Of a DNA stretch of 64,000 nt, positions 1 to 64,000 are shown in pieces. The stretch lies in contig OZ242318.1 in the NCBI GenBank assembly GCA_965208105.1, positions 4,480,001 through 4,544,000 of the forward strand. The letters run 5' to 3'. This DNA comes from Candidatus Latescibacterota bacterium. GTDB lineage: Bacteria; Latescibacterota; UBA2968; UBA8231. Positions within the stretch are counted from its first letter, which is position 1, and each line of letters begins with the position of its first letter. The position numbers and the translations under genes are program-made. The notes beneath the pieces were generated by a model that was not told the DNA's origin, searched no databases, and was given only the letters and a program-made list of their open reading frames with translations.

Positions 1-212
1 GAAATGTCGATTGCGGTTACTTTCGCACCACGAGAAATTAGAACACGTGCCGCGAATCCTTCCCCACACCCTGCGTCAAGCACATGCAGCCCTTCCACCT
101 CGCCGATGAGATCGAAGAACTGCCTCGAGTCTCCTTCAAGGCCGTTCTCGTCTCGAGAGCCGAATACTGCCGAATATTCCTGGGCAAACTGGTCGTAGGT
201 ATTGCGATTCAA
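1..212 (-). CDS. Class I SAM-dependent methyltransferase, 5' part (runs off window)
   Basis: Hand translation from TTG at 212: NRNTYDQFAQEY...VLDAGCGEGFAARVL...VTAIDIS (SAM-binding motif I). Confidence 0.8.
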   Translation of the reverse strand, partial: MNRNTYDQFAQEYSAVFGSRDENGLEGDSRQFFDLIGEVEGLHVLDAGCGEGFAARVLISRGAKVTAIDI

Positions 213-330
213 TTTTTGGATCTCAAGCTGTAAAAAAATTATTTCTTCCCTGGTACGCGTTTTCGGCAGATGCGAAGCTCACTCAATGTGGATAATTCAA
301 GATGGAGTTTATTGCCCTTGGGCCAGGCTT

Positions 331-424
331 AAATAACGTCGCCAGTTTGCGAACCCCGAGCCTGTCGAGGGTTTGCAGTAGGGTCAAGCCGCCTTGCCCC
401 GCTGCGGAAACCACGGGGTTATCG
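331..424 (-). repeat. attC-like site, best preserved in the array
   Basis: Minus strand CGATAAC-CCCGT-GGTTTCCG...CGCAAACT-GGCGAC-GTTATTT; both AAC and GTT cores intact, inner boxes pair. Confidence 0.65.
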
Positions 425-436
425 TCAGTTACCTCG

Positions 437-868
437 TTAGTGCTTCTCACCACTCTTCCTCAACATGATTATCGTAGAATGGCCCATTGTTGTGTACTTC
501 TCCAATCTTTTCACCAGAAACCCCGGTGCCGCAGCTGGATCAAGTTCTTCAAAGCCAATAGTGCCGTAGAATCTCTTCAGGTGGCCATGCGGCAGGCAAT
601 AGCAGTTGTCCTCAGATAAGTAGGGTACTGCCACCTCCAGGAGCCTGCTGCCAATCCCTTGCCGCTGCAGAGAGGTCAGAACCCTCACGCCTCTGAGGAC
701 CAGGGTGCCGGCCTCGCGGCAGAGTCGCAAGGCCCCAACGATCCTGTCTCCCTGCTGGGCAACAACCACCCAATCATGCTCTGTCAAAACTCCGTTGTAT
801 CCCACCTCCTGGTAGAAACGGGTAACCCGGGGAAATTCAGCAGGCGCGACAGGCCGAACGGTAGTCAT
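437..868 (-). CDS. GNAT family N-acetyltransferase
   Basis: LQRQGIGSRLL acetyl-CoA motif A; FYGTIGF motif B. Confidence 0.85.
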   Translation of the reverse strand: MTTVRPVAPAEFPRVTRFYQEVGYNGVLTEHDWVVVAQQGDRIVGALRLCREAGTLVLRGVRVLTSLQRQGIGSRLLEVAVPYLSEDNCYCLPHGHLKRFYGTIGFEELDPAAAPGFLVKRLEKYTTMGHSTIIMLRKSGEKH

Positions 869-914
869 GTCATCTGGGGGACAATTATTTTCAAACTAGA
901 GATAAAGTTCCATT

Positions 915-1256
915 TCAGCCACCATCCTTTTCCAGGGAGAGATCCACGAGTAATTGCAATTCTGTCACTGATCCTCGAACCCAGGTATCTCTCTTGAACT
1001 GTTGGTGGTATGCATCAATATCGTGCATGGATTCCTTCCCCACCTGTTTTGCCCGTTGCATATCTTCCGTTCTCATGTAGGAAAGCAGGTAGTCCTCGCC
1101 TTTCAGCGAAAGAAGAAACCAGGACTCGACCTCCATTCCTTCGGCGCGCAAGGTGGCGAGAGCTTCATCTCTCCGGCTGTTTATACTCCCAGCCCACTCC
1201 GACACCCTGTCCCCGGAATCTTCTTTCAGCTTGACCAGGTAGGCCTTGACGTCCAT
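915..1256 (-). CDS. DUF6176-like small protein
   Basis: Start MDVKAY after GGAGG; EALATLRAEGMEVESWFL...SMHDIDAYHQQFK pattern. Confidence 0.6.
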   Translation of the reverse strand: MDVKAYLVKLKEDSGDRVSEWAGSINSRRDEALATLRAEGMEVESWFLLSLKGEDYLLSYMRTEDMQRAKQVGKESMHDIDAYHQQFKRDTWVRGSVTELQLLVDLSLEKDGG

Positions 1257-1294
1257 GGTCGCCTCCGTCATGAAGTCAAAAAATTTCGCGGTTG

Positions 1295-1383
1295 AATTAA
1301 CTGTCGCCGGTTTGCGAACACTCGAAGCAGGTCGGCGAAGGTCTAGAGGAGGAATGTGGCGCTGGGCAAAATGGCTTATAGAC
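1295..1383 (-). repeat. attC-like site with degenerate R'' box
   Basis: Plus strand aattaactgtcgccggtttgcgaac...gcaaaatggc; shares cgccRgtttgcgaac with the spacers at 331 and 12981. Confidence 0.55.
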
Positions 1384-1435
1384 GACGCAAAATTATCGAG
1401 AACCCAAATGCAAAGGATCAACCTTCTGACCCTTC

Positions 1436-2416
1436 TCAATCGAGAATCAGTGACTTGATTTCTGCCCAGCCTGTAATGTACCTGGTTTCACCTGGTGGCG
1501 TTCCTTGGAGAGCGGGTGACCACATTGGTCGCCGTCCAGGGGTAAGGACCCTACTACTGGTTCCGTCTGAGCTGATGACATGTAACATCGACTTTTCACT
1601 TCCAGCCTCAGGCTGTATGGCAACCGCGATCCACTGACCGTCGGGGGACCATGAGAGTTCCTGTGGCTTCGATCGTACGTTCCCCTCTAGCAACTGGATT
1701 TCCACATTGGTTGAAAGATCAATAACGAACAAGCCCGGCTGTTGGTATGATGCATCTGTAAAGCCACGCGTGTAAGCTAATCGATTACCCTCAGGCGACC
1801 ACGCTCCATAGGTTGCCCATGTACGAATGAATCTGGTCTGTCCTGTGGAAACATCCAGTGCGTGCAGATCGTGCCAACCGTCGTCTCCTGTCCGGACCAG
1901 TACCTCGGTTTGGTTCGGAGCGAAAGGAGACCCAGACGAGTCCTCGACCCACCCATGTTTAAAAATCCATCTGTCCTCACTCCCTTCGATCGACCGCACA
2001 TACAGGTTTGTTGAAAAAGGTCCGGCACTGAGGTGATACAATAGCCTGTCACTGTTTGGAATCCACACCGGTTTATAGCCGCGACCCAACTCTCTCTCCT
2101 TCCCAGTTGCAACATCAATTAAGGACAGCGTGCTCCAACTTTCAGTTATTTGCTCAATAGCCAGTAGTTTGCCGTCACTCGAAAGTGATGCATGCCAGCC
2201 CCCACGGAAAGTTTTGGTAGCACCAAATCTTCCCAGGAGGATCGAAGTTCCGGCATCTCGAGCAAGTAAAATTCGAATTCCATCCGGAAGCCAGTGATAG
2301 AATCGGCCCTCACCGATTTTGGCCTGGCCGGTACCGTCCGGATTGATGATGTTCAGTCCATCTCTTTCGTACAGAATCTGGCTACCTGCGGGGTTGCAGA
2401 TCCCCAAGGAGGACAT
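1436..2416 (-). CDS. TolB/PD40-like beta-propeller protein (start uncertain)
   Basis: Repeated WSPDG/WSPEG/WLPDG/LSSDG blade motifs. Confidence 0.7.
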   Translation of the reverse strand: MSSLGICNPAGSQILYERDGLNIINPDGTGQAKIGEGRFYHWLPDGIRILLARDAGTSILLGRFGATKTFRGGWHASLSSDGKLLAIEQITESWSTLSLIDVATGKERELGRGYKPVWIPNSDRLLYHLSAGPFSTNLYVRSIEGSEDRWIFKHGWVEDSSGSPFAPNQTEVLVRTGDDGWHDLHALDVSTGQTRFIRTWATYGAWSPEGNRLAYTRGFTDASYQQPGLFVIDLSTNVEIQLLEGNVRSKPQELSWSPDGQWIAVAIQPEAGSEKSMLHVISSDGTSSRVLTPGRRPMWSPALQGTPPGETRYITGWAEIKSLILD

Positions 2417-2677
2417 GGTGCCGAAAATAATCGCAAATCGTCTAATTAATCTGATTTGTGAATTACCTGGGCTGCGTGCCAAACCCCTAAGGAATCTCCG
2501 TGACAGAATAGGGATGGATGTCGAATGACGATCCCGGTAGGTAGACCAGGCAAGGGGATTCCGAAGCTCCCGGTGGCGAGTGTCCCCCTGCGGAAACCTG
2601 CTTTCAACTGACCTGGCCATCTTGCCCCTTTCATGAGAACCTCCAATCAATTCTTGTACGAGGGCCAGGTTTGCAAA

Positions 2678-2750
2678 GCCGAATCAATTTCGCACCGCAG
2701 CAAGCCGAGCTGGTCCAGGCTGGCTTGTGCAAGAAGCGAGAAAATACGGT
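2678..2750 (-). repeat. Degenerate attC-like hairpin
   Basis: gca-G-caagcc-G-agc-loop-gct-ggcttg-tgc stem with unpaired Gs, flanked by gccgaat and atacggt. Confidence 0.4.
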
Positions 2751-2804
2751 CCCTTCCACATCTGTCGGCCCATTGAAATCACGAGGCTCCCGTGTGGCCA
2801 TCCT

Positions 2805-4412
2805 TCATCGCGAGTGAGCGTAATCGCATTGTCCCGACACCAGGTCATAGGGAATATGGAGCAGCATTCCCGGGCCGTACTTTTCGCCTTCCGGGTATCC
2901 CCGGGCACCCGTCACCAGATGGTGTGAGCCAATGGCATAATAGATTCCATCGTAGGGCCCCTCCTCCTTTACGATGGTAAGCTGGCCCGACCCTGGGCCG
3001 GGAACGAGCCTTTCTTCGAATAGAACATCGAAGAGACCGGCCCCATCGCGTCCGAGAGCGGAGAAATAGGCGCCGCGGTCGTTGCCTGTAGTGGCGAAGA
3101 ACACGGCGCGGCCGCTTGGGTCTGGCTCAATCTGCAGATTGACACCTCCCGATGCCGGCAAGCCCGTGTCCGCAGCCTCCTCCATCGAAAGGTGGTCTCC
3201 GAACCGGTCACCCAAGCGGTTGATCCACTTGACGTCACCCGCGTGATCCGAGAAAACGATAGGGGTGCCGCCACTCCAACTGGTCATCCAGATGCCATGG
3301 CTGTTGACTCCAAGTTGCATCGGACCTGAAGGAATGCCGCCAGTCGGTTCGCCGTTTTGCACCTTGATCAGGGTAAAATATTCAGTGACGTCGATCTCGC
3401 GAACAATCTCTCCCGTTTCCTTGCTCCTGGCCTCCACCGTACACACAGGATCGCCGATCACCTTACCTTGGTGTGCGGCGTAAACCACGTCGCCCCAGGG
3501 TTTGATGTCCATGATCCGGTTTTCCTTGTTGCGGGCGAATCCGTTATCGGCAAAAGTAGGGTCCCGGATCCAACGCCTGGCGGCGCGATAGATGCGCATC
3601 TTGTAGAGCCCACCTCGTTCGGCATCCAGTCGGGCGAGGTGCGGCTGGCCATGGTGCCCCCTGTGGGTCGTCCAGTACACCTCGGTATCCAGGTCGTCGA
3701 GCTGCATGCTCATGGTGCGGGCGCCGTCGAAGTCCAGGACCTCGTTGTAGGACCAACGCTCCCAGGCCGTCGGATCGGCAATGTAGTCCGTTCCCAGGGT
3801 GCCGCGAATCATATCGCCGGCTCGGTGACCGCGCTCGTCCAGCTGCCGTTCACATTCCTGAATCCAGATTTCCGGCGGATCGTGCCGCGTATCGATCAGA
3901 GTGCGGCCAAATCCCGTGCGGGCAGCCGGGCCCGCGAGGGCCGGCTTGTCGAGATTGTTGACGGCGATGAGGTCGAACTCGTATATCCCGTAGGCCAGGT
4001 CGCGGCCGAGCCAATCCTTTCCATTCCATTGCAGCGAATGCGAGCCTGCTTCGAATGCCAGGCCTGGAGATACGAACACGAGAAGATCCTGCGGTCCCGT
4101 GCTCACCCACGCACCCCACGGTCCCCTCGGCCCCGTTCTCGAAGAAAATTGATACACCGCAAGCCACACGGTTGCGCGTTGATTCAGGGTAAAAGGAAAC
4201 TCTGGGGAATGGTGGTCATGCCAGGTGACATCGCTTGTGGTCAAGCGCAGCGGCTGAAACTCGCCCGACACATCGGGTTGCTGAAACTCACCCTTCGGGG
4301 CCGGAGGTTGCGGATACTGGACGGTCTGGTATTCGGGAATCACCACCACCTGTGCCGAAAGATTTCGAGCAGTGAGCGGCAGGCAGAGGGCCAGAAGCAA
4401 CAACCACTGCAT
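2805..4412 (-). CDS. Secreted hypothetical protein with a FlgD Ig-like segment and a probable propeller region
   Basis: GGAGG then MQWLLLLALCLPLTARNLSAQ signal peptide; FTLNQRATVWLAVY...LQWNGKD...GIYEFDL FlgD-like pattern. Confidence 0.6.
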   Translation of the reverse strand: MQWLLLLALCLPLTARNLSAQVVVIPEYQTVQYPQPPAPKGEFQQPDVSGEFQPLRLTTSDVTWHDHHSPEFPFTLNQRATVWLAVYQFSSRTGPRGPWGAWVSTGPQDLLVFVSPGLAFEAGSHSLQWNGKDWLGRDLAYGIYEFDLIAVNNLDKPALAGPAARTGFGRTLIDTRHDPPEIWIQECERQLDERGHRAGDMIRGTLGTDYIADPTAWERWSYNEVLDFDGARTMSMQLDDLDTEVYWTTHRGHHGQPHLARLDAERGGLYKMRIYRAARRWIRDPTFADNGFARNKENRIMDIKPWGDVVYAAHQGKVIGDPVCTVEARSKETGEIVREIDVTEYFTLIKVQNGEPTGGIPSGPMQLGVNSHGIWMTSWSGGTPIVFSDHAGDVKWINRLGDRFGDHLSMEEAADTGLPASGGVNLQIEPDPSGRAVFFATTGNDRGAYFSALGRDGAGLFDVLFEERLVPGPGSGQLTIVKEEGPYDGIYYAIGSHHLVTGARGYPEGEKYGPGMLLHIPYDLVSGQCDYAHSR

Positions 4413-4492
4413 ACAAACATTCCTCCGGGACAGCGAATACCAGGGAGTCCGCTGAAGATAGGATTTATGTTCTGCCAAATGTCGCCGATAGT

Positions 4493-5242
4493 TCATGACA
4501 CCTCCTTGTGCGCGAGAGCAATCAGCAGCTTTGAGCCAGTCCCATACGCACTCCCATCCAAGTCCCCATACAGTTGCGTATTGGCAAACCCGGCTTGCGA
4601 GAGTCGGTCCTTCAACTCCTGGCCTGAGTACAAGGTGTGGTGAAACTTGAAAGACCTTACCTGCTGGTCCCGGACCAGGAGCCACTCGACTCGAATCCTT
4701 GTCCAATCATCGAAGATCTCCCGGCGTTGAACGATCAACGTCCCGTCGGGATACACTTCCGAGTTGGCCGCGGAGAATTCTCTGGCCAACACCTCTTTCC
4801 CTTTCATCTCCATGACGAGGACTCCGCCGGGTCTGAGACTCTCGTAAATATTGCTGAGCACTCGCAGGTCCTCGTCCTTGTCATCGAAATAGCCGAAGGA
4901 CGTAAACATGTTGAGCACGAGGTCGTAGGATGAGGGCCGCACGAAACGACGCATGTCTTCCTGCACAAACTCGAGGTCCAATTTCCGCTCGCTTGCCCGC
5001 GCCTTTGCTTTTTGCAGTAGGAACGTTGTAGAGTCTACGCCCGTTACGGAGAAACCACGCTCGGCCAGGACCGTGGAGTGTCGGCCGGGGCCGCAGCACA
5101 AATCGAGGATATGAGTCCCGCCGAACGCCACCAGCGAAAGAATCTTGTCGACTTGACCATCCGCAGATTGAAATCGATCTTCCGGGAACATATAGGGATA
5201 CATTTCCCTCCAGAAGTCTTCGTTTTCAAACCATTCGGACAT
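4493..5242 (-). CDS. Class I SAM-dependent methyltransferase
   Basis: ILDLCCGPGRHS, MFTSFGYF, LRPGG motifs. Confidence 0.9.
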   Translation of the reverse strand: MSEWFENEDFWREMYPYMFPEDRFQSADGQVDKILSLVAFGGTHILDLCCGPGRHSTVLAERGFSVTGVDSTTFLLQKAKARASERKLDLEFVQEDMRRFVRPSSYDLVLNMFTSFGYFDDKDEDLRVLSNIYESLRPGGVLVMEMKGKEVLAREFSAANSEVYPDGTLIVQRREIFDDWTRIRVEWLLVRDQQVRSFKFHHTLYSGQELKDRLSQAGFANTQLYGDLDGSAYGTGSKLLIALAHKEVS

Positions 5243-5271
5243 GGACCCTCCAGCGTCAGTCTAAGGACGAA

Positions 5272-5574
5272 CTAGTCGTCTTCGTATTTTGGATCGGGAT
5301 CCGCACCGGCGTTCAGGAGTGCTTCTACCATGTCGGCATTTCCCGCCTCCAGAGCGATGATCAATGCGGGCTCCCCGTCTTCGTTTACCGCATCGGGATC
5401 CGCACCCGACTTAAGGATCGTTTCTACCATATCGGTTTGTCCCGCCTCCACTGACTGTAGCATGGTACGGTTGTCGTCTGCACGCGTAACTTTCGTCTTC
5501 TCCTGCATGGTAGCGCAGGACGAGATCAGAGCAGAGGAACAGATCATCAATGTGAGACCACTTACCTTAGACAT
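5272..5574 (-). CDS. Short ankyrin-repeat lipoprotein
   Basis: Lipobox-like ISSC; two ankyrin-like repeats (GQTDMVETILKSGADPD, GNADMVEALLNAGADPD). Confidence 0.7.
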   Translation of the reverse strand: MSKVSGLTLMICSSALISSCATMQEKTKVTRADDNRTMLQSVEAGQTDMVETILKSGADPDAVNEDGEPALIIALEAGNADMVEALLNAGADPDPKYEDD

Positions 5575-5612
5575 TATTTACCTCCTAATTGGATGTCGAA
5601 ATCGGGCATTGC

Positions 5613-5699
5613 GCATAAGGTTTTCGCGGTGCCCGAACCACGAAGCGGTCAAGCGAAGGCGCGCCAGCGCCCAGGCCGCGGGCATGGGGAAATATAGGC
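5613..5699 (-). repeat. Degenerate attC-like site
   Basis: TGCCCG...CGGGCA stem with internal GGCGCTGGCGCGCC and ACCGCTTCGTGGT hairpins; close paralog of 10176-10258. Confidence 0.55.
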
Positions 5700-5706
5700 C
5701 GTGTGG

Positions 5707-6522
5707 TTACTCGTGCGGAGCAACCAGTTTCTCCCTAAGTTTGATCGCCGTTTCGTACGCATCAGCGAGAAACTCAGTGGGCGGTTGAGCGGGATCCTGG
5801 GGCACTGCCTCAATCATGACTGGCCCCTGGTGCAATGTGGGGAATGCTGCCGAAACTGCATCCCAATCTACAATTCCTTCCGTCGGCAACCAGTGAACGT
5901 CGCTCTGTCCGTCGGTGTCTGAAAAGTGCGTCGTGATGAGACGATGGGCCCACTTGGCAAGCACTGCACTAGGGGTGCTGGAATACAAGTAGTCGTGTGA
6001 GCTGTCGTAGCACAAGCCCAGACTCTCCAGGGGAACTTCCTTTAGAATCAAGTCCAAGTGATCGGTTCCCCTTGTATTCTCAAGAGCCAACGCGATCCCG
6101 GCGTTTGCTGTCTCCTCGCCCAAGCGGCGAAAAATATCCAAGCCTTCCGCGTGCGGTGGAGGCGGTTCCGGTCCCCTGGTTACGTGAAGAACAATGCAGG
6201 AAATGGAATGCCGGCTGCAGTACTCTATTAACTCGAGGTTTTCATTAACTAACGCGTCGCGCTCGCTGGGTTTATCAGACCAGAAAGCATTTGCGTTTTC
6301 GTATGTTGCGTGGGCGTGATCGATGGTTAGCCCGGCATCTGCGGTCATCCCCGGCATCTCGTGAGCACGGCCAGATTCCACCAAGGGTTCCAAACTTCCC
6401 ATCCAGAGGAAGGTGTGACTGAAACCACTCTGCTTGATCAGCTTCAAGCGTTTGGCAAGAGGAAGTTGGTAGCCGAACCAGGAAAATGTTCCGAGAGATG
6501 TTGTGGCTTCACCTGAAGTCAT
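5707..6522 (-). CDS. Sugar-phosphate isomerase/epimerase (xylose isomerase-like TIM barrel)
   Basis: LALEN, CYDSSH, HFSD, DVHWLP-G-VDW, MIE metal-site motifs. Confidence 0.85.
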   Translation of the reverse strand: MTSGEATTSLGTFSWFGYQLPLAKRLKLIKQSGFSHTFLWMGSLEPLVESGRAHEMPGMTADAGLTIDHAHATYENANAFWSDKPSERDALVNENLELIEYCSRHSISCIVLHVTRGPEPPPPHAEGLDIFRRLGEETANAGIALALENTRGTDHLDLILKEVPLESLGLCYDSSHDYLYSSTPSAVLAKWAHRLITTHFSDTDGQSDVHWLPTEGIVDWDAVSAAFPTLHQGPVMIEAVPQDPAQPPTEFLADAYETAIKLREKLVAPHE

Positions 6523-6535
6523 GAGTCGATACGGC

Positions 6536-6600
6536 GCCTAACTGTTCCGCCGCACGAACCCGAAGGTTCTGCGGCAACAGGATTGCACGGAAAGTAGATC
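6536..6600 (-). repeat. attC-like site with a perfect R' box GTTAGGC 13 nt before the next ATG
   Basis: Plus strand gcctaac at 6536-6542; GCCGCA-GAACC-TTCG-GGTTC-G-TGCGGC hairpin. Confidence 0.65.
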
Positions 6601-6615
6601 GCCCATGGGCTGGAT

Positions 6616-7155
6616 TTAGTCACTCTTGGTCTGTCCATCCAACAGGGCGACCCCGAATTTCTGGTTCAGAGCCTCCATGTCCGCGAAATCACAGGGATGC
6701 AGTTCGTACCCGGAATGCGAACGCACCTGGTATTCAGGCGAGAGGCATCGTACCCTTCTTCCGCCGATCCATCCCGTGGAGTTCAATTCCGCTTTCGAGA
6801 TCACTTCATCGACCTCTCCTGGACCGTAGATGGCTCCTCCATTTCCAGAGAAAGAGATCACATGAAAGTCGATCGAGCCATGCGATCGGTGACTCATCAC
6901 GTAATTCCGGTCCTTGCGATCATCATCGTAGACATGGGAGAACCCCTTCTCCAGAAGCGCGTCAGTCAGCCGTTCGGAGTCTTCCCACCCAATAATGATG
7001 TCCAAATCTTCGTGGTCCCTGGTTTGCTCGCCCATCAATGCGTCGACGCCCCAACCGCCATCGATCCAAACCGTTATCCCAAGTTCATCAAATAGGTCCA
7101 AAAACCAATGGACATTGTGAATTGGCATTTGCATGGATTGGGGGGTATCCTTCAA
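6616..7155 (-). CDS. Nucleotidyltransferase of the lincosamide (Lnu)/aminoglycoside-2''-adenylyltransferase family
   Basis: VWIDGGWGVDALMGEQTRDHEDLDI and CLSPEYQVRSHSGYEL signatures. Confidence 0.85.
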   Translation of the reverse strand: MKDTPQSMQMPIHNVHWFLDLFDELGITVWIDGGWGVDALMGEQTRDHEDLDIIIGWEDSERLTDALLEKGFSHVYDDDRKDRNYVMSHRSHGSIDFHVISFSGNGGAIYGPGEVDEVISKAELNSTGWIGGRRVRCLSPEYQVRSHSGYELHPCDFADMEALNQKFGVALLDGQTKSD

Positions 7156-7236
7156 GGTTCTATAGTGTAATCAGGTAGCCTGGTCTGAAACAGCGTAAAC
7201 GGTTGCGCGCAGGTCTCCAAGCTGGATACCGTCGTG

Positions 7237-8286
7237 TCATGTGGGGTAGGGCCTTGACCCTTTTACAGAAACAGATTCCGCCCATTCCAACAACTGATCC
7301 ACAATTTTGCGGGTCAGGCCGACGGATGGTTCCACGTCAATGGTCAGAGTCGGAGCAGATCTTCTGGCTGCCCAGTCCAACGCTTCCGGCGTCATGTTGT
7401 CCTCAATCCAGGCGCAGGGTCTGTCTCCCACGAAAAGATCGATTGCCGGCACTTTTTCAGCGGGGTCGAAGGGTATTGGCGGAAACGGAATCGTCGGCCA
7501 CGCCGGTAGAGCAAAAAATGGTGCGAGCAGTCGGTTCGCGTCCTCACACCAGCCAGTCGCCCATACCATTTCGAAATGATCGTTCAACTCGGCCAACCAC
7601 CTTCCGTGCATCTCAGACAGGTAGACAGGATAGTCGTCCTCCGGAAAGAAGTGATGAGCATTGAATCCTTTGGGCGTGTCATCAAACCCGAAGGGATTGA
7701 GCACCCCGTCGACGTCGACTAGAAGCACAGGCCGGGTGGATGCGACTGAAAGCGGCAAACCAAAGATAGACAATGGGCGACGGAGCCGAACCTGACGGCC
7801 GTTGTCTCGAATACCGCCATCGCGTTTCCACCCCATCGCTTCGTAGAAGGCGATTCCCTGTTCGTAACCTTCGACTGTCCAGACTATTGCATCGTCATAG
7901 CCGTTCGCGACGAGATGACGAAAGGCGATCGAGGCCAACGCCTTGCCAATGCCGCGGCGCCAATAGGAGGGGTCGATGGCGATGGTATCGAGCTCCCCTA
8001 ATGTGGCGCCAACGGGGTCCCGGCTGGGACCGATGCCGACAAAACCGACAATCTTGCCCGCATGCTCCGCGACCCACCATCGGTGCGGGGCAGACTTCGC
8101 CAGATCTCCGCGCCAACACTCAATATGCTCTGGCGTGACGATGCGATCCGGCTGCTCGATGAGTTCGCCGAATCCTGCATTCCACGAATCGATGTATATG
8201 CGCGCGACGGCTTCGGCGTCAGTAGTGGAGGCCGATCGGATGATTGGAGAAGGTTTTGGTGGAAGTGCGTGTTTCAATTTTCTCAA
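7237..8286 (-). CDS. GNAT acetyltransferase fused to a HAD domain (Swiss-army-knife RNA-repair type)
   Basis: N-terminal WRRGIGKAL and FYEAMGW; C-terminal LLVDVDGVLN, VWATGW, WIED. Confidence 0.75.
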   Translation of the reverse strand: MRKLKHALPPKPSPIIRSASTTDAEAVARIYIDSWNAGFGELIEQPDRIVTPEHIECWRGDLAKSAPHRWWVAEHAGKIVGFVGIGPSRDPVGATLGELDTIAIDPSYWRRGIGKALASIAFRHLVANGYDDAIVWTVEGYEQGIAFYEAMGWKRDGGIRDNGRQVRLRRPLSIFGLPLSVASTRPVLLVDVDGVLNPFGFDDTPKGFNAHHFFPEDDYPVYLSEMHGRWLAELNDHFEMVWATGWCEDANRLLAPFFALPAWPTIPFPPIPFDPAEKVPAIDLFVGDRPCAWIEDNMTPEALDWAARRSAPTLTIDVEPSVGLTRKIVDQLLEWAESVSVKGSRPYPT

Positions 8287-8398
8287 TCCTGTGTCACATG
8301 ACTTCTAGCCGAATTGCGGAACCAAGGAGGAGGTTGCCGCGGGTCAGGGTGTCGGAGGGGCGGCGCAGCGATTAACAGTCTGTGGCGGGATCGGAGCT

Positions 8399-8848
8399 TT
8401 ACTTCCGAGCGTCCATTGACTCTACCAACAGATCAATCTTGTCGTCGTAGTTGGCAACAAGCTCAGGAAGCGCTCTAATTTCGGCCCAGAAGAAATCGAA
8501 TGGATGGATTACGGATCCGTCCTCGGCAAATTCTCCATGGCGCCAGGTTTCTTCCGTCGGCCCTTCTACAGACAGATGAAAGAACCATCGGTGCTGTAGC
8601 TCATTGCGCCCGCAATCCCGCATGTCTCTGCTATCCCGGGCAAGGAACTGCTCACATCTGAGCCCGGTTAAACCCGTCTCCTCTTTCGCTTCCCGCATCG
8701 CGGCATCCTGAGGATTCTCCCCTGGCTCAATCGTTCCCGCTGGAACCTGAATGCCAGCTTCCGGAGCCCCTGGTTGAGTAAAAAGGAGCAGGAGGCTCCC
8801 GTTGGTTATGTAGGCGTAAGCTCTGTGACGAATATTCATCGTTTTCAT
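8399..8848 (-). CDS. NUDIX hydrolase
   Basis: Nudix box GTIEPGENPQDAAMREAKEETGL. Confidence 0.9.
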   Translation of the reverse strand: MKTMNIRHRAYAYITNGSLLLLFTQPGAPEAGIQVPAGTIEPGENPQDAAMREAKEETGLTGLRCEQFLARDSRDMRDCGRNELQHRWFFHLSVEGPTEETWRHGEFAEDGSVIHPFDFFWAEIRALPELVANYDDKIDLLVESMDARK

Positions 8849-8930
8849 CGCGAAATGAGGATGATCTGATCGCCGTGTTCGTTCCCCATATTTTAGCCTC
8901 CATGTGGATGGTGGACCTTCGCATCGGACT

Positions 8931-8981
8931 GCCGAATGCCAAGGCGCGTCAGCGCCGGAGCGCAACACCACGCTGTTATCG
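8931..8981 (-). repeat. attC-like half site
   Basis: ccaaggcgcgtcagcgcc...gctgttat, similar to 12131-12172; minus strand CGATAAC just after the stop codon. Confidence 0.5.
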
Positions 8982-8992
8982 GTAGTGGAACC

Positions 8993-9550
8993 TCACATAC
9001 TCTCATCTCGCAGCATACCGAAAACCAGAAAATCATGCCACTCATTGTCAAACCTCAGACTGCCTCGCGTCGTCCCTTCATGCCGCATGCCAGCCTTGGC
9101 CAGAACGCGAGCTGATGCTGCGTTCTCCGCTGCGCAGCCGGAGTGAATGCGATGCAAACCCAACGATGTGAAGCCCCATTGGAGTACAGCGCGGAGCGCC
9201 TCAGTGGCGTAACCTTTGTTCCAGCGGTCGGGGAAATACCGATAGGCAACAAAACCGATGTCCATGCTATTCGGCGTTTCAACGCCAAATCCGCGTTCCA
9301 GCCCACAAATCCCAATGAATGCGTGATTCTCTCTCAACTCTACTGCCAAAGAATAATTCCGGCGTGGTGCTTCAGATTGTTGCCTGATCCAGGTGTCCAC
9401 GATCTCTCGAGCTTTGTCTACCTTCTTCAGCGGTTCCCACCGTTCATAGCGGCTCGTTTCGGGCAGACGGTAGAGCCGGAACAGGCTTTCCGAATCGTCC
9501 TGCCGAAATTCTCGAAGGAGCAGCCTTTCTGTGACAAGAGAAAAACACAT
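8993..9550 (-). CDS. RimJ/RimL-type GNAT acetyltransferase
   Basis: TERLLLREF, WNKGYATEAL, NAASARVLAKAGMRHEG. Confidence 0.9.
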   Translation of the reverse strand: MCFSLVTERLLLREFRQDDSESLFRLYRLPETSRYERWEPLKKVDKAREIVDTWIRQQSEAPRRNYSLAVELRENHAFIGICGLERGFGVETPNSMDIGFVAYRYFPDRWNKGYATEALRAVLQWGFTSLGLHRIHSGCAAENAASARVLAKAGMRHEGTTRGSLRFDNEWHDFLVFGMLRDESM

Positions 9551-9604
9551 GGAAACCGGATCAATTTGCTTTGAGTAAATAACCCATTACCAATACCATT
9601 TTCA

Positions 9605-9675
9605 GGTTGCCGTATCCGCGAGGCGGGTCGCCGAATGCCAGAGGGCGAATGCGCGGGGCGGCAACCGTGTTGTAG
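9605..9675 (-). repeat. Degenerate attC-like site
   Basis: ggttgccg...cggcaacc stem; R''-like CTACAAC; gcgaatgcgc...ggcaaccgtgt shared with about 11118-11146. Confidence 0.45.
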
Positions 9676-9716
9676 TGCGAGGTGTGCATCGGATAATCCG
9701 AAGCTTGACCATGGGT

Positions 9717-10121
9717 TCAGGGTGAAAAGGTCACCTCGAGCTTTATCCCGTCAGGATCAAAGAAGAAGGTAGCGTAGTAGCCTGGTCTGTACTCGGGACA
9801 CTCTATAGGCGGATTCTCGATTATGACATCTTGTAGATTGAGAAGGACTTCTTTGTAGAAAGCGTCTACATGGGCGCGGCTGGGGACCGCGAATGCCAAG
9901 TGGTGCAGCCCCACTGAATTTCGGTCGTACTCCAACGTAGAAGCCGACTTACTCAGTAAGAAAATAAAGCCCTCTTTCGTAAATCTATAGCGCTCGGTAC
10001 GTCCATCCAGGGCCAAGTGGGGCTCGAGTTCGTGAAATCCAAGCCACAGCAATATATGCTCATAGAAGGTTTTTGAGCGATGGAGGTCTGTAACATTGAT
10101 TCTCAAGTGATGCAGCGGCAT
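9717..10121 (-). CDS. VOC/glyoxalase family protein
   Basis: LHHLRINVTDL, GLHHLAF, YYATFFFDPDGIKLE. Confidence 0.9.
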   Translation of the reverse strand: MPLHHLRINVTDLHRSKTFYEHILLWLGFHELEPHLALDGRTERYRFTKEGFIFLLSKSASTLEYDRNSVGLHHLAFAVPSRAHVDAFYKEVLLNLQDVIIENPPIECPEYRPGYYATFFFDPDGIKLEVTFSP

Positions 10122-10175
10122 GATTGAAGCCCTGTTCCATTCAACACCTGGATTTCGCGTTTCACCAAGGCTTTC

Positions 10176-10258
10176 GGCAAATGTTCCGCCGTGCCCGAAC
10201 CGCGAAGCGGTTGAGTGAAGGAGCGACAGCTCTGAAGCCGGGCACGGGAGTGTCAGCA
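10176..10258 (-). repeat. Degenerate attC-like site
   Basis: CCGTGCCCG...CGGGCACGG stem and AACCGC-TTC-GCGGTT hairpin; eroded cores TGCTGAC/ATTTGCC. Confidence 0.55.
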
Positions 10259-10271
10259 GAAGTCAAGTCCA

Positions 10272-11015
10272 TCAGGCCGCAGTCAGCAAAATGGGCCGAC
10301 CATCAGTAATAACGACGGTATGCTCAAAATGAGCCGAAAGGGATCCGTCCGAGGTTTTCATGGTCCAACCGTCGAGACCTTCAACGGCCCGGGCTGGATG
10401 CTCGGCAATCAAAGGCTCGATGGTGATCACAAGACCATTCCAAAGAGGCTTCGAATCGAGCGGATTGTAGGTGTTCGCAACGATGGGGTCTTCATGGATA
10501 ACCCGACCTATCCCGTGCCCCGTAAGCTCACTGACGACCCAGAATCCTTGTCGCTTCACCTCGTGCTCTACGGCATGGCCGATGCAATTGATCGGTTTGT
10601 TCGCACGAGCTACGCCCACTGCCTTTTCGAATGCCGCACGGGCACACTGGCAAAGTCTAGCGGCTTTCGCAGAGCACGGAGGAATCGGGATGGTGATTGC
10701 CGCATCTGCAATATAGCCGTTCAATTCAGCGGTGACATCCAGGCTTACAAGGTCACCTTGTTCCAGCACTCGATTACCCGGAATACCGTGAACAATCTCG
10801 TCGTTGACGCTGATAAGGTTGACACCAGGAAAACCATAGGTCTCCCGAGGTGCGGATGTTGCCCCGTACCGGGTGAGCGCCAACTCGCCAACACGGTCGA
10901 CTTCCGCTGTGGTTACTCCGGCGCGAACGGTACGCTCCATTGCCTTTAATGTGGCGGCAACCACCTGCCCTGCCTGCGCAAGGCCTTCGAAATCCTCAGG
11001 ACATTCTATCGACAA
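10272..11015 (-). CDS. map: Type I methionine aminopeptidase (cassette-borne copy)
   Basis: ISVNDEIVHGIP, SLDV, IADAA, GHGIG-IHEDP, TIEP, SAHFEHT; probable TTG start after AAGGAG. Confidence 0.9.
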   Translation of the reverse strand: MSIECPEDFEGLAQAGQVVAATLKAMERTVRAGVTTAEVDRVGELALTRYGATSAPRETYGFPGVNLISVNDEIVHGIPGNRVLEQGDLVSLDVTAELNGYIADAAITIPIPPCSAKAARLCQCARAAFEKAVGVARANKPINCIGHAVEHEVKRQGFWVVSELTGHGIGRVIHEDPIVANTYNPLDSKPLWNGLVITIEPLIAEHPARAVEGLDGWTMKTSDGSLSAHFEHTVVITDGRPILLTAA

Positions 11016-11226
11016 CGAACTACTCCTTTCGAGGGTGATCACTCTCAATTTTGATTTCTGCCAGGCTATTACCGAATGTCGAACCTGGTGCCGGCCAGGT
11101 TGACGACAGGTCATGGCGCGAATGCGCCTGAGGGGCAACCGTGTCGTCAGGCCGATGGTAATCGAATTCATTGGCCTTCCCCTGTACATTTCGGCAAGTC
11201 CCCCTTGGCCGTGACCGAATTGACAG

Positions 11227-11970
11227 TTACTTTACCCCTCCGTATATGGCGTCGCCACCGAGTCGATAGAAGCAATCGACGATAGCGAAGCCTGCCTTCT
11301 TGAGGTGGCGGAAGTGCCAGTCCAGCGGTAACCCGGCCTCCTCTCCCTTCCAGGGACCTTGAATCTGAGATCTCCTGTCCCGTACCTCTTGACTCCGGTT
11401 CTCCAGAAACTCCTCCCAAAATGACTGCCAAGGAGTCATTCCCTGCCTGGACGGATCCCCGACTGATCGAGAACGGATCCAAACCGACTGAATCTGCGGG
11501 TCCTCACAGCCCGCGTGGTCTGCGTTGAGAAAGATTCCCCCTTTCTTCAGGAGTTGATAAAACTGCCTGTACAACCTATCCAGCTGAGAGCTGGTGAACC
11601 AATGCAATGCCGTCGCAGATAGTATGGCGTCTACCTTGGCAGGACAATGCGAGGTCCAATCGTCATTACGGAGGTCTGTCTCTATCAGCTCGACGCGATT
11701 CCTGAATCGTTGCAGGCGGGTACGCGCTATATCAAGCAAGGTAAAGTCGAAGTCCAAGCCGAAAGTGTGGACTGATGGGAAGGCGGCAAGAACCTCCGCC
11801 ATGACGCTGCCGGTTCCGCAGCCAACATCGAGTATCAGTTCCGGTACCTCGTGCTTGGCTCGAATGAGCGCCACCAGAGTACGTAACCGCTCCGGCCGGT
11901 CAGGGTTATAGATCTCCTGCATGGAGTCCCATCGAGAGACCCAGTAGTCGGTATCAGTATTGCTCGCCAT
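11227..11970 (-). CDS. Class I SAM-dependent methyltransferase
   Basis: ILDVGCGTGS, SATALHW, LKKGGIFLNAD. Confidence 0.85.
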   Translation of the reverse strand: MASNTDTDYWVSRWDSMQEIYNPDRPERLRTLVALIRAKHEVPELILDVGCGTGSVMAEVLAAFPSVHTFGLDFDFTLLDIARTRLQRFRNRVELIETDLRNDDWTSHCPAKVDAILSATALHWFTSSQLDRLYRQFYQLLKKGGIFLNADHAGCEDPQIQSVWIRSRSVGDPSRQGMTPWQSFWEEFLENRSQEVRDRRSQIQGPWKGEEAGLPLDWHFRHLKKAGFAIVDCFYRLGGDAIYGGVK

Positions 11971-12015
11971 TGTTGCCTGAAGCTGGTGGCTAACAGTGAA
12001 GCCGGCTGACAATTC

Positions 12016-12124
12016 GTCTAACTGTCTTTAAACGAACACCAGATTTTTACAAATACCGCAAAACTTTAATTATCTGACGCGAAAGTAGGTAGTTGGGCAA
12101 ACAGTCGCAATTAATACCTGAAAC
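12016..12124 (-). promoter_or_regulatory. Internal Pc-like promoter plus attI-like core
   Basis: TTGCGA(12110-12105)-N17-TACTTT(12087-12082), then TTTAAAGACA-GTTAGAC; colinear with 14102-14210. Confidence 0.6.
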
Positions 12125-12194
12125 CATAGGCCAAGACGCGTCAGCGTCGCAGCGGCGAGCTTGCTGTTACAATAAGTGAAACAGGAAACAGCGG

Positions 12195-12926
12195 CTAATT
12201 CGGCTTGCGGGCGAGTACTCCCAGGTGGCCCGTGGAGAAGCGCTGCTTCCCGTATCCAGCCAAGTACCTGACGCGAAAACCTAACTCCCGCAACATGCAA
12301 CACAGCTCTGAACTTCGGTGCAGGATCAGCTCATGTCTCTCGTGCGATCGTCGATACGACTCACCGATCTTGCGGAATGAAGTAATCTCACGAGTTATTC
12401 TGCAGCCGTTGCCATGTGGCCGGGTTTCGACGAGAACCGCCCAATCGCTGCCGGCGTACCATGAACGAGTAAGGTCTTGACCGTTGCGGGGGCCCTGCCG
12501 CAGGACATCGAAGATGAAAACACCACCTGGTCTCAACGCATTGTAAACCTGGGAAAATAATGATCCAATGGCACGGTTGGCGTTGCGTTGATCGAGTCGA
12601 TAGCTGAGACATTCGCCGATTGCAGTTACGGCGTTACAGCTTGGCAAATCGACCTCCAACATGGAGGCTTGTCTGAATTGAGCTTCCGGGGCCTTCCGGC
12701 ATGCGATGCGAAGCATTGAAGCGGAGATATCTATGCCAAGTACCTTGTAGCCAGCGCGGGTGAGGGCAGAAGCCCAGATCCCGCTTCCACAGCCGAGATC
12801 AACAACCATTCCGTTGGGGATCCCGCAATTACCGAGAAGGTCCAGCAATCCCGGCGCAGACCTCTCGGCAAACCGTCCGAATCCTTCGTCGTGTATATAC
12901 GCCAGATCTTCTTCGTACGCTTTCAT
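12195..12926 (-). CDS. Class I SAM-dependent methyltransferase
   Basis: VVDLGCGSG, LGIDIS, LRPGGVFIFD; start MKAYEEDLAY. Confidence 0.85.
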   Translation of the reverse strand: MKAYEEDLAYIHDEGFGRFAERSAPGLLDLLGNCGIPNGMVVDLGCGSGIWASALTRAGYKVLGIDISASMLRIACRKAPEAQFRQASMLEVDLPSCNAVTAIGECLSYRLDQRNANRAIGSLFSQVYNALRPGGVFIFDVLRQGPRNGQDLTRSWYAGSDWAVLVETRPHGNGCRITREITSFRKIGESYRRSHERHELILHRSSELCCMLRELGFRVRYLAGYGKQRFSTGHLGVLARKPN

Positions 12927-12980
12927 GATCGGCTGCCAACCAAATGCCAGGCCTTCCTTCACTCCATTTCTTGTAGTGAT

Positions 12981-13060
12981 TCGCCGGTTTGCGAACCTCC
13001 GAACCGGCTTGCGGCGGGGGAAGGCTCGATCAGCGCCGCAAGGCAATCTGTGCTATTTGT
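12981..13060 (-). repeat. Degenerate attC-like site
   Basis: tcgccggtttgcgaac and aaggctcgatcagcgcc blocks shared with other spacers. Confidence 0.5.
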
Positions 13061-13074
13061 CGAAGTATCGGAAT

Positions 13075-13433
13075 TCATTCGGTAGGGAAGTCCAGCTCGT
13101 CCTCTGGTATGCCCTGCATTTTGCCGTGTTCAATGGCCTCCGACCAGGACAGTCTGTCAGAATGAGACGCCTCGAAAACACGGTCGTTGTACACAATGAT
13201 CAATTTATCCTCGTTCCAAAATGGGCATACCATCCCTCTACGACGTACGGCTGAAATTCCTCTATCGCCTCGCGTCCGCATTTTATCCAATAGATGTGCC
13301 AGCGCCCTTTGTTGCCTTCATAGTCGATCGCCTTGTCGTCGTCAGAAATCGAAGCACCAACGACTCTGTAATTGTTGATTATTGAAGGGTCCGAAAGCCC
13401 CTCTGAAATCACGCATCCTTTCCAACAGCCCAT
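13075..13433 (-). pseudogene. Frameshifted small hypothetical protein
   Basis: ORFs 13200-13433 and 13075-13290 join as WYAHF/WNEDKLIIVY...GIPEDELDF if one T is added to the run at about 13218-13221. Confidence 0.6.
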
Positions 13434-13445
13434 TGCGTATTCCCT

Positions 13446-14069
13446 TTATGAAATTATTTCAAAAACCAGCCGCAGACCGAGGAAGGACAACACTGTGCCC
13501 GTTGCGCGATCCACCCAGCACTTGCAGCGATCATAGAGAGCCTTTACGCGTTGTGTCGAGGCGAAGAGGGCAAGTCCGGAATGGAAAATCAGGGAATTGA
13601 AGAAAACCGAACCAATTGATGCCATCACCGCCCAACTTGGAAGATTTGGCGGAAAGATTGCCGTGAATATACCCCCAAAAAATATTGCTGCTTTCGGGTT
13701 GGTCATATTGGTTGCGATCCCCAGGCGATAGGCTTGCCAGGAGGTGCGAGGTTCCGCTTGTAGGTCGGAGGAAAACGCCTGATCGGCACGGCGCCACATT
13801 GCGATCCCAAGGTAAAGCAAGTAGACTCCCCCAAGCAGTCGAAGCGTCCAATATAGCCAAGCCAATTTGTCAACCAGGAAGTTCAGGCCGCCCATGGCGG
13901 TGCTGGACCATAAAAGAGCTCCTGTCGCGATCCCCAGGGCCGTCATGATGCCCGCCGGACGAGTCCGGCTTACCGCGGTTTGGGTGACGAGCAGCACATT
14001 GGGACCGGGACTGATCAAGGCGAGGAGATGGACCGCCACAAGACTACCATACAGCGCTGCGTAATCCAT
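13446..14069 (-). CDS. LysE/RhtB family translocator
   Basis: SPGPNVLLV, GGVYLLYLG, TNMTNPKAAIFF. Confidence 0.92.
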   Translation of the reverse strand: MDYAALYGSLVAVHLLALISPGPNVLLVTQTAVSRTRPAGIMTALGIATGALLWSSTAMGGLNFLVDKLAWLYWTLRLLGGVYLLYLGIAMWRRADQAFSSDLQAEPRTSWQAYRLGIATNMTNPKAAIFFGGIFTAIFPPNLPSWAVMASIGSVFFNSLIFHSGLALFASTQRVKALYDRCKCWVDRATGTVLSFLGLRLVFEIIS

Positions 14070-14101
14070 GCCCTCTACATTTAGTTTCGGCTGACATCAG
14101 C

Positions 14102-14210
14102 CGGTAACCGCATTTACCCGATAAATTGGTTCCCATTTATCGCGCTGACCGTTGCTTATCTGACACGAAGGTACCTATGAGGGGGAACAGTCGCAACAAA
14201 TATCCGGAAC
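14102..14210 (-). promoter_or_regulatory. Array-head Pc-like promoter plus attI-like core
   Basis: TTGCGA(14196-14191)-N17-TACCTT(14173-14168), then GGTAAATGCG-GTTACCG. Confidence 0.6.
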
Positions 14211-14351
14211 GGTGGGAAATTTGCGTAACCTGTTGCGGCACTTGATATAGAATGACTCTCCAGTTTTCATCCCGGGTGGCGCCATCTTTCCGATTTGGGG
14301 GCATTCCTGGCAGTGCCGACCGGTGTTGTCGGCGAGGGGGTCCGGGTGCGT

Positions 14352-15683
14352 TTAATCTCGTGCCTGCTCCAGGCGTTCCCGCAGTCTCGCGAGCTCCGTT
14401 TTGACCAGGAGGTTTGTTCCCGTGGCGATCCGCTGGGGCCAGAAGTTGGTGCACAGAGGAGCGATATCCACCTCGTAGCCGCCGGCCTTGATCAGCTCAT
14501 CGGTTGGCAGGTAGGTGTGGACGTGCTGGCAGTACCCCCAGCAGGCCATCTCGTACCCTGACAATACCTCTTCCACCTGGGGCCTCCATTCGGCCACTGC
14601 CTCGCTGGCGATGTAGGCGATCAGGTATTCAGGGGCCAGCTGAATCAATCCCACCGGCCAGGGTTGCACCTCGTCGCAGGGCGGGCCGCGGCGCAAGCGT
14701 TGGGTCCAGTAGGCGCCTGCGCCGCCCCAGGTGGGGCCCAACTCCCTGATGGCTTCCGGCGTCAGGCGGGGACCGGGTCTGACGAGCGCGTGAGTCATGA
14801 ACGCCGACAGCTCCGGCTCGATCTCGGCGCCGGGACGACTGAGGATTCGGCTCAATTCCCCAGCCAACTGCTCACCGGCCCGGTGGAGAGTTTCCCGAGA
14901 ACCGGTCACAAAGACCTCTTTATCCAGATCGGCGAGGATTCTGGGCCGCACGCTGCCGCCCAGGCCCTGGAAAAACTGGAGATGGGTTTTCTCCCCCAGC
15001 CGTCCTCGCGACGCCGTCCGCGCCGCCCCTGGAAAGTCTGCGGAGATGGACTGCCATTCCGCCCGGTACAATACCACCGGATGGCAGGCGTAGCTGTAGA
15101 GAATGGCCCGGCAAGCGGAGGCCTTCAGCTCCAGCACCCAAAGATTGGGATCGTAGTACCCATCCCGGTTGGGTCGGTGTTCGGTAATTCCCCCTTCGTT
15201 CCCGCGCCGGCGATTGATCGCCAGTTCGCTCCGGCCGTTGCGCCAGTAAACCTGTACCGGAGAAAGGCGCTCCAGCGCACGGCGGGCAAGCGCGCACAGG
15301 GTGTTCCCTAGCATAGCCTCGTAGTGCAGGAGCTGCGCGGGTTTTTCGCCCTCGTACGGATATATGTCAAGCAGACACATGCCGCTGCTGTGGGTATGGG
15401 AGAAATTCAGCACCACCGCCTCCGGCAGGGTTCCGGCGATGGCGGCCAGCCGGTGCCGGAGGGGATCGGCGACGGAGGGGGTGCTGCCGACGACATCGAG
15501 GGAAACGAGTACCAGCCGGCGCCTGCGGTGGTCCTGCAGGACGACAATCTGCGCCATGAGTGGATCGGCCACCTGTTGCGCCGGATCGAAGACCGGACCC
15601 CGTCCACCCATGGGAAAGCCCAGGGGTGGAGTGATGTCCGTCTCAGCCCAGCCAGCCAGTGCCTGTGCTCGAGATGCCTTCAT
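14352..15683 (-). CDS. Neutral/alkaline ceramidase-like hydrolase
   Basis: DITPPLG, DPLMAQIVVL, SHTHS, INRR, YACHP, SADFPG; ATGA overlap with the upstream stop. Confidence 0.8.
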   Translation of the reverse strand: MKASRAQALAGWAETDITPPLGFPMGGRGPVFDPAQQVADPLMAQIVVLQDHRRRRLVLVSLDVVGSTPSVADPLRHRLAAIAGTLPEAVVLNFSHTHSSGMCLLDIYPYEGEKPAQLLHYEAMLGNTLCALARRALERLSPVQVYWRNGRSELAINRRRGNEGGITEHRPNRDGYYDPNLWVLELKASACRAILYSYACHPVVLYRAEWQSISADFPGAARTASRGRLGEKTHLQFFQGLGGSVRPRILADLDKEVFVTGSRETLHRAGEQLAGELSRILSRPGAEIEPELSAFMTHALVRPGPRLTPEAIRELGPTWGGAGAYWTQRLRRGPPCDEVQPWPVGLIQLAPEYLIAYIASEAVAEWRPQVEEVLSGYEMACWGYCQHVHTYLPTDELIKAGGYEVDIAPLCTNFWPQRIATGTNLLVKTELARLRERLEQARD

Positions 15684-16843
15684 TGCCCCTGCCTGGCGGA
15701 TGAATCCAGTTCTTCCTCGCGTTGCCGGCGCCAGGTCTCGTAGGGATTTTCCCGGTTGTCCAGGGGAAGGGACACTCTCGCGCCCCGGAGCTGGGACTCG
15801 TGCACCGCCATGATCATCTCCAGGGCGGCGCGTCCGTCCTCGCCGCTGGAGCATTCCCGCACCGGGCGGTCCTCCTCGATCGCCCGGATCAGCTCCCGCA
15901 CGATGATCAGATTGCTCTGGTGAGTGCGCTCGCTCACGGGGTAGCGCTCCCACTCGTTCAGCAGCACCTGCTCCCAGCGTCCGTTTTCCTCGCCGGGGAT
16001 CCACAGGCCCTGCCGGTAGATGTACATCTCCCCCCGGGGTGAGTCGCGCAGGGCGAGGATGCCCTCGGTGCCGTAGACCTCGAACCCGAACCAGCGGTTG
16101 TTGAGTCTTCGCACGGTATCGCCGCGATAGGATTCGTAGTGCGCCGTCACCCCGTTCTCGAAGGCGAAGTAGGCCGCCACACCGTCGCCGGCGATGGGGC
16201 CGATGCCCTCGTCTCCCTGGCGCACGTCTTCCAGGGCAACCTCCCGACCTCCCTCGGTGACGTGCCCGTGGACCCAGGCCACGTCGGCCCCGGCGAAGTA
16301 CCGCATGCTGTCCATCATGTGGGTGCCCAGGACCATCAGGTCCTGCGACCCGGCCCGGTGGTCGGCTTTGCCGTGGCCGCGCAGCACCTGCAGGCGGCCG
16401 ATGGCCCCTTCGTCCACCAGCTTCTTGCCGTACTGCTCGTAGGGATTGGCGCGCCGGTGGGCAACCGCGGTCTTGACTCCGTGGGTCCGGCAGGCCTGCA
16501 GCAGGGCGTCCGCCTCCCTCAAGGTGGGAGCCAGCGGTTTCTCGATCAACAGTCCCCGCGCCCCGGCCTCGGCGCAGGCGATGACCATCTGGGCGTGGCA
16601 GTCCGGCAACCGCGGGCAGACGCTGACCAGGTCCAGGTCCTCGGCGGCGAGCATGCGGCGGTAATCGGCGTAGAGCCGCCGCGCCCCGGTGCGCTCGCCG
16701 GCTGCGGCGCGGCCCTCGGGGTCGGGGTCGGCAATGGCCACGAAGTCCACCTGTTCCAGCCCCTGGAAGGCCATCTCCAGCAAATGGCCGTAGTTGCCGC
16801 GCCCGGTGTGTCCGATGGCGCCGGCACGATAGCGCTCGCCCAT
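15680..16843 (-). CDS. Gfo/Idh/MocA oxidoreductase
   Basis: N-terminal Rossmann fold, IEKP motif, LGTHMMD. Confidence 0.9.
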   Translation of the reverse strand: MGERYRAGAIGHTGRGNYGHLLEMAFQGLEQVDFVAIADPDPEGRAAAGERTGARRLYADYRRMLAAEDLDLVSVCPRLPDCHAQMVIACAEAGARGLLIEKPLAPTLREADALLQACRTHGVKTAVAHRRANPYEQYGKKLVDEGAIGRLQVLRGHGKADHRAGSQDLMVLGTHMMDSMRYFAGADVAWVHGHVTEGGREVALEDVRQGDEGIGPIAGDGVAAYFAFENGVTAHYESYRGDTVRRLNNRWFGFEVYGTEGILALRDSPRGEMYIYRQGLWIPGEENGRWEQVLLNEWERYPVSERTHQSNLIIVRELIRAIEEDRPVRECSSGEDGRAALEMIMAVHESQLRGARVSLPLDNRENPYETWRRQREEELDSSARQGQ

Positions 16844-16871
16844 GGATAACTCTCCTCGTGTTCGCGGTTAA

Positions 16872-17732
16872 TCAGAGAACCAGCACCACCGCCAGCACTC
16901 CCACCCCCACGCCCCAGAGAGCGGCGCGGCTGAGCGGCTCCTTCCACAACAGGGGCGCGGTCAGATTGTCCAGGATGACCACGCCGCAGCCCATAAGCGG
17001 GAAGAATACGGTCCCGGGCACCCGCTCCAGGGTCATCAGTATGACCGAGAGGGCAACGAGGTTGAAGCTCCCGATTCCGGCCCCCATGGCCAGGTCCCGG
17101 CGCCGCGGGCGGCGGCGCGCAAGCCACAGGGCCCGCCCCGCCCCGATCGTCCCCGCGGTGAAGCCGATGACCATGAGCACCTGCAGGTGGGAGGAGCCAA
17201 GACCGGCGTAGTGCACCCAGCGCAGGCAGGAAGAGCTCATTCCCTGCAGCGCGAAAATCAGGGCAAGCATGGCCAAGGCCCTGAGACCGTGCACGGCGGT
17301 GCGGTGCTGCGCGTGCCGGGACATCAAAAGCAGGGCCAGCAGGGCCAGACTCAGCCCCAGGACCTGGACCCCGCCCAAAGGCTCGTCCCACAGCAGCATC
17401 CCCAGCCCCACCGGCACAACGATGGAGAGGCGGAAGGCGGTCAGCACCGAGGCCACACGCAAAAGCCTGAGCACGTGGGTCATCATCGACATGGAGCTGA
17501 TGAAGACGGTGCCGGTGACCACGCCCACCGCAACCGCGGCCAGGGGGAGCTGCAGCCTTCCGGTCGACCCCAGATAGATCAGAAGGATGGCAGCCATGAC
17601 CAGGTAGTTGGTCGATACCACGGTGGGAGCGTGACAGCCCTTTTGCTCCGCCCATTTGAACAACTGCCCGAAGCCGAATTCCACCATCAGCGACAGCAGC
17701 AACCAGAGGGGGATGTCCCCTGCCATGCTCAT
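16872..17732 (-). CDS. EamA/DMT family membrane transporter
   Basis: About 10 hydrophobic helices in two repeats (LLWDEPLG / LLWKEPLS). Confidence 0.75.
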   Translation of the reverse strand: MSMAGDIPLWLLLSLMVEFGFGQLFKWAEQKGCHAPTVVSTNYLVMAAILLIYLGSTGRLQLPLAAVAVGVVTGTVFISSMSMMTHVLRLLRVASVLTAFRLSIVVPVGLGMLLWDEPLGGVQVLGLSLALLALLLMSRHAQHRTAVHGLRALAMLALIFALQGMSSSCLRWVHYAGLGSSHLQVLMVIGFTAGTIGAGRALWLARRRPRRRDLAMGAGIGSFNLVALSVILMTLERVPGTVFFPLMGCGVVILDNLTAPLLWKEPLSRAALWGVGVGVLAVVLVL

Positions 17733-17890
17733 CCACCGGCCCCCGGAAAGATTGGCACCCGCACCACAGCGGGCAAAACTCCGCGACCGGCAGCCTGCTG
17801 TCAAGCCCGGATGCCCTCACAGATTGCAGGGATGGAATGCCGAGGCAAAGGCGGGGCAGGAGCATTTCAGTGAGATCCGTTGATCCTTGT

Positions 17891-17963
17891 AAATTTTAAA
17901 TAAATTGAAATTTTTGAATTTTATCATTGAATTTATTGAAAAATTAAATTATATTATTTTCAA
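17891..17963 (+). promoter_or_regulatory. AT-rich promoter/operator of the DUF2089 operon
   Basis: TTGAAT(17927)-N17-TATATT(17950); six TTRAAW direct repeats; TTGAAAA...TTTTCAA inverted repeat at 17936-17963. Confidence 0.65.
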
Positions 17964-17987
17964 AATGCAACTGAGAGGAGGAAAATC

Positions 17988-18377
17988 ATCAAGGACTGGA
18001 AAGAGCTTACCGACCTCACCGGGGGTGGGCCATTGGTGGTGGAGCGGGTTTTCCTGCCGGACCGGGATATGGCTGTCGAAGGGCAATTCGATCCTCCTGT
18101 TCTTGCCCGTCTTTCCGCCGAGGACCAGGTATTCGTGATGGCCTTCGTCCAGGTTCACGGCTCGATCAAGGAGATGGAGCGCATTTTCGGCATCAGCTAT
18201 CCTACGGTCAAGAACCGCCTGAACAGCATTTCGGAGCAGTTCCAACTGGTGGAGACGGTGCTGCGTGGAGCCGGATCAGGGAGCGGGCCCGGGTCCGAGC
18301 CGCGTTCGGCGCAAGTGCTCGACAGCCTGGAGAGCGGCGAGATCGATGTTGAAGAGGCGTTGCGGAGGCTGTCCTGA
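17988..18377 (+). CDS. DUF2089-family HTH regulator with a C-terminal SHOCT-like helix (apparent ATC start)
   Basis: GSIKEMERIFGISYPTVKNRL HTH; the frame extends upstream through KDWKELTDLTGG to ATC 6 nt after AGGAGG. Confidence 0.8.
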   Translation: MKDWKELTDLTGGGPLVVERVFLPDRDMAVEGQFDPPVLARLSAEDQVFVMAFVQVHGSIKEMERIFGISYPTVKNRLNSISEQFQLVETVLRGAGSGSGPGSEPRSAQVLDSLESGEIDVEEALRRLS

Positions 18378-18652
18378 TGCTGCCACCGGCGCTGCTGCGG
18401 CTGCGCGTCCACAGTGACGAGCGCCGCATTCGGCTGTGGATCCCCCTCGTGCTCCTGTGGCCCTTCATTGCCCTGGTGATAGTTCTGGGAGCGCCAGCCC
18501 TGATCCTGGCGGCGGCCTGCTATCGGCACCGTGGATGGGGACGGCCCATGCTGCTCACCGGTCCCTTGTTTCTGTACGCGCTTACCTCCTTGCGCGGTCT
18601 GCGCATCGACCTGGACTCGGGTGGGAAGCGCGTGTTCATTGCCATCGACTAG
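18377..18652 (+). CDS. Small membrane protein of the DUF2089 operon
   Basis: RLWIPLVLLWP transmembrane segment; overlaps the upstream stop. Confidence 0.7.
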   Translation: MLPPALLRLRVHSDERRIRLWIPLVLLWPFIALVIVLGAPALILAAACYRHRGWGRPMLLTGPLFLYALTSLRGLRIDLDSGGKRVFIAID

Positions 18653-18661
18653 GAGGATGAC

Positions 18662-19768
18662 ATGACTGAAGATCGTCGCAGAGTTCTCGACATGCTCTCG
18701 GAGGGGAAAGTGAGTGTAGACGAGGCCGAGCGTCTTCTGCAGGCGCTGCAAGGCACCCGCCGGATCGAGGCCCCCGAAGGGGGTGGAATGGATGTACAGT
18801 TACCTGGCCGTGAGGACCTGCAAAATTCCCCCGAGGGGATCGAAGGAAACCTCGAGGGAGAACTGGAAGGAGACCTCGAGGGAGCACTTGAGGGCAGGCT
18901 TGAAGGAGATATTGAAGGAGAGCTCGAAGGTCTCGAAGATTCCCTTGCCGGGTGGTCGGAGGAAGAAAAAGGCGGCGGTGACAGGGATGGCAAGAGGTCC
19001 ATGCGCGACGACACTTTCACAGTGGGGGACAAGCCGCGCCTCGAGGTGCGCGGCTTCAGTGGCCGCATCCGGGTCAACAGCGGCAGCCCCGGTACGATCC
19101 GGGTGCGGGCGAAGCTGAAAAACCCCCACCGCATCGAGTACAACGCCGTGCAGGAAGGGGACCGGGTCAAGGTGGAGGCCAGGCCCGACAGGCAATCAGA
19201 GGGAATCCTGCCCGGACCCTTCGGCCAGCACAGCGGAGTGAACATGGAGGTGGTGGTTCCTGTAGCCACCGCCGTCGACCTCGAGACCAGCAACGGGCCC
19301 GTGGAAGTGCGCGGGACGGAGGGAGGCGGAACGCTGATGACCACGAACGGACGCATAAAGGTCGAGGGGTTCAAGGGCGAGCTCGAGGCCACCACCAGCA
19401 ACGGCGCGGTCACCCTCAAGACCTTCTCGGGGTCGGCGGTGCTCGCCACCTCTAACAGCCGCATTGCCATCGAAGACGGAAGCGGCCGCTTCGAGGCGCG
19501 CACCACCAACGGGTCGGTAAAGTTCCAGGGCAGCATGGAGCCGGGCAGCCGCAACATGCTGTCTACTACCAACGGCAACATCAAGGTGGCCCTGGTCCCC
19601 GATCCCAGCCTGAAGCTGACCGCGGCGACAATGAACGGGCGCGTCCGCTGCGAAGTGCCGGGCTTCGTAGCCACCGAGGACCGCCGCCGCAAGGTCGAAG
19701 GGACGGTGGGCCAAGGCGAGGCCGAGCTAACGGCCAGGACCACCAACGGCTCAATTGCCATTCAGTAA
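18662..19768 (+). CDS. SHOCT-like plus DUF4097 (toastrack) beta-repeat protein
   Basis: N-terminal RRVLDMLSEGKVSVDEAERLL; repeated TSNG/TTNG motifs. Confidence 0.85.
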   Translation: MTEDRRRVLDMLSEGKVSVDEAERLLQALQGTRRIEAPEGGGMDVQLPGREDLQNSPEGIEGNLEGELEGDLEGALEGRLEGDIEGELEGLEDSLAGWSEEEKGGGDRDGKRSMRDDTFTVGDKPRLEVRGFSGRIRVNSGSPGTIRVRAKLKNPHRIEYNAVQEGDRVKVEARPDRQSEGILPGPFGQHSGVNMEVVVPVATAVDLETSNGPVEVRGTEGGGTLMTTNGRIKVEGFKGELEATTSNGAVTLKTFSGSAVLATSNSRIAIEDGSGRFEARTTNGSVKFQGSMEPGSRNMLSTTNGNIKVALVPDPSLKLTAATMNGRVRCEVPGFVATEDRRRKVEGTVGQGEAELTARTTNGSIAIQ

Positions 19769-19798
19769 CCAGGGACAGCGACGAAAAGGAGGATCACC

Positions 19799-20218
19799 AT
19801 GAACGACAACAGCAGACGGGTGCTCGAAATGCTTTCGGAGGGCAAGGTTTCCGTCGACGAAGCCGAGCGCCTGCTCTCCCTCGTAGACGAGGATCCCAAG
19901 GGGACGGCGATGACCCAGCACACAGGGCAGGCGCGCCAGGGAGCGGCCAGGCACCTGAGAGTAACCGTCGACTCGGACGGAGGCGAGCGCGTCGACCTCC
20001 GGGTGCCGCTGGCCTTGATCAAGGCCGGGGTCAAGCTGCACACCCTGCTTCCGGAGGAGGCGGCAAAGGGAATCCGCAAGGCGATGAAGAAGAACGGGGT
20101 GGACATCGACCATCTCAATCTGCGGTCAGATGGCCTGGAGCAGTTGATAGATGCTCTGAGCGAGATCGAGGTGGATGTCCAGGACGAGGACAACAGAGTC
20201 CGGGTCTACTGTGAGTAA
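19799..20218 (+). CDS. SHOCT-like domain protein
   Basis: RRVLEMLSEGKVSVDEAERLL; VDLRVPLALIKAG. Confidence 0.8.
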   Translation: MNDNSRRVLEMLSEGKVSVDEAERLLSLVDEDPKGTAMTQHTGQARQGAARHLRVTVDSDGGERVDLRVPLALIKAGVKLHTLLPEEAAKGIRKAMKKNGVDIDHLNLRSDGLEQLIDALSEIEVDVQDEDNRVRVYCE

Positions 20219-20236
20219 CTCATAAAGGGAGGCGAA

Positions 20237-23065
20237 ATGAGGTCGGAAAGAAGTTATTGGATATGGACATCCGAACGCCTGGTTGCGGCCGCCCTTCTGG
20301 GGTTATGGGTGGCAGCTCCACTGTGGGCGGAGGGGAAGGAAGGGGCTTCCGCCCCTGAAGAGAGGGAATTCGCGGCTTCGGCGGTGGTGGAGGATTCCGG
20401 GGAAACAGGGGAGGCGCTGACGGCCGAGGCGGAAGAGGATGCGGAGGCAGAGGAGGAGACCGAGGATGGGGCCGGAAAGGAAGAGGAAGGTGGAGTGGAA
20501 GCCGCTGAAGGGGAGGAGGACGAAGGACCGGGGTTCGCCGAGGTTGTCGAGGACTTCGAGAAGATGGAGGGGTTGTTCGAGCTTTACCGCGACCCGGAGG
20601 AGAACAAAGTCTACCTGGCCATCCGGCCAGACCAGTTCGACCGCATCCACCTGTGCAGCATCACCCGCACCCAGGGGGACGGCTACTTCTTCGATTCGGC
20701 CTCGCTGGTACACGTCGGCCGCGGCTTCGGCACCTTCCCATTCGTTTTTCAGCGGGTCGGCAAACAGGTGTTCTTCACTCACAAGAACGTCTACTATCGC
20801 GCCGAGCCCGACGCCGCCATCCACCGCGCCGTCGACCGCGGCCTTTCCGATTCGGTTCTCGGTGTGGGCGCCATCGAGGGGAAGCCGCACCCCGAAACCG
20901 GTGCGGTGCTGGTGGACCCAAGTGCCTTCTTCATCCAGGATATCGCCCTGGTGAGCTACATCTTCAGCGAGCACATCAAGAAAACCGCCTACACCTTCCA
21001 GGGGGACAAGAGCTATATCGGCGAGCTCGAGAACTTTCCCCAGAACACCGAGGTCGACGTGGTGCTGCACTTCGGCACCGAGGCGCCAAAGATGGACATT
21101 CCCACCCTGGCCGACCTGCGCAGTTTCCAGCACATCTACCACTACAGTCTCTCCACCCTGCCGGAGTCGGACTTCCGCCCGCGCGCGGCCGACGACCGGG
21201 TGGGGCATTTCAACACCCTCTACCAGGACTACACCTCCGTGCTCGACGACGACCCCTATGTGCGCTACGTCAATCGCTGGCACCTGGAAAAGGCGGAGCC
21301 GAGGTTCAAGCGCTCGCCCCCCAAGAAACCCATCGTGTTCTGGCTCGAGAACACCATCCCGGTCGAGTACCGGGCAGCGGTGCGCGAGGGGATCCTGGTG
21401 TGGAACAAGGCCTTCGAGCGCCTCGGCTTCGAAGGGGCGATCGCGGTGGAGCAGCAGCCGGACGACGCCGGCTGGGACGGCGCCGACGTGCGCTACAACA
21501 CCGTGCGCTGGATGGTGCAGCCGGGCCAGGCCTACGCCGTGGGACCGTCGCGCACCAATCCCTTCACCGGTGAGATCTTCGACGCGGACATCCGCATCAG
21601 CGCCGATTTCGTGCGCTACGCCCACCTGGAGTTCACCGAGATGGCCGATCCCGTGGGTAGGAGGCGCCGCGCCATCGGAGATTCGCTCGCCGCGGCCGCG
21701 GGTCTGACCGGGGACTACACCAGGGGATTCTGCGACATGGCCTCCGGGCTGATGCAGGAGGCCGCTTTCGGGTGGCACCTGCTGTCGGCGCGGGCGGGGT
21801 CCGGCGCTGTCGGGGTGGACGAGGAGGAGTTCATCCGCCAGCTGCTGGTGATGCTGGTGGCGCACGAAGTGGGGCATACCCTGGGCCTGCGCCACAACTT
21901 CAAGGGCAGCACCCTCCACCCCCTTGACGAGCTGCACGACCGCCGGGTCACCGACAAGGAGGGGATCTCGAGCTCGGTGATGGACTACAACCCGGTCAAT
22001 ATCGCCCCCGAAGGTCTTGAGCAGGGAGAGTACTACCAGACCACCCTGGGGCCCTACGACTACTGGGCAATCGAGTACGCCTACCAGCCCCTGGAGGAGG
22101 ACAGTCCCGCCAGCGAGCGCGCTCAACTGGAGCGGATCGCCGCCCGGGTGGCGGCGCCGGAGCTGGCCTACGGAACCGACGAGGACGCCATCTTCGGGCC
22201 GCGGGGAATCGACCCGAGGGCGGCGCGCTGGGACCTTCGCGACGACCCCATCGCCCATTTCCGCGACCAGGTGGGCCTGGCGCAAGAGCTGTGGTCCAGG
22301 GTGGAGGACAAGTTCGAGCGCAAGGGGGAGCGCTACCAGACCCTGCGCCGGGTCTTCGGCTGGGGCTTCAGGCCCTACTTGATGGGTGCGGCCACGGTCA
22401 GCCGCTATATCGGCGGCATCCACCACCACCGCGACCACGTGGGGGACCCCGGGGGACGGGTCCCGCTGCGGCCGGTGGCACCTGCCCGCCAGCGCGAGGC
22501 CCTGGACTTCCTGGTGGAGCACCTGTTCGGTCCCGGCGCCTTCGGCTGGAGGCCGCAGCTGCTCAACAAGCTCGCTCCAGAGCGCTGGACCGATTTCACC
22601 TGGTCGGTGTTCGCGGTGGAGCGCATCGACTATCCCATCCACCAGATGGTGCTGAGGATCCAGCAAATGCCCCTGGACCGCTTCTACGATCCCGTTCTGC
22701 TTAGCCGGCTGCAGGACCTCGAGCTGCGCTACGAGGATGGAGAGACCTTCGGCATGGTCGAACTCTTCGACGGATTGCGCCGGGCCATCTGGGCCGAGCT
22801 GGAGACGGGGGACGCCATCGACAGCTTTCGCCGCAATCTGCAGCGCGCCCACCTGCAGAAGATGATCGGCCTGGTGCTGGGGTCGGTCCCCGGGGTCCCG
22901 GAGGACGCTCGCACCCTGGCGCGGGCCGACCTGCTAACCATCGCCGCGCTGATCGAGGCGAGGCTGCAGGACGGCGGTCCGGATGCCTACAGCCGCGCCC
23001 ACCTCGAAGAATCAGGGGCGCGGATCGAGGCGGCGCTGGAGGCGGGCCTGGAGCGCAGTTTGTAG
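20237..23065 (+). CDS. Secreted zinc-dependent metalloprotease (DUF5117/DUF4953, EcxA-like)
   Basis: Signal peptide, acidic linker, HEVGHTLGLRHNF zincin motif, SSVMDY Met-turn. Confidence 0.88.
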   Translation: MRSERSYWIWTSERLVAAALLGLWVAAPLWAEGKEGASAPEEREFAASAVVEDSGETGEALTAEAEEDAEAEEETEDGAGKEEEGGVEAAEGEEDEGPGFAEVVEDFEKMEGLFELYRDPEENKVYLAIRPDQFDRIHLCSITRTQGDGYFFDSASLVHVGRGFGTFPFVFQRVGKQVFFTHKNVYYRAEPDAAIHRAVDRGLSDSVLGVGAIEGKPHPETGAVLVDPSAFFIQDIALVSYIFSEHIKKTAYTFQGDKSYIGELENFPQNTEVDVVLHFGTEAPKMDIPTLADLRSFQHIYHYSLSTLPESDFRPRAADDRVGHFNTLYQDYTSVLDDDPYVRYVNRWHLEKAEPRFKRSPPKKPIVFWLENTIPVEYRAAVREGILVWNKAFERLGFEGAIAVEQQPDDAGWDGADVRYNTVRWMVQPGQAYAVGPSRTNPFTGEIFDADIRISADFVRYAHLEFTEMADPVGRRRRAIGDSLAAAAGLTGDYTRGFCDMASGLMQEAAFGWHLLSARAGSGAVGVDEEEFIRQLLVMLVAHEVGHTLGLRHNFKGSTLHPLDELHDRRVTDKEGISSSVMDYNPVNIAPEGLEQGEYYQTTLGPYDYWAIEYAYQPLEEDSPASERAQLERIAARVAAPELAYGTDEDAIFGPRGIDPRAARWDLRDDPIAHFRDQVGLAQELWSRVEDKFERKGERYQTLRRVFGWGFRPYLMGAATVSRYIGGIHHHRDHVGDPGGRVPLRPVAPARQREALDFLVEHLFGPGAFGWRPQLLNKLAPERWTDFTWSVFAVERIDYPIHQMVLRIQQMPLDRFYDPVLLSRLQDLELRYEDGETFGMVELFDGLRRAIWAELETGDAIDSFRRNLQRAHLQKMIGLVLGSVPGVPEDARTLARADLLTIAALIEARLQDGGPDAYSRAHLEESGARIEAALEAGLERSL

Positions 23066-23295
23066 GCCGACCCGACGCCGGTACTGCCTTTATCAACTTG
23101 CTGCCGCGAAGCAGGGCTGCGGTGATTTGCACCGGGTCCGGTCCCGGCGGTGGAGTTGGCGGGCAGGCGCGGGCCCGGAGCATCTTCACCTTTCTCAGCG
23201 AAACCGGACCTTTCTTCGCAGTTGAGGCAGGGCGCGGATTAAGCTTCCAGGCGAACCCTCAGAACATCCCCTCCCCGCAGTCCCTCGATCCTCAC

Positions 23296-25380
23296 CTACC
23301 TATCGCCGGTGTTCTCCAGTACAGCTACGTAGGCGTCGTATAGATTCTGGATGTTCTCGACGTAGTGGACCGGCTGGCCGCCGCGGCAGAAGCCGTAGCG
23401 CGCCCGCTTGTAGTAGGTTGGCTGGGAGAGCAGGCGCATGGCCTCCTCCACGTTCCCGAACCAGCGGTCTGGGTCCCACCCCTTTTCCCGCGCCAGATGG
23501 CGGGCGTCGAGGAGATGGCCGTATCCCACGTTGTAGGACGCCAGGGCAAAGCGGATCCGCGCCTCCATGGAGAGGTCGAAATCGAAGCGGTCGATGAGTT
23601 GATACATGTACTTTGTCCCCGCGTGGATGCTCTTCTCCGGGTCATGCAGGTCGGTGAACCCCAGCTGGCGTCCGGTGTCGGGCATGATCTGCATCAATCC
23701 CTGGGCCCCGACCCAGCTTACCGCGTTGGGATCGAACCTCGACTCCTGGTACATCTGCGCCGTAACCATGCGCCAGTCCTGGCCGTAGCGCAGAGCGTAT
23801 TTCTTCGCCAGTCCGTCGTAGGGCGACAGTTGCCCGCTCAGATCGACCCGCATGGAATCCTTGGCCCGGGCGATGCCGCGGCTGTTCTCGAAATATCTCT
23901 TCTTCATCATGTTGAAGAACAGGCCGCCTTTTTCGCGCTGGATGTACTGGTTCAGGGAGGCCAGCAGGGCGGGGTTGTCCTTGCGCACGGCCCAGCCCAG
24001 CAGGGTGGACTTGATGCTGAATGCGGCCTTGAGCCTCCGCCCGTAGGCGAGCTCCACGTCGAGCAGGTTGGCGTCGCACATGGCGACGTCATATATCCCT
24101 TCCTCGACCCCGGCGAGGATGTCCTCGGTCTCCACGTCGTCGGGCAGCAGTGCGATCCGGATTCCAGCGATGGAATCCTGCAGCCCCGTCAGGGTGGTAT
24201 AGAACGATGAGCTGGCCCTCACGTGGACGGTGCGTCCGGCCAGATCCTCAAGGGCGCCGATCGAGTCTTCATCGGCGCGCACCACCACCAGCTCGTCCAC
24301 TTCGTTGTAGGGCCTGGTAAAGTCGGCTCTGGCCTTCCGTTCGGGGGTGATGGTCATGGCCGCGGCCACCAGGTCACCCTTGCCCTGGTTCAGATAGTCC
24401 AGCAGCTCGGCGTGGCTGTCGGGAATGACGATGTCGAGGCGCAGGCCGTGCTCGTCGGCGAACTTCTTCACCAGTTCGTACTCGAAGCCCACCTGCAGGC
24501 CGCGGTGGATGAAGTAGGTCATGGCGTTGTTGCGCGTGATCATGCGCAGCCGCCCGCGTTCGATCAGCCCGGGAAGGTCGTCGGTGAATTCCTTCTGGCG
24601 CAGGCGGGTGAAGTGGCGCGCGAGGAGGAATTCGTCCACCCTGGCTTTGAGCTGTAGGTCGCCGGGCCGCATCATCAAGGCGATGGGCCGGTCCCTGGCG
24701 AGCACCAGCGGAGTCGCCAGATTGTCGTAATAGCCGGACAGGGCGTGCCACAGGTGGGCGTCGGCCACGGTGGCGGCGTATGTGCCGTCGGCCACTCCCT
24801 GTAGCAATCCCTCGATGTTCAGGGTTTCCTCCACGGTATGGATGCGCAGAGACGGCACCTGCTGCTGAAGCTGCACCAGGGTCTGGTAGTAGGAGCTCGA
24901 CCGGCGCACGCTGACCTCCATGCCGGCGAGGTCGGCCTCCGTGGCGGGCAGGTCCCCGTCCGACCTCGTGACCAGGTACTCGTCTACGTAGAGATAGGGA
25001 GTCGAAAAGGCCGCTGTCTTCTCGCGCTCGGGAGTAATGGTCAGGCTGGCGGCGACCAGGTCGCCCTCGCCTTCCAGCAGTTTGCCCATCATGCGGGAAA
25101 AGTCCTCGACCCTGACCAGCACCGGATCGAGCTTGAGTGCCTCGGCCAGGTCGCGGGCGATGTCGTAGTCGAGGGTTACCTGTTCCCCCTGCCGGGGCAA
25201 GTAGGAGACCTGGTCCAGGGGGACGATTACGCGCAGCACCCCGCTCTCCTGCAACCGGGGAAGGTCCCCGGTGTATCTGGAAGCTGGTTGCGAAGGCGGA
25301 GGCGCGGGTTCGCCGCACTGCACGAGGACGCAGAACAGGGCAAGCCCTGCAGGAAGGAGCTTTCTGAATCGCGGCAACAT
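23296..25380 (-). CDS. mltF: Membrane-bound lytic transglycosylase F-like protein (two substrate-binding domains plus SLT domain)
   Basis: QMYQESRFDP, GAQGLMQIMP, ASYNVG; duplicated SBP_bac_3-like domains. Confidence 0.85.
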   Translation of the reverse strand: MLPRFRKLLPAGLALFCVLVQCGEPAPPPSQPASRYTGDLPRLQESGVLRVIVPLDQVSYLPRQGEQVTLDYDIARDLAEALKLDPVLVRVEDFSRMMGKLLEGEGDLVAASLTITPEREKTAAFSTPYLYVDEYLVTRSDGDLPATEADLAGMEVSVRRSSSYYQTLVQLQQQVPSLRIHTVEETLNIEGLLQGVADGTYAATVADAHLWHALSGYYDNLATPLVLARDRPIALMMRPGDLQLKARVDEFLLARHFTRLRQKEFTDDLPGLIERGRLRMITRNNAMTYFIHRGLQVGFEYELVKKFADEHGLRLDIVIPDSHAELLDYLNQGKGDLVAAAMTITPERKARADFTRPYNEVDELVVVRADEDSIGALEDLAGRTVHVRASSSFYTTLTGLQDSIAGIRIALLPDDVETEDILAGVEEGIYDVAMCDANLLDVELAYGRRLKAAFSIKSTLLGWAVRKDNPALLASLNQYIQREKGGLFFNMMKKRYFENSRGIARAKDSMRVDLSGQLSPYDGLAKKYALRYGQDWRMVTAQMYQESRFDPNAVSWVGAQGLMQIMPDTGRQLGFTDLHDPEKSIHAGTKYMYQLIDRFDFDLSMEARIRFALASYNVGYGHLLDARHLAREKGWDPDRWFGNVEEAMRLLSQPTYYKRARYGFCRGGQPVHYVENIQNLYDAYVAVLENTGDR

Positions 25381-25710
25381 GGAAATCTCCTGGTTCCGCG
25401 GTGTTGGGTCGGCGGAATTCCGATCGGTCCGGCGCGTCGCATGGTTCACGGTTGCGGGAATCCGTGCCACACCGAAAGTACGGGCAGTTCAGGACCAGCG
25501 CAATTTTGGCCCCGGTGAGGCCCGGATGGCAGCAGACGCAACTTCCGGCAGAATCCGCCCCGACCTCGACAGCCGGGAAGTGCTTGTATTTCTTCTGCCC
25601 TCTACGGGGCCGCGCCCGGTGCAGGCGGGCCGGGGACCGCGGCCAGGTTGGGAAAAAGGCGGGCAAGTTCCAAGCCTGGGTCAATCAACAGATTACAGGG
25701 AGATCCGAAA

Positions 25711-26970
25711 ATGTCGACCATCGAAGGTGCCTACGAAGCGGCCAGGGACCGCTATGCAGAGTTCGGAGTGGATACTGAAAATGCAATCGAGAGCCTCGGT
25801 GGGATCGCCATTTCGATCCATTGCTGGCAGGGGGACGACCTCGTGGGATTCGAGGGAGGCGGCAATATTTCCGAGGGCGGCATCATGGCCACGGGCAACT
25901 ATCCGGGCCGGTCCCGCAACGCCGCCGAGCTCAGGGCGGATATCGAGATGGCGCTGAAGTTCATTCCGGGCAGGCACCGGCTCAACCTTCATGCCATCTA
26001 TGCCGAGACCGGCGGCAGGCCAGTCGAAAGGAACGGGATCTCCACCGAACATTTCGCCAACTGGATAGACTGGGCCCGGCAACTGGGCATCGGTCTGGAT
26101 TTCAACCCCACCTGCTTCGCCCACCCCATGGCATCATCAGGTTTTACCCTCGCCAGTCTCGACCCGGCAGTGCGCAGCTACTGGATCGAGCATTGCATGG
26201 CCTGCCGCCGTATCGGCGCGGCCATGGGCGAGGCCCTGGATTCCCCGTGTGTCACCAATATCTGGATTCCGGACGGCTACAAGGACCTGCCCGCTGACCG
26301 GAGAGCGCACCGGGAACATCTGGCCGGCTCCCTCGACCGCGTGCTGGCCGAGACCATCGATCCCGCCCACAATCTGGACGCGGTGGAATGCAAGCTTTTC
26401 GGCATCGGCTCCGAGTCCTACGTTGCCGGCTCCCACGAATTCTACCTGGGGTACGCCGCGAAGAAACAGCTAGTCCTCTGTCTGGACGCCGGGCACTTCC
26501 ATCCAACCGAGGAGATCGCCGACAAGCTGTCGGCGGTTCTCCTCTTCGTGCCCAGCGTGCTGCTGCACGTAAGCCGGGGGGTGCGGTGGGACAGCGACCA
26601 CGTGGTCCTGTTCACGGATTCTCTGCAGCAGATCGCCCACGAGCTGGTGCGCGGCGATTACCTTGATCGGGTCCGCGTAGGTCTGGACTTCTTCGACGCC
26701 AGCATCAACCGCGTCGCCGCCTGGATAATCGGCACCCGCAGCATGATAAAGGCGCTCCTGTTCGCCCTGCTGGAACCCACCCACCTTCTCAGGTCATGCG
26801 AGCAGGAAGGTGATTTCACCGCCAGGCTGGCCCTCATGGAGGAGATGAAGACCATGCCCTTCCAGGCCGTGTGGGAACATGCCTGTGCCCGCCGGAGCGT
26901 GCCGGGCAGCTTCCAGTGGGTGGATGAAATAAAGCGCTATGAAAGGGAGGTGATGGCGGCCAGGGATTGA
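25711..26970 (+). CDS. rhaA: L-rhamnose isomerase
   Basis: [51 protein letters not shown]. Confidence 0.96.
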
Positions 26971-27093
26971 GGCGTCCTGCATGGGGCCGGCCGCAGTGGG
27001 TGGACCGCCATGGTCAGGAATCCTCCTGTGAGGGCGCTTCGTTCCGGCCGGGTCCCTGATACCGCGGCCTGTGGCGGCAGACGGACCGGGGGG

Positions 27094-29890
<2,797 letters not shown>

Positions 29891-30029
29891 CGGTTCCCTC
29901 CTTTGGTCCGGGATGCACCCAAGACTCGATGACGCGGAGAGTCAGGGTGGAATAACGTCGCTATTCCGCGCCGGAAGTTCAACTCCATCGGAGAACCTGG
30001 CGGCTCAGCCGGGACCTGGCTTCGGGCTG

Positions 30030-30434
30030 CTAAACCTCGAATTTTTCGACCTGGTCTTCCTCGTGCTCGTTGGCGATGACGTAGAACACCAGGTCCTCGG
30101 TCTCGCTGCCGTTGCGAATGCGGTGGCGCGTGCCCGCCGGCTGCATCAGGCAGTCACCGGCGACGGCTTTCACCGTCTCGCCCTCCCGTTGCACGATGGC
30201 AGTCCCGGCCACGACGATGAAAAACTCCCAGCGATGACTGTGGGCGTGAACGGGACACGGTCGAGCTCCCGGCGGCACACGGGTCAATTCGACGTCGAAG
30301 GGGTGGGGATGGCCCTCCCTGTTGCCGAGGGCAACCGAAACGTGCCGGCGATAGCGTTCGTAGTTGCCCTCCTTCCACTGCCAGACCTGGTGTTCCACCT
30401 GCACATCCTCGACATTGATCTTCCAGTCAGACAT
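30030..30434 (-). CDS. Cupin domain protein
   Basis: PVHAHSHRWEFF and PAGTRHRIRN cupin motifs. Confidence 0.85.
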   Translation of the reverse strand: MSDWKINVEDVQVEHQVWQWKEGNYERYRRHVSVALGNREGHPHPFDVELTRVPPGARPCPVHAHSHRWEFFIVVAGTAIVQREGETVKAVAGDCLMQPAGTRHRIRNGSETEDLVFYVIANEHEEDQVEKFEV

Positions 30435-30861
30435 GGTTCTTCCCTTCATTCACAGAACCGACCTGGCCAACCGTCGGTCCGACCGCGGAGGACGGGAACA
30501 TGAGGAAGTGTGCCGCCGGGGGAGCGACAACCTCACCGGCAGCCGGGTCCGTGTTCCCAGGTTGTGCGGAAGGCAGCCCGCCGGGTCGGGTAATCTACCC
30601 AAAAATTCTCCCTCGGCCAGTCGGGTCCGGATAAAGGGCGGATTCTGCCGGGGGAACGGGCAAGGGAATGCGTCCATGGCCCGCCTTGCAGGAGGCCTCC
30701 GTCCCTCCGCAAAGGCCCCGTGGTTCCGAGTTGCGGCTGCGATTTCAACCAGTTCAGCTCGCCGAGGCCTGCGAGGCCACCCGCGGTGGAGGAGCGGCTT
30801 GACCGATTCCCCCGGGGGCACTTATTTTTCCTCAAGACGCGGTCCGGATGAGTTGCAGCCC

Positions 30862-32295
30862 ATGATCTTCGACGATTACGAACTCGATCCCGCCATCTTC
30901 GACGAGATGTTCCTGCCGGACGGAGCCCCCCGCGAGCATTGCCTGGGAGTTTACGAAGCCCTCGTACGGCTCTCTGGTGAAGACCTGGCCAACATCCAGG
31001 ATCGCGTGACCCGCTCCTTTTCCAACGAGGGAATCACCTTCACGGTTTACGGCGACGAAGAAGCCGACGAGCGCATCATTCCCATAGACTGCCTGCCCCG
31101 GGTAATGGCAAGGGGAGAATGGCTGCACCTCGAGGCCGGGCTCACCCAGCGTCTCAAGGCCCTCAACCGTTTCCTGGAGGATGTCTACAACGAGGCCCGC
31201 ATTGTCGAGGACGGCGTGATCCCCGTGGAGGTGGTGCGCGGCTGTCCCCAGTACCGCACCGAGATGCGCGGCTTCTCCATACCCCACGGGACCTGGGTGG
31301 CCATCTGCGGCACCGACCTGGTGAGGACGGGCGACGGCTTCTCCGTGCTCGAGGACAACCTCAGGGTGCCTTCCGGCGTATCCTACATGCTCGCCAACCG
31401 CAAGGCGGCCAAGGCCAGCCTGCGCCGCCTGTACCGCGAATCGCGGGTGAAGGAGGTTGAACACTATGGGAAGGTGCTGCTGCAAACCCTGCGGGAGCTG
31501 GCTCCAAAGGGGCGCTCGAATCCGACCATCGTCCTCTTGACTCCCGGGGTCTACAACTCCGCCTTCTACGAGCACATTTTCCTCGCGCGAGAACTTGGCG
31601 TCGAGCTGGTGGAGGGACGCGACCTTCTGGTCAACGACGGATTCGTCTACATGCGCACCACTTCGGGCCTGCGCCGCGTCGACGTAGTCTACAGGCGGGT
31701 GGACGACGACTTCATCGACCCCCTCGTCTTCCGCTCGGATTCTCTCCTGGGGGTGCCGGGGTTGATGCACGCCTACAGGCTGGGCAACGTGAACCTGGTC
31801 AACGCGCCGGGAACGGGGGTCGCCGACGACAAGAGCGTCTACGCCTACGTGCCGGACATGATCCGCTACTACCTGGCTGAAGAGCCCATTCTCGGAAATG
31901 TCGAAACCCGTCTCTGCCGCCGGCCCGAGGACCTGGAATACACCCTTGACAACCTGCAGGACCTGGTGGTCAAGCGCGTCGGCGAGTCCGGAGGCTACGG
32001 GATGCTGATCGGACCCCACTCGACCTCCGAGGAGCGCGAGGAGTACGCCAGGCAGGTGCGCGCCAACCCCGCAGACTTCATCTCCCAGCCGGTCCTCGCC
32101 CTGTCCCGTTCTCCCTGTCTCATCGACGGCCGCTTCGAGCCCCGCCACGTGGACCTGCGGCCCTTCGTCCTTCATGGCAGCAAAACCCGCATCGTGCCCG
32201 GGGCCTTCTGCCGCGTAGCCCTGCGCCGGGGCAGCCTGGTGGTGAACTCCAGCCAGGGCGGCGGCGGCAAGGACTTCTGGGTATTGGAGGATTGA
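30862..32295 (+). CDS. Circularly permuted type 2 ATP-grasp protein
   Basis: GITFTVY, VLEDNLRVPSGVSY, YRRVDDDFIDP, HVDLRPF, VVNSSQGGGGKD. Confidence 0.93.
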   Translation: MIFDDYELDPAIFDEMFLPDGAPREHCLGVYEALVRLSGEDLANIQDRVTRSFSNEGITFTVYGDEEADERIIPIDCLPRVMARGEWLHLEAGLTQRLKALNRFLEDVYNEARIVEDGVIPVEVVRGCPQYRTEMRGFSIPHGTWVAICGTDLVRTGDGFSVLEDNLRVPSGVSYMLANRKAAKASLRRLYRESRVKEVEHYGKVLLQTLRELAPKGRSNPTIVLLTPGVYNSAFYEHIFLARELGVELVEGRDLLVNDGFVYMRTTSGLRRVDVVYRRVDDDFIDPLVFRSDSLLGVPGLMHAYRLGNVNLVNAPGTGVADDKSVYAYVPDMIRYYLAEEPILGNVETRLCRRPEDLEYTLDNLQDLVVKRVGESGGYGMLIGPHSTSEEREEYARQVRANPADFISQPVLALSRSPCLIDGRFEPRHVDLRPFVLHGSKTRIVPGAFCRVALRRGSLVVNSSQGGGGKDFWVLED

Positions 32296-33266
32296 CCGCA
32301 ATGCTCTCGCGCAGCGCTCAGGGTCTCTATTGGATCGGCCGCTACCTGGAGCGGTCAGCGCACCTGTGCCACCTGCTGCGATTGCAGGCCGAAGCTCTGG
32401 TGGACCGCCCCGTCAGGGAGATCTACTTCGGCTGGAAGCGGCTCTACGGCAGCATGAACCGGCAGCCTCCGTTCGGCAGCATCGAGCTGGACAGCGAGAA
32501 TTACACCCTGGCCGACTCCTACACCCTGGCCGGGGACCTCACCTTCGAACGCTCGAATCCCGACTCCTTATGGAGCTGTCTGGCCCTCGGCCGCGAGAAC
32601 GCGCGGCAGGTGCGCCACTGCATCAGCGCGGAGATGTGGATCCGTCTCAATCTCACGTACCTGCGCGTCCAGAAGCTGGATATCGAGACCATCTGGAAGA
32701 CCTCCCCCGACAGCTTCTATGCCGAAACGGCTGCCGAGATCGCCACCTTCGCCGGGGTGGCCGAGTCCACCATGTACCACGACGACGGCTGGAGCTTCAT
32801 GCAGTTCGGGCGCCTCATCGAACGAGCCCAGCTCGCCCTTGCACTATTCCTCTTCCAGCTCTCCGCCACTCGCGGTCCGAACGGGGCTTCCGACGCCGAC
32901 TGGACCACGCTGCTGCGCGCTTACCATGCCTTCGAGGCCTACAGCGGCCGATTCAGCGGCGAGGTGCAGCCCGGCCAGGTGCTGGACCTGCTGGTCACCG
33001 ATCCGCTGCTGCCAGGTTCCCTGTGCCGCTCTCTCGATATGGCGGCGGCGACTCTCGCCGCCATCGCTCCCGGGGCGGACGCCCATTCCAGCGCCGGAGC
33101 GCGGAGATTGGCGGGGCGCCTGTGCGCCATGGTCCATTATGACTGGCCCGACAGCGAGGACCACCACCAGTTTCTTGACAAGGTGGGTCAGTACTGCCGG
33201 GAGTTGCACCAGGTGGTAACCTCAGCCTATTTCGATTACTCCATCGAAGACGTCCCGCCGCGCTGA
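32292..33266 (+). CDS. Alpha-E domain protein
   Basis: MLSRSA-LYWIGRYLER, RENARQVR, GRLIERA (ER motifs). Confidence 0.9.
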   Translation: MTAMLSRSAQGLYWIGRYLERSAHLCHLLRLQAEALVDRPVREIYFGWKRLYGSMNRQPPFGSIELDSENYTLADSYTLAGDLTFERSNPDSLWSCLALGRENARQVRHCISAEMWIRLNLTYLRVQKLDIETIWKTSPDSFYAETAAEIATFAGVAESTMYHDDGWSFMQFGRLIERAQLALALFLFQLSATRGPNGASDADWTTLLRAYHAFEAYSGRFSGEVQPGQVLDLLVTDPLLPGSLCRSLDMAAATLAAIAPGADAHSSAGARRLAGRLCAMVHYDWPDSEDHHQFLDKVGQYCRELHQVVTSAYFDYSIEDVPPR

Positions 33267-33270
33267 CCTG

Positions 33271-34167
33271 ATGCCCGCCAGGACGCGCTACGAGATCGAG
33301 CACATCTCCCGCTACGTCTACCCATCGCAGGTCCGGCATTGCGTTATGGCCCTTTGCATGAGACCGCTCGAGGACGGGGGCCAGCGCCTCATAAACTTCG
33401 AAATCGCCACCAGTCCACCGGCCTCTCTGAACGGCGAAACGGACAGCTTCGGCAACACCAAACACGTCCTCAACATTCACCGCCGGCACCAGGCCCTGGA
33501 GATCGCCGCCAGGTCCTGCGTGGAGACCGCCGTCCCCGTTGCTCTCCCTGGTTCGTTGGGACCCGGAGCCTGGGAAGAGATGGCATCGTGGAAGAACTCG
33601 TTTCTACACTGGGACTTCACCCACCCGAGCTTCTTCGCCCGGCCCTGTCCCGCCCTGCGGACTTTCGTGGAGCGCCTGGAAATAAGGCCGTCCGACGACC
33701 CGCTGGATTCCTTGCTGCGGCTTTCGGACCTTCTCCACCACAGCTTCGACTACGTGCCCGGCAGCACCTCCGCCGTTTCTCCCATCGACCACATTCTGGA
33801 GAGAGGCCAGGGCGTCTGCCAGGACTACGCCCACGTCATGATCGCCATCGCCCGTACCTGGGGGGTTCCCTCGCGCTACGTTTCAGGCTTCATGTTCCCG
33901 GACGCCGAGTCCGGAGAGGCGCCGGATTCGGCCACCCACGCCTGGGTCGAATGCCTCCTGCCCGAGTTGGGCTGGACCAGCTTCGACCCCACCAACCGCA
34001 GTCTTCCCGACCAGGGCCACGTGCGCGTCGCCGTGGGCCGCGACTACAGGGACGTGTCTCCTACCCGGGGCATTCTGTTGGGAGAGGGAGGGAGTTCCCT
34101 GGAGGTCAGGGTGCGCATGCGCGCGGTGACTGGATCAGGTGAGCCGGCCGAACTGCCCGTGACCTAG
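33271..34167 (+). CDS. Transglutaminase-like protein
   Basis: GVCQDYAH, HAWVE, FDPTN catalytic triad; GRDYRDVSP. Confidence 0.92.
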   Translation: MPARTRYEIEHISRYVYPSQVRHCVMALCMRPLEDGGQRLINFEIATSPPASLNGETDSFGNTKHVLNIHRRHQALEIAARSCVETAVPVALPGSLGPGAWEEMASWKNSFLHWDFTHPSFFARPCPALRTFVERLEIRPSDDPLDSLLRLSDLLHHSFDYVPGSTSAVSPIDHILERGQGVCQDYAHVMIAIARTWGVPSRYVSGFMFPDAESGEAPDSATHAWVECLLPELGWTSFDPTNRSLPDQGHVRVAVGRDYRDVSPTRGILLGEGGSSLEVRVRMRAVTGSGEPAELPVT

Positions 34168-34209
34168 GCCCCGTTATCGAATGGGAATCGGGTATTCGCG
34201 GAGGGGGTA

Positions 34210-35274
34210 TTATCCGCTGCCGGCGAAAACCCCTGTGCCCGTCAGGGTCTTGACGGTGATGACGAGGCCGACGGCGATGATGACCATGGCGCTCACCGCC
34301 GGCAGGCGCTGAATCCACTTGCCGTCGCCCGAGAACCTTTCCACCAGAGGTCTCGCCTTGACGATGAGTATGCCGATGGCGATGAGTACCGCCGCCAGGC
34401 CCACGCTGAAAGCCACCAGCAGCACCAGACCGAAGGCAATCCGCTGCAGGGCCACAGCGAGCAACAGGATCACCAGGGCACCCGTACATGGCACGATCCC
34501 GCCGGTTATGCCCAGGGTAAGCAGGCTGCCGAGGGTTACCTTGCCGGGTATCTCATGGCTGTGGCCGTGGTGGTGATCTCCATGGCTGTGATCGTGGCCC
34601 CCGTGATGGTGTCCTTCATGGGAGTGATCATGGTCTCCATGGTGGTTCTTATCTCCATGGCCGTGATCGTGGTTCCCGTGGTCATGCTTCTCCTCATGAC
34701 CGTGGCCGTGGTGCTCTCCATGGCCGTGCGCGTGGCCATGGCCTTTTCCCTTGAGGTGGTTGGCCAGGAGCCAGCCGCCCAGGCCCATGATCAGCAGCCC
34801 GGAGCCTGTGCCGAGCCAGGGAATGATCTGTTCGGGAAGGATGTAGTGGGACGCGAAGAGGGCAACCAGGCCCAGAAGGATGACGCTGGTGGTGTGGGTC
34901 GTGGCGACGATCCCGCCGAGGAAGAGGGCGTTGCCCACCGTACCCCGGGTGCCGACGAGGTAGGCGGCGACGATGGTTTTGCCGTGCCCCGGTTCCAGCC
35001 CGTGGGCGGCGCCGAGGAACAGGGCGAGGGCGAGGGCCGCGGCGATCAAACCTGCGCTCAGCTCTTCGGAGCGCAGCATGTCGCTGAGTACGTCCGTTTC
35101 CCCGTCTGCGGCCGTCACCGCGGTTCCCGCGTCATGGCCCTGGGCGGAGTCTTCCGCCGCCCGGGTGTGGGCGGGTTCCGGAATGGTCAGCGGCCCGGTG
35201 TCTTCGTGGCTCCAGGCCTGGACAGCGACCAGCAATGCGGCGAAAAGGCAGGTGAAAATTGGTTCCAGGCGCAT
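34210..35274 (-). CDS. His-rich nickel/cobalt transporter (RcnA/NicO-like)
   Basis: GAAHGLEPGHGKT, long HxHG-rich loop, GIVPC. Confidence 0.88.
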   Translation of the reverse strand: MRLEPIFTCLFAALLVAVQAWSHEDTGPLTIPEPAHTRAAEDSAQGHDAGTAVTAADGETDVLSDMLRSEELSAGLIAAALALALFLGAAHGLEPGHGKTIVAAYLVGTRGTVGNALFLGGIVATTHTTSVILLGLVALFASHYILPEQIIPWLGTGSGLLIMGLGGWLLANHLKGKGHGHAHGHGEHHGHGHEEKHDHGNHDHGHGDKNHHGDHDHSHEGHHHGGHDHSHGDHHHGHSHEIPGKVTLGSLLTLGITGGIVPCTGALVILLLAVALQRIAFGLVLLVAFSVGLAAVLIAIGILIVKARPLVERFSGDGKWIQRLPAVSAMVIIAVGLVITVKTLTGTGVFAGSG

Positions 35275-35295
35275 TTAATTCTCCATCGTCGGTGC

Positions 35296-36069
35296 TCACC
35301 CCCTGGGCACCACGAGGGCGCGGTCGCCGTAGGGGATGGAGTCCATCCCGGTTTCGTAGATCCGCTCCAGAAAATCCCGGTCCCACGGGCGCTCGGCTGC
35401 TGGCAGCCGCTCCACGGCGCCATCCTTGAGGAAGACGAAGTGGTCTCCATAGAGGAAAGCGCTGTTTGGATCGTGCAGGACGGCGAGGACGGTGAGATCG
35501 GCGTCGACCAGCTCGCGGATCAGCTGCAGCAGGTGGGCCTGGTTGAGGAAGTCGAGGTGCGAGCTGGGCTCGTCGAGGAGGATCAGGCGTGGTTGCTGGG
35601 CCAGGACCCTGGCGATGCGGACAAGCTGCTGTTCACCCCCCGACAGCTCGGTAAAGGGCCGCTCCTTCAGATGGAGGATGCCCACCCGCTCCAGGCATTC
35701 GATGCCCACGGCCACGTCCTCCGGCGTGGGCACCCAGGTGATGTAGCTGGCACGGCCGGTGAGGACTACGTCCTCCACCGAAAAGGGGAAAACCGGCCTG
35801 TGGTGCTGGGGAAGGTAGCCCAGGACGCGGGCACGCCCCCGGGAGGAGAAGGAGCGGATTTCCTCCCCCATCATCAGCACCTCGCCTCGATCGAAGTCGA
35901 GGAGACCTGCGAGTATGCGCATGAGGGTGGACTTCCCGCTGCCGTTTTTGCCGAGCAGGACGGTGAACTGCCCCGCAGGGATCTCCAGCGATACCCGGTT
36001 GAGGATCGGCATTCCGTCGTAGGCGAAGGAGAGATCCTTGACCTCGATGGCCGCTTCTAGCTTTCCCAT
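35296..36069 (-). CDS. ABC transporter ATPase (iron-chelate/cobalamin type)
   Basis: GKNGSGKST, LSGGEQQ, LLDEPSSHLD. Confidence 0.92.
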   Translation of the reverse strand: MGKLEAAIEVKDLSFAYDGMPILNRVSLEIPAGQFTVLLGKNGSGKSTLMRILAGLLDFDRGEVLMMGEEIRSFSSRGRARVLGYLPQHHRPVFPFSVEDVVLTGRASYITWVPTPEDVAVGIECLERVGILHLKERPFTELSGGEQQLVRIARVLAQQPRLILLDEPSSHLDFLNQAHLLQLIRELVDADLTVLAVLHDPNSAFLYGDHFVFLKDGAVERLPAAERPWDRDFLERIYETGMDSIPYGDRALVVPRG

Positions 36070-37064
36070 CCAATCCGCGCTTTCTTGAGGAGGAAGATGA
36101 AGAACGGTCCTCCGAGCAGCGTAGTAAAGACCCCGACAGGGATTTCGAAGGCCGCCAGGGTGCGCGAGCAGGTGTCCACCATAAGCAGGAAGGCCCCGCC
36201 GAAGGCGAAGGAGGCCGGCAGGGTGTGGCGGTTGTCCGGCCCCAGCAGCATGCGCACCATGTGCGGAACCGCCAGGCCGATCATGCCGATGACCCCGGCC
36301 ACGGCGATGGCCGCCGAGGCGGCCAGGGTTGCCGGAATGAGCACCAGCACCCGCTCCCGCTCCGGGTTGAGGCCCACGGCGCGGGCTTCCTCGTCGCCCT
36401 GGGCAAGCACGTTCATGCGCCAGCGAAACAGGAAGAGCCACACCACCCCGATGCCCACACCCGGGGCGGCGGAACGCAGCTTCGCCCAGCTCGAGTTGTG
36501 CAGGTTGCCCATGGTCCAGTGGACGATGGTCTGCAGCTTGTAGGGGTCGGTGAGAAACTGGACGATGGTCAAAAGGGCGGTGAAGATCCCGGTGACGATC
36601 ACCCCCGAGAGTATGAGGGATACCACCGACACGGTCTTCCGCGTGCGGGCGAGGAAGTAGGCGAGGGCTACCGCGAAAAGGGCGAAGCCGAAGGCGGTCG
36701 GCTGCACGGGCAGCAAGGGAATGGTCAGGGCAAGGGCGGCGCCGAAGGCGGCTCCCGAGGAGAGGCCGAGGATGTAGGGAGCCACGAGGGGGTTGCGGAA
36801 CAGGGCCTGCAGGGCGTTTCCGGAGGCGGCCAGGGCCCCGCCAACCAGGAAGGTGAGGAGGATGCGCGGCATACGCACCTCCCAGACGATGGTGCCGATC
36901 AGCGCCTCTTCGGGTCCGGCGGCGGTCTCCCGGAAGAGCAGGCCGTGGAGCCAGACGAGGATTTTTCCCGCCTCGGCGCTGGCAGAGGGTCCCAGCAGAA
37001 GGGAGACGAAGAGTACCGGAAGCGGCAGTGCGTAGAGGACGCGCCGGCGCAGGACGATGTTCAC
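36057..37064 (-). CDS. FecCD/BtuC family ABC permease
   Basis: RMPRIL, QALFRNPL, GLSSGA, EIPVGVFT. Confidence 0.92.
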   Translation of the reverse strand: MNIVLRRRVLYALPLPVLFVSLLLGPSASAEAGKILVWLHGLLFRETAAGPEEALIGTIVWEVRMPRILLTFLVGGALAASGNALQALFRNPLVAPYILGLSSGAAFGAALALTIPLLPVQPTAFGFALFAVALAYFLARTRKTVSVVSLILSGVIVTGIFTALLTIVQFLTDPYKLQTIVHWTMGNLHNSSWAKLRSAAPGVGIGVVWLFLFRWRMNVLAQGDEEARAVGLNPERERVLVLIPATLAASAAIAVAGVIGMIGLAVPHMVRMLLGPDNRHTLPASFAFGGAFLLMVDTCSRTLAAFEIPVGVFTTLLGGPFFIFLLKKARIGWES

Positions 37065-38101
37065 TGGCGCTCTCCCCTGCCGGAATCGAGGGGCGGCAGG
37101 TCCCCCAGCCTGCCGGCGTAGAGCTTGTTCAGCAGGCTGCGGCGCAGCTCCTCGGGGTCTCCGGCGGAAAAGCGGTCGGGATGACACCAGCGGGCGACGA
37201 GATCCACGGTGAAGATGTACTTGAGGGTCCAGAAATCGCAGGAAAAGGGATCGGGAAGCTCGTGGACGAGACCGTTGCGCACCGCGGCGAGGGAGCGCCA
37301 GCCGGACAGCTCCCCGATGTCCTCGGGGTCGAGCCGGTCGTTGCACCACATGACGATCAGCTCGGGGTTCCAGACGAGAACGTTCTCCAAATTGACCACG
37401 AGATGCTCCAGGTCGCTGCCGCCCGCCGCGTTGGCGCCGCCGGCCAGGTCGATAAGCTCCTGCACGGTGCTGTTGCGGCCAGCGGTTACCAGGGGTCCCT
37501 GGGCCCACATGAAGTAGACCCGCGGCGGCGCGCGGGCCTCCACGCCGGGTGAGACCTTGAGCCGCACCGCTTCCAGCTCCTTCCGCGCCAGTTCGAGGAG
37601 CTCGGAAGCCCGTTCGCCCGTACCCGTGAGCTCGCCCAGGGCGGCGATCTCACGGTGGATATCCTCGAAGCGGTCGATGAAGACCCCGAAGACGGGGATC
37701 CCCTTCTCCTCCAGGGCGGCAATGGACTCTTCCTGGCCCGACCAGACGATGACCAGGTCCGGCTGCAGTGCCACCATGCTCTCGATGTTGACGAAATCCC
37801 AGTTGCCCGGCGTCGGCAGAGTGCGGTCGCGGATGCGCTCGTCCATGGCCGCGTAGTAGGGGTAGACGCTGCCTTCGTAGACGTTGGTGGAAATCCCCAC
37901 CAGACGGGAGTCCGCGCCCAGCATGTAGAGACCGCTGAGGGCGCTTTCGAGGAGGCAGATGATGCGCTCGGCCGGCTTGTCCAGCTCGATGCGCCGCCCG
38001 CGGAAGTCGGTGGCGGCCACACCTTCGGCGAGGACCGGACCGGCGGCGAGGAGCAGGGCGAAGAGATGCGGGAGAAGGATCGATATCCGCTGGCGCTCCA
38101 C
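37061..38101 (-). CDS. Periplasmic binding protein (BtuF/FhuD type); start could be 38155
   Basis: TDFRGRRI, NIESMVALQPDLVI, WRSLAAVRNG. Confidence 0.88.
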   Translation of the reverse strand: MERQRISILLPHLFALLLAAGPVLAEGVAATDFRGRRIELDKPAERIICLLESALSGLYMLGADSRLVGISTNVYEGSVYPYYAAMDERIRDRTLPTPGNWDFVNIESMVALQPDLVIVWSGQEESIAALEEKGIPVFGVFIDRFEDIHREIAALGELTGTGERASELLELARKELEAVRLKVSPGVEARAPPRVYFMWAQGPLVTAGRNSTVQELIDLAGGANAAGGSDLEHLVVNLENVLVWNPELIVMWCNDRLDPEDIGELSGWRSLAAVRNGLVHELPDPFSCDFWTLKYIFTVDLVARWCHPDRFSAGDPEELRRSLLNKLYAGRLGDLPPLDSGRGERQ

Positions 38102-38158
38102 GGCAGCCGCTCCCGGGGGAGGGGCCGCCGTGGAGCTGCAAACTGCAGCGGGCATCGA

Positions 38159-40174
38159 CTAGAAGCTGACCATCAGACCGGCGTTGGCGGAGAAGCCGGT
38201 GTCCTGAAACTGCCACGGCATCTCGAAGGTCTGGTTGGTCAGGTTGTACGGTTCGAGGAAGAGGGTCAGATCGTAGCCGTCCATGGTGTTGACCCCGTAA
38301 TTGATGCGGGCGTTCACCAGGGTGTAGCCGTCGAGGGGATCGGAGTCCTTGTTGATGTCCTGGTAGATCCCGGTGTAGTTCTGCGCGGTGATCGTCGCCC
38401 TCAGCCCTTGCGCAAGGGTCAGGTGGACCCCGGCGACGATGGCGCGATCGGGCACGAAGTTGATCTTGGCGCCTTCCTTCTGTGGTTCCTCCTGATTCTC
38501 GGTGACTTCTGCGTTGGTGAAGGTGAGGTTGGCGAACCACTCCACCTTGTCGCTGAGGCGGTGGGTGACCTCCAGCTCCGCGCCGTTTGTCGTGGTCTTG
38601 CCGGCGTTGATGTCCTGGGACTGGGCGGGGTCATTGGCCGCCACCGGCACCACCCGCTGCACGATCTGGTCGGTCAGGGCGATGTTGAAGCCGCGCACTC
38701 CGACCTGGACTCCTTCCATGGGCCGGTAGTTCGCCCCCACGTCGATGCTCATCCCCGACTCGGGCGTGATGTCCGGGTTGGGCAGATGGCCGCCCTTGCC
38801 GTCCGGCGGCACGGTGCCGCCAACCGACTTGAGGGAGGGAGCCTTGAAGCTGGTTCCCATGTTGGCGTAGACGGACAGGTCGTCACTCTGATTGTAGCGC
38901 GCCCCGGCGCTGTAGAGGAGCTTTGTCCAGGAGTTGCTGTCCTCGTTCGGCGTCATTCCCTGCAACAGCTCGATGTCGTGGGCGATGCTGGTGAAGCGCG
39001 CCCCGGCTCGCAGGATGAGGGAGTTCATGCGGAACTCCTCCTGGGCGTAGAGGCCGAGGGCGGTGGCGGTGGCGTCGTTGCCGGGGCTGACCTCGCCGGT
39101 CTCACGCTGTGTGGCGTAGGAGGCGAGCTGGTAGTCGGCGCCCACGGTGAGCACGTCCGACTCGCGGGTGATGATCGAGACAGAGAGATCGGCTGGAATG
39201 ACCGACTGGTCGACGCCGTCCTCTGAGCGCAGCTCGCGGCTCTTTGGATCCTCCCAGATGCCGTCCTCCTCCCAGCGGCGCACGTAGTCGCGGTAGCCGA
39301 CCTTGGCGTTGGCGGTCATGCGGTCGGAGATGGGCTTGGTGTAGCCGGCGTTCAGGGTGGTGTAGGTGTGGGCGAAGTCGCGGTTGATGCGGCCGGAGTC
39401 GCCGGTGTGCCAGGTGCGGTGGGCGTAGAGGGAGGCCCGCTGGCCGCTGTCGTCGAGGAAGTAGGTCCCCCGCATGTACATCTTGGTCTTCTCGTACTCG
39501 GGGTTGTCGTCCATCTGCAGCCAGGAGCCTTCGGTGCCGTAGTCGGTATAGTCCGAGTCCTCGTGGTGGCCGCCGAAGAAGAGATGCAGGTTGCCGGCGG
39601 CGCGCTGGTGGAAGAAACGGCCCCCGATCGTGCTGTAGGAGCCGTAGTAGGCCGAGGCGTTGGTCCGCGTCTCGCCTACGCGCTCCTTGAGGATGAAGTT
39701 GGCGGTTCCGGCCAGCGGCGACTGGTTGCCGGCGAAGTCCATGGCCAGGTAGGTCGGATAGAGAACCGAGGCGGAGCCGCGCTGGTCCTCGACCCGCTGG
39801 AAGGCCCAGGAGTCCAGGCTCTGAAGATCGACGAATGAGTCGATGGGCAGGCCGTCGAGCATGTATCCCTTGTAGGTGTGCGCCAAGCCCCCGGAGGAAC
39901 CCCAGTTTGCATCGTTGCGGGACAGCACGTTGGCGAAGTTGCCCGGGGTGTAGGAGAGCATTTCCGCCAGGTTGCCGTTGCCCAGAACCAGAGAACTCAT
40001 CTCATCGGCTGTGATGATGGAGATTTTCTGGGTCACGTTCCCCGGCGTCTGCGGCAGCTTGGAGCCGGTGACGATGACCTCCTCCATCTCGGGGACGTCG
40101 GCCTCGTGGTCACCCGCAAAAGCGGAGCCGACGCCGAGACAGAGGACCAGCCAAAGGTGAACAAGTTGCTTCAT
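38159..40174 (-). CDS. TonB-dependent receptor
   Basis: Signal peptide, EEVIVTG TonB box, plug domain, NPDITPE, terminal Phe. Confidence 0.9.
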   Translation of the reverse strand: MKQLVHLWLVLCLGVGSAFAGDHEADVPEMEEVIVTGSKLPQTPGNVTQKISIITADEMSSLVLGNGNLAEMLSYTPGNFANVLSRNDANWGSSGGLAHTYKGYMLDGLPIDSFVDLQSLDSWAFQRVEDQRGSASVLYPTYLAMDFAGNQSPLAGTANFILKERVGETRTNASAYYGSYSTIGGRFFHQRAAGNLHLFFGGHHEDSDYTDYGTEGSWLQMDDNPEYEKTKMYMRGTYFLDDSGQRASLYAHRTWHTGDSGRINRDFAHTYTTLNAGYTKPISDRMTANAKVGYRDYVRRWEEDGIWEDPKSRELRSEDGVDQSVIPADLSVSIITRESDVLTVGADYQLASYATQRETGEVSPGNDATATALGLYAQEEFRMNSLILRAGARFTSIAHDIELLQGMTPNEDSNSWTKLLYSAGARYNQSDDLSVYANMGTSFKAPSLKSVGGTVPPDGKGGHLPNPDITPESGMSIDVGANYRPMEGVQVGVRGFNIALTDQIVQRVVPVAANDPAQSQDINAGKTTTNGAELEVTHRLSDKVEWFANLTFTNAEVTENQEEPQKEGAKINFVPDRAIVAGVHLTLAQGLRATITAQNYTGIYQDINKDSDPLDGYTLVNARINYGVNTMDGYDLTLFLEPYNLTNQTFEMPWQFQDTGFSANAGLMVSF

Positions 40175-40414
40175 GAATGCCTCCTTGTGAAGTGGCGCGA
40201 GCCACTTGGTGAATGCACGCCTGGATGGCCGGCACCTTGCTGGTAGCCGTGGTCCAGACATAGATTTGTGCCTCGATTTACAATTTTGTAGTGGTAATCG
40301 GGAACAATATCAATTTTGTTTCTTTGTTATAAAATACCAAATCTGCCCAAGATATGCCATAGTAAATTGGCGGAATACCCAAATATTGTGGCGACTGCGG
40401 GAAAGGAGAGGTAG

Positions 40415-41233
40415 ATGAATTTGCTGGCGGTGTTTGCCCACCCGGACGACGAATCCTTCATCTGCGGCGGTACCCTGGCGAAGGCGGCATCGGAAGGGCA
40501 CCGGGTCCTCCTCGTTTGCGCCACCCGGGGAGAGGAGGGAGAGATCGTCCATCCCGCCATCGACCCGGAGCTTCATCCCAAGGGGGACGACCGCGGCAGG
40601 CTGCGCGCCTCCGAGCTGGAAAGGGCCTGCGCCGCAATGGGCGTCGAACCACCCATCTGGCTCGGCCATTGCGACTCCGGATTCCCTCACGAGGTGGGCA
40701 GCGGCAATCCGCGGGCCCTCATGAACCAGGATCTGATCGAGCTGGAGCGCCAGCTTTTGCCCATCATCGCCTCGCTGAAGCCGGAGGTGATGGTCACCTT
40801 CGATCCCCACGGCATCTATCCCCACGTCGACCACGTCACCATCCACCGCGCGGCCACGGCGGCCTTCTGGTCGGCCGGCAGCGTCGTCCAACCGGCGCCC
40901 GGGCGCCTGTTCTATCCCGCCTATGAACTCGAAGCCGTGCGCGCGACCCGGGAGCGCGACCCGGAGGCGACGATGGCCGAGGTCGATCCCGATTTCTACG
41001 GGGTATCGGCCGACTCGGTGGCGGCCAGAATAGACATAGGCGATTGCGCAGAGCGGAAGAAGAAGGCGATCTGCGCCCACGCCTCCCAGTTCGGCGGCCC
41101 GGAGCGGGTGCAGGAGCAAATCGACAAGAGGCCCCACATGATGGCGGTGGAGCACTACACCCTCGGCGGCCTGCGGGGGAGCTTCCCGCCCATGCCGGTG
41201 AGCAGCCTGTTCGCCGGCATGGACGCCCGTTGA
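40415..41233 (+). CDS. PIG-L family deacetylase
   Basis: AHPDDE, ATRGEEG, HVDH, HASQ. Confidence 0.92.
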   Translation: MNLLAVFAHPDDESFICGGTLAKAASEGHRVLLVCATRGEEGEIVHPAIDPELHPKGDDRGRLRASELERACAAMGVEPPIWLGHCDSGFPHEVGSGNPRALMNQDLIELERQLLPIIASLKPEVMVTFDPHGIYPHVDHVTIHRAATAAFWSAGSVVQPAPGRLFYPAYELEAVRATRERDPEATMAEVDPDFYGVSADSVAARIDIGDCAERKKKAICAHASQFGGPERVQEQIDKRPHMMAVEHYTLGGLRGSFPPMPVSSLFAGMDAR

Positions 41234-41254
41234 CAGCGCCTGGAGCACCCGTTC

Positions 41255-42427
41255 TCAGGGCGCCACGGCCTGAAGCACCCGGTAGCTTCTCTCCGCCACG
41301 GCCTCGGCGCTGAATCTTTCTTCGATCCTTTTCCGGGCCCTGGTCCCCATTCGCCGGCAGCGCTCGGGGTCGGCCAGCAGGTCCAGGAGCCTGGCGGCCG
41401 TGTCGCCCACGTCGTCCGGCAGCGCCAGGACCCCGGTCTCGCCGTCCACTATGATCTCGGGGGTGCTGCTGTGATCGGCCCCTATGCTGGGAAGCTCGAA
41501 GGCACCCGCCTCCATGTAGACGTTGGCCATTCCCTCGCGCACGCTGGTCATCATGAAAATCCGGGCGCTGCTGTAAAGGTCGTAGAGTTCCTCCGACATG
41601 GGAGGAATGGATCCCAGCAGGAAAACGTAACCCGAGGCCCCCAAGTCCCTCACCAGACGCTCCAGCCGCGGCATCTGGGGACCGTCTCCAACCACCACGT
41701 GACACAGGTCGGGAACCTGCCGGCGGGCTATCGCCACCGCGCGAATGGCCAGATCCACCCGCTTGCGCCCGGTCAACCTAGAGACTGTCAACACCGTCCG
41801 GCGATGGCGCAGGAACGGGTATTTGCTCAGGAGGCGGTGGGGATCGAATTGGTAGTCCGCGATCCTCGAGAAATCGAACCCGGAGGAATTGATGAAGATT
41901 TTCTCAGCGCACACGCCCTTGCCCTCGGCGGTCCGCTTGAGGTAGCCGCTTGCGGCGGCGATGGCACTGGAGAGGCGGTAGCAGCGCCGCTGGGGAATGC
42001 TCTGCAGCCTGGCGCGGAGTCCTTTTCCGGGAAGGCGGGTGAGAATGTCCGAACCGCGCAGGCAGGAAACCACGGACAGGTCTGGCCCGCCGGCCTCCCA
42101 CAGCAGACCCACGATCCGCGTCGAGGCCCCATTGGTGGTCCACAGACTGTGGGGCCTGAACCGCCTCAGGGTGCGGCGCAGCCAGCGCAGGGCCACCAGG
42201 TAGCGCCAGGGTCCGGCAGCCGCACAGGGCATGCGCACTATGCGGTAGGGTTGTTCCCGGTCGAAAGCATGGCGCCTCCGCCTTTCACCACGCGGGGCCA
42301 GTACCAGGACCTCCGCGCCTTTGGAGCTCAACCCCTGCGCCAGGCGGCTGGCGTAGGTGGCCGTGCCCACCGCGGATGGGGGGAATTCCATGGCCAGGAT
42401 CAGCACTTTGTAGGATTTTTCGGCCAT
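41255..42427 (-). CDS. GT4 glycosyltransferase
   Basis: VSRLTGRK, VVGDGP, EGMANVYMEA (EX7E). Confidence 0.9.
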   Translation of the reverse strand: MAEKSYKVLILAMEFPPSAVGTATYASRLAQGLSSKGAEVLVLAPRGERRRRHAFDREQPYRIVRMPCAAAGPWRYLVALRWLRRTLRRFRPHSLWTTNGASTRIVGLLWEAGGPDLSVVSCLRGSDILTRLPGKGLRARLQSIPQRRCYRLSSAIAAASGYLKRTAEGKGVCAEKIFINSSGFDFSRIADYQFDPHRLLSKYPFLRHRRTVLTVSRLTGRKRVDLAIRAVAIARRQVPDLCHVVVGDGPQMPRLERLVRDLGASGYVFLLGSIPPMSEELYDLYSSARIFMMTSVREGMANVYMEAGAFELPSIGADHSSTPEIIVDGETGVLALPDDVGDTAARLLDLLADPERCRRMGTRARKRIEERFSAEAVAERSYRVLQAVAP

Positions 42428-42611
42428 AGTGACGAAAGGTGGATCTGTGATTCCATTGCGGATGGATAAATATAGCGACCGGAACAGGGCCATTCCACCT
42501 TGGAGGGAGGCCGCGGCTTTTGGTGGGGTGCGGGGATTTCTCTATATTTGCAGCCCGATGAACTGGTCCGTGAATCGAGGTCTGGTAGAGAGGAAACCCC
42601 TGCACAACGGG

Positions 42612-44207
42612 ATGGAAACGACGGCATCACCTCCAGGACTGCCCCGCGCTTCGGCCGAAGCCGAGAAGGACATCGAGGATCTCGCCGGCGGCGCCGCGGT
42701 CACCTTCCTGGGTAAAATCGCGCGGGTTTCCAGAGGTGCCTTCATCTGGGTGGTCACCCTGCTCTACGGGTTGGACGTCCTGGCGCTCTATTCCTTGGCC
42801 TGGGGGCTGGTGGCGACCCTGAACCGGATCGGCCGGTTCGGCCTGCAGCGGGGGGTGGTGCGCTACGTGGTGGAAGCCCGGTCCCGGGGCGATGCAGCCG
42901 GGGCGGAGCGCGTCGTCGCCACCGCTCTCGGAATAGGTCTGGCGGCGGGCACCGCGGTGGCAGCCGCCGTCTTCCTGAGCGCGGATTGGGTGGCTGATTT
43001 CTACCAGAAGCCCGTGGCCCCGGCGCTGCGCATACTGGCCTGGTCGGCGCCGTTCATCGCGGTGGGGTGGATCTTCACCGCCGCGGTAAGGGCCCTGCGC
43101 ATCGTGCGCTACGGGGTCTACGTCATGTCCGTTGCGGGGCCCCTCTTCCTGCTGGCGGGGGGACTTGCCGCCGGCTTCACGTCGCCCAGTCTGGAGAGCG
43201 TGGCCTGGGTGCAGCTCTCCGCCGCAGTGGGAATCTGCCTCCTGGCCGCCTCCTACTTCCACCGGTTTTTCTCGCTTCCCCGCTGCCTGTGGCGTCTGGG
43301 GAGGGGGTTCTCGCGGAAGGCACTGACCAGGTTCTCCTTTCCGGTGATGCTCACCGATCTTCTGCAGGGACTGCTGACCCAGCTCGACGTGCTGATGCTG
43401 GGGTGGTTCGTTCCCCGGGACCAGATCTACCTGGTGGGCGTCTATGTTCTCGCCCGGCGCATCGCCAGCGCCATGCTGAAGGCGCCCCAGGCCTTCGATC
43501 CCATATTCAGCCCGGTGGTCAGCGAGCTCTCCTACCGCCGGCGCAACCAGGAGCTTGCCCATCGCTTCGTTGTTGTCTCGCGCTGGATTCTGACCGTCAA
43601 TCTGCCTGTTTTTGCGGGAATTCTGATGGTCGGCGACCACATCCTGGTTTTGCTGTCCGGCACCCAGGTGGCCGCCTCCGCCGATATCGAGGTGGGAATC
43701 AAGATCCTTTTCATTCTCTGCGTCGGAATGATGGTACAGGGAATCTTCGCCCTGATCGGACCTCTGCTGGCCATGTCCGGGAGGCCCTACCTCAATCTGT
43801 TCAACAACAGCCTCTGGCTCGCGGTCAATTTCCTCCTCAATTTCTGGCTCATTGGACGCTACGGCATAGTAGGCGCCGCCATGGGGGCCACATTCTCCAT
43901 GCTTCTGGTCAACATCCTGCGCGTAGCCCAGGTCAGAGTCCTCTATCAAATCATTCCATTCCGCCGCTCGCAGCTCAAGCCCCTGCTGGCCGCCCTCGGG
44001 GCGGCCCTGGCGGGATGGCTTGGCGAGAGTGTGTTTCCCGGAATCTTCTGGTCGGCGGTGGGCGTCCTCGCGGTTTTTCTGGGGGTTTATGTCTCGCTTC
44101 TCTACCTGCTTGGCATGGAAGAGGAAGACCGGGTGCTCATGCGCCGGATAAGACAGTGGATCGAGCGCTTCCCCCGTCGGGGAGAGGGGCGTCGGGACGA
44201 AAATTAA
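42612..44207 (+). CDS. Polysaccharide flippase (Wzx-like)
   Basis: 12 or more TM helices, DVLMLG, VGVYVLA, YGIVGAA. Confidence 0.85.
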   Translation: METTASPPGLPRASAEAEKDIEDLAGGAAVTFLGKIARVSRGAFIWVVTLLYGLDVLALYSLAWGLVATLNRIGRFGLQRGVVRYVVEARSRGDAAGAERVVATALGIGLAAGTAVAAAVFLSADWVADFYQKPVAPALRILAWSAPFIAVGWIFTAAVRALRIVRYGVYVMSVAGPLFLLAGGLAAGFTSPSLESVAWVQLSAAVGICLLAASYFHRFFSLPRCLWRLGRGFSRKALTRFSFPVMLTDLLQGLLTQLDVLMLGWFVPRDQIYLVGVYVLARRIASAMLKAPQAFDPIFSPVVSELSYRRRNQELAHRFVVVSRWILTVNLPVFAGILMVGDHILVLLSGTQVAASADIEVGIKILFILCVGMMVQGIFALIGPLLAMSGRPYLNLFNNSLWLAVNFLLNFWLIGRYGIVGAAMGATFSMLLVNILRVAQVRVLYQIIPFRRSQLKPLLAALGAALAGWLGESVFPGIFWSAVGVLAVFLGVYVSLLYLLGMEEEDRVLMRRIRQWIERFPRRGEGRRDEN

Positions 44208-44238
44208 TTCCGGTTGCACCGGATAGATCGGTTGGTGG

Positions 44239-44955
44239 ATGCGAGCTATTATCCTTGCGGCGGGAGCGGGAACCCGCCTCAGCCCCCTTACGAATGGATG
44301 TCCCAAGTGCCTGGTGCCGGTGGGCGGCAAGGTTCTCTCCGACTATCAGGTCGGGGCTCTGCGGGCGGCGGGGGTGGAGGACATCGTCCTGGTCGTCGGG
44401 TGTGAAGCGGGGCAGATACGCCGTCACTACGGCGAGGAGATGCGCTATGTCGAAAACCCCGACTACCTGACCACCAACAGCATCTACTCCCTCTACCTCG
44501 CCCGCGGCGAGCTGGACGCGAATGTTTTCCTCTTCAACTGTGATATTCTCTTCCATCCTGAGCTGCTGCATCGCATGCTGGCAGCGGAGTCCCCCAACGT
44601 GGTCGCGGTGGATTCGAGGGCGGAACGCCTGGCAAACGAGATGAACGTTGCCCTCGATCGGGGGGGCAGGGTCCGGGCGATCGGCAAGGAGCTGGACCCG
44701 GCCGCAGCCCAGGCCCGGAGCGTGCAGCTGGTGAAGTTCGATGCGGCCGGCGCCTCCCTGGTGCGCGGCGAAGTGGAGCGGCTGGTCCGCATGCGGCAAA
44801 TGGACGGCTTTCCCACCGCGGCCTATGGTCCCCTCATCGAGTCGGGGATGCTCCACGCGGTGGAAGGAGGCGATTTGCCCTGGACCGAAGTGGACTCCAT
44901 GGAAGATTACCAGCGTGCACTGAAAACGGTACTCCCGCGCCTGGAGGACATCTGA
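44239..44955 (+). CDS. NTP transferase (LicC/phosphocholine cytidylyltransferase-like)
   Basis: ILAAGAGTRL, PKCLV, NPDY-TNSIYSL, WTEVD. Confidence 0.85.
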   Translation: MRAIILAAGAGTRLSPLTNGCPKCLVPVGGKVLSDYQVGALRAAGVEDIVLVVGCEAGQIRRHYGEEMRYVENPDYLTTNSIYSLYLARGELDANVFLFNCDILFHPELLHRMLAAESPNVVAVDSRAERLANEMNVALDRGGRVRAIGKELDPAAAQARSVQLVKFDAAGASLVRGEVERLVRMRQMDGFPTAAYGPLIESGMLHAVEGGDLPWTEVDSMEDYQRALKTVLPRLEDI

Positions 44956-46262
44956 TCCCAGCAATCAGCACACCTCCGTCCCCGCTTGTCTGCATCGACG
45001 CGACCCGCGCCGGCGCCGCTTCCGAGCTGTGGGGCATGACCCTGGTCGAGCGCCAGATGCGCGAAATGGCCCTCAAAGGCGCCCGCCGCTTCCGCGTCTG
45101 GATTTCTCCACGGACCGCCGCGCTGGCAGAGCGTCTGCGTCCCGACCTCGACAGGTTGTACCAGGTGGAGCGCAGCTTCACCATGGTGGCGGGAGCTTCC
45201 CTGAACTACCATGACCTCGCCCAGGTCCGGGAGGAGGCCGTGGTGCTGGAAGGCGATGTTCTCTACGACGACCGCATCCTGACCCATCTTCTGCTGGAGG
45301 GACCGGGTTGCGTCGTGAAGGGTGGCCAGGGGACCTCGGCGCTGTACCTGGACGCCGCGGGGATTGCCGGGTTGGCCACCCGGCTTCGGGACCGGGAGTC
45401 ATCCACGCCCGGGTCACTGGGCGAGTTGCTGCAGGGGTCTCCCGGCGGGTCCGGGCTGCGCACCTGGACCCCGGGCGACCTCGATTCCTACGTTCCTTCC
45501 CTGCGCCTGACCATGGAGCCGTACATGGTCAGAGTTGCCGCCGCCGGCCAGCTTCGCCGCCTCGACCGCCTGATGTACCGCCGCACCTTCAAGGGGGCCA
45601 TCGACGCGGTCGCCCGCTACGGCTACTACCATCCGGTGCGCTGGCTCACCCGCCAGCTGTGCAGGACCTCGCTGGCGCCCAACGTGGTCACCGTCCTGTC
45701 CCTGCTGTGCATCTGGGCGGCCATTCCCTGTTTCGCCTGCGGCCTCCTCGGCGCCGGTGCGCTGGTTGCGTGGGCAGGGGTCATTCTCGATTCGGTGGAT
45801 GGCAAGTTGGCCCGCCTGCGGCTGCACCTGAGCGCCAGGATGGGAGCGCTGGAGCACGTCCTCGCGGCTCCGGGACTGGGGTTGTGGTACATCGCATGGG
45901 GCTGGCACTTGAGCGCGGGAGAGCTGCTGGCGGTGGAAGCCGGGGCGGTGCTTACCTGGACCGCGGTGGCCGCCTTCGTGCTGGACAAGGTGGTCAGCGG
46001 AGGCTTCAGGATATGCTTCGGCAGGGAGATTTTCGACTACCGGCCCCTGGACGCGGTCTTCCACCTCTTCGCCGCTCGAAGGAACGTAACCTTGCTGATC
46101 ATGACCGCGGGAGCGGCCTCGGGACGCGAACGAGAAGCCTTCCGGGCCATTGTCGCGTGGACTCTGGCCACCCTGCTTTTCCACGCCTCGCGCTTTGCCT
46201 GGGTAGCGGCTTCGGCAAGAATCAAACCCACTTCCAGGATCGTTCCCGGCGGCCAGGAATGA
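44952..46262 (+). CDS. CDP-alcohol phosphotransferase with a degenerate N-terminal NTP-transferase-like domain (CTG start proposed; first ATG at 45036)
   Basis: PNVVT and LDSVDGKLAR...GALEH motif; the frame is open upstream to a CTGA overlap behind GGAGG. Confidence 0.75.
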   Translation: MIPAISTPPSPLVCIDATRAGAASELWGMTLVERQMREMALKGARRFRVWISPRTAALAERLRPDLDRLYQVERSFTMVAGASLNYHDLAQVREEAVVLEGDVLYDDRILTHLLLEGPGCVVKGGQGTSALYLDAAGIAGLATRLRDRESSTPGSLGELLQGSPGGSGLRTWTPGDLDSYVPSLRLTMEPYMVRVAAAGQLRRLDRLMYRRTFKGAIDAVARYGYYHPVRWLTRQLCRTSLAPNVVTVLSLLCIWAAIPCFACGLLGAGALVAWAGVILDSVDGKLARLRLHLSARMGALEHVLAAPGLGLWYIAWGWHLSAGELLAVEAGAVLTWTAVAAFVLDKVVSGGFRICFGREIFDYRPLDAVFHLFAARRNVTLLIMTAGAASGREREAFRAIVAWTLATLLFHASRFAWVAASARIKPTSRIVPGGQE

Positions 46263-49084
46263 CCTCCTCGACCATTTCAATTCGCGGCGCTTCTGAACAC
46301 AATCTGGACGACCTCGACCTGGACCTGCCCCACGGCAGCTTGATCGCCGTCAGCGGGGTATCGGGATCGGGGAAATCTTCCCTGGCCTTCGACACGATCT
46401 ACTCCGAGGCGCGCCGCCGCTACCTGATGACCCTGGACCGCAGGGGACAGGCCCTGGTGCGGCGGCTCAAGGCGCCCGCGGTCCGCAGTCTCGAGGGGCT
46501 GGCTCCCGCGGTGGCAATCGGCCAGGTCCGCAGGCAGGACAATCCACGTTCGACGGTGGCCACTCTTGCCGGAATTCACAACTACCTGCGCCTGCTCTTC
46601 GCCCGCCTGGGCAGCCCCCTCTGCCTGGCCTGTGGGGCCGAGGTGCGGTCCCAGCGCTTCGAGGAGGTCTACGAAACGGTTGCCGGTCTGCCCGAGGGTA
46701 CGAAGCTGCTGGTCCTGGCGCCGCGGCGGCTGGAAGAGGGTGAAAGCGGGGCCGCCCTCCTGGATTGGATCGAAGGATGCGGCTATCGCCGCCTGCGCCT
46801 GGATGGCCGGATTCTGCTCCTCGAAGAGGTCGCCCGGTCCACCCTCCGCGGCCGCCGTTTCGAGGTGGTGGTCGATCGTCTGGTGGTAAGGCCCGACAAC
46901 CGCCGCCGGCTGAAGGGATCCTTGCAGGCCGCGGTGGAGGCCGGCGACGGCCGCGTGGTGGTGATCGGCGCCGAGAGCGCGGTCGAGATGGCCTTCTCGG
47001 TGCGTCCCAGTTGCTCGGCCTGCGGCCAACCCTTCCCGCCGGTTTCGCCGGCGCTGTTCTCCTTCAACAGTTCCCAGGGAGCCTGTCCGGCCTGCCGCGG
47101 TCTGGGCGTATGCGGCGGCCCGGGCATGGAGCAGGTCTTCGACCGGGGCTCCGCTTCGGTGGCGGGCGCGCTGGCTCCGCTGTGGCAGGAGTTCGGCCAC
47201 GAGGACTTGCGCCGGATTCTGGAAGAATTCTGCACGGCGTCCGGCGTGGACCCCGACGAGGGGCTGAGGGAATGGCCGCCCGAGACGGCCGCGAGACTGT
47301 GGAAGGGGACGAGGCGGAGAGGGGGGTTTGGGGGAATCGGGCGATGGCTGGAACAGCGGCGCGGCAGGGCCTCCGGTGCCGAATTGACCTGGCTGGAGGA
47401 ACGATTGGGAGACCGGGTCTGCCCGCAATGCCTGGGGTCGCGGCTCAGGCCCGAGGCCCTCTCGGTGATGATAGGGGAGCATTCCATTTCCTCGGTCTGC
47501 CGGATGTCCATCGGACTCGCCGCGGACCTTTTTTCTGAGATGGAGTTCACCGGGACTGGTGCCGCTGTCGGCAGCGCCCTGGTGGAGAGGATACGCGGCA
47601 GCCTGCGCAGCTTCGAATCACTCGGTCTGGGTTACCTCGGGTTGGAGCGCGGCACCGGGTCCATCTCCGCCGGCGAGTTGCACCGCCTGCGTCTGGGGGC
47701 GGCCCTGGGTTCGGGAATGACCCGGGTGCTCTACGTCCTGGACGAGCCCAGCGTCGGGCTCCACGCCCGCGACGTGGGACGCCTGCTCCGCTCCCTGGAG
47801 GAGCTGCGCGACGCCGGCAATACGGTTCTGGTGGTCGAGCACGACGCCGGAATCGTCGGCGCCGCCGACATGGTGGTCGAGCTGGGACCGGGAGCCGGCC
47901 ACCAGGGGGGACGCGTGGTGGCCCTGGGCTCGCCGCGGGAAATCGAGGCCTCGGGATCCCTTACCGGACGATACCTCAGCGGGGCGCTGCAGCTCGGCCA
48001 GGGGGAGCCCCGCCCAGCCGGGTCCGGGGGCTGGCTCGAGTTGCGCGGTCTGGGCGGCCACAACCTGAAGAACATCGACGTTTCCATTCCTCTCGGGAAT
48101 CTGGTCTGTGTCACCGGTGTGTCGGGTTCGGGCAAAAGCACGTTGGTGAACGATACCCTGAGGCCCTTGCTGGCCGCCCGCCTGCAGGGCGCCGTGGTCC
48201 AGCCCCTGGCCCATGAGTCGTGCGCGGGGTTGGAGAATCTCGAACGGCTGGTGGCCGTCGACCAGAAACCCATCGGCCGCTCCCCGCGCTCCAATGCGGC
48301 GACCTACGCCGGCCTGCTGGGACCCATGCGGCGGCTTTTCGCCGGGTTGCCCCTGGCGCGGATGCGCGCCTACAAACCCGCTCATTTCAGCTTCAATGCC
48401 TCCGAGGGTGCCTGTGCCCGATGCGGCGGCAGCGGCCTTGCCGCCGCGAGGTTGGGGGGCTTCGAGGATTTCGACCCGGTCTGCCCCAGCTGCAGCGGCA
48501 GGCGCTACAAGGCCGAGGTGCTCGACATACGCTACCGGGGAAAGAGTATTGCCGAGGTCATGGACCTGAGCGTGGACGCCGCCCTGGAATTTTTCGACCC
48601 CATTCCCGAGCTCGCCCGGCGCCTGCTGGTGCTGAGACAGGTCGGCCTGGGTTACCTGCGGCTGGGACAGCCGGCCGGCAGTTTTTCAGGTGGCGAAGCA
48701 CAGCGGGTGAAGCTGGGCGCGGAACTCGGCCGGGCGCGGCGGGCGCATACGCTCTACATCCTGGACGAGCCCACCACCGGCCTGCACCTGGAGGACATCC
48801 GTTTCCTTCTGCGCCTGCTTCAGGGCCTTGTGGACGAAGGCAACACGGTCGTTGTGGTGGAGCACCAGGTCGAGCTGATCGCCGCGGCGGATTACCTTCT
48901 CGATCTGGGCCCCGAGGGCGGTGAGGCAGGGGGTCGGATAGTTGCGTCGGGGATGCCGCGGGAGGTGGCGGCGGTAGAGGCTTCCTGGACGGGAAGGGTA
49001 CTGCGCGAGCACTTCGAGAGGTTGTCGGGCCGGGAGCGGGAAAGCAAGGGAGTGAGAAAGACAGCCCGGACCGAAGATCCCTGA
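46259..49084 (+). CDS. uvrA: UvrA-family ABC ATPase (probable paralog)
   Basis: GASEHNL, two GVSGSGKS Walker A motifs, CXXC zinc fingers, FSFN, GGEAQRVKL. Confidence 0.85.
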   Translation: MTSSTISIRGASEHNLDDLDLDLPHGSLIAVSGVSGSGKSSLAFDTIYSEARRRYLMTLDRRGQALVRRLKAPAVRSLEGLAPAVAIGQVRRQDNPRSTVATLAGIHNYLRLLFARLGSPLCLACGAEVRSQRFEEVYETVAGLPEGTKLLVLAPRRLEEGESGAALLDWIEGCGYRRLRLDGRILLLEEVARSTLRGRRFEVVVDRLVVRPDNRRRLKGSLQAAVEAGDGRVVVIGAESAVEMAFSVRPSCSACGQPFPPVSPALFSFNSSQGACPACRGLGVCGGPGMEQVFDRGSASVAGALAPLWQEFGHEDLRRILEEFCTASGVDPDEGLREWPPETAARLWKGTRRRGGFGGIGRWLEQRRGRASGAELTWLEERLGDRVCPQCLGSRLRPEALSVMIGEHSISSVCRMSIGLAADLFSEMEFTGTGAAVGSALVERIRGSLRSFESLGLGYLGLERGTGSISAGELHRLRLGAALGSGMTRVLYVLDEPSVGLHARDVGRLLRSLEELRDAGNTVLVVEHDAGIVGAADMVVELGPGAGHQGGRVVALGSPREIEASGSLTGRYLSGALQLGQGEPRPAGSGGWLELRGLGGHNLKNIDVSIPLGNLVCVTGVSGSGKSTLVNDTLRPLLAARLQGAVVQPLAHESCAGLENLERLVAVDQKPIGRSPRSNAATYAGLLGPMRRLFAGLPLARMRAYKPAHFSFNASEGACARCGGSGLAAARLGGFEDFDPVCPSCSGRRYKAEVLDIRYRGKSIAEVMDLSVDAALEFFDPIPELARRLLVLRQVGLGYLRLGQPAGSFSGGEAQRVKLGAELGRARRAHTLYILDEPTTGLHLEDIRFLLRLLQGLVDEGNTVVVVEHQVELIAAADYLLDLGPEGGEAGGRIVASGMPREVAAVEASWTGRVLREHFERLSGRERESKGVRKTARTEDP

Positions 49085-49101
49085 AAGTGAGGAGTAGAAA
49101 T

Positions 49102-50280
49102 ATGCTGGAGATCGAATCGACCCAGGCCTACATGCGGGAAACCGGTGTGGACGCCTGGCTGGTCTACGACTTTCGCGGCAGCAACCCGGTTCTGTGGCAG
49201 CTTGTCGGGGGCAGCAGGGCGACCACCCGGAGAAGCTTTCTGCTGCTGCCCGCGCGAGGCGAGGCGAGGATCATCGCCCACGCAATCGAGAAGGAGGTCT
49301 TCTCGGATCTGGAGGTGGAGGTCGAGTCCTACGCCGGACGGGGGGAGATGCTCGACAGGGTGCGCGAAGCCCTGCAGGGGTGTTCGCGGGTGGCCATGGA
49401 GTACTCTCCCAGGGGCGAGTTGCCCGTCCTTTCGTGGGTGGACGGGGGCACCCTGGAGCTGATCAGGTCCCTTGGAGTGGAGGTGGTTTCGTCGGCCCCG
49501 CTCTCCCAGGTGGCGCTGACCCTGTGGAGCGAGGCGTCCCTGGAGTCACACCTGGACGCGTGCCGCCAGGTGGGCGAGGTCAAGGACGCCGCCTTCGACT
49601 ATATCCGCCAGGGATTGCAGGGAGGATCGTCCCTGACCGAGTCCGACGTCCAGGAGTTCATCCTGAGAGAGTTCCGCCGCCGCAGGCTGGAAACGGATCA
49701 TCCGCCCATCGTCGGCACCAACGCCAACAGCGGCAATCCCCACTACGAGCCCGTAGAAGGGAGGTCGGCGCAGATCGCCCGGGGAGATTGGGTATTGATC
49801 GACCTGTGGGCGAGGCGTCCGGGCGAAGGGAATGTTTTCGGCGACATCACCTGGGTCGGCTACGCCGGCGCCGGGGTCCCGGAGACTCATCAGCGCATAT
49901 TCGACCTGGTCGCCGAGGCCCGCGACAAGGTGGTTGAGCGCTTGCGCCGGGATTGGGACGCGGGCAGGACGGCGCAGGGCTGGGAACTGGACCGGGTGGC
50001 GCGCGACCTCATCGAGGCGGCCGGCTACGGCGCCCGTTTCCTCCACCGCACCGGGCACAGTCTGGGACCGGGTCCGAAGGTACATGCCCTGGGGGTGAAC
50101 CTGGACGATCTCGAGACCCACGACACCCGCGAGATTCTGCCCCGGACGGGATTCTCGGTGGAGCCCGGAATCTACCTGGCCGAGTTCGGGGTGAGACTGG
50201 AGATCAACGTGTACGTGGATGGGCGCTCGGGGCCCACGGTCACCACTCCCGTTCAGGACGAAGTGGTCGAGCTCGTCTAG
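49102..50280 (+). CDS. M24 family Xaa-Pro aminopeptidase-like protein
   Basis: GNPHY, LIDLW, DITW, HRTGHSLG, SVEPGIY, GVRLE. Confidence 0.9.
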   Translation: MLEIESTQAYMRETGVDAWLVYDFRGSNPVLWQLVGGSRATTRRSFLLLPARGEARIIAHAIEKEVFSDLEVEVESYAGRGEMLDRVREALQGCSRVAMEYSPRGELPVLSWVDGGTLELIRSLGVEVVSSAPLSQVALTLWSEASLESHLDACRQVGEVKDAAFDYIRQGLQGGSSLTESDVQEFILREFRRRRLETDHPPIVGTNANSGNPHYEPVEGRSAQIARGDWVLIDLWARRPGEGNVFGDITWVGYAGAGVPETHQRIFDLVAEARDKVVERLRRDWDAGRTAQGWELDRVARDLIEAAGYGARFLHRTGHSLGPGPKVHALGVNLDDLETHDTREILPRTGFSVEPGIYLAEFGVRLEINVYVDGRSGPTVTTPVQDEVVELV

Positions 50281-50393
50281 ACCTTATGTATTGACGGAGA
50301 TATGAAAGACCTCCTCCGACTCGGTTGTCGGGGGTTATCTTTGGGAAAACGGAGTTCACCCAAAGACCTATCCCCAGCGAGAAGGAGGAGGCC

Positions 50394-51533
50394 ATGCGTA
50401 AATCTACGAAATTCGTCGCCTTGGACATACATAAAGATTCGATCACCGTCGCCCTGGCCGGTGAAGGCCGAAAAGGGCCAGACCTGTATGGAACGATACC
50501 GTCTACGGGCGCCGCGTTGTCCAAGCTGGCGGGCCAACTGGCCCGTGGTGGGACCTCGTTGCGGTTTTGCTACGAGGCCGGACCCTGCGGCTACGGCGTC
50601 TACCGTCAGCTCACAGCCCTGGGGCACGCCTGCACGGTGGTGGCGCCCTCGCTGATCCCGCGTCGGCCGGGCGACCGCATCAAGACCGACCGCCGCGATG
50701 CTGTGTCTCTGGTGCGGCTTTTCCAACACGGCGAGTTGACCCCCGTGTGGGTGCCCGACGAAGCGCAGGAGGCGATGCGCGATCTGGAGCGCTGCCGGGA
50801 AGACTTCAAGCACGCCGAGCGCCGCGTGCGCCAGCGGCTGAACAGCTTCTTGCAGCGCCACGGCCGGATCTACTCCGGGCGCAGTCGCTGGACCCAAGCC
50901 CACTTTCGCTGGCTGCAGACCCAGCGCTTCGATCATCCGGCCCAGCAGATCGTCTTTCAGGAATACGTGGACGCGGTACAGGAAGCCCAAGGTCGGATCC
51001 AGGGGTTGGACCAGGCCCTGCAGCAGGCGCTGGAGGGATGGTCTTTGGAAGGGGAGACGCGGGCTATGAGGGCGCTGCGCGGGGTAGACACGCTCACCGC
51101 GGTTACGACCCTGGCCGAGTTGGGGGACCTCACCCGCTTTGACTCGCCGCGCCAACTGATGGCCTTCGTCGGTCTGGTCCCCAGCGAGCATTCCAGCGGC
51201 TCCCGCCAAAAGCGAGGGGCGATCACCAAGGCGGGCAACGCCCACGTGCGGCGCGTGCTGGTGGAAGCCGCCTGGTGCTATCGCTTTCCCGCCCGCAAGA
51301 CGGCCGCCTTGCAACGACGCGCCGAACAGACCGCACCCCCCATACAGGCCATCGCCTGGAAGGCACAGAAACGCCTGTGTGGACGCTATCGACGGCTGAG
51401 TGGGCGAGGGATGCCGAAAAACAAAGTCTGCACCGCGATCGCGCGGGAGCTTTTGGGTTTCATCTGGGCCATCGCCTGGGAGCAGAAACGCCCCGGCCGC
51501 CTCGTGGCCAGGAGGCCTCGGATCGCCGCCTGA
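50394..51533 (+). CDS. IS110 family transposase (DEDD recombinase)
   Basis: LDIHKD, CYEAGP, IKTDRRDA, GLVPSEHSSG, AIAREL. Confidence 0.95.
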   Translation: MRKSTKFVALDIHKDSITVALAGEGRKGPDLYGTIPSTGAALSKLAGQLARGGTSLRFCYEAGPCGYGVYRQLTALGHACTVVAPSLIPRRPGDRIKTDRRDAVSLVRLFQHGELTPVWVPDEAQEAMRDLERCREDFKHAERRVRQRLNSFLQRHGRIYSGRSRWTQAHFRWLQTQRFDHPAQQIVFQEYVDAVQEAQGRIQGLDQALQQALEGWSLEGETRAMRALRGVDTLTAVTTLAELGDLTRFDSPRQLMAFVGLVPSEHSSGSRQKRGAITKAGNAHVRRVLVEAAWCYRFPARKTAALQRRAEQTAPPIQAIAWKAQKRLCGRYRRLSGRGMPKNKVCTAIARELLGFIWAIAWEQKRPGRLVARRPRIAA

Positions 51534-51604
51534 TAAGCTCATCGTCTCAGAAGCCGGCATAGGACCTTTGCTCATGTAAATCGAAACGGGACAGAAGGGA
51601 CCGG

Positions 51605-51735
51605 TCAGGAGAATCCTCGAAGACACTATGAGGCGCCTATCAGGCTGACCCTCGACTCTAGATTGAGGCCGCTCCGCGACGCACCCAGGACAGGCGGTAA
51701 CCAACCCGCGAATATCAGTCGGATCAACCGTCGCT
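51605..51735 (+). ncRNA. Putative bridge/seek RNA guide loops of the IS (transcript ends unknown)
   Basis: Two stem/internal-loop units containing GACACTA and TCTAG (match the target) and ATATCAG (matches the donor end). Confidence 0.7.
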
Positions 51736-52077
51736 ACAGCGTCCCTTCTGTTCCCGAACAAACTCATGCAAAGATAACACCCGAAACGACCACCCCGGAG
51801 GGGGTTGACAACCGTCAATACATATCAGTGTCCCGTCGCAGAAATATGTCGCCATTATTCCGCCGATCCATCCCGGCTCACGGCGTTGCCTTCACTCGCC
51901 GTACACCACTGGTACGACCCGCTCAGGCGCCTGGTGAGCCGGGCGCCTCGGCGGCCCAATTTCGTCAACCTATCTCTGCGACGGAACACTAGTTCCCCGA
52001 TGACTTTTTCATCGGGCTGCCAGGGCGCCATCCCATCGCAGCTGGCATGGCCACAGGCGCAGCGCAGCCGGGGTTGA

Positions 52078-54420
<2,343 letters not shown>

Positions 54421-54451
54421 AGCGTCCTGCATCCCGGGAGAAAGGATCGAA

Positions 54452-55444
54452 ATGGCGTCGGTCAGGCTGGGATTCATCGGCTGTGGCAGCTGTGCCCGAG
54501 GGCACATGCGGCAGGTGCTGGAGATTCCCGAGGTGGAGGTGGTGGGTCTGTGCGACGTGGATGAGCACAGTCTGAGTCAGGCCAGGGAGCAGTATGAGGC
54601 CCTCGGGGACACCCCGGGCTTCCGGGATCACCTGGAGCTTCTGGATCGGGTGGAGATGGACGCGGTGGAAATCTCCACCCCCCATACTCTGCACTTCGAC
54701 CAGATCCTGGCGGCCCTGGACAGGGGACTCCACGTTCTGACCGAAAAGCCCATGGTTTGCACCGTGGACCACGCCCGCCGGGTGATCAGCAAATCGCAAG
54801 AGGCGGGCAGGATTCTGATGATATCCTACCAGCGCCATCTTGCGCCCCAGTTCCGCTACGTGCGCAGCCAGATCATGGCGGGAGAGCTGGGAGAGATCCA
54901 GTTCGTGGCGGCACTGCAGGACCAGAAGTGGTACGAGAGCACCAGGGGAGCCTGGCGCCAGCAGTTGGCCCTCTCGGGAGGGGGCCAGTTGAACGATTCG
55001 GGCAGCCACCTTCTGGACATCGTGCTGTGGATGACCGGCCTGGAGGTGGAGGAGGTGCAGGCCTACATGGAGAATTTCGACTCGGAGGTCGATATCAATT
55101 CCGCCCTTTGCGTGCGCTTCAAGGGCGGGGCGCTGGGCAACCTGTCGGTAGTGGGGAGGGGGCCCGCAGCGGGCATATGGGAAGATATCACCATCTGGGG
55201 CAGCAAGGCCGCCGTCTACATGCGCAACGGCCACATCACCTGGAAATCGGCGCACCACTCCACGGAGAGCTTCGAGCCCGGCGGATTCCCGGCCGCCGTC
55301 AGCCCGGACCGCAACTTCATCGACGCCATTCTGGGCAGGGACGACATCCAGGTGCCTGCCATCTGCGGGCTGAGGGTCATCCAGCTCACCGAAGCGGCCT
55401 GGGAGTCGGCGCGCCGGGGAATGCCGGTCAAGGTGGCGGGTTGA
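54452..55444 (+). CDS. Gfo/Idh/MocA oxidoreductase
   Basis: GFIGCG, TEKP, GGGQLNDSGSH. Confidence 0.9.
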   Translation: MASVRLGFIGCGSCARGHMRQVLEIPEVEVVGLCDVDEHSLSQAREQYEALGDTPGFRDHLELLDRVEMDAVEISTPHTLHFDQILAALDRGLHVLTEKPMVCTVDHARRVISKSQEAGRILMISYQRHLAPQFRYVRSQIMAGELGEIQFVAALQDQKWYESTRGAWRQQLALSGGGQLNDSGSHLLDIVLWMTGLEVEEVQAYMENFDSEVDINSALCVRFKGGALGNLSVVGRGPAAGIWEDITIWGSKAAVYMRNGHITWKSAHHSTESFEPGGFPAAVSPDRNFIDAILGRDDIQVPAICGLRVIQLTEAAWESARRGMPVKVAG

Positions 55445-55531
55445 GTCGCCCGGCCGCCGCTGCCGGAAACGAAGGAGGTGTCCCGTGGTTGCCGATTCAT
55501 CCTCACACCATTCGGAAATGGAGATGGCTCA

Positions 55532-56401
55532 ATGAGCTGGAAATTCGAGCGCGTTGCCGGCCCCGTCGGGTTTGCCGAAGGGCCGGCCTGGGACGGGGAG
55601 GCGGTCCTGTTCACGGACATCCCCAACAGCCTCATCATGCGCTACGACTGCCGCAGCGGCGGGTGCAGCCAGTTCCGCGCGGGGACGAACGAGGCCAACG
55701 GGCTGATGTTCGACCGGGATGGCCGGCTCTTCGCCTGCGAGGGAGGAGGGCGCAGGGTTGTGCTCTATCAGCCCGACGGCACCTCCACCGTCATTGCCGA
55801 CCGCTTTGAGGGAAGGCGCCTCAACAGCCCCAACGACCTGGCGTTCGACGGCGCGGGAAGGCTGTGGTTCACCGACCCGCGCTACGGCGACGTAGTCGAC
55901 GACCTGGAGCTCGATCACCAGTCGGTGTTTCGCCTGGACCCGGGGTCGGGCGGCCGCTGGGAGGTCCACCGCGCGACCTTCGACACCACCAGGCCCAACG
56001 GTCTTCTGGTCTCCCCCGACCAGCGTTGGCTGTACGTTGCCCAGAGCCACTATGGTGAAAAGCTGGAGCTGCGCGCCTATCCCATCGACGCGGAGGGCGC
56101 GCTCGGACCCTGCGAGGTGCTGCACAATTTCCATCCCCATCGAGGCATCGACGGCATGTGCCTGGACACGGACGGCAACATCGTCGCCACCGCCGGGTGG
56201 GAGGAAAGCGGTCCGGGCCCCATGATCTACGTCTTTTCACCTCGGGGACGGGTACTGGCCACCCACTCCGTTCCGGCGGACAGGCCGACCAACTGCACCT
56301 TCGGGGATGCCGACCGCAAGACCCTTTACGTCACCGCCAGCGGTTGCCTGTTCCGCGCCCGTACCGAGCATACGGGATACATGATTTTTCCGCCCGGGTA
56401 A
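55532..56401 (+). CDS. SMP-30/gluconolactonase family protein
   Basis: EGPAW, NSPND, FTDP, PNGL, DGM, PTNCTFG. Confidence 0.9.
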   Translation: MSWKFERVAGPVGFAEGPAWDGEAVLFTDIPNSLIMRYDCRSGGCSQFRAGTNEANGLMFDRDGRLFACEGGGRRVVLYQPDGTSTVIADRFEGRRLNSPNDLAFDGAGRLWFTDPRYGDVVDDLELDHQSVFRLDPGSGGRWEVHRATFDTTRPNGLLVSPDQRWLYVAQSHYGEKLELRAYPIDAEGALGPCEVLHNFHPHRGIDGMCLDTDGNIVATAGWEESGPGPMIYVFSPRGRVLATHSVPADRPTNCTFGDADRKTLYVTASGCLFRARTEHTGYMIFPPG

Positions 56402-56493
56402 TTTCCCCGGAGGTCCGCAATCACCCGGGTGTCCGGGCTCGACCGCATCGGCGAAGGGACGCCCCGTCCCGGTCCCGAGGAAGGAGAGTTCCA

Positions 56494-57450
56494 ATGTTGA
56501 AGGCGGGGTTCATCGGCGCAGGAGGGCGCAGCCGCACGGCGCACTACCCCTGTGTCAAGCGCTTGCCCGAGGTCGAGATGAGTGCCGTTTGCGAGTTGGA
56601 CGAGGACCGCCTGGGGCAGATCGTGAGGGAGTACGACTTCGACCATGTTTTCACCGACCATCGCCGCATGCTCGACGAGGTGGACCTGGACGTGGTCTAC
56701 TGCGTCATGAGGGAGCACATGCTGCTGGCCCCCGCCCTGGACTGCATCAATGCGGGAAAGCACGTGTTCATCGAGAAACCGCCGGGCGCCAACAGCGCCG
56801 AGACCCAGCGCATGCTCGATGCGGCCATAGCCGGCGACGTCTACGTGATGGTGGGGTTCCAGCGCCGCTACGCCGCGGTGACGCGGGAGGCCATGCGGCT
56901 GGTCGGTTCCAAGGGGCCCGTCTCGCTGGCGACGGCAACCTTCAACAAGCGGATACTTGGCGGGGACGGCAAGGAGTTCACCACCACCCTGTGGAACGAC
57001 GTCAGTCACGTGGTGGACCTGCTGCGCTACATGGCCGGCGGAGAACCGGTGGAGGTGCATGCCTACCGCGACAGGTTCGGCGGTGAGAGCCGCAATCACT
57101 ACACCGCGCTGGTTCGCTTCGACAACGGTTCGACCGGGGCGGTCTTCGGCAACCGCGCATCCGGCGGGCGCGTTCTGCGCTCGGAGCTGCACGGAGTGGG
57201 AATCGGATGCTACATGAAGATCCCGGAGGAGATCGAGATCTACGAAGACGACGAGAGCCGGATTGTGGGCGGCTGGGAGGTGGACGGCGTCGACATGGAC
57301 GACGTTCGCCGCTACGAGGGTACCCTCACCATGCACGAGCACTTCGTCGACTGTGTCCTCAACCGCAAAACCCCGATCTCGGACCTGCGCGATGTGATCC
57401 ATTCCATCCACCTGGTCGATCGGATCGAGGGCAACAGGCAGGACCCCTGA
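56494..57450 (+). CDS. Gfo/Idh/MocA oxidoreductase
   Basis: GFIGAG, IEKPP, VGFQRRY, DVSHVVD. Confidence 0.9.
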   Translation: MLKAGFIGAGGRSRTAHYPCVKRLPEVEMSAVCELDEDRLGQIVREYDFDHVFTDHRRMLDEVDLDVVYCVMREHMLLAPALDCINAGKHVFIEKPPGANSAETQRMLDAAIAGDVYVMVGFQRRYAAVTREAMRLVGSKGPVSLATATFNKRILGGDGKEFTTTLWNDVSHVVDLLRYMAGGEPVEVHAYRDRFGGESRNHYTALVRFDNGSTGAVFGNRASGGRVLRSELHGVGIGCYMKIPEEIEIYEDDESRIVGGWEVDGVDMDDVRRYEGTLTMHEHFVDCVLNRKTPISDLRDVIHSIHLVDRIEGNRQDP

Positions 57451-57557
57451 GCGGCGGTCGGCCTCCCGTGGTTTCTCCCATGCCCGGTCTGCGGCTGCGG
57501 GGGAACTCCCGAATGGCGTTTTCGCCCGAAGGCAGGGGGGCCGCGCCAGAGGACTCC

Positions 57558-58508
57558 ATGCTACTGAAATCGGCTATCGAGGCCATCGGCGGGACCCCGC
57601 TGGTGGAGCTGGAGCGCCTGACGGCGAAGCTGGACGGCCGAATCTTGGCCAAGCTGGAGTACCTGAACCCGGGTTTTTCCAAGAAGGACCGGATTGCCCG
57701 CCAGATCGTCGAAGAGGCGGAGGCGGACGGATCGCTGCGGCGCGGGCAGACCGTGGTCGAGTTGACCAGCGGCAATACGGGAACGGGCCTGGCCATTGTT
57801 TGCGCGGTCAAGGGCTATCCGCTGGTCGCCGTCATGTCCTCGGGCAACTCGGTGGAAAGGGCGCGAATGCTGGCGGCCATGGGCGCCGAGGTCGTCCTGG
57901 TCGACCAGGCGCCCGGTTCCGTTCCCGGCCAGGTCTCGGGCGCGGATCTGGAGCTGGTCGAGCTGGAGACCCGCAGAATTGTGGCGGAGCGCAACGCCTT
58001 TCGCGCCGACCAGTTCCACCACCGCGGAAATTTCCGCGCCCACTACCTCCACACCGGGCCCGAGATTCTGGAGCAGGCAGGGTCCCAAATCGATGGGTTC
58101 TGCGATTTCGTCGGCAGCGCCGGCACTTTCGCCGGCTGCGCCGCCGCCTTCAAGGAGTACAGCCCGGCCATCAGGTGTTTCGTGGTCGAGCCCTGGGGCG
58201 CCGCGGCCCTGGCGGGAGAAAAGGTGTCCAGAGCGGAGCATCCCATTCAGGGCGGGGGCTACTCGATGGCGGAACTGGCGCTGCTGCGCAGGGAGCACGT
58301 GGATGGATTCATCCAGGTAAGCGCCGCGGAGGCGGCGGCGTCCGCCCGGGCACTGGCGCGCAAGGAGGGGATCTTCGCCGGGTTCTCGTCCGGCGCCAAT
58401 ATTTCCGCGGCGACCCGCCTGCTCCAGGGGGAGCTGCGGGGAAGGACCATCGTCGTCGCCATGAACGATTCAGGCTTGAAATACCTCAGCACGGATTTGT
58501 GGGAATGA
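57558..58508 (+). CDS. Cysteine synthase-family PLP enzyme
   Basis: IGGTPLV, KLEYLNPGFSKKDR, TSGNTG, DSGLKYLST. Confidence 0.88.
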   Translation: MLLKSAIEAIGGTPLVELERLTAKLDGRILAKLEYLNPGFSKKDRIARQIVEEAEADGSLRRGQTVVELTSGNTGTGLAIVCAVKGYPLVAVMSSGNSVERARMLAAMGAEVVLVDQAPGSVPGQVSGADLELVELETRRIVAERNAFRADQFHHRGNFRAHYLHTGPEILEQAGSQIDGFCDFVGSAGTFAGCAAAFKEYSPAIRCFVVEPWGAAALAGEKVSRAEHPIQGGGYSMAELALLRREHVDGFIQVSAAEAAASARALARKEGIFAGFSSGANISAATRLLQGELRGRTIVVAMNDSGLKYLSTDLWE

Positions 58509-58584
58509 AACAACAAGGAGAGGGCGCCGGGTTTCTGATGGCCGGCCGGAGAACAGGGCGGCGCCGCAACAGCAGGGGAAGGAC

Positions 58585-59562
58585 TTGATCGTCGTCAGCA
58601 GCATCAACGGCAAGATCGGCCTGCCGGCCGCCCTCGAGGTTCTGGAGCGAGGGGGAAGCGCATTGGACGCGGTGGAAGCGGGGACGCACCTGGTGGAGCG
58701 CAACGCGCAGGATCAGAGCGTGGGCCTTGGAGGACTCCCCAACCTGCCGGGAGAGGTTCGCCTGGACGCCGCCATCATGGATGGACGCACCCTGCGGGCA
58801 GGCGCCGTCGGCTCGGTAAGAGGCTGCGTCCACGTGATTACCCTGGCGCGCCGGGTCATGGAGGAGACGCCGCACGTATTCCTCGTGGGTGCCGGGGCCG
58901 AGCGCCTGGCGCGCGAGCTGGGAATGTCGGAGGAAGAGCTGCTGACCCCGGCCGCCCGGTCCAGGTGGCTCCGGGGACTGCAGCACCACTATCCAGGTCT
59001 CGAGGTGGACCGGTTGGACTCGCGAGGCGAGATGCTCGACATGGTGCGCAAGCTGAACCAGCCCATGGCCGGCTGGTCCCCGGAGGCGCCCCACGGTACG
59101 GTCAACTTCATCGCCCGCGACGGCAGGGGAAACCTGGCGACCGCGGTGAGCACCAGCGGATGGCCCTGGAGCTACCCCGGACGCCTGGGGGATTCCCCGG
59201 TTATCGGCGCCGGATCCTACGCCGACAACAGGTGGGGGGCGGCCGCTTCGACAGGAACCGGGGAGGTGGTGTTGCGCACCTCCGCAACCCGGAGTATCAT
59301 CCTCTATCTGAAGATGGGGATGGACCTGGCCCCGGCGGTGAAGGAGGCTCTCAGGGACCTGCGCGACCTGCGCGATCCCCACGCCGATCACATCGCGATC
59401 ATCGCCATGGACCGCCGCGGGGCCCACGTGGGCTACGCCCACCGCCCCGGGGCGCGTTACGCCTGGATGGGTCCCGGGATGGAAGAGCCCGGGGAAGGCC
59501 CCATGGCCTCGCCCGGCATGGGTGAGGAGGAAAGTCGGGCAGAGGGAGGAATGCAGCAATGA
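58585..59562 (+). CDS. Isoaspartyl peptidase / glycosylasparaginase (Ntn hydrolase)
   Basis: LDAAIMDG, HG-TV cleavage site, STSG, GRLGDSP, STGTGE. Confidence 0.88.
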   Translation: MIVVSSINGKIGLPAALEVLERGGSALDAVEAGTHLVERNAQDQSVGLGGLPNLPGEVRLDAAIMDGRTLRAGAVGSVRGCVHVITLARRVMEETPHVFLVGAGAERLARELGMSEEELLTPAARSRWLRGLQHHYPGLEVDRLDSRGEMLDMVRKLNQPMAGWSPEAPHGTVNFIARDGRGNLATAVSTSGWPWSYPGRLGDSPVIGAGSYADNRWGAAASTGTGEVVLRTSATRSIILYLKMGMDLAPAVKEALRDLRDLRDPHADHIAIIAMDRRGAHVGYAHRPGARYAWMGPGMEEPGEGPMASPGMGEEESRAEGGMQQ

Positions 59563-60563
59563 AGAGACGGGTATTGGGAAGGACGGGGGTCGAGGTGAGC
59601 GAGCTTGGACTTGGCGGAGCCTTCGTCTCCTCGAAAGGGGGTCCCTTCGAGCAGGCAAGAGACGCGGTGCGCCGCGCCCTGGACCTGGGCATCGACTTCA
59701 TCGATACGGCTCCAGGCTACAATGACAGCGAAGAGGTGCTTGGAAAATCCCTCTCCGGAGTGGAGAAACCCGTGGTGCTCTCCACCAAGCTGGGAGGCCG
59801 GCCGCAGCCCTTTCGGCCCCGCGACCCGAGGTGCCTGCGCCAGTCCGTCGAGAACAGCCTGCGCCTGCTGCGGCGCGACTACATCGACATACTCATGATC
59901 CACGAGCCGGACAGGACCGGGCAGTACGACTGGTGGACGGACTCGGAGAATTACCTCGGGCCGGTGCTGGATGTGATGGAGGAGTTCAAGGAGAAGGGGG
60001 TGGTCCGCCATACCGGAATAGGGGGAACGACCGCCTACGAAATCGAGCCCATCATGCGCACCGGCCGTTTCGACGTGGTATTGACCGCATTCAACTACAG
60101 TCTGCTTTGGCGCGAGGCCGAGCACCTTGTCATTCCCGCCGCCAGAGAGCTCGACATGGGCATCGTCGTGGGGTCGCCCCTGCAGCAGGGTGCTCTTTCC
60201 AGGCGCTACGACGCCGAGGTGAGACACGGGGCTCGATGGCTCAGCCTGCCGCGGCGGAAGCAGTACATCGCACTCTACGAATATCTCGACGAGCTCGGCA
60301 TGTCGCTCCCCGAGCTGGGACTGCGCTTCGTCATCTCCAATCCGGACGTTTCATGCGTCCTTACGGGGGCGCGCTCCTCCGCCGAGGTCGAGTCCAATGT
60401 GGCGCTGGTGGAAAAGGGGCCGCTGCCCTCGGAAGTGCTGGCGCGACTCGACGAGATCGCCGCCATGGTGCCCTTCAGACCTTTCGAGGAGGCCTTCAAT
60501 CTGCCCTTCGAGCGCGAACACCGCGGTCTCATGACGGCCGGGTCCAACGAAAAACCACGCTAA
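59559..60563 (+). CDS. Aldo/keto reductase
   Basis: LGRTG-VSELGLG, IDTAPGY, STK, SLRLLRRDYIDI. Confidence 0.92.
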   Translation: MKRRVLGRTGVEVSELGLGGAFVSSKGGPFEQARDAVRRALDLGIDFIDTAPGYNDSEEVLGKSLSGVEKPVVLSTKLGGRPQPFRPRDPRCLRQSVENSLRLLRRDYIDILMIHEPDRTGQYDWWTDSENYLGPVLDVMEEFKEKGVVRHTGIGGTTAYEIEPIMRTGRFDVVLTAFNYSLLWREAEHLVIPAARELDMGIVVGSPLQQGALSRRYDAEVRHGARWLSLPRRKQYIALYEYLDELGMSLPELGLRFVISNPDVSCVLTGARSSAEVESNVALVEKGPLPSEVLARLDEIAAMVPFRPFEEAFNLPFEREHRGLMTAGSNEKPR

Positions 60564-60575
60564 AGGAGGTAACCC

Positions 60576-61592
60576 ATGAAAATCCCCATACTCCACGGTC
60601 CCCGCGACCTGCGCCTCGAGGAACAGGAGTTGGACACCGACAACCTGAATCCACACCAGGTCTGGATAGAGACCGAGATCAGCGCCTTCAAGATCGGTAC
60701 GGACCGGGGCAACTACGAAGGGGCAGAGGACGTGCCCGGAGCGCCAACCTATCCCAGGCCCGTGGGAGACAGCAGCCTTGGTACCGTGCGGGGAATGGGC
60801 AGTGCGGTGGAAGGCCTGGCGCTGGGCGACCGCGTCTTCTCCCAGAACTGGCACCAGTCGGAGTACATCCTCGACCAGAGGGAGGCGGCGATCGTCAAGG
60901 TCCCCGAGGGAGTGCATTCGGAGGACGCCGTCTACACCGGGCTCTATACCCTGAGCGCCCATTGCTACCGCAAGGCGATGTTCATGCCCGGAGAGAACGT
61001 GGCGGTGGTGGGGCTGGGTACGCTGGGCCTGGGGGCGGTGGGACTGGGGCGGGTATTCGGGGCCCGGGTGATAGGGCTGGCCAACAGTCCGGTCCGCCTG
61101 GAGATGGGCGAGCGCATGGGGACTCACGCCGGGTTCCTTTCGGACGATCCGGACCTGGAGGCCAAGCTCGACGAGTTCACCGGCGGAGCCGGGGTCGACC
61201 TGGTGATCCTCACGGCCAACCCCTGGCCGGCCTACCGCACCGCCGTGCAGGTGGTGCGCCCCGGCGGCCGCGTCTCCATCGTCAGCCTGCCCGAGCGCGG
61301 CGAGAAGCCCCTCGACTTCAACCCGCTGTCCATGGAGTGGTTCTACATCAAGGGGATATCCCTGATCGCGGTGTCGACCCCGGGCGGGTACCTGTTTCCC
61401 TCGGCCGAGGAGGAACGCTTTACCCGCGAGCGCAACATGGCCCACACCCTCTCGCTAATGGCCGACGGAGGCCTGGAGCCCAAGCGGCTGATCACCCACC
61501 GGATGCACTACTCGGAGATGGTGCAGGCCTACGAGATGGCCTACCACCGCGAGAAGTCCATGCTGGGGGTCATATTCCAGTGGAAGGACTGA
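60576..61592 (+). CDS. MDR-family alcohol dehydrogenase-like oxidoreductase
   Basis: GPRDLRLEE, VVGLGTLG, LITHR. Confidence 0.82.
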   Translation: MKIPILHGPRDLRLEEQELDTDNLNPHQVWIETEISAFKIGTDRGNYEGAEDVPGAPTYPRPVGDSSLGTVRGMGSAVEGLALGDRVFSQNWHQSEYILDQREAAIVKVPEGVHSEDAVYTGLYTLSAHCYRKAMFMPGENVAVVGLGTLGLGAVGLGRVFGARVIGLANSPVRLEMGERMGTHAGFLSDDPDLEAKLDEFTGGAGVDLVILTANPWPAYRTAVQVVRPGGRVSIVSLPERGEKPLDFNPLSMEWFYIKGISLIAVSTPGGYLFPSAEEERFTRERNMAHTLSLMADGGLEPKRLITHRMHYSEMVQAYEMAYHREKSMLGVIFQWKD

Positions 61593-61602
61593 GCCCTTCC
61601 CT

Positions 61603-62781
61603 TCAGCCTTCTCGGTCTACCTCGTAGCGCGCCAGCGCGTCGGGGTCCAGCTCGATCCCCAGGCCGGGGCGCCGGGGCAGGGGAATCCGTCCGCCTTCCA
61701 TGGTGAGCTCGTCGGCGACCAGCTCGCGGCGCAGTGCGCTCTCGGACAGCTCGGCGGGCAGAAACTCGATGAAGGGACAGCAGGCCGTCGCGGCGCAGAG
61801 ATGGGCGCTGGCGGCGATGCCGATTCCGCTCTTCCAGCAGTGCGGCACGACGAGGCGGCCGCGGTCGGCGGCCAGGTCGCAGACCTTGCGCGCTTCGGTG
61901 AACCCCCCGACGCGTCCGACGTCGGGCTGCAGCACGTCCACCATTCCCCTGTCAGCCAGGTCCACGAACTCCCAGTGGGTGTTCTGCCATTCGCCGGCGG
62001 CGATGGGAATGGGGGAGTGGTTGTGGAGAAAGGCGTATCCGTCCAGGTCGTCGATGTCGATGGGGGTTTCGAGGAAGAATACGTCGTAGGGCTCCAGGCG
62101 CTGGAGCACGCGCAGGGCTTCCCTGGCGCCGGACCAGGAATAGGCCACGTCCACCATCATGGTGAATCCGGCGCCAACGGCCTCGCGGCAGGCGGCGACG
62201 GTCGCGACGATGTCATCGTCGCTGCCCTGAATGGCGTTGTGGGTGTAGGGCCCCTTGATGCAGACCTCCATCTTGCCCGCCTCGAAGCCGCGGGCTTTGG
62301 CCTCGGTGGCCTTGGATACCAGGCTGTCCCGGGCTTCATCCACGGAGCGCCCGGTGGGAAGCAGGCTGGCGTAGGGGGTGATGCTGTCCTTTACCGCCCC
62401 TCCGAGCAATTTGTAGACCGGAACCCCCAGCGCTTTTCCCCGAATGTCCCAAAGGGCCATGTCGATGGCCCCCAGCGCGCAGATCAGGGCTCCCCTGCGA
62501 CCGGTCATTTTCGAACCGGTGTAGAGCCGTCTCCAGACGGCCTCGGGCTGTAGAGGGTCGGCTCCGATGAGCATTTCTTCCAGGCAGAGGTCCATGCAGT
62601 GGGTGCCGGGAGAGCGGATACAGGCACGCGCCACCCACGGGTTGGTGTCGGTTTCGCCGATCCCCGTTATGCCCTCGTCTGTGTGGACCACCACGACAAG
62701 GTCGTCCTGGGCGGAACTGCAGGCGGTTGGATCCAGGTCGGGGATGGAAAGAATGTGGCAGTCGATGCGGGTGATCTTCAT
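61603..62781 (-). CDS. Mandelate racemase/muconate lactonizing enzyme family protein
   Basis: AIDMALWDIRGK, MMVD, FLETP, AGE, QPD, PGLGIE. Confidence 0.9.
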   Translation of the reverse strand: MKITRIDCHILSIPDLDPTACSSAQDDLVVVVHTDEGITGIGETDTNPWVARACIRSPGTHCMDLCLEEMLIGADPLQPEAVWRRLYTGSKMTGRRGALICALGAIDMALWDIRGKALGVPVYKLLGGAVKDSITPYASLLPTGRSVDEARDSLVSKATEAKARGFEAGKMEVCIKGPYTHNAIQGSDDDIVATVAACREAVGAGFTMMVDVAYSWSGAREALRVLQRLEPYDVFFLETPIDIDDLDGYAFLHNHSPIPIAAGEWQNTHWEFVDLADRGMVDVLQPDVGRVGGFTEARKVCDLAADRGRLVVPHCWKSGIGIAASAHLCAATACCPFIEFLPAELSESALRRELVADELTMEGGRIPLPRRPGLGIELDPDALARYEVDREG

Positions 62782-62786
62782 AAGCG

Positions 62787-63626
62787 TCAACCTTCCTTTA
62801 TTTGGGCAAGAATCTCCATCGCCTCTTCTACCGGAATCTCCCCCAGACCGCCGGCGCTCTCCTGGAAACTCCGCGTCCTGTCGTTGAGCACTCCGTAGAA
62901 TCCGCGGGTTTCGGCGTCGTCGTGGTCGCGCCACAGCGCGGCTGGAATGAAGGACTGGTCGCTGAGGGAGCCGCGCTGGCGGTGGCCATAGTAGATCTGC
63001 ACCGATTTGCGTTCCAACCGGGTGCGGCGCACGGTTACCGTGTGCAGCCGGGACACGTTGAACAGGATGGCAGTGCCGGCGCAGCCGTGCAGGTCGTGGA
63101 CGCCGAAGCGCTCCAGCTGAGCCTCCTTGTCGAGGGTTTCCTCGCCGACAGGTTCAGGTGAAACGGCGAAGCTGTGGGTTGCCTCGCTCACGTCGGTGAG
63201 GTAGACCATCAGCTGGACGTAGCCGATGCGCAGCGGGTGTTCCGGCCAGATGAAGCGGTCCCCGCCGTCCCGGTGCCAGCGGCGTCCGACGCCCCCTTCC
63301 CAGGAGGTCATGCCGGGTAGGGGCTCGCCGGCGTATGGGCCCATGTGGCGCAGGCAGATTTCCGAGAAACACACCTCGCCTCCCATCAATTCTCCGAGGG
63401 GATCCAACACCCTCGGGTGGCGGACGATGCCGTCGAACTCGGGCGCGGAAAGGAGCGCGTCGCAGTTCTGGGTTTGCCAGATGCCGTTCTCTCTCCAGAA
63501 TCTGGCGAAGTCGCGCCGGTCCCGTTCGAAGGAGTCGCCGAAGCGGGCGATCTCCTCGTCGCTCAGGACCTTTCCCAGGGACAGATAGCCGTGGTCCCGG
63601 AAATAATCGTAGTCTTCCCGTTTCAT
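62787..63626 (-). CDS. Phytanoyl-CoA dioxygenase (PhyH) family protein
   Basis: WHRDG, VYLTDV, AGTAILFN-LH. Confidence 0.85.
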   Translation of the reverse strand: MKREDYDYFRDHGYLSLGKVLSDEEIARFGDSFERDRRDFARFWRENGIWQTQNCDALLSAPEFDGIVRHPRVLDPLGELMGGEVCFSEICLRHMGPYAGEPLPGMTSWEGGVGRRWHRDGGDRFIWPEHPLRIGYVQLMVYLTDVSEATHSFAVSPEPVGEETLDKEAQLERFGVHDLHGCAGTAILFNVSRLHTVTVRRTRLERKSVQIYYGHRQRGSLSDQSFIPAALWRDHDDAETRGFYGVLNDRTRSFQESAGGLGEIPVEEAMEILAQIKEG

Positions 63627-63744
63627 TGCCCGTTCCTTTCAATTTGGCGCCTTGCCTCGAGAGGGGGCACAGGGGCCGATGAGGCGAATTCGAACGATTC
63701 CGTCCAGGGGGTGCGCATCTAATATACTCTGATATGGTTGTACC

Positions 63745-64000
63745 TCATACCTGTGAATGCGTCCACCAGGTGGGTACTCCAGCTTCGGCGACGACGCGGG
63801 CAAGCCCGATCATGATCACCAGGGCGGCCAGGATGAACAGGGGGCGATCCAGGCCGGAATGCCCGACTCCCAGAGCCAGAAGAATATGAAAATAACGCCG
63901 CCCAGAAAGCAGAGCACAGCCGCCCGGTAGGACATGATCTCCCGCGAGTCGTCAACCGGCGCATCCCGGTTCCAGGCCTTGTGCAGTACCTCCTTGAGAT
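63745..64000 (-). pseudogene. 3' end of a DUF6785-like membrane protein, apparently truncated
   Basis: Hand translation LKEVLHKAWNRDAPVDDSREIMSYR...GLARVVAEAGVPT, followed by a stop shortly after. Confidence 0.45.

Follow-up and report, generated by a model that had tools for sequence, protein, structure and literature searches.

The two homologous modules at 12016–12124 (module A) and 14102–14210 (module B) of the window, the 64,000-nucleotide stretch of a Candidatus Latescibacterota genome analyzed here, most likely belong to two cassette arrays in series and are very unlikely to be copies of a portable module. Taking the data as a whole, we consider it probable that both are integron-type platforms served by a recombinase in trans, that B heads one array and A a second array joined to it through an illegitimate junction, and that the locus is now fossilized. 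In the model we propose, a platform would be a unit of roughly 97 nt with a promoter-like 5′ half and an insertion-site 3′ half. The 5′ half would consist of TTGCGACTGTT, a 17-nt spacing, TACCTT, and then TCAGATAAG, oriented into the cassettes, and the 3′ half of a 20- to 23-nt palindrome (..CGAACC..GGTTCG..) followed about 8 nt on by the crossover site G/TTA (slash, point of exchange). Within this bacterial family, one platform would adjoin, in divergent orientation, the gene of a short IntI-like tyrosine recombinase, and many further platforms that lack such a gene would head other attC arrays, presumably served in trans.

The original prediction had described A and B as a gapless pair at an offset of 2086, with 41 matches between the 55-nt blocks starting at 12070 and 14156, and had read on the minus strand of each TTGCGA-N17-TAC(T/C)TT-CG(C/T)GTCAGATAA, followed after exactly 47 nt by GTTAGAC (A) or GTTACCG (B); our recount reproduced each of these statements. 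Over the full alignment 67 of 109 positions are identical, and since 41 of these 67 fall in the 55-nt blocks, identity outside them is low (26/54). The 109-nt block compared with all other same-strand positions of window 1–14300 gave a mean of 26.6 matches (standard deviation, 4.4) and a best value of 43, and in a repeat search the two modules form family D3 (68 nt at 71% identity, with a spacing of 2086). Across the 4.85-Mb genome there are two occurrences of the exact pattern TTGCGACTGTT-N18-26-GTCAGATAA and none of its reversed control. That the arrangement is no assembly artifact is shown by contigs of two separate studies that run across it: a single 4371-nt contig (X6) spans window 10743–15116 with 169 differences, and contigs from X8 cover 10994–13257 and 13805–15463. 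Reads aligned to the locus from four DNA runs give the same arrangement, and no clean alternative cassette at the GTT of A or B was seen among them. Reads from X11 contain two low-depth joints (13450>13628 and 13723>14182) that are not interpretable.

Table 1. Features of the locus in window coordinates, listed from the core gene into the array
Feature	Position	Strand	Basis and remarks
Core gene abutting the array head (earlier called a hydrolase)	14352–15680	−	Weak ceramidase-like match, PF04734, E 4e-4, below cut-off; start provisional
Region upstream of module B	14211–14351	−	Counterpart of the intI-attI intergenic region in intI-linked copies (alignments)
Module B, array head	14102–14210	−	nhmmer E 5.7e-30; R1 85.8 bits
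Module B parts	TTGCGA 14196–14191; TACCTT 14173–14168; crossover-type GTTACCG 14108–14102	−	Palindrome decayed
LysE-type translocator, first cassette gene behind B	13446–14069	−	PF01810 E 1.1e-33
Frameshifted ORF pair, same cassette as LysE	13075–13433	−	No attC between pair and LysE; no Pfam match
attC of first cassette	12961–13069	−	R2 51 bits, E 8.7e-15, model 8–116
SAM-dependent methyltransferase, second cassette gene	12195–12926	−	PF13649 E 8e-15
Truncated attC, 5′ half only	12126–12180	−	R2 model 8–63 of 120; nhmmer 6–61 of about 114
Module A, internal copy	12016–12124	−	nhmmer E 1.5e-28
Module A parts	TTGCGA 12110–12105; TACTTT 12087–12082; GTTAGAC 12022–12016	−	Palindrome lost
SAM-dependent methyltransferase, first cassette gene behind A	11227–11970	−	PF13649 E 2e-17
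attC of A's first cassette	11069–11144	−	Weak: R2 16.4 bits, E 5e-4
M24 peptidase cassette	10167–11061	−	PF00557 E 5e-40; attC 10167–10269, R2 47.2 bits
Rest of array in window	332–9687	−	R2 matches, GC profile
Further attC matches (R2)	9581–9687; 8915–8991; 8287–8372; 5605–5678; 1298–1388; 332–434	−	

The two modules sit in different surroundings (Table 1). Module B lies at a GC step from 61–69% to 53–56% and is orthologous to a copy in the sister species G001 that adjoins the same core gene, which is syntenic there and 88% identical. The region upstream of B carries GTTACGC and an incomplete inverted copy of the TTGCG box; beyond it, tblastn found no integrase coding sequence or remnant. B would be the true head of an array of roughly 28 kb that abuts core DNA. 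Module A has low GC on both flanks and would head a second array, attached after the two cassettes of B. In the first of these, the open reading frames 13200–13433 and 13075–13290 overlap in different frames, and an additional A follows position 13217 in all four DNA runs; in the attC that closes this cassette, TAAC has become AAAT and GTTA has become ACTA, so that neither core motif is intact. The second ends in a truncated attC that keeps its R″ TTGTAAC and first inner stem and meets module A with a gap of 0, at the junction ...CTTGGCCT/ATGGTTTCAGG with the microhomology TTG(G/C)CC. The joint would be illegitimate, with half an attC fused through 6 to 7 nt of microhomology to a point 26 nt upstream from the −35-like box in A. 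From the R2 matches (10 in window 332–13069 and 5 more to the left) and the GC profile, the array extends at least 14 kb to the left of the window. When 41 genomes were searched, the M24 cassette was found 88% identical over about 880 nt in two of them (G049 and G051), and the LysE and both methyltransferase cassettes matched nothing beyond generic attC ends.

The module belongs to a family, with 8 copies in the studied genome by nhmmer and 10 in G001; of 61 related genomes, 12 contain the module, with 47 copies in total. The original prediction had proposed searching relatives for copies beside intI or ahead of cassettes, and both kinds were found. A matching recombinase gene is present in nine genomes, and in 9/9 one module lies 86–359 nt from it in divergent orientation; the orphan copies mostly mark the border between core DNA and a low-GC attC array. 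The reported lack of an integrase is true of the window; the one intI-like gene in the genome is 2.43 Mb distant and 90 nt from copy C, the third copy considered here. Copy C and the nine-genome association support the proposal that the modules are the platform that sits next to the integrase gene in an integron-type system. Copies B, C, D, E, F, and H lie exactly where GC drops from ∼0.61–0.70 to ∼0.51–0.55, and the attC of the cassette behind copy C starts with the inverse of the junction motif. Copy E has two attC sites 7–9 kb upstream, and copy G has low GC on both sides. Similarity ends at GTTA for all 26 aligned copies, and orphan and intI-linked copies (25 versus 7) retain the module consensus to about the same degree, as would be expected under selection. 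The upstream inverted TTGCG box, a candidate Pint, is absent from D, E, F, and G.

Downstream of module copies we found 112 attC-like sites, grouped into 14 strand-uniform clusters, of which 5 consist of one site. The sites are 95–120 nt long and run from ..TAAC to GTTA.., and both cores are nearly invariant among 43 aligned sites. One single-site fold pairs both ends, and RNAalifold gave no consensus pairs on the alignment, so the attC calls rest on sequence cores and single-sequence folds. Four arrays, at 286, 3335, 4606, and 4640 kb, have no detected head. The cassettes carry small accessory genes, among them LysE, methyltransferases, GNAT, glyoxalase, and M24 peptidase.

That the module end is a real attI is indicated by a cassette of ∼514 nt, 95.9% identical between the two species, which in G001 follows a module directly and in the studied genome has an attC site on either side; the shared homology begins exactly at GTTA and ends exactly at the GTTA of the cassette's own attC. 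Judged from this alignment, the GTT at the module end is the cassette crossover point in the family; at the GTT of A or B themselves, no recombination event is documented. Cassettes of G001 arrays match cassettes in other arrays of the studied genome at 79–96% identity, and nothing is shared between the two arrays that follow the orthologous B platforms. Such cassettes, common to different arrays of two sister species, fit the suggestion that an integrase acts in trans. The palindrome arms covary between genomes (GCGAACC/GGTTCGC, CCGAACC/GTTCGGG, and TCCGAAC/GTTCGGA). We compared the palindrome with LexA-type box motifs and dropped that identification, given the misfit in spacing and the distance of ∼200 nt from the integrase start. 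In most of the 34 copies the palindrome folds at −7 to −15 kcal/mol, in A at −0.6 and in B at −3.8, and B's GTTACCG deviates from GTTRRRY. With this crossover-proximal palindrome decayed and the integrase gene broken, the role of A and B as working insertion points is in doubt.

The 5′ half has fared differently. TTGCGA-N17-TAC(C/T)TT is conserved in most of the 34 copies; its hexamers match just 7 of 12 σ70 consensus positions, which weakens the predicted promoter reading, and a simple σ70 promoter scan did not flag the modules. Since conservation extends past the hexamers, the 5′ half could instead be a protein-binding region. The locus now looks fossilized, with a stop codon in the only recombinase gene, the palindromes of A and B lost, and the intervening attC cores mutated. 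As the promoter-like half alone is still kept, its current role would likely be to drive transcription into the cassettes, as a putative promoter with a restart at A.

The genome's single intI-like gene is interrupted by a stop codon and unusually short. Its product contains PF00589 and scores 234.9 bits against TIGR02249 (cut-off, 265), with model positions 180–234 unmatched. It has 18 residues where VchIntIA (2A3V) has 60, and in an alignment with nine canonical IntI proteins of the same bacterial family the IntI-specific insertion (∼40 residues, the I2 region) is missing. Like Xer-type recombinases, it lacks this insertion, and it aligns over its full length with XerA (PDB 4A8E); unlike them, it stays below all Xer cut-offs (XerA, 211.9 bits versus 220; XerD, 181.9 versus 329.6; XerC, 180 versus 335), has integron integrases as its best PDB and NCBIfam matches, and adjoins cassette arrays. 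Three other Xer-like genes are present in the genome. In the tree the recombinase groups with short homologues of many phyla outside the canonical IntI clade, with an unresolved backbone, and a related-locus search of genome contigs returned only homologues 43–59% identical, again from many phyla, and no close relatives. Membership in an IS91-linked family was considered and dropped, as seven distant homologues with 10 neighboring proteins showed neither an IS91-type transposase nor a common partner.

How the array came to have two heads can be approached from G001, where the orthologous site has one platform, 86/117 identical both to A and to B (A versus B, 68/117), and the orthologous array has an integrase fragment at its far end. 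This fragment and the microhomology junction between A and the attC 5′ half fit the suggestion that two platforms were fused. The most likely history would be two platform-headed arrays in series with the intervening DNA deleted; going by the sister species, that DNA probably included an integrase gene. A single tandem duplication, in which unequal exchange with the sister chromosome joined an attC from within the array to a site of microhomology upstream of the same platform, so doubling platform and cassettes, and the cassettes later turned over, would produce exactly the observed joint in one event and accords with a G001 platform equally similar to A and B. The platform distances do not date the split, however, because all three fit any rooting; A and B are today followed by unrelated cassettes, so that turnover would have to be complete, and the distal integrase fragment is what one expects if a second integron once followed. 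We regard this duplication as somewhat unlikely. Far less credible is the other origin first suggested, a portable Pc-attI unit inserted by a recombinase into arrays and elsewhere. The copy numbers of 8 and 10 per genome, the internal copies in both species (A here and a G001 copy at 258 kb), and a 3′ end of the module whose final ∼24 nt are similar to local attC 3′ ends would suit such a module. Its borders do not: A's left junction lies in mid-attC and not at G/TT, and no common left end was found among the aligned copies. The orphans differ in what they carry upstream, namely, 50–150 nt of intI-proximal spacer, in one G001 copy the first ∼180 nt of intI, and in another 340 nt of another locus's flank. 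Without site-specific borders, a mobile module is highly improbable, and the two arrays in series remain our reading.

Two further alternatives concern what the platforms are. The arrays could be fossils of a lost canonical, I2-bearing integron integrase, with the short recombinase moving no cassettes. The same attC family does occur in relatives with canonical IntI (58 matches in G021 and 27 in G008), the I2 helix is said in the abstract of PMC7790495 to underlie single-strand attC recombination, and the arrays of the studied genome show decay. Against this, no TIGR02249 match exceeds the cut-off in any of the 12 module-bearing genomes, and none of the 11 genomes with such a match has a module; the short recombinase adjoins a platform in 9/9 genomes; two other short-recombinase subclades (G008 and G052) lie within 0.9–1.5 kb of attC sites; and cassettes switched arrays after the two species split. 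We consider this loss unlikely. It is highly improbable that the conserved block is instead a regulatory leader RNA or a shared repressor operator and neither promoter nor insertion site. Conservation past the promoter hexamers and palindrome arms that change together, as in a dimer-binding site or a hairpin, would agree with it, but a cassette junction invariably follows the block, which also pairs with the recombinase gene, and an operator role is compatible with the attI or promoter roles. Rfam covariance models gave no match at gathering score in the window and nothing relevant at E up to 10, the one match in 11900–14400 being an irrelevant long noncoding RNA (E 4.9).

Understood as trans-served platforms, the modules resemble sedentary chromosomal integrons in the recombinase gene divergent from the platform, in cassettes that enter at G/TT, and in long attC arrays (here reaching at least 47 sites) of small accessory genes; they differ in a recombinase that is without the ∼40-residue insertion and below the curated cut-off and in having up to 10 platforms per genome versus one or two recombinase genes. 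The attI of mobile-class integrons is a compound site upstream of G/TT with integrase-binding repeats and Pc nearby. Compared by description, copy C and its relatives share with it GTT-type repeats (GTTACGC, GTTGCGA, GTTCGCA, and GTTAGAT) and a putative cassette promoter within or close to the site, whereas the site described here has a strong perfect palindrome adjoining the crossover and an attC-like 3′ end. The array in the window has 10 or more attC matches and is megabases away from any integrase, and so qualifies as a CALIN, a cluster of attC sites without an integron integrase, as worded in Cury et al. 2016 (PMC4889954). Compared with CALINs as described there, the orphan arrays here differ in keeping a recognizable attI/promoter-like head, which argues for integrase loss or for array duplication with the platform kept. 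For IntI itself, an I2-less ancestor has been postulated, according to the abstracts of PMC4792948 and PMC7790495. In the openly readable main texts of the literature we found no description of the present arrangement.

That the whole family runs true cassette capture with a recombinase that never had I2, with up to ten attI/promoter heads per genome served in trans by a single recombinase gene, is a proposal we make tentatively and hold at slightly less than even. If it is true, attC cassette recombination would not require I2, or would proceed differently at these sites, and many CALINs would be complete, expressible, integrase-less integrons and not debris. The requirement for I2 becomes testable here, as the platform's constant partner is a recombinase without it and sister genera that share the attC family have canonical integrases. 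Equally testable are the service of many sites by one integrase, given the same cassettes in different arrays and one of them at an orphan head, and the origin and expression of CALINs, given orphan arrays that retain a head with a conserved promoter-like block. The module also provides a sequence probe for attI sites beyond the clinical integron classes. The locus itself records the death of such a system: a stop codon interrupts the recombinase gene, palindromes have decayed, attC sites are mutated or cut in half, and the promoter-like half survives.

Comparison of the two minus-strand modules, the internal copy A and copy B at the head of the array, bore out the original prediction that they are homologous. 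They align without gaps at an offset of 2086 with 67 of 109 positions identical, against a mean of 26.6, a standard deviation of 4.4 and a best score of 43 for the same 109-nt block at all other same-strand positions of window 1-14300, and a repeat search recovered the pair as a 68-nt repeat with 71% identity. The proposed layout is likewise present in both copies, each reading TTGCGA-N17-TAC(T/C)TT-CG(C/T)GTCAGATAA, then 47 nt, then GTTAGAC or GTTACCG, and A does lie two cassettes (three ORFs) beyond B. A search of the 4.85-Mb genome for the exact two-motif pattern gave two occurrences, against none for the reversed control. The similarity is uneven, with 41/55 matches in the half nearer the core gene, the number predicted for the two 55-nt blocks, versus 26/54 in the half ending in GTT; the promoter-like half is common to A and B, and the recombination half is decayed in both. 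The arrangement recurs in contigs from two further studies, labelled sponge metagenome: at ~95-97% identity they run across module A and its half attC, and across module B and the core gene.

Window 1-14200 has a GC content of 52-61%, mostly 53-56%, compared with 60-70% in the remainder. The minus strand of this low-GC part holds small genes of the kind usual in cassettes (LysE translocator, two SAM methyltransferases, M24 peptidase, glyoxalase, and GNAT), between which lie 95-120-nt repeats that start with ..TAAC and end with GTTA... A model built from 43 attC sites—all attC calls here are based on sequence models—gave 10 matches in the window, none of them on the plus strand, and another 5 in the adjoining 18 kb to the left, so that B is the head of a ~28-kb attC array, 140 nt from the core gene. 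A consensus fold sought for the attC alignment was not obtained. One extra A behind window position 13217 is present in all four other sequencing runs compared, and the frameshift in this region is therefore private to the assembly or strain. Elsewhere in the array, an ORF product contains two similar repeat units, which may be ankyrin-like.

Coordinates of the modules and associated features (G000, genome of the window; G001, sister species; L numbers, extracted loci)
Feature	Location	Strand or orientation	Observation
Module A	window 12016-12124	minus	internal copy
Module B	window 14102-14210	minus	array head
55-nt blocks	window, starting at 12070 and 14156	minus	within A and B
Tandem repeat, 99 nt	window 5277-5450		75 nt, 79% identity; inside ORF 5272-5574
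M24 peptidase cassette with attC	window 10180-11061	minus	
attC site	window 12961-13069	minus	both cores mutated
ORF	window 13075-13433		two overlapping ORFs in different frames; looks like one frameshifted cassette gene
Recombinase gene	G000:C1:2,061,252-2,062,187 (L001 1441-2376)		no other intI-like gene in G000; codon 58 is an in-frame TAA, the single stop
Two attC sites	G000:C1:1046875-1055628		upstream of copy E at a distance of 7-9 kb, with high-GC DNA between; may be a further composite array
Copy G	G000:C1:3577000-3581388		low-GC DNA upstream; may be a further composite array
Site without module	G000:C1:4604830-4606260		orthologous to G001 head at 4035 kb; match stops ~38 nt into module
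Integrase fragment	G001:C1:169930-172100 (L119 7431-9600)	opposite to array	residues 32-220, 80% identical
Second internal module	G001:C1:258484-258581 (L126 4985-5081)		attC sites on both sides
Short recombinase, L150	G008:C1:3262475-3264822	same as array	0.9-1.5 kb from attC of the same family
Short recombinase, L151	G052:C5:2354267-2360760	same as array	0.9-1.5 kb from attC of the same family

A module profile identified eight copies in the genome (A to F with E <=1e-15, G with 4e-7, and H with 0.05), all of which were found again by a covariance model of the module with E <=3e-17. Copies B, C, D, E, F, and H are located exactly where the per-kb GC steps from 0.61-0.70 to 0.51-0.55, and A and G have low GC on either side. 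Two nhmmer rounds gave 112 attC-like sites in strand-uniform arrays, with 47, 14, 13, 13, and 5 sites downstream of C, A/B, F, E, and D, respectively. Copy C lies 90 nt from the recombinase gene, in divergent orientation, and the junction motif is found in inverse complement at the start of the attC that ends the cassette behind it; tblastn with the recombinase revealed no remnant near any other copy. At the site orthologous to the G001 head at 4035 kb no module was detected, though a 6-site attC array follows, and this head may have been lost by deletion. Across relatives, the covariance model found 46 copies in 12 of 61 genomes (10 in G001, 5 in G035, and 4 each in G016 and G026), and a weak 47th appeared with search filters off; 38 of the 47 are orphans, without an adjoining intI-like gene. 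The search for copies beside intI was positive: recombinases at least 72% identical to that of G000 occur in G000, G001, G010, G011, G014, G016, G026, G056, and, as a fragment, G032, and in all nine a module lies 86-359 nt from the 5' side of the gene on the other strand. The unit is therefore an integrase-proximal platform.

The consensus of 34 copies reads TTGCgACTGTTcac..aatAcGTACctTCGt.TCagATAAgtA..Cac...gcGGc..aTTAt.CGAACCAaTtGTTCG..Ta.cA.gcA-GtTA. Its 5' half holds the predicted −35 and −10 candidates, in which T-T-G and T-A...T are kept; these hexamers agree with 7 of 12 σ70 consensus positions, a σ70 scan did not flag them, and conservation runs past them on both sides. Copy C has a perfect inverted copy of TTGCGACTGTT ~36 nt upstream, of which the CGCAA core persists in most copies linked to intI; orphans D, E, F, and G have lost this core, as would be expected of a divergent integrase promoter once the integrase is gone. 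The 5' half itself may act as a promoter. The 3' half is a palindrome whose arms covary between genomes (GCGAACC/GGTTCGC, CCGAACC/GTTCGGG, and TCCGAAC/GTTCGGA). As DNA, most copies fold with −7 to −15 kcal/mol; the palindrome has decayed in A, B, G, and H, with −0.6 for A and −3.8 for B (ranks 33 and 27 of 34). The platform ends in ~24 nt (GGTTCGCATACAGGCA-GTTA) similar to the 3' end of local attC sites (GGTTCGCAAACCGGCG-AAAC-GTTA); this attI looks like an attC arm cut short.

In all 26 aligned copies (12 genomes), similarity stops at GTTA. The cassette behind one G001 module (locus L122) is 95.9% identical over 514 nt to a cassette deep in the copy-C array of G000; left of GTTA the G001 sequence has the module and that of G000 an attC, the two agree from GTTA onward, and they diverge again just past the GTTA that ends the cassette's own attC. 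These borders are the footprint of an attI x attC insertion, with GTT as the real crossover point, in a family member in G001; no such event is documented at A or B.

The G000 recombinase scores 234.9 bits against TIGR02249 (cut-off, 265), in a match split in two that leaves out model positions 180-234, and falls below the Xer-model cut-offs. It has 18 residues where VchIntIA (PDB 2A3V) has 60 and aligns with XerA (4A8E) end to end. In nine canonical integron integrases, drawn from the same bacterial family and class, there is a ~40-residue insertion that is absent in all short forms; according to PMC7790495, the ability of integron integrases to recombine single strands came with the I2 helix. 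A quick maximum-likelihood tree (35 rows, two partial rows left out, rooted on three long-branched Xer genes) places canonical integrases in one clade (SH-aLRT 99) and module-linked recombinases in another (100), the latter grouped with short homologues from many phyla on a backbone without resolution. Two other short subclades (55-56% identical), represented by L150 and L151, also lie near attC sites, and no module of this type was found at either locus. We infer that the short enzyme carries out the recombination. The arrays may instead have been built by canonical integrases, as the same attC family is also abundant in two genomes that have one (58 matches in G021 and 27 in G008, with at most 59 scored per genome); integrases over the cut-off occur in 11 of the 61 genomes, none of which has the module, and in none of the 12 module genomes.

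How did copy A arise? The attC directly upstream ends at the module border and matches just positions 8-63 of the 120 in the model; the joint reads ...GCGTCTTGGCCT|ATGGTTTCAGG.... Past the joint the attC consensus is CTTGGCCTTCGG, the G001 platform has ATTGCCCATGGTTTCAG, and the partners have TTG(G/C)CC in common. Because a recombinase-made joint would fall at the terminal G|TT of attC, this joint is illegitimate. G001, of the same genus and with flanking core genes 85-88% identical, has a single platform at the orthologous site, adjoining the same core gene and matching A and B equally (86/117 each; A versus B, 68/117). After five attC-like matches (one partial), its array ends in an integrase fragment that immediately follows an attC and is truncated 5' by DNA that we call IS-like because it matches at least five places in G000. 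The simplest history would be two platform-headed arrays in series, with an integrase gene presumably between them; G000 would then have lost the DNA between the middle of the attC and a point 26 nt upstream of A's −35-like box. Alternatively, A may go back to one tandem duplication at this microhomology, which would yield the same joint. Other orphans, too, look like products of duplication and deletion: one in G001 retains ~180 nt from the start of the integrase gene (93% to locus C), and the second internal module comes with 340 nt of flank from upstream of another head (orthologous to G000 4604497-4604833). With A joined in mid-attC and orphans carrying integrase-gene or foreign-flank remnants, nothing suggests the portable site-specific unit that had been proposed.

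CALINs were defined by Cury et al. 2016 (PMC4889954), who report intI pseudogenes near 15 of 279 CALINs, name integrase loss, rearrangement, and secondary-site insertion as origins, and describe attI for most integrons, as well as CALIN expression, as unknown. A literature search limited to open-access main articles found no publication that describes attI heads as orphans or in several copies, or that pairs attC arrays with a recombinase lacking the insertion.

The G001 orthologue of the recombinase (91% identical) is intact, with a sense codon at the position of the G000 stop. Stops are also present in the orthologues of G014, G016, and G032, and G010, G011, and G026 have only partial matches; inactivation of the module-linked recombinase is thus common in the clade. 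In G000 the system now looks dead, given the recombinase stop, the mutated attC cores, the halved attC, and the four decayed palindromes. G049 and G051, from another family of the class, contain the M24 peptidase cassette and its attC at 88% identity over ~880 nt. This is far above expectation from kinship and suggests that one cassette has recently moved horizontally. Between G000 and G001, the arrays that follow the orthologous B platforms have nothing in common, and cassettes of G001 arrays match cassettes in different G000 arrays at 79-96% identity, which fits an integrase acting in trans; cassettes have therefore moved between arrays, including orphan-headed ones, since the two species separated.

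Follow-up and report, generated by a model that had tools for sequence, protein, structure and literature searches.

An IS1111-group insertion sequence with a predicted guide RNA at the end of a MITE in a probable Latescibacterota genome

The insertion sequence (IS) described here lies in a 64,000-nucleotide stretch of bacterial DNA, referred to as the window, and can be assigned with a probability of about 87% as an autonomous IS1111-group member of the IS110 family that is guided by RNA into the target CT-AG-TG(TC). The mechanism is known, not new, and the element provides a clean example of an IS1111-group bridge/seekRNA system. The assignment is based on the anatomy of the element, the set of its copies, the target consensus, the covariation of guides with flanks and of paired positions in the RNA structure, the catalytic residues of the recombinase, and an insertion polymorphism between samples. 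By analogy with IS621, ISEc11, and related elements, the RNA is presumably made, bound by the recombinase, and employed in directing recombination through a circular intermediate.

Boundaries of the element and its transposase

The element and the neighbouring gene have the following features.

50281..51828, + strand: insertion sequence, 1,548 bp, with the right AG core copy (51827-51828) counted in
50285..50297, + strand: TATGTATTGACGG, left subterminal inverted repeat, separated from the IS end by 4 nt
51812..51824, + strand: CCGTCAATACATA, right subterminal inverted repeat, separated from the IS end by 2 nt (plus core)
50394..51533, + strand: transposase/recombinase gene, 379 aa, ATG at 50394 (Pfam PF01548 and PF02371)
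49087..50280, + strand: peptidase M24 gene (ORF; Pfam PF00557)

The left junction reads GTCTAG (50275-50280)|ACCTT (from 50281) and the right junction TATCAG (51823-51828)|TGTC (from 51829). Both junction sequences agree with the original prediction; its span of 50271-51840 was loose at the right end, where the junction is located between 51828 and 51829. The subterminal inverted repeats are perfect over 13 bp, which is inside the range of 7-17 bp described for the IS1111 group of the IS110 family (PMC11187229; Durrant et al. 2024, PMC11208160), and the motif ATG(T/G)ATTGAC at the left repeat is kept in relatives. The non-coding parts of the element measure 113 bp upstream of the transposase gene and 295 nt downstream of it, so that the longer one is downstream, as in IS1111-type elements. 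The predicted membership in the IS110/IS1111 family is thus borne out by the Pfam domains of the transposase, the 13-bp subterminal repeats, and the long non-coding end 3' of the transposase gene.

The transposase matches the profiles DEDD_Tnp_IS110 (PF01548; 49.4 bits with a cut-off of 29, E 5.6e-13) and Transposase_20 (PF02371; 80 bits with a cut-off of 21.3, E 1.7e-22). Alignment with chains of ISCro4 (9t56) and IS621 (8wt6) positions the catalytic residues at D11, E61, D99, D102, and S268-G269, and the Ser-Gly motif GL-P----S(t)G reads GLVPSEHSSG. The roles of the DEDD and Ser residues are taken from the description of IS621 (Hiraizumi et al. 2024, PMC11208158). The length of 379 aa exceeds the 330-350 aa given for IS1111-type transposases (PMC11187229), a range that is typical of the group and not defining. 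The sequence GGAGGAGG at 50384-50391, upstream of the ATG, resembles a ribosome-binding site.

The TAG stop codon of the peptidase M24 gene (50278-50280) overlaps the CTAG of the insertion site, and the coding sequence is unchanged by the insertion. The orthologous gene in the related genome G004 is 85% identical, ends with GCCTAG, and is directly followed by intergenic DNA.

Target site and the associated MITE

The target is divided between the flank and the terminal repeat of a miniature inverted-repeat element (MITE).

50277..50280, + strand: CTAG, left half of the target, flank of the MITE (probable target duplication); AG at 50279-50280 is the left core copy
51829..51988, + strand: MITE, 160 bp, with the terminal repeat TGTCCCGTCGCAGA forming the right half of the target
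51989-51992: second CTAG, at the far end of the MITE

The genome carries 12 full or near-full copies of the IS with 88-100% identity and unrelated left flanks. Whether the other copies share the target had been set in advance as a refutation test of the original prediction; CTAG precedes 13 of 13 IS left ends in the whole genome, with unrelated sequence further out, and TG follows 13 of 13 right ends. Ten of the right ends abut TGTCCCGTCGC, the terminal repeat of the 160-bp MITE, which may be in either orientation. The remaining three begin with TGTT, TGGT, and TGCC and are positioned outside any MITE. Since the left ends follow CTAG and the right ends meet the tip of the MITE or TG, the target is CT-AG-TGTC at the junction of the MITE tip with its CTAG flank. 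The AG core is repeated at both junctions in all genome copies and across relatives. Insertion is sequence- and orientation-specific, with a short core at both junctions and without a larger duplication, as is characteristic of the IS110 family. A search of the genome by tblastn (E 1e-5) and by a scan for the scaffold pattern of the RNA found no IS110-family paralogs with other guides beyond the 12 copies.

The MITE is present in 82 paired copies, 30 of which have CTAG on both sides. The orthologous site in G004 contains neither the MITE nor the IS, which confirms that an insertion took place, but it does not represent the sequence immediately preceding the arrival of the IS; therefore, paralogous MITE ends were used for the pre-IS state. 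Unoccupied sites read CTAG|TGTC at 61 of the 164 MITE ends, in accordance with the empty site that had been proposed. The full sequence GTCT-AG-TGTC, given originally as the empty target, stands for the pre-IS state of this locus; the part common to all copies is limited to CTAG|TG, and TGTC represents the first four bases of the MITE. A composite "IS plus MITE" element was considered and rejected, because three of the 13 right ends have no MITE, the MITE occurs alone 82 times, and it is found in both orientations beside the IS.

A predicted RNA with target and donor guides

The non-coding end downstream of the transposase gene is predicted to encode a structured RNA with two loop units.

51588..51755, + strand: predicted bridge RNA/long seekRNA of about 168 nt, with the basal stem GGGACAGAAGGGAC/GUCCCUUCUGUUCCC (minimum free energy fold, RNAalifold)
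51615..51668, + strand: target-binding loop unit, with outer stem CCUCGA/UUGAGG, 8x8 internal loop, inner stem UGAGG/CCUCG, and apical hairpin
51621..51628, + strand: AGACACUA, 5' strand of the target loop, in which GACACUA is complementary to TAGTGTC of the top strand (core and right flank); counterpart of the RTG of IS621
51655..51662, + strand: ACUCUAGA, 3' strand of the target loop, in which (U)CUAG is identical to left flank and core of the top strand; counterpart of the LTG of IS621
51676..51734, + strand: donor-binding loop unit, with outer stem GCGACG/CGUCGC and apical stem GCGG/CCGC
51687..51691, + strand: weak candidate right donor guide AGGAC, compared with AGGTC of the donor bottom strand
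51712..51718, + strand: AUAUCAG, predicted left donor guide, identical (7/7) to the final 5 nt of the right end followed by the core

In an alignment of 41 sequences, RNAalifold identified 42 base pairs, 25 of which display compensatory changes, and the basal stem is variable in sequence yet paired. The pair in columns 108/168 of the outer stem of the donor unit has compensatory changes in 20 sequences. The thermodynamic stability of the fold is not significant, with z-scores of -1.5 for the whole non-coding end and +0.1 for the 151-nt core; the structure therefore rests on covariation. An Rfam scan of 49800-52300 with E up to 10 returned three chance-level matches and no bridge-RNA family, and thus the RNA model is based on the alignment made here. 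The stems named in the original prediction (CCTC/GAGG twice, CGACG/CGTCG, and GCGG/CCGC) are present, as are the four strings that it had read as guides: GACACTA at 51622-51628, TCTAG at 51657-51661, ATATCAG at 51712-51718, and AGGAC at 51687-51691.

In the minimum free energy fold of the whole non-coding end, the two target strings face each other across a single symmetric 8x8 internal loop, AGACACUA / ACUCUAGA. When the non-coding end was shuffled, a bottom-strand 7-mer and, no more than 70 nt after it, a top-strand 5-mer, both spanning the core, occurred in 291 of 20,000 cases, and a top-strand 7-mer of the donor spanning the core in 1,801 of 20,000. This single-sequence test is no more than suggestive; the decisive support is provided by the other copies and the relatives. 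Eighty related loci, with amino-acid identities of 57-85%, share the ends AG|ACAT and ATATCAG| and differ in their flanks. Their non-coding ends can be aligned to a single scaffold, and within it the target loop's two strands are the sole variable segments. In a set of 34 relatives whose guides differ from one another, complementarity between the 5' strand and the right flank was seen at 164 of 204 positions (permutation mean 90, sd 6; 0 of 10,000 permutations reach 164), and identity between the 3' strand and the left flank at 106 of 170 (mean 62, sd 4.7; 0 of 10,000 reach 106), in a test that ignores shared ancestry among the relatives. For example, the guides AGGCTC, AGACTC, and AGCCTC of L042, L045, and L054 lie beside the flanks gagcct, gagtct, and gaggct, respectively. 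The assignment of the target-loop guides made in the original prediction is thus supported beyond chance by sequence comparison, as both strands follow their own flanks in these 34 relatives. The suggestion that the element may be reprogrammable holds in the sense of natural reprogramming only, with different guides matching different sites among relatives. In the IS studied here, only four of six variable guide positions in the 5' strand and three of five in the 3' strand agree with its own flanks. The 3' strand is the sole guide segment that varies among the copies in this genome, and two older copies have the guide CATAG, yet are inserted at CCTAG.

It has to be considered whether the protein instead selects the site by the terminal repeat of the MITE, while the structured 3' end serves another role, such as termination or mRNA stability, and the target matches are coincidental. 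The shortness of the matches in the single sequence (7 and 5 nt), their frequency in shuffled sequences, and the concentration of 10 of 13 insertions at one repeat family are in line with such recognition. However, the loop strands track the differing flanks of the 34 relatives to an extent reached by none of the permutations, the three insertions outside any MITE are still at CTAG|TG, and RNA guidance has been demonstrated in the family members described in PMC11187229, PMC11208160, and PMC11208158. Recognition of the MITE by the protein is therefore extremely improbable.

The donor unit shares the plan of stem, internal loop, and stem with the target unit. The left donor guide covaries with the right end of the element in two independent lineages, represented by L043 (ATAACAG) and by L052, L061, and L106 (ATACCAG); in L066, L082, and L088 it has one mismatch each to the right end. 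The string AGGAC occupies the position of (A/T)GTC in relatives, a segment matching their left end ACAT, and the right donor guide has a mismatch to the A of the core in every member of the family. Of the two donor guides in the original prediction, ATATCAG is supported, by its complete match and by its covariation in two lineages, and AGGAC is a weak candidate that mismatches the donor.

These observations bear on an alternative in which guidance is provided by the target-loop half of the RNA only, as a short seekRNA of about 70-100 nt, the unit at 51676-51734 is a scaffold or processing signal, and the protein recognizes the ends of the element by their subterminal repeats. For ISEc11, an 82-nt seekRNA restricted to the target matches is described as sufficing and as surpassing the long form in efficiency (PMC11187229). 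The family-wide weakness and mismatch of the right donor guide, the mismatches of the left donor guide in three relatives, and the scarcity of informative donor-side changes, which is due to the strong conservation of both the donor ends and the second unit, also favour a short RNA. By contrast, AUAUCAG equals the right end and core exactly and covaries with the right end in the L043 and L052/L061/L106 lineages, the second unit repeats the architecture of the target unit, and loops complementary to the donor have been reported in IS1111 elements (Durrant et al., PMC11208160). An RNA that guides by its target half alone is therefore unlikely, although it is the least improbable of the alternatives.

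In the preferred reading, with guides for both target and donor, the DEDD/Ser recombinase would be made along with the structured RNA of about 170 nt encoded just 3' of its gene, which contains two internal-loop units. The guides of the target loop would overlap at the AG core, the putative site of strand exchange. In the donor loop, AUAUCAG would pair with the bottom strand at the right end and core of the excised circle junction (ATATC-AG-ACCTT), and the short, imperfect AGGAC would face the left end. The expected outcome is orientation-specific insertion at CT-AG-TG(TC), which in this genome would be mainly at the junction of the MITE terminal repeat with CTAG.

The left end of the element contains an additional structure.

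50313..50334, + strand: hairpin in the IS left end and the 5' untranslated region of the transposase gene

A hairpin is found at the same place in relatives, some 33-42 nt in from the left end, and its loop CGTGG(G/A)TTA is conserved. As RNA, this loop, CGUGG(G/A)UUA, has its complement in the apical portion of the donor-loop unit, AACCC(A/G)CG. In each of the 13 aligned relatives whose RNA has A, the hairpin loop has T, so that pairing is fully Watson-Crick; none has C. It is conceivable, but doubtful, that this IS1111 subfamily uses this complementarity between the left-end hairpin and the donor unit as a third, undescribed contact. If it did, the bridge RNA could pair with the transposase mRNA and couple the abundance of the guide to the translation of the transposase; alternatively, it could pair with the left-end DNA as an extra check of the donor.

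Mobility, distribution and comparison with known elements

The IS is intact and recently mobile. The 379-aa reading frame is intact in 10 of the 12 copies, five of the proteins are identical, and seven elements share at least 99.6% identity across 1,548 bp. A 1,769-nt contig from DNA run X5, an independent metagenome, contains the IS at a MITE end (minus-strand 3736048) at which this genome carries none. The opposite possibility, that the copies are old fossils no longer moving, might find support in the two damaged copies, one with a 120-bp deletion and one with a broken frame, in a promoter scan that found no sigma-70-like sites in the linear element, and in the lack of a circle-junction joint in contigs, in which such joints are rarely visible. 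It is nevertheless very unlikely, given the identical proteins and near-identical elements, the predominance of intact frames, and the insertion in the independent sample at a site empty here. The contigs from four public runs list three joints, which are internal or in the MITE and each represented by one low-depth contig, and no circle junction or excision joint.

A promoter may form when the ends are joined in the circle.

51805..51810, + strand: TTGACA in the right end, a possible -35 element of a circle-junction promoter, kept in relatives and proposed from its sequence

Upon inspection by eye, TTGACA in this clade requires a 19-nt spacer to reach a poor -10 element, and in relatives the spacer to CATCAT is 17 nt. 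The IS region is covered by contigs of three metatranscriptome runs, for example 51597-51758 in run X17, but they provide no strand, ends, or level and may derive from DNA carry-over. The depth of the X17 contig 51597-51758 (18, compared with 8.4 for its neighbour) does not serve as evidence for a distinct small RNA.

The host most likely belongs to the Latescibacterota. It is an uncultured, sponge- or reef-associated bacterium. The "poorly sampled lineage" of the original prediction applies to this host and not to the element, whose subfamily has 233 detected relatives in several phyla. A literature search found no paper joining Latescibacterota and IS110.

The element resembles ISEc11, ISPa11, and ISKpn4, as described by Siddiquee et al. 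2024 (PMC11187229), in its DEDD transposase, long 3' non-coding end, and subterminal inverted repeats. According to the same description, two short RNA segments of those elements match both target strands and overlap at the insertion point, as predicted for the present element, and there too relatives have been naturally re-directed by changes in those segments only. The order of the guides is that of IS1111-type seekRNAs, with the segment complementary to the top strand 5' of the one complementary to the bottom strand (PMC11187229). Compared by description only, the transposase differs in its length of 379 aa from the approximately 340 aa of these elements (PMC11187229), and the target CTAG|TGTC is different.

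The similarity to IS621, as it is described, includes a two-loop RNA, here a predicted one, with left and right guides for the target and, putatively in the present element, for the donor and a 2-nt core in each (Durrant et al. 2024, PMC11208160; Hiraizumi et al. 2024, PMC11208158), a composite active site of DEDD and Ser (PMC11208158), and a right donor guide whose pairing is imperfect or discontinuous (PMC11208160; PMC11208158). Unlike in IS621, the RNA is encoded 3' and not 5' of the gene, the order of the guides in the loops is reversed, the core is AG instead of CT, and the subterminal repeats are long. The proteins are distant, with a phmmer match limited to the C-terminal domain (E 2.2e-5).

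The use of a repeated mobile element as an insertion site has counterparts, as IS4321 and IS5075 reportedly insert into the terminal repeats of the Tn21 family. IS1111 of Coxiella burnetii, another IS1111-group element, is described as landing on QMITE2 (PMC5896051); however, its site is a palindrome inside the MITE, whereas the site here is where the MITE terminal repeat meets its CTAG flank, and the MITE family and host phylum are different. ISPpu9 and ISPpu10 of Pseudomonas putida, according to PMC12288879, require AG on both sides for circle formation and target a repeated extragenic element. The account places their bridge RNA before the transposase mRNA, in contrast to the RNA predicted here, and also describes the extra small RNAs Asr9 and Ssr9 (PMC12288879).

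As a well-resolved natural example, the element enlarges the IS1111 branch of bridge/seekRNA recombinases, about which less is known than about the IS621 branch. The approximately 34 naturally reprogrammed guide pairs with cognate sites, together with a compact and strongly conserved scaffold with a symmetric 8x8 target loop, could help to set the guide rules of IS1111-type elements, and the set also offers an abundant known landing site and signs of recent movement. The IS and its association with the 160-bp MITE account for a 1.55-kb repeat in the annotation of the genome.

Ends, target site and neighbouring MITE

The 1,548-bp insertion sequence at 50281–51828 (+) is, by mechanism and membership, an element of the IS1111 group of the IS110 family with a predicted bridge RNA (seekRNA). 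It displays the testable defining traits of such elements, save the typical protein length and, in part, the donor loop. In a reading of positions 50100–52000, the left junction runs ...GTCTAG up to 50280, then ACCTTATG, and the right junction runs ...CATATCAG up to 51828, then TGTCCCGTCGC. Both junctions had been claimed in the original prediction and are present in the window; the right end placed there at 51840 lies 12 nucleotides beyond the true junction at 51828. AG is the sole sequence common to both junctions and is therefore the core. If joined, the observed ends would read ...ATATC-AG-ACCTT..., which is the circle junction that had been proposed.

Features of the element and its surroundings
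50285–50297: left subterminal inverted repeat, 13 bp, perfect, 4 nt inside the left end
50394–51533 (+): transposase ORF, the single long frame within the element, 379 aa from ATG
51588–51601 with 51741–51755: long basal stem in the minimum free energy (MFE) fold of the entire 3′ end
51812–51824: right subterminal inverted repeat, 13 bp, perfect, separated from the right end by 2 nt and the core
51829–51988: MITE, with CTAG at 50277–50280 and 51989–51992

The transposase contains the Pfam domains DEDD_Tnp_IS110 and Transposase_20, and the phmmer comparison with PDB chains matched it to the recombinases of ISCro4 (9t56, E = 1.7e-8) and IS621 (8wt6, E = 2.2e-5). In these alignments, D11, E61, D99/D102, and S268-G269 lie opposite conserved stretches of ISCro4 and IS621; the active site of IS621 is given as D11, E60, D102, D105, and S241 (Hiraizumi et al. 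2024, PMC11208158). With 379 residues, the protein is longer than the 330–350 residues typical of IS1111-type transposases. The non-coding ends measure 113 bp (left) and 295 nt (right), and the traits found at the element ends are those attributed to the IS1111 group by Siddiquee et al. 2024 (PMC11187229) and Durrant et al. 2024 (PMC11208160). A second inverted repeat of 10 bp, GTTATCTTTG / CAAAGATAAC, at 50334–50343 and 51769–51778, connects the 5′ UTR of the transposase with the part of the 3′ end that lies downstream of the bridge RNA; in the relatives L031 and L033, this pair is likewise the best inverted repeat.

The genome, a single contig of 4.85 Mb, contains 12 full or near-full copies of the element, one isolated left-end fragment, and one isolated right-end fragment. 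CTAG stands before each of the 13 left ends, with unrelated sequence farther out, and TGTCCCGTCGCAGA comes directly after 10 of the 13 right ends. The expected flanks TCT-AG-TGTC held for CTAG on the left and for most copies on the right; the other three right ends continue with TGTTGTG, TGGTCGC, and TGCCTGC. The target is CT-AG-TG(TC).

A 160-bp MITE with 82 paired copies in the genome supplies the common right flank through its terminal inverted repeat, TGTCCCGTCGCAGA(A/G)ATA. CTAG is its usual flank, present on both sides in 30 of the 82; otherwise the flanks are close variants such as TTAG or CTGG. The insertion sequence adjoins either end of the MITE, which occurs in two internal orientations relative to it; therefore, the two are separate elements. 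CTAG|TGTC is unoccupied at 61 of the 164 MITE ends. Landing at a repeated mobile element is a habit shared with IS1111, which inserts into QMITE2 of Coxiella (PMC5896051), and with IS4321/IS5075, which insert into Tn21-family terminal repeats (Partridge & Hall 2003). The AG dinucleotide at both ends is likewise found in ISPpu9 (PMC12288879). The palindrome CCCCGATGACTTTTTCATCGGG at 51995–52016 recurs in close variants directly beside MITE/CTAG sites, including the flanks of several MITE copies, suggesting that a hairpin of REP-like or terminator-like type lies next to where the MITE lands. The four insertions that have T at −5 (TCTAG), at 3999611, 4530281, 1051098, and 183433, all have G at −6 as well (GTCTAG), and G occupies −6 in only 2 of 20 TCTAG-flanked matches of the genome MITE-end scan. 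The guide has C at −6, so pairing does not account for this G.

Covariation of the target guide with the flanks

When 185,579 species genomes were scanned, 233 stretches encoding relatives of the transposase were found. The best 80 of these, with 57–85% identity, belong by record title to Gemmatimonadota, Latescibacterota, Gammaproteobacteria, Nitrospiraceae, Alphaproteobacteria, Bryobacterales, and other lineages. "Poorly sampled lineage", as the element had been described, is apt for the host and not for the element subfamily. Three of the 80 loci were lost to contig ends and 21 were dropped because both repeats were not found with a simple pattern (at most two mismatches to ATGTATTGAC). The remaining 56 have near-constant left ends, ...(T/A)AG|ACAT(C)-ATGTATTGACC, and right ends, ...AATACAT-ATC-AG|, and differ in their flanks.

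One scaffold, CCTCG-N6-CTA-TGAGG ... CCCTCG-A-N4-(T/A)AG-A ... GAGG, describes 45 distinct 3′ ends and that of the window. Element by element, N6 is the reverse complement of the right flank over its first six bases (AGGCTC, AGACTC, and AGCCTC in L042, L045, and L054, against gagcct, gagtct, and gaggct), and N4 with (T/A)AG repeats the left flank (CTTCTAG in L061, ACAAG in L076, GTAAG in L083). The count required at least eight readable flank bases on each side and AG at the left junction, which removed nine insertions; L067, with a mis-found right end, was also excluded. The 47 insertions that remained had 34 distinct guide pairs, and one insertion per pair was used. The 5′ loop strand was complementary to the right flank at 164 of 204 positions (permuted mean 90, sd 6, maximum 113), with a register shift of ±1 granted to real and permuted pairs alike, and the 3′ strand equalled the left flank at 106 of 170 (mean 62, sd 4.7, maximum 80). 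None of 10,000 permutations reached either value; because the test ignores shared ancestry, this figure is not a probability, yet many different targets are involved. The element of the window matches at 4/6 and 3/5 positions, plus the core.

Among the copies in the genome, guide-segment differences are confined to the 3′ strand of the target loop. In one copy, at 2089784, the guide is CCUAG and the site CCTAG; two older copies have CAUAG at CCTAG, a mismatch. Contigs from other samples differ at 51656, 51657, and 51663, which are variable 3′-strand positions and the adjoining stem base; the rest of their target loop unit is conserved. The original reading of the element was correct, and the system is of a known kind. 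The literature search found no report naming IS110-family elements in Latescibacterota; what makes the finding valuable is a clean set of natural data rather than novelty.

Predicted bridge RNA fold and probable donor loop

The strings GACACTA (51622–51628), TCTAG (51657–51661), AGGAC (51687–51691), and ATATCAG (51712–51718) are all located where they had been reported. Judged from this one sequence, shuffling of the non-coding end reproduced the pair of target matches in 291 of 20,000 trials and the donor 7-mer match in 1,801 of 20,000. Besides the basal stem, the MFE fold of the entire 3′ end contains a GGAG/CUCC helix. The target unit folds into an outer stem, CCUCGA/UUGAGG, and an inner stem with a hairpin, separated by a symmetric 8×8 internal loop, AGACACUA / ACUCUAGA; the donor unit has the outer stem GCGACG/CGUCGC and the apical stem GCGG/CCGC. 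By its energy, the fold does not stand out (z = −1.5 for the whole 3′ end, +0.1 for the 151-nt core). RNAalifold was applied to 41 of 46 sequences, leaving out the near-duplicates L041 and L055 and the sequences L076, L079, and L101, which are incomplete across the aligned range. The predicted architecture agrees with the MFE fold: 25 of 42 pairs have compensatory changes, including pairs of the basal stem, both target-unit stems, and the donor-unit outer stem.

In the window, AUAUCAG is identical to the right end together with the core. In relatives, this probable left donor guide and the right end change together in two independent events (ATAACAG in L043; ATACCAG in L052, L061, and L106) and disagree by one base in L066, L082, and L088. 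It is unlikely that the target-loop half alone guides the element and that the second unit holds no donor guide; in favor of this alternative, an 82-nt RNA of ISEc11 with the target matches alone was sufficient (Siddiquee et al. 2024, PMC11187229). With the second unit read as a donor loop, its opposite strand is (A/T)GUCAG in relatives, against the donor bottom strand TGTCTG, and GGACAG in the clade of the window, against GGTCTG. Therefore, all members mismatch the core A, and the clade of the window has a second mismatch, with the left end's first base. The string AGGAC, which had been named as a donor guide, lies on this strand. The mismatches do not disqualify it, because pairing of the right donor guide of IS621 is discontinuous (Durrant et al. 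2024, PMC11208160); as a right donor guide, AGGAC is a candidate read from sequence and unproven.

A conserved left-end hairpin at 50313–50336, located at position ~33–42 of the left end in relatives, has the loop CGTGG(G/A)TTA, complementary to AACCC(A/G)CG near the apex of the donor-loop unit. Wherever the RNA of an aligned relative has A (13 of 13 cases), the hairpin loop has T. The loop in the clade of the window, CGGGGGTT, has one mismatch to the apical segment.

Activity and history of the insertion site

The 379-residue frame is kept in 10 of 12 copies, five of which encode identical proteins; one of the damaged copies has a 120-bp deletion and the other a broken frame. Words of the element are present in metagenome runs of 10 studies (sponge, coral-reef, and marine samples), and contigs of four of those runs were compared with it. 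A 1,769-nt contig of the DNA run X5 contains the element with 10 differences and 188 nt ahead of it. The last 30 letters of this flank, followed by TCTAG, are the flank of a MITE end at minus-strand 3736048, which is unoccupied in the genome of the window. This makes TCTAG|TGTG, a predicted target, the site of an insertion polymorphism. Three metatranscriptome runs have contigs (90–99% alike) that cover 28 of 30 bins, including 51597–51758; strand, ends, and RNA origin are not readable from contigs.

The left CTAG includes the TAG stop codon of a peptidase M24 gene, which is intact. In the related genome G004, titled Candidatus Latescibacterota, the peptidase is 85% and the neighbouring MetG 82% identical to those of the window (47% for MetG of a Gemmatimonadota MAG), and the orthologous site reads ...GCCTAG and passes straight into intergenic DNA, lacking both the MITE and the insertion sequence. 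Therefore, the MITE inserted into CTAG first, and the insertion sequence came second, between CTAG and the MITE tip. In an RNA-library contig of run X15, the peptidase stop (CTAG) at 50280 runs into sequence that is neither insertion sequence nor MITE, an allele lacking either insertion, like that of G004.

The copy at 3999611 is flanked by the remnant of a diverged related element (3999280–3999610 and 4001319–4001650, minus strand), the guide of which differs from that of the present element (ACTGCA-CTA; AAGTTAG). A MITE sits exactly in TTAG of the target-loop 3′ strand of the remnant, and the present element arrived afterwards at the end of that MITE. Since a guide copies its target, the guide itself is a landing site for the MITE.
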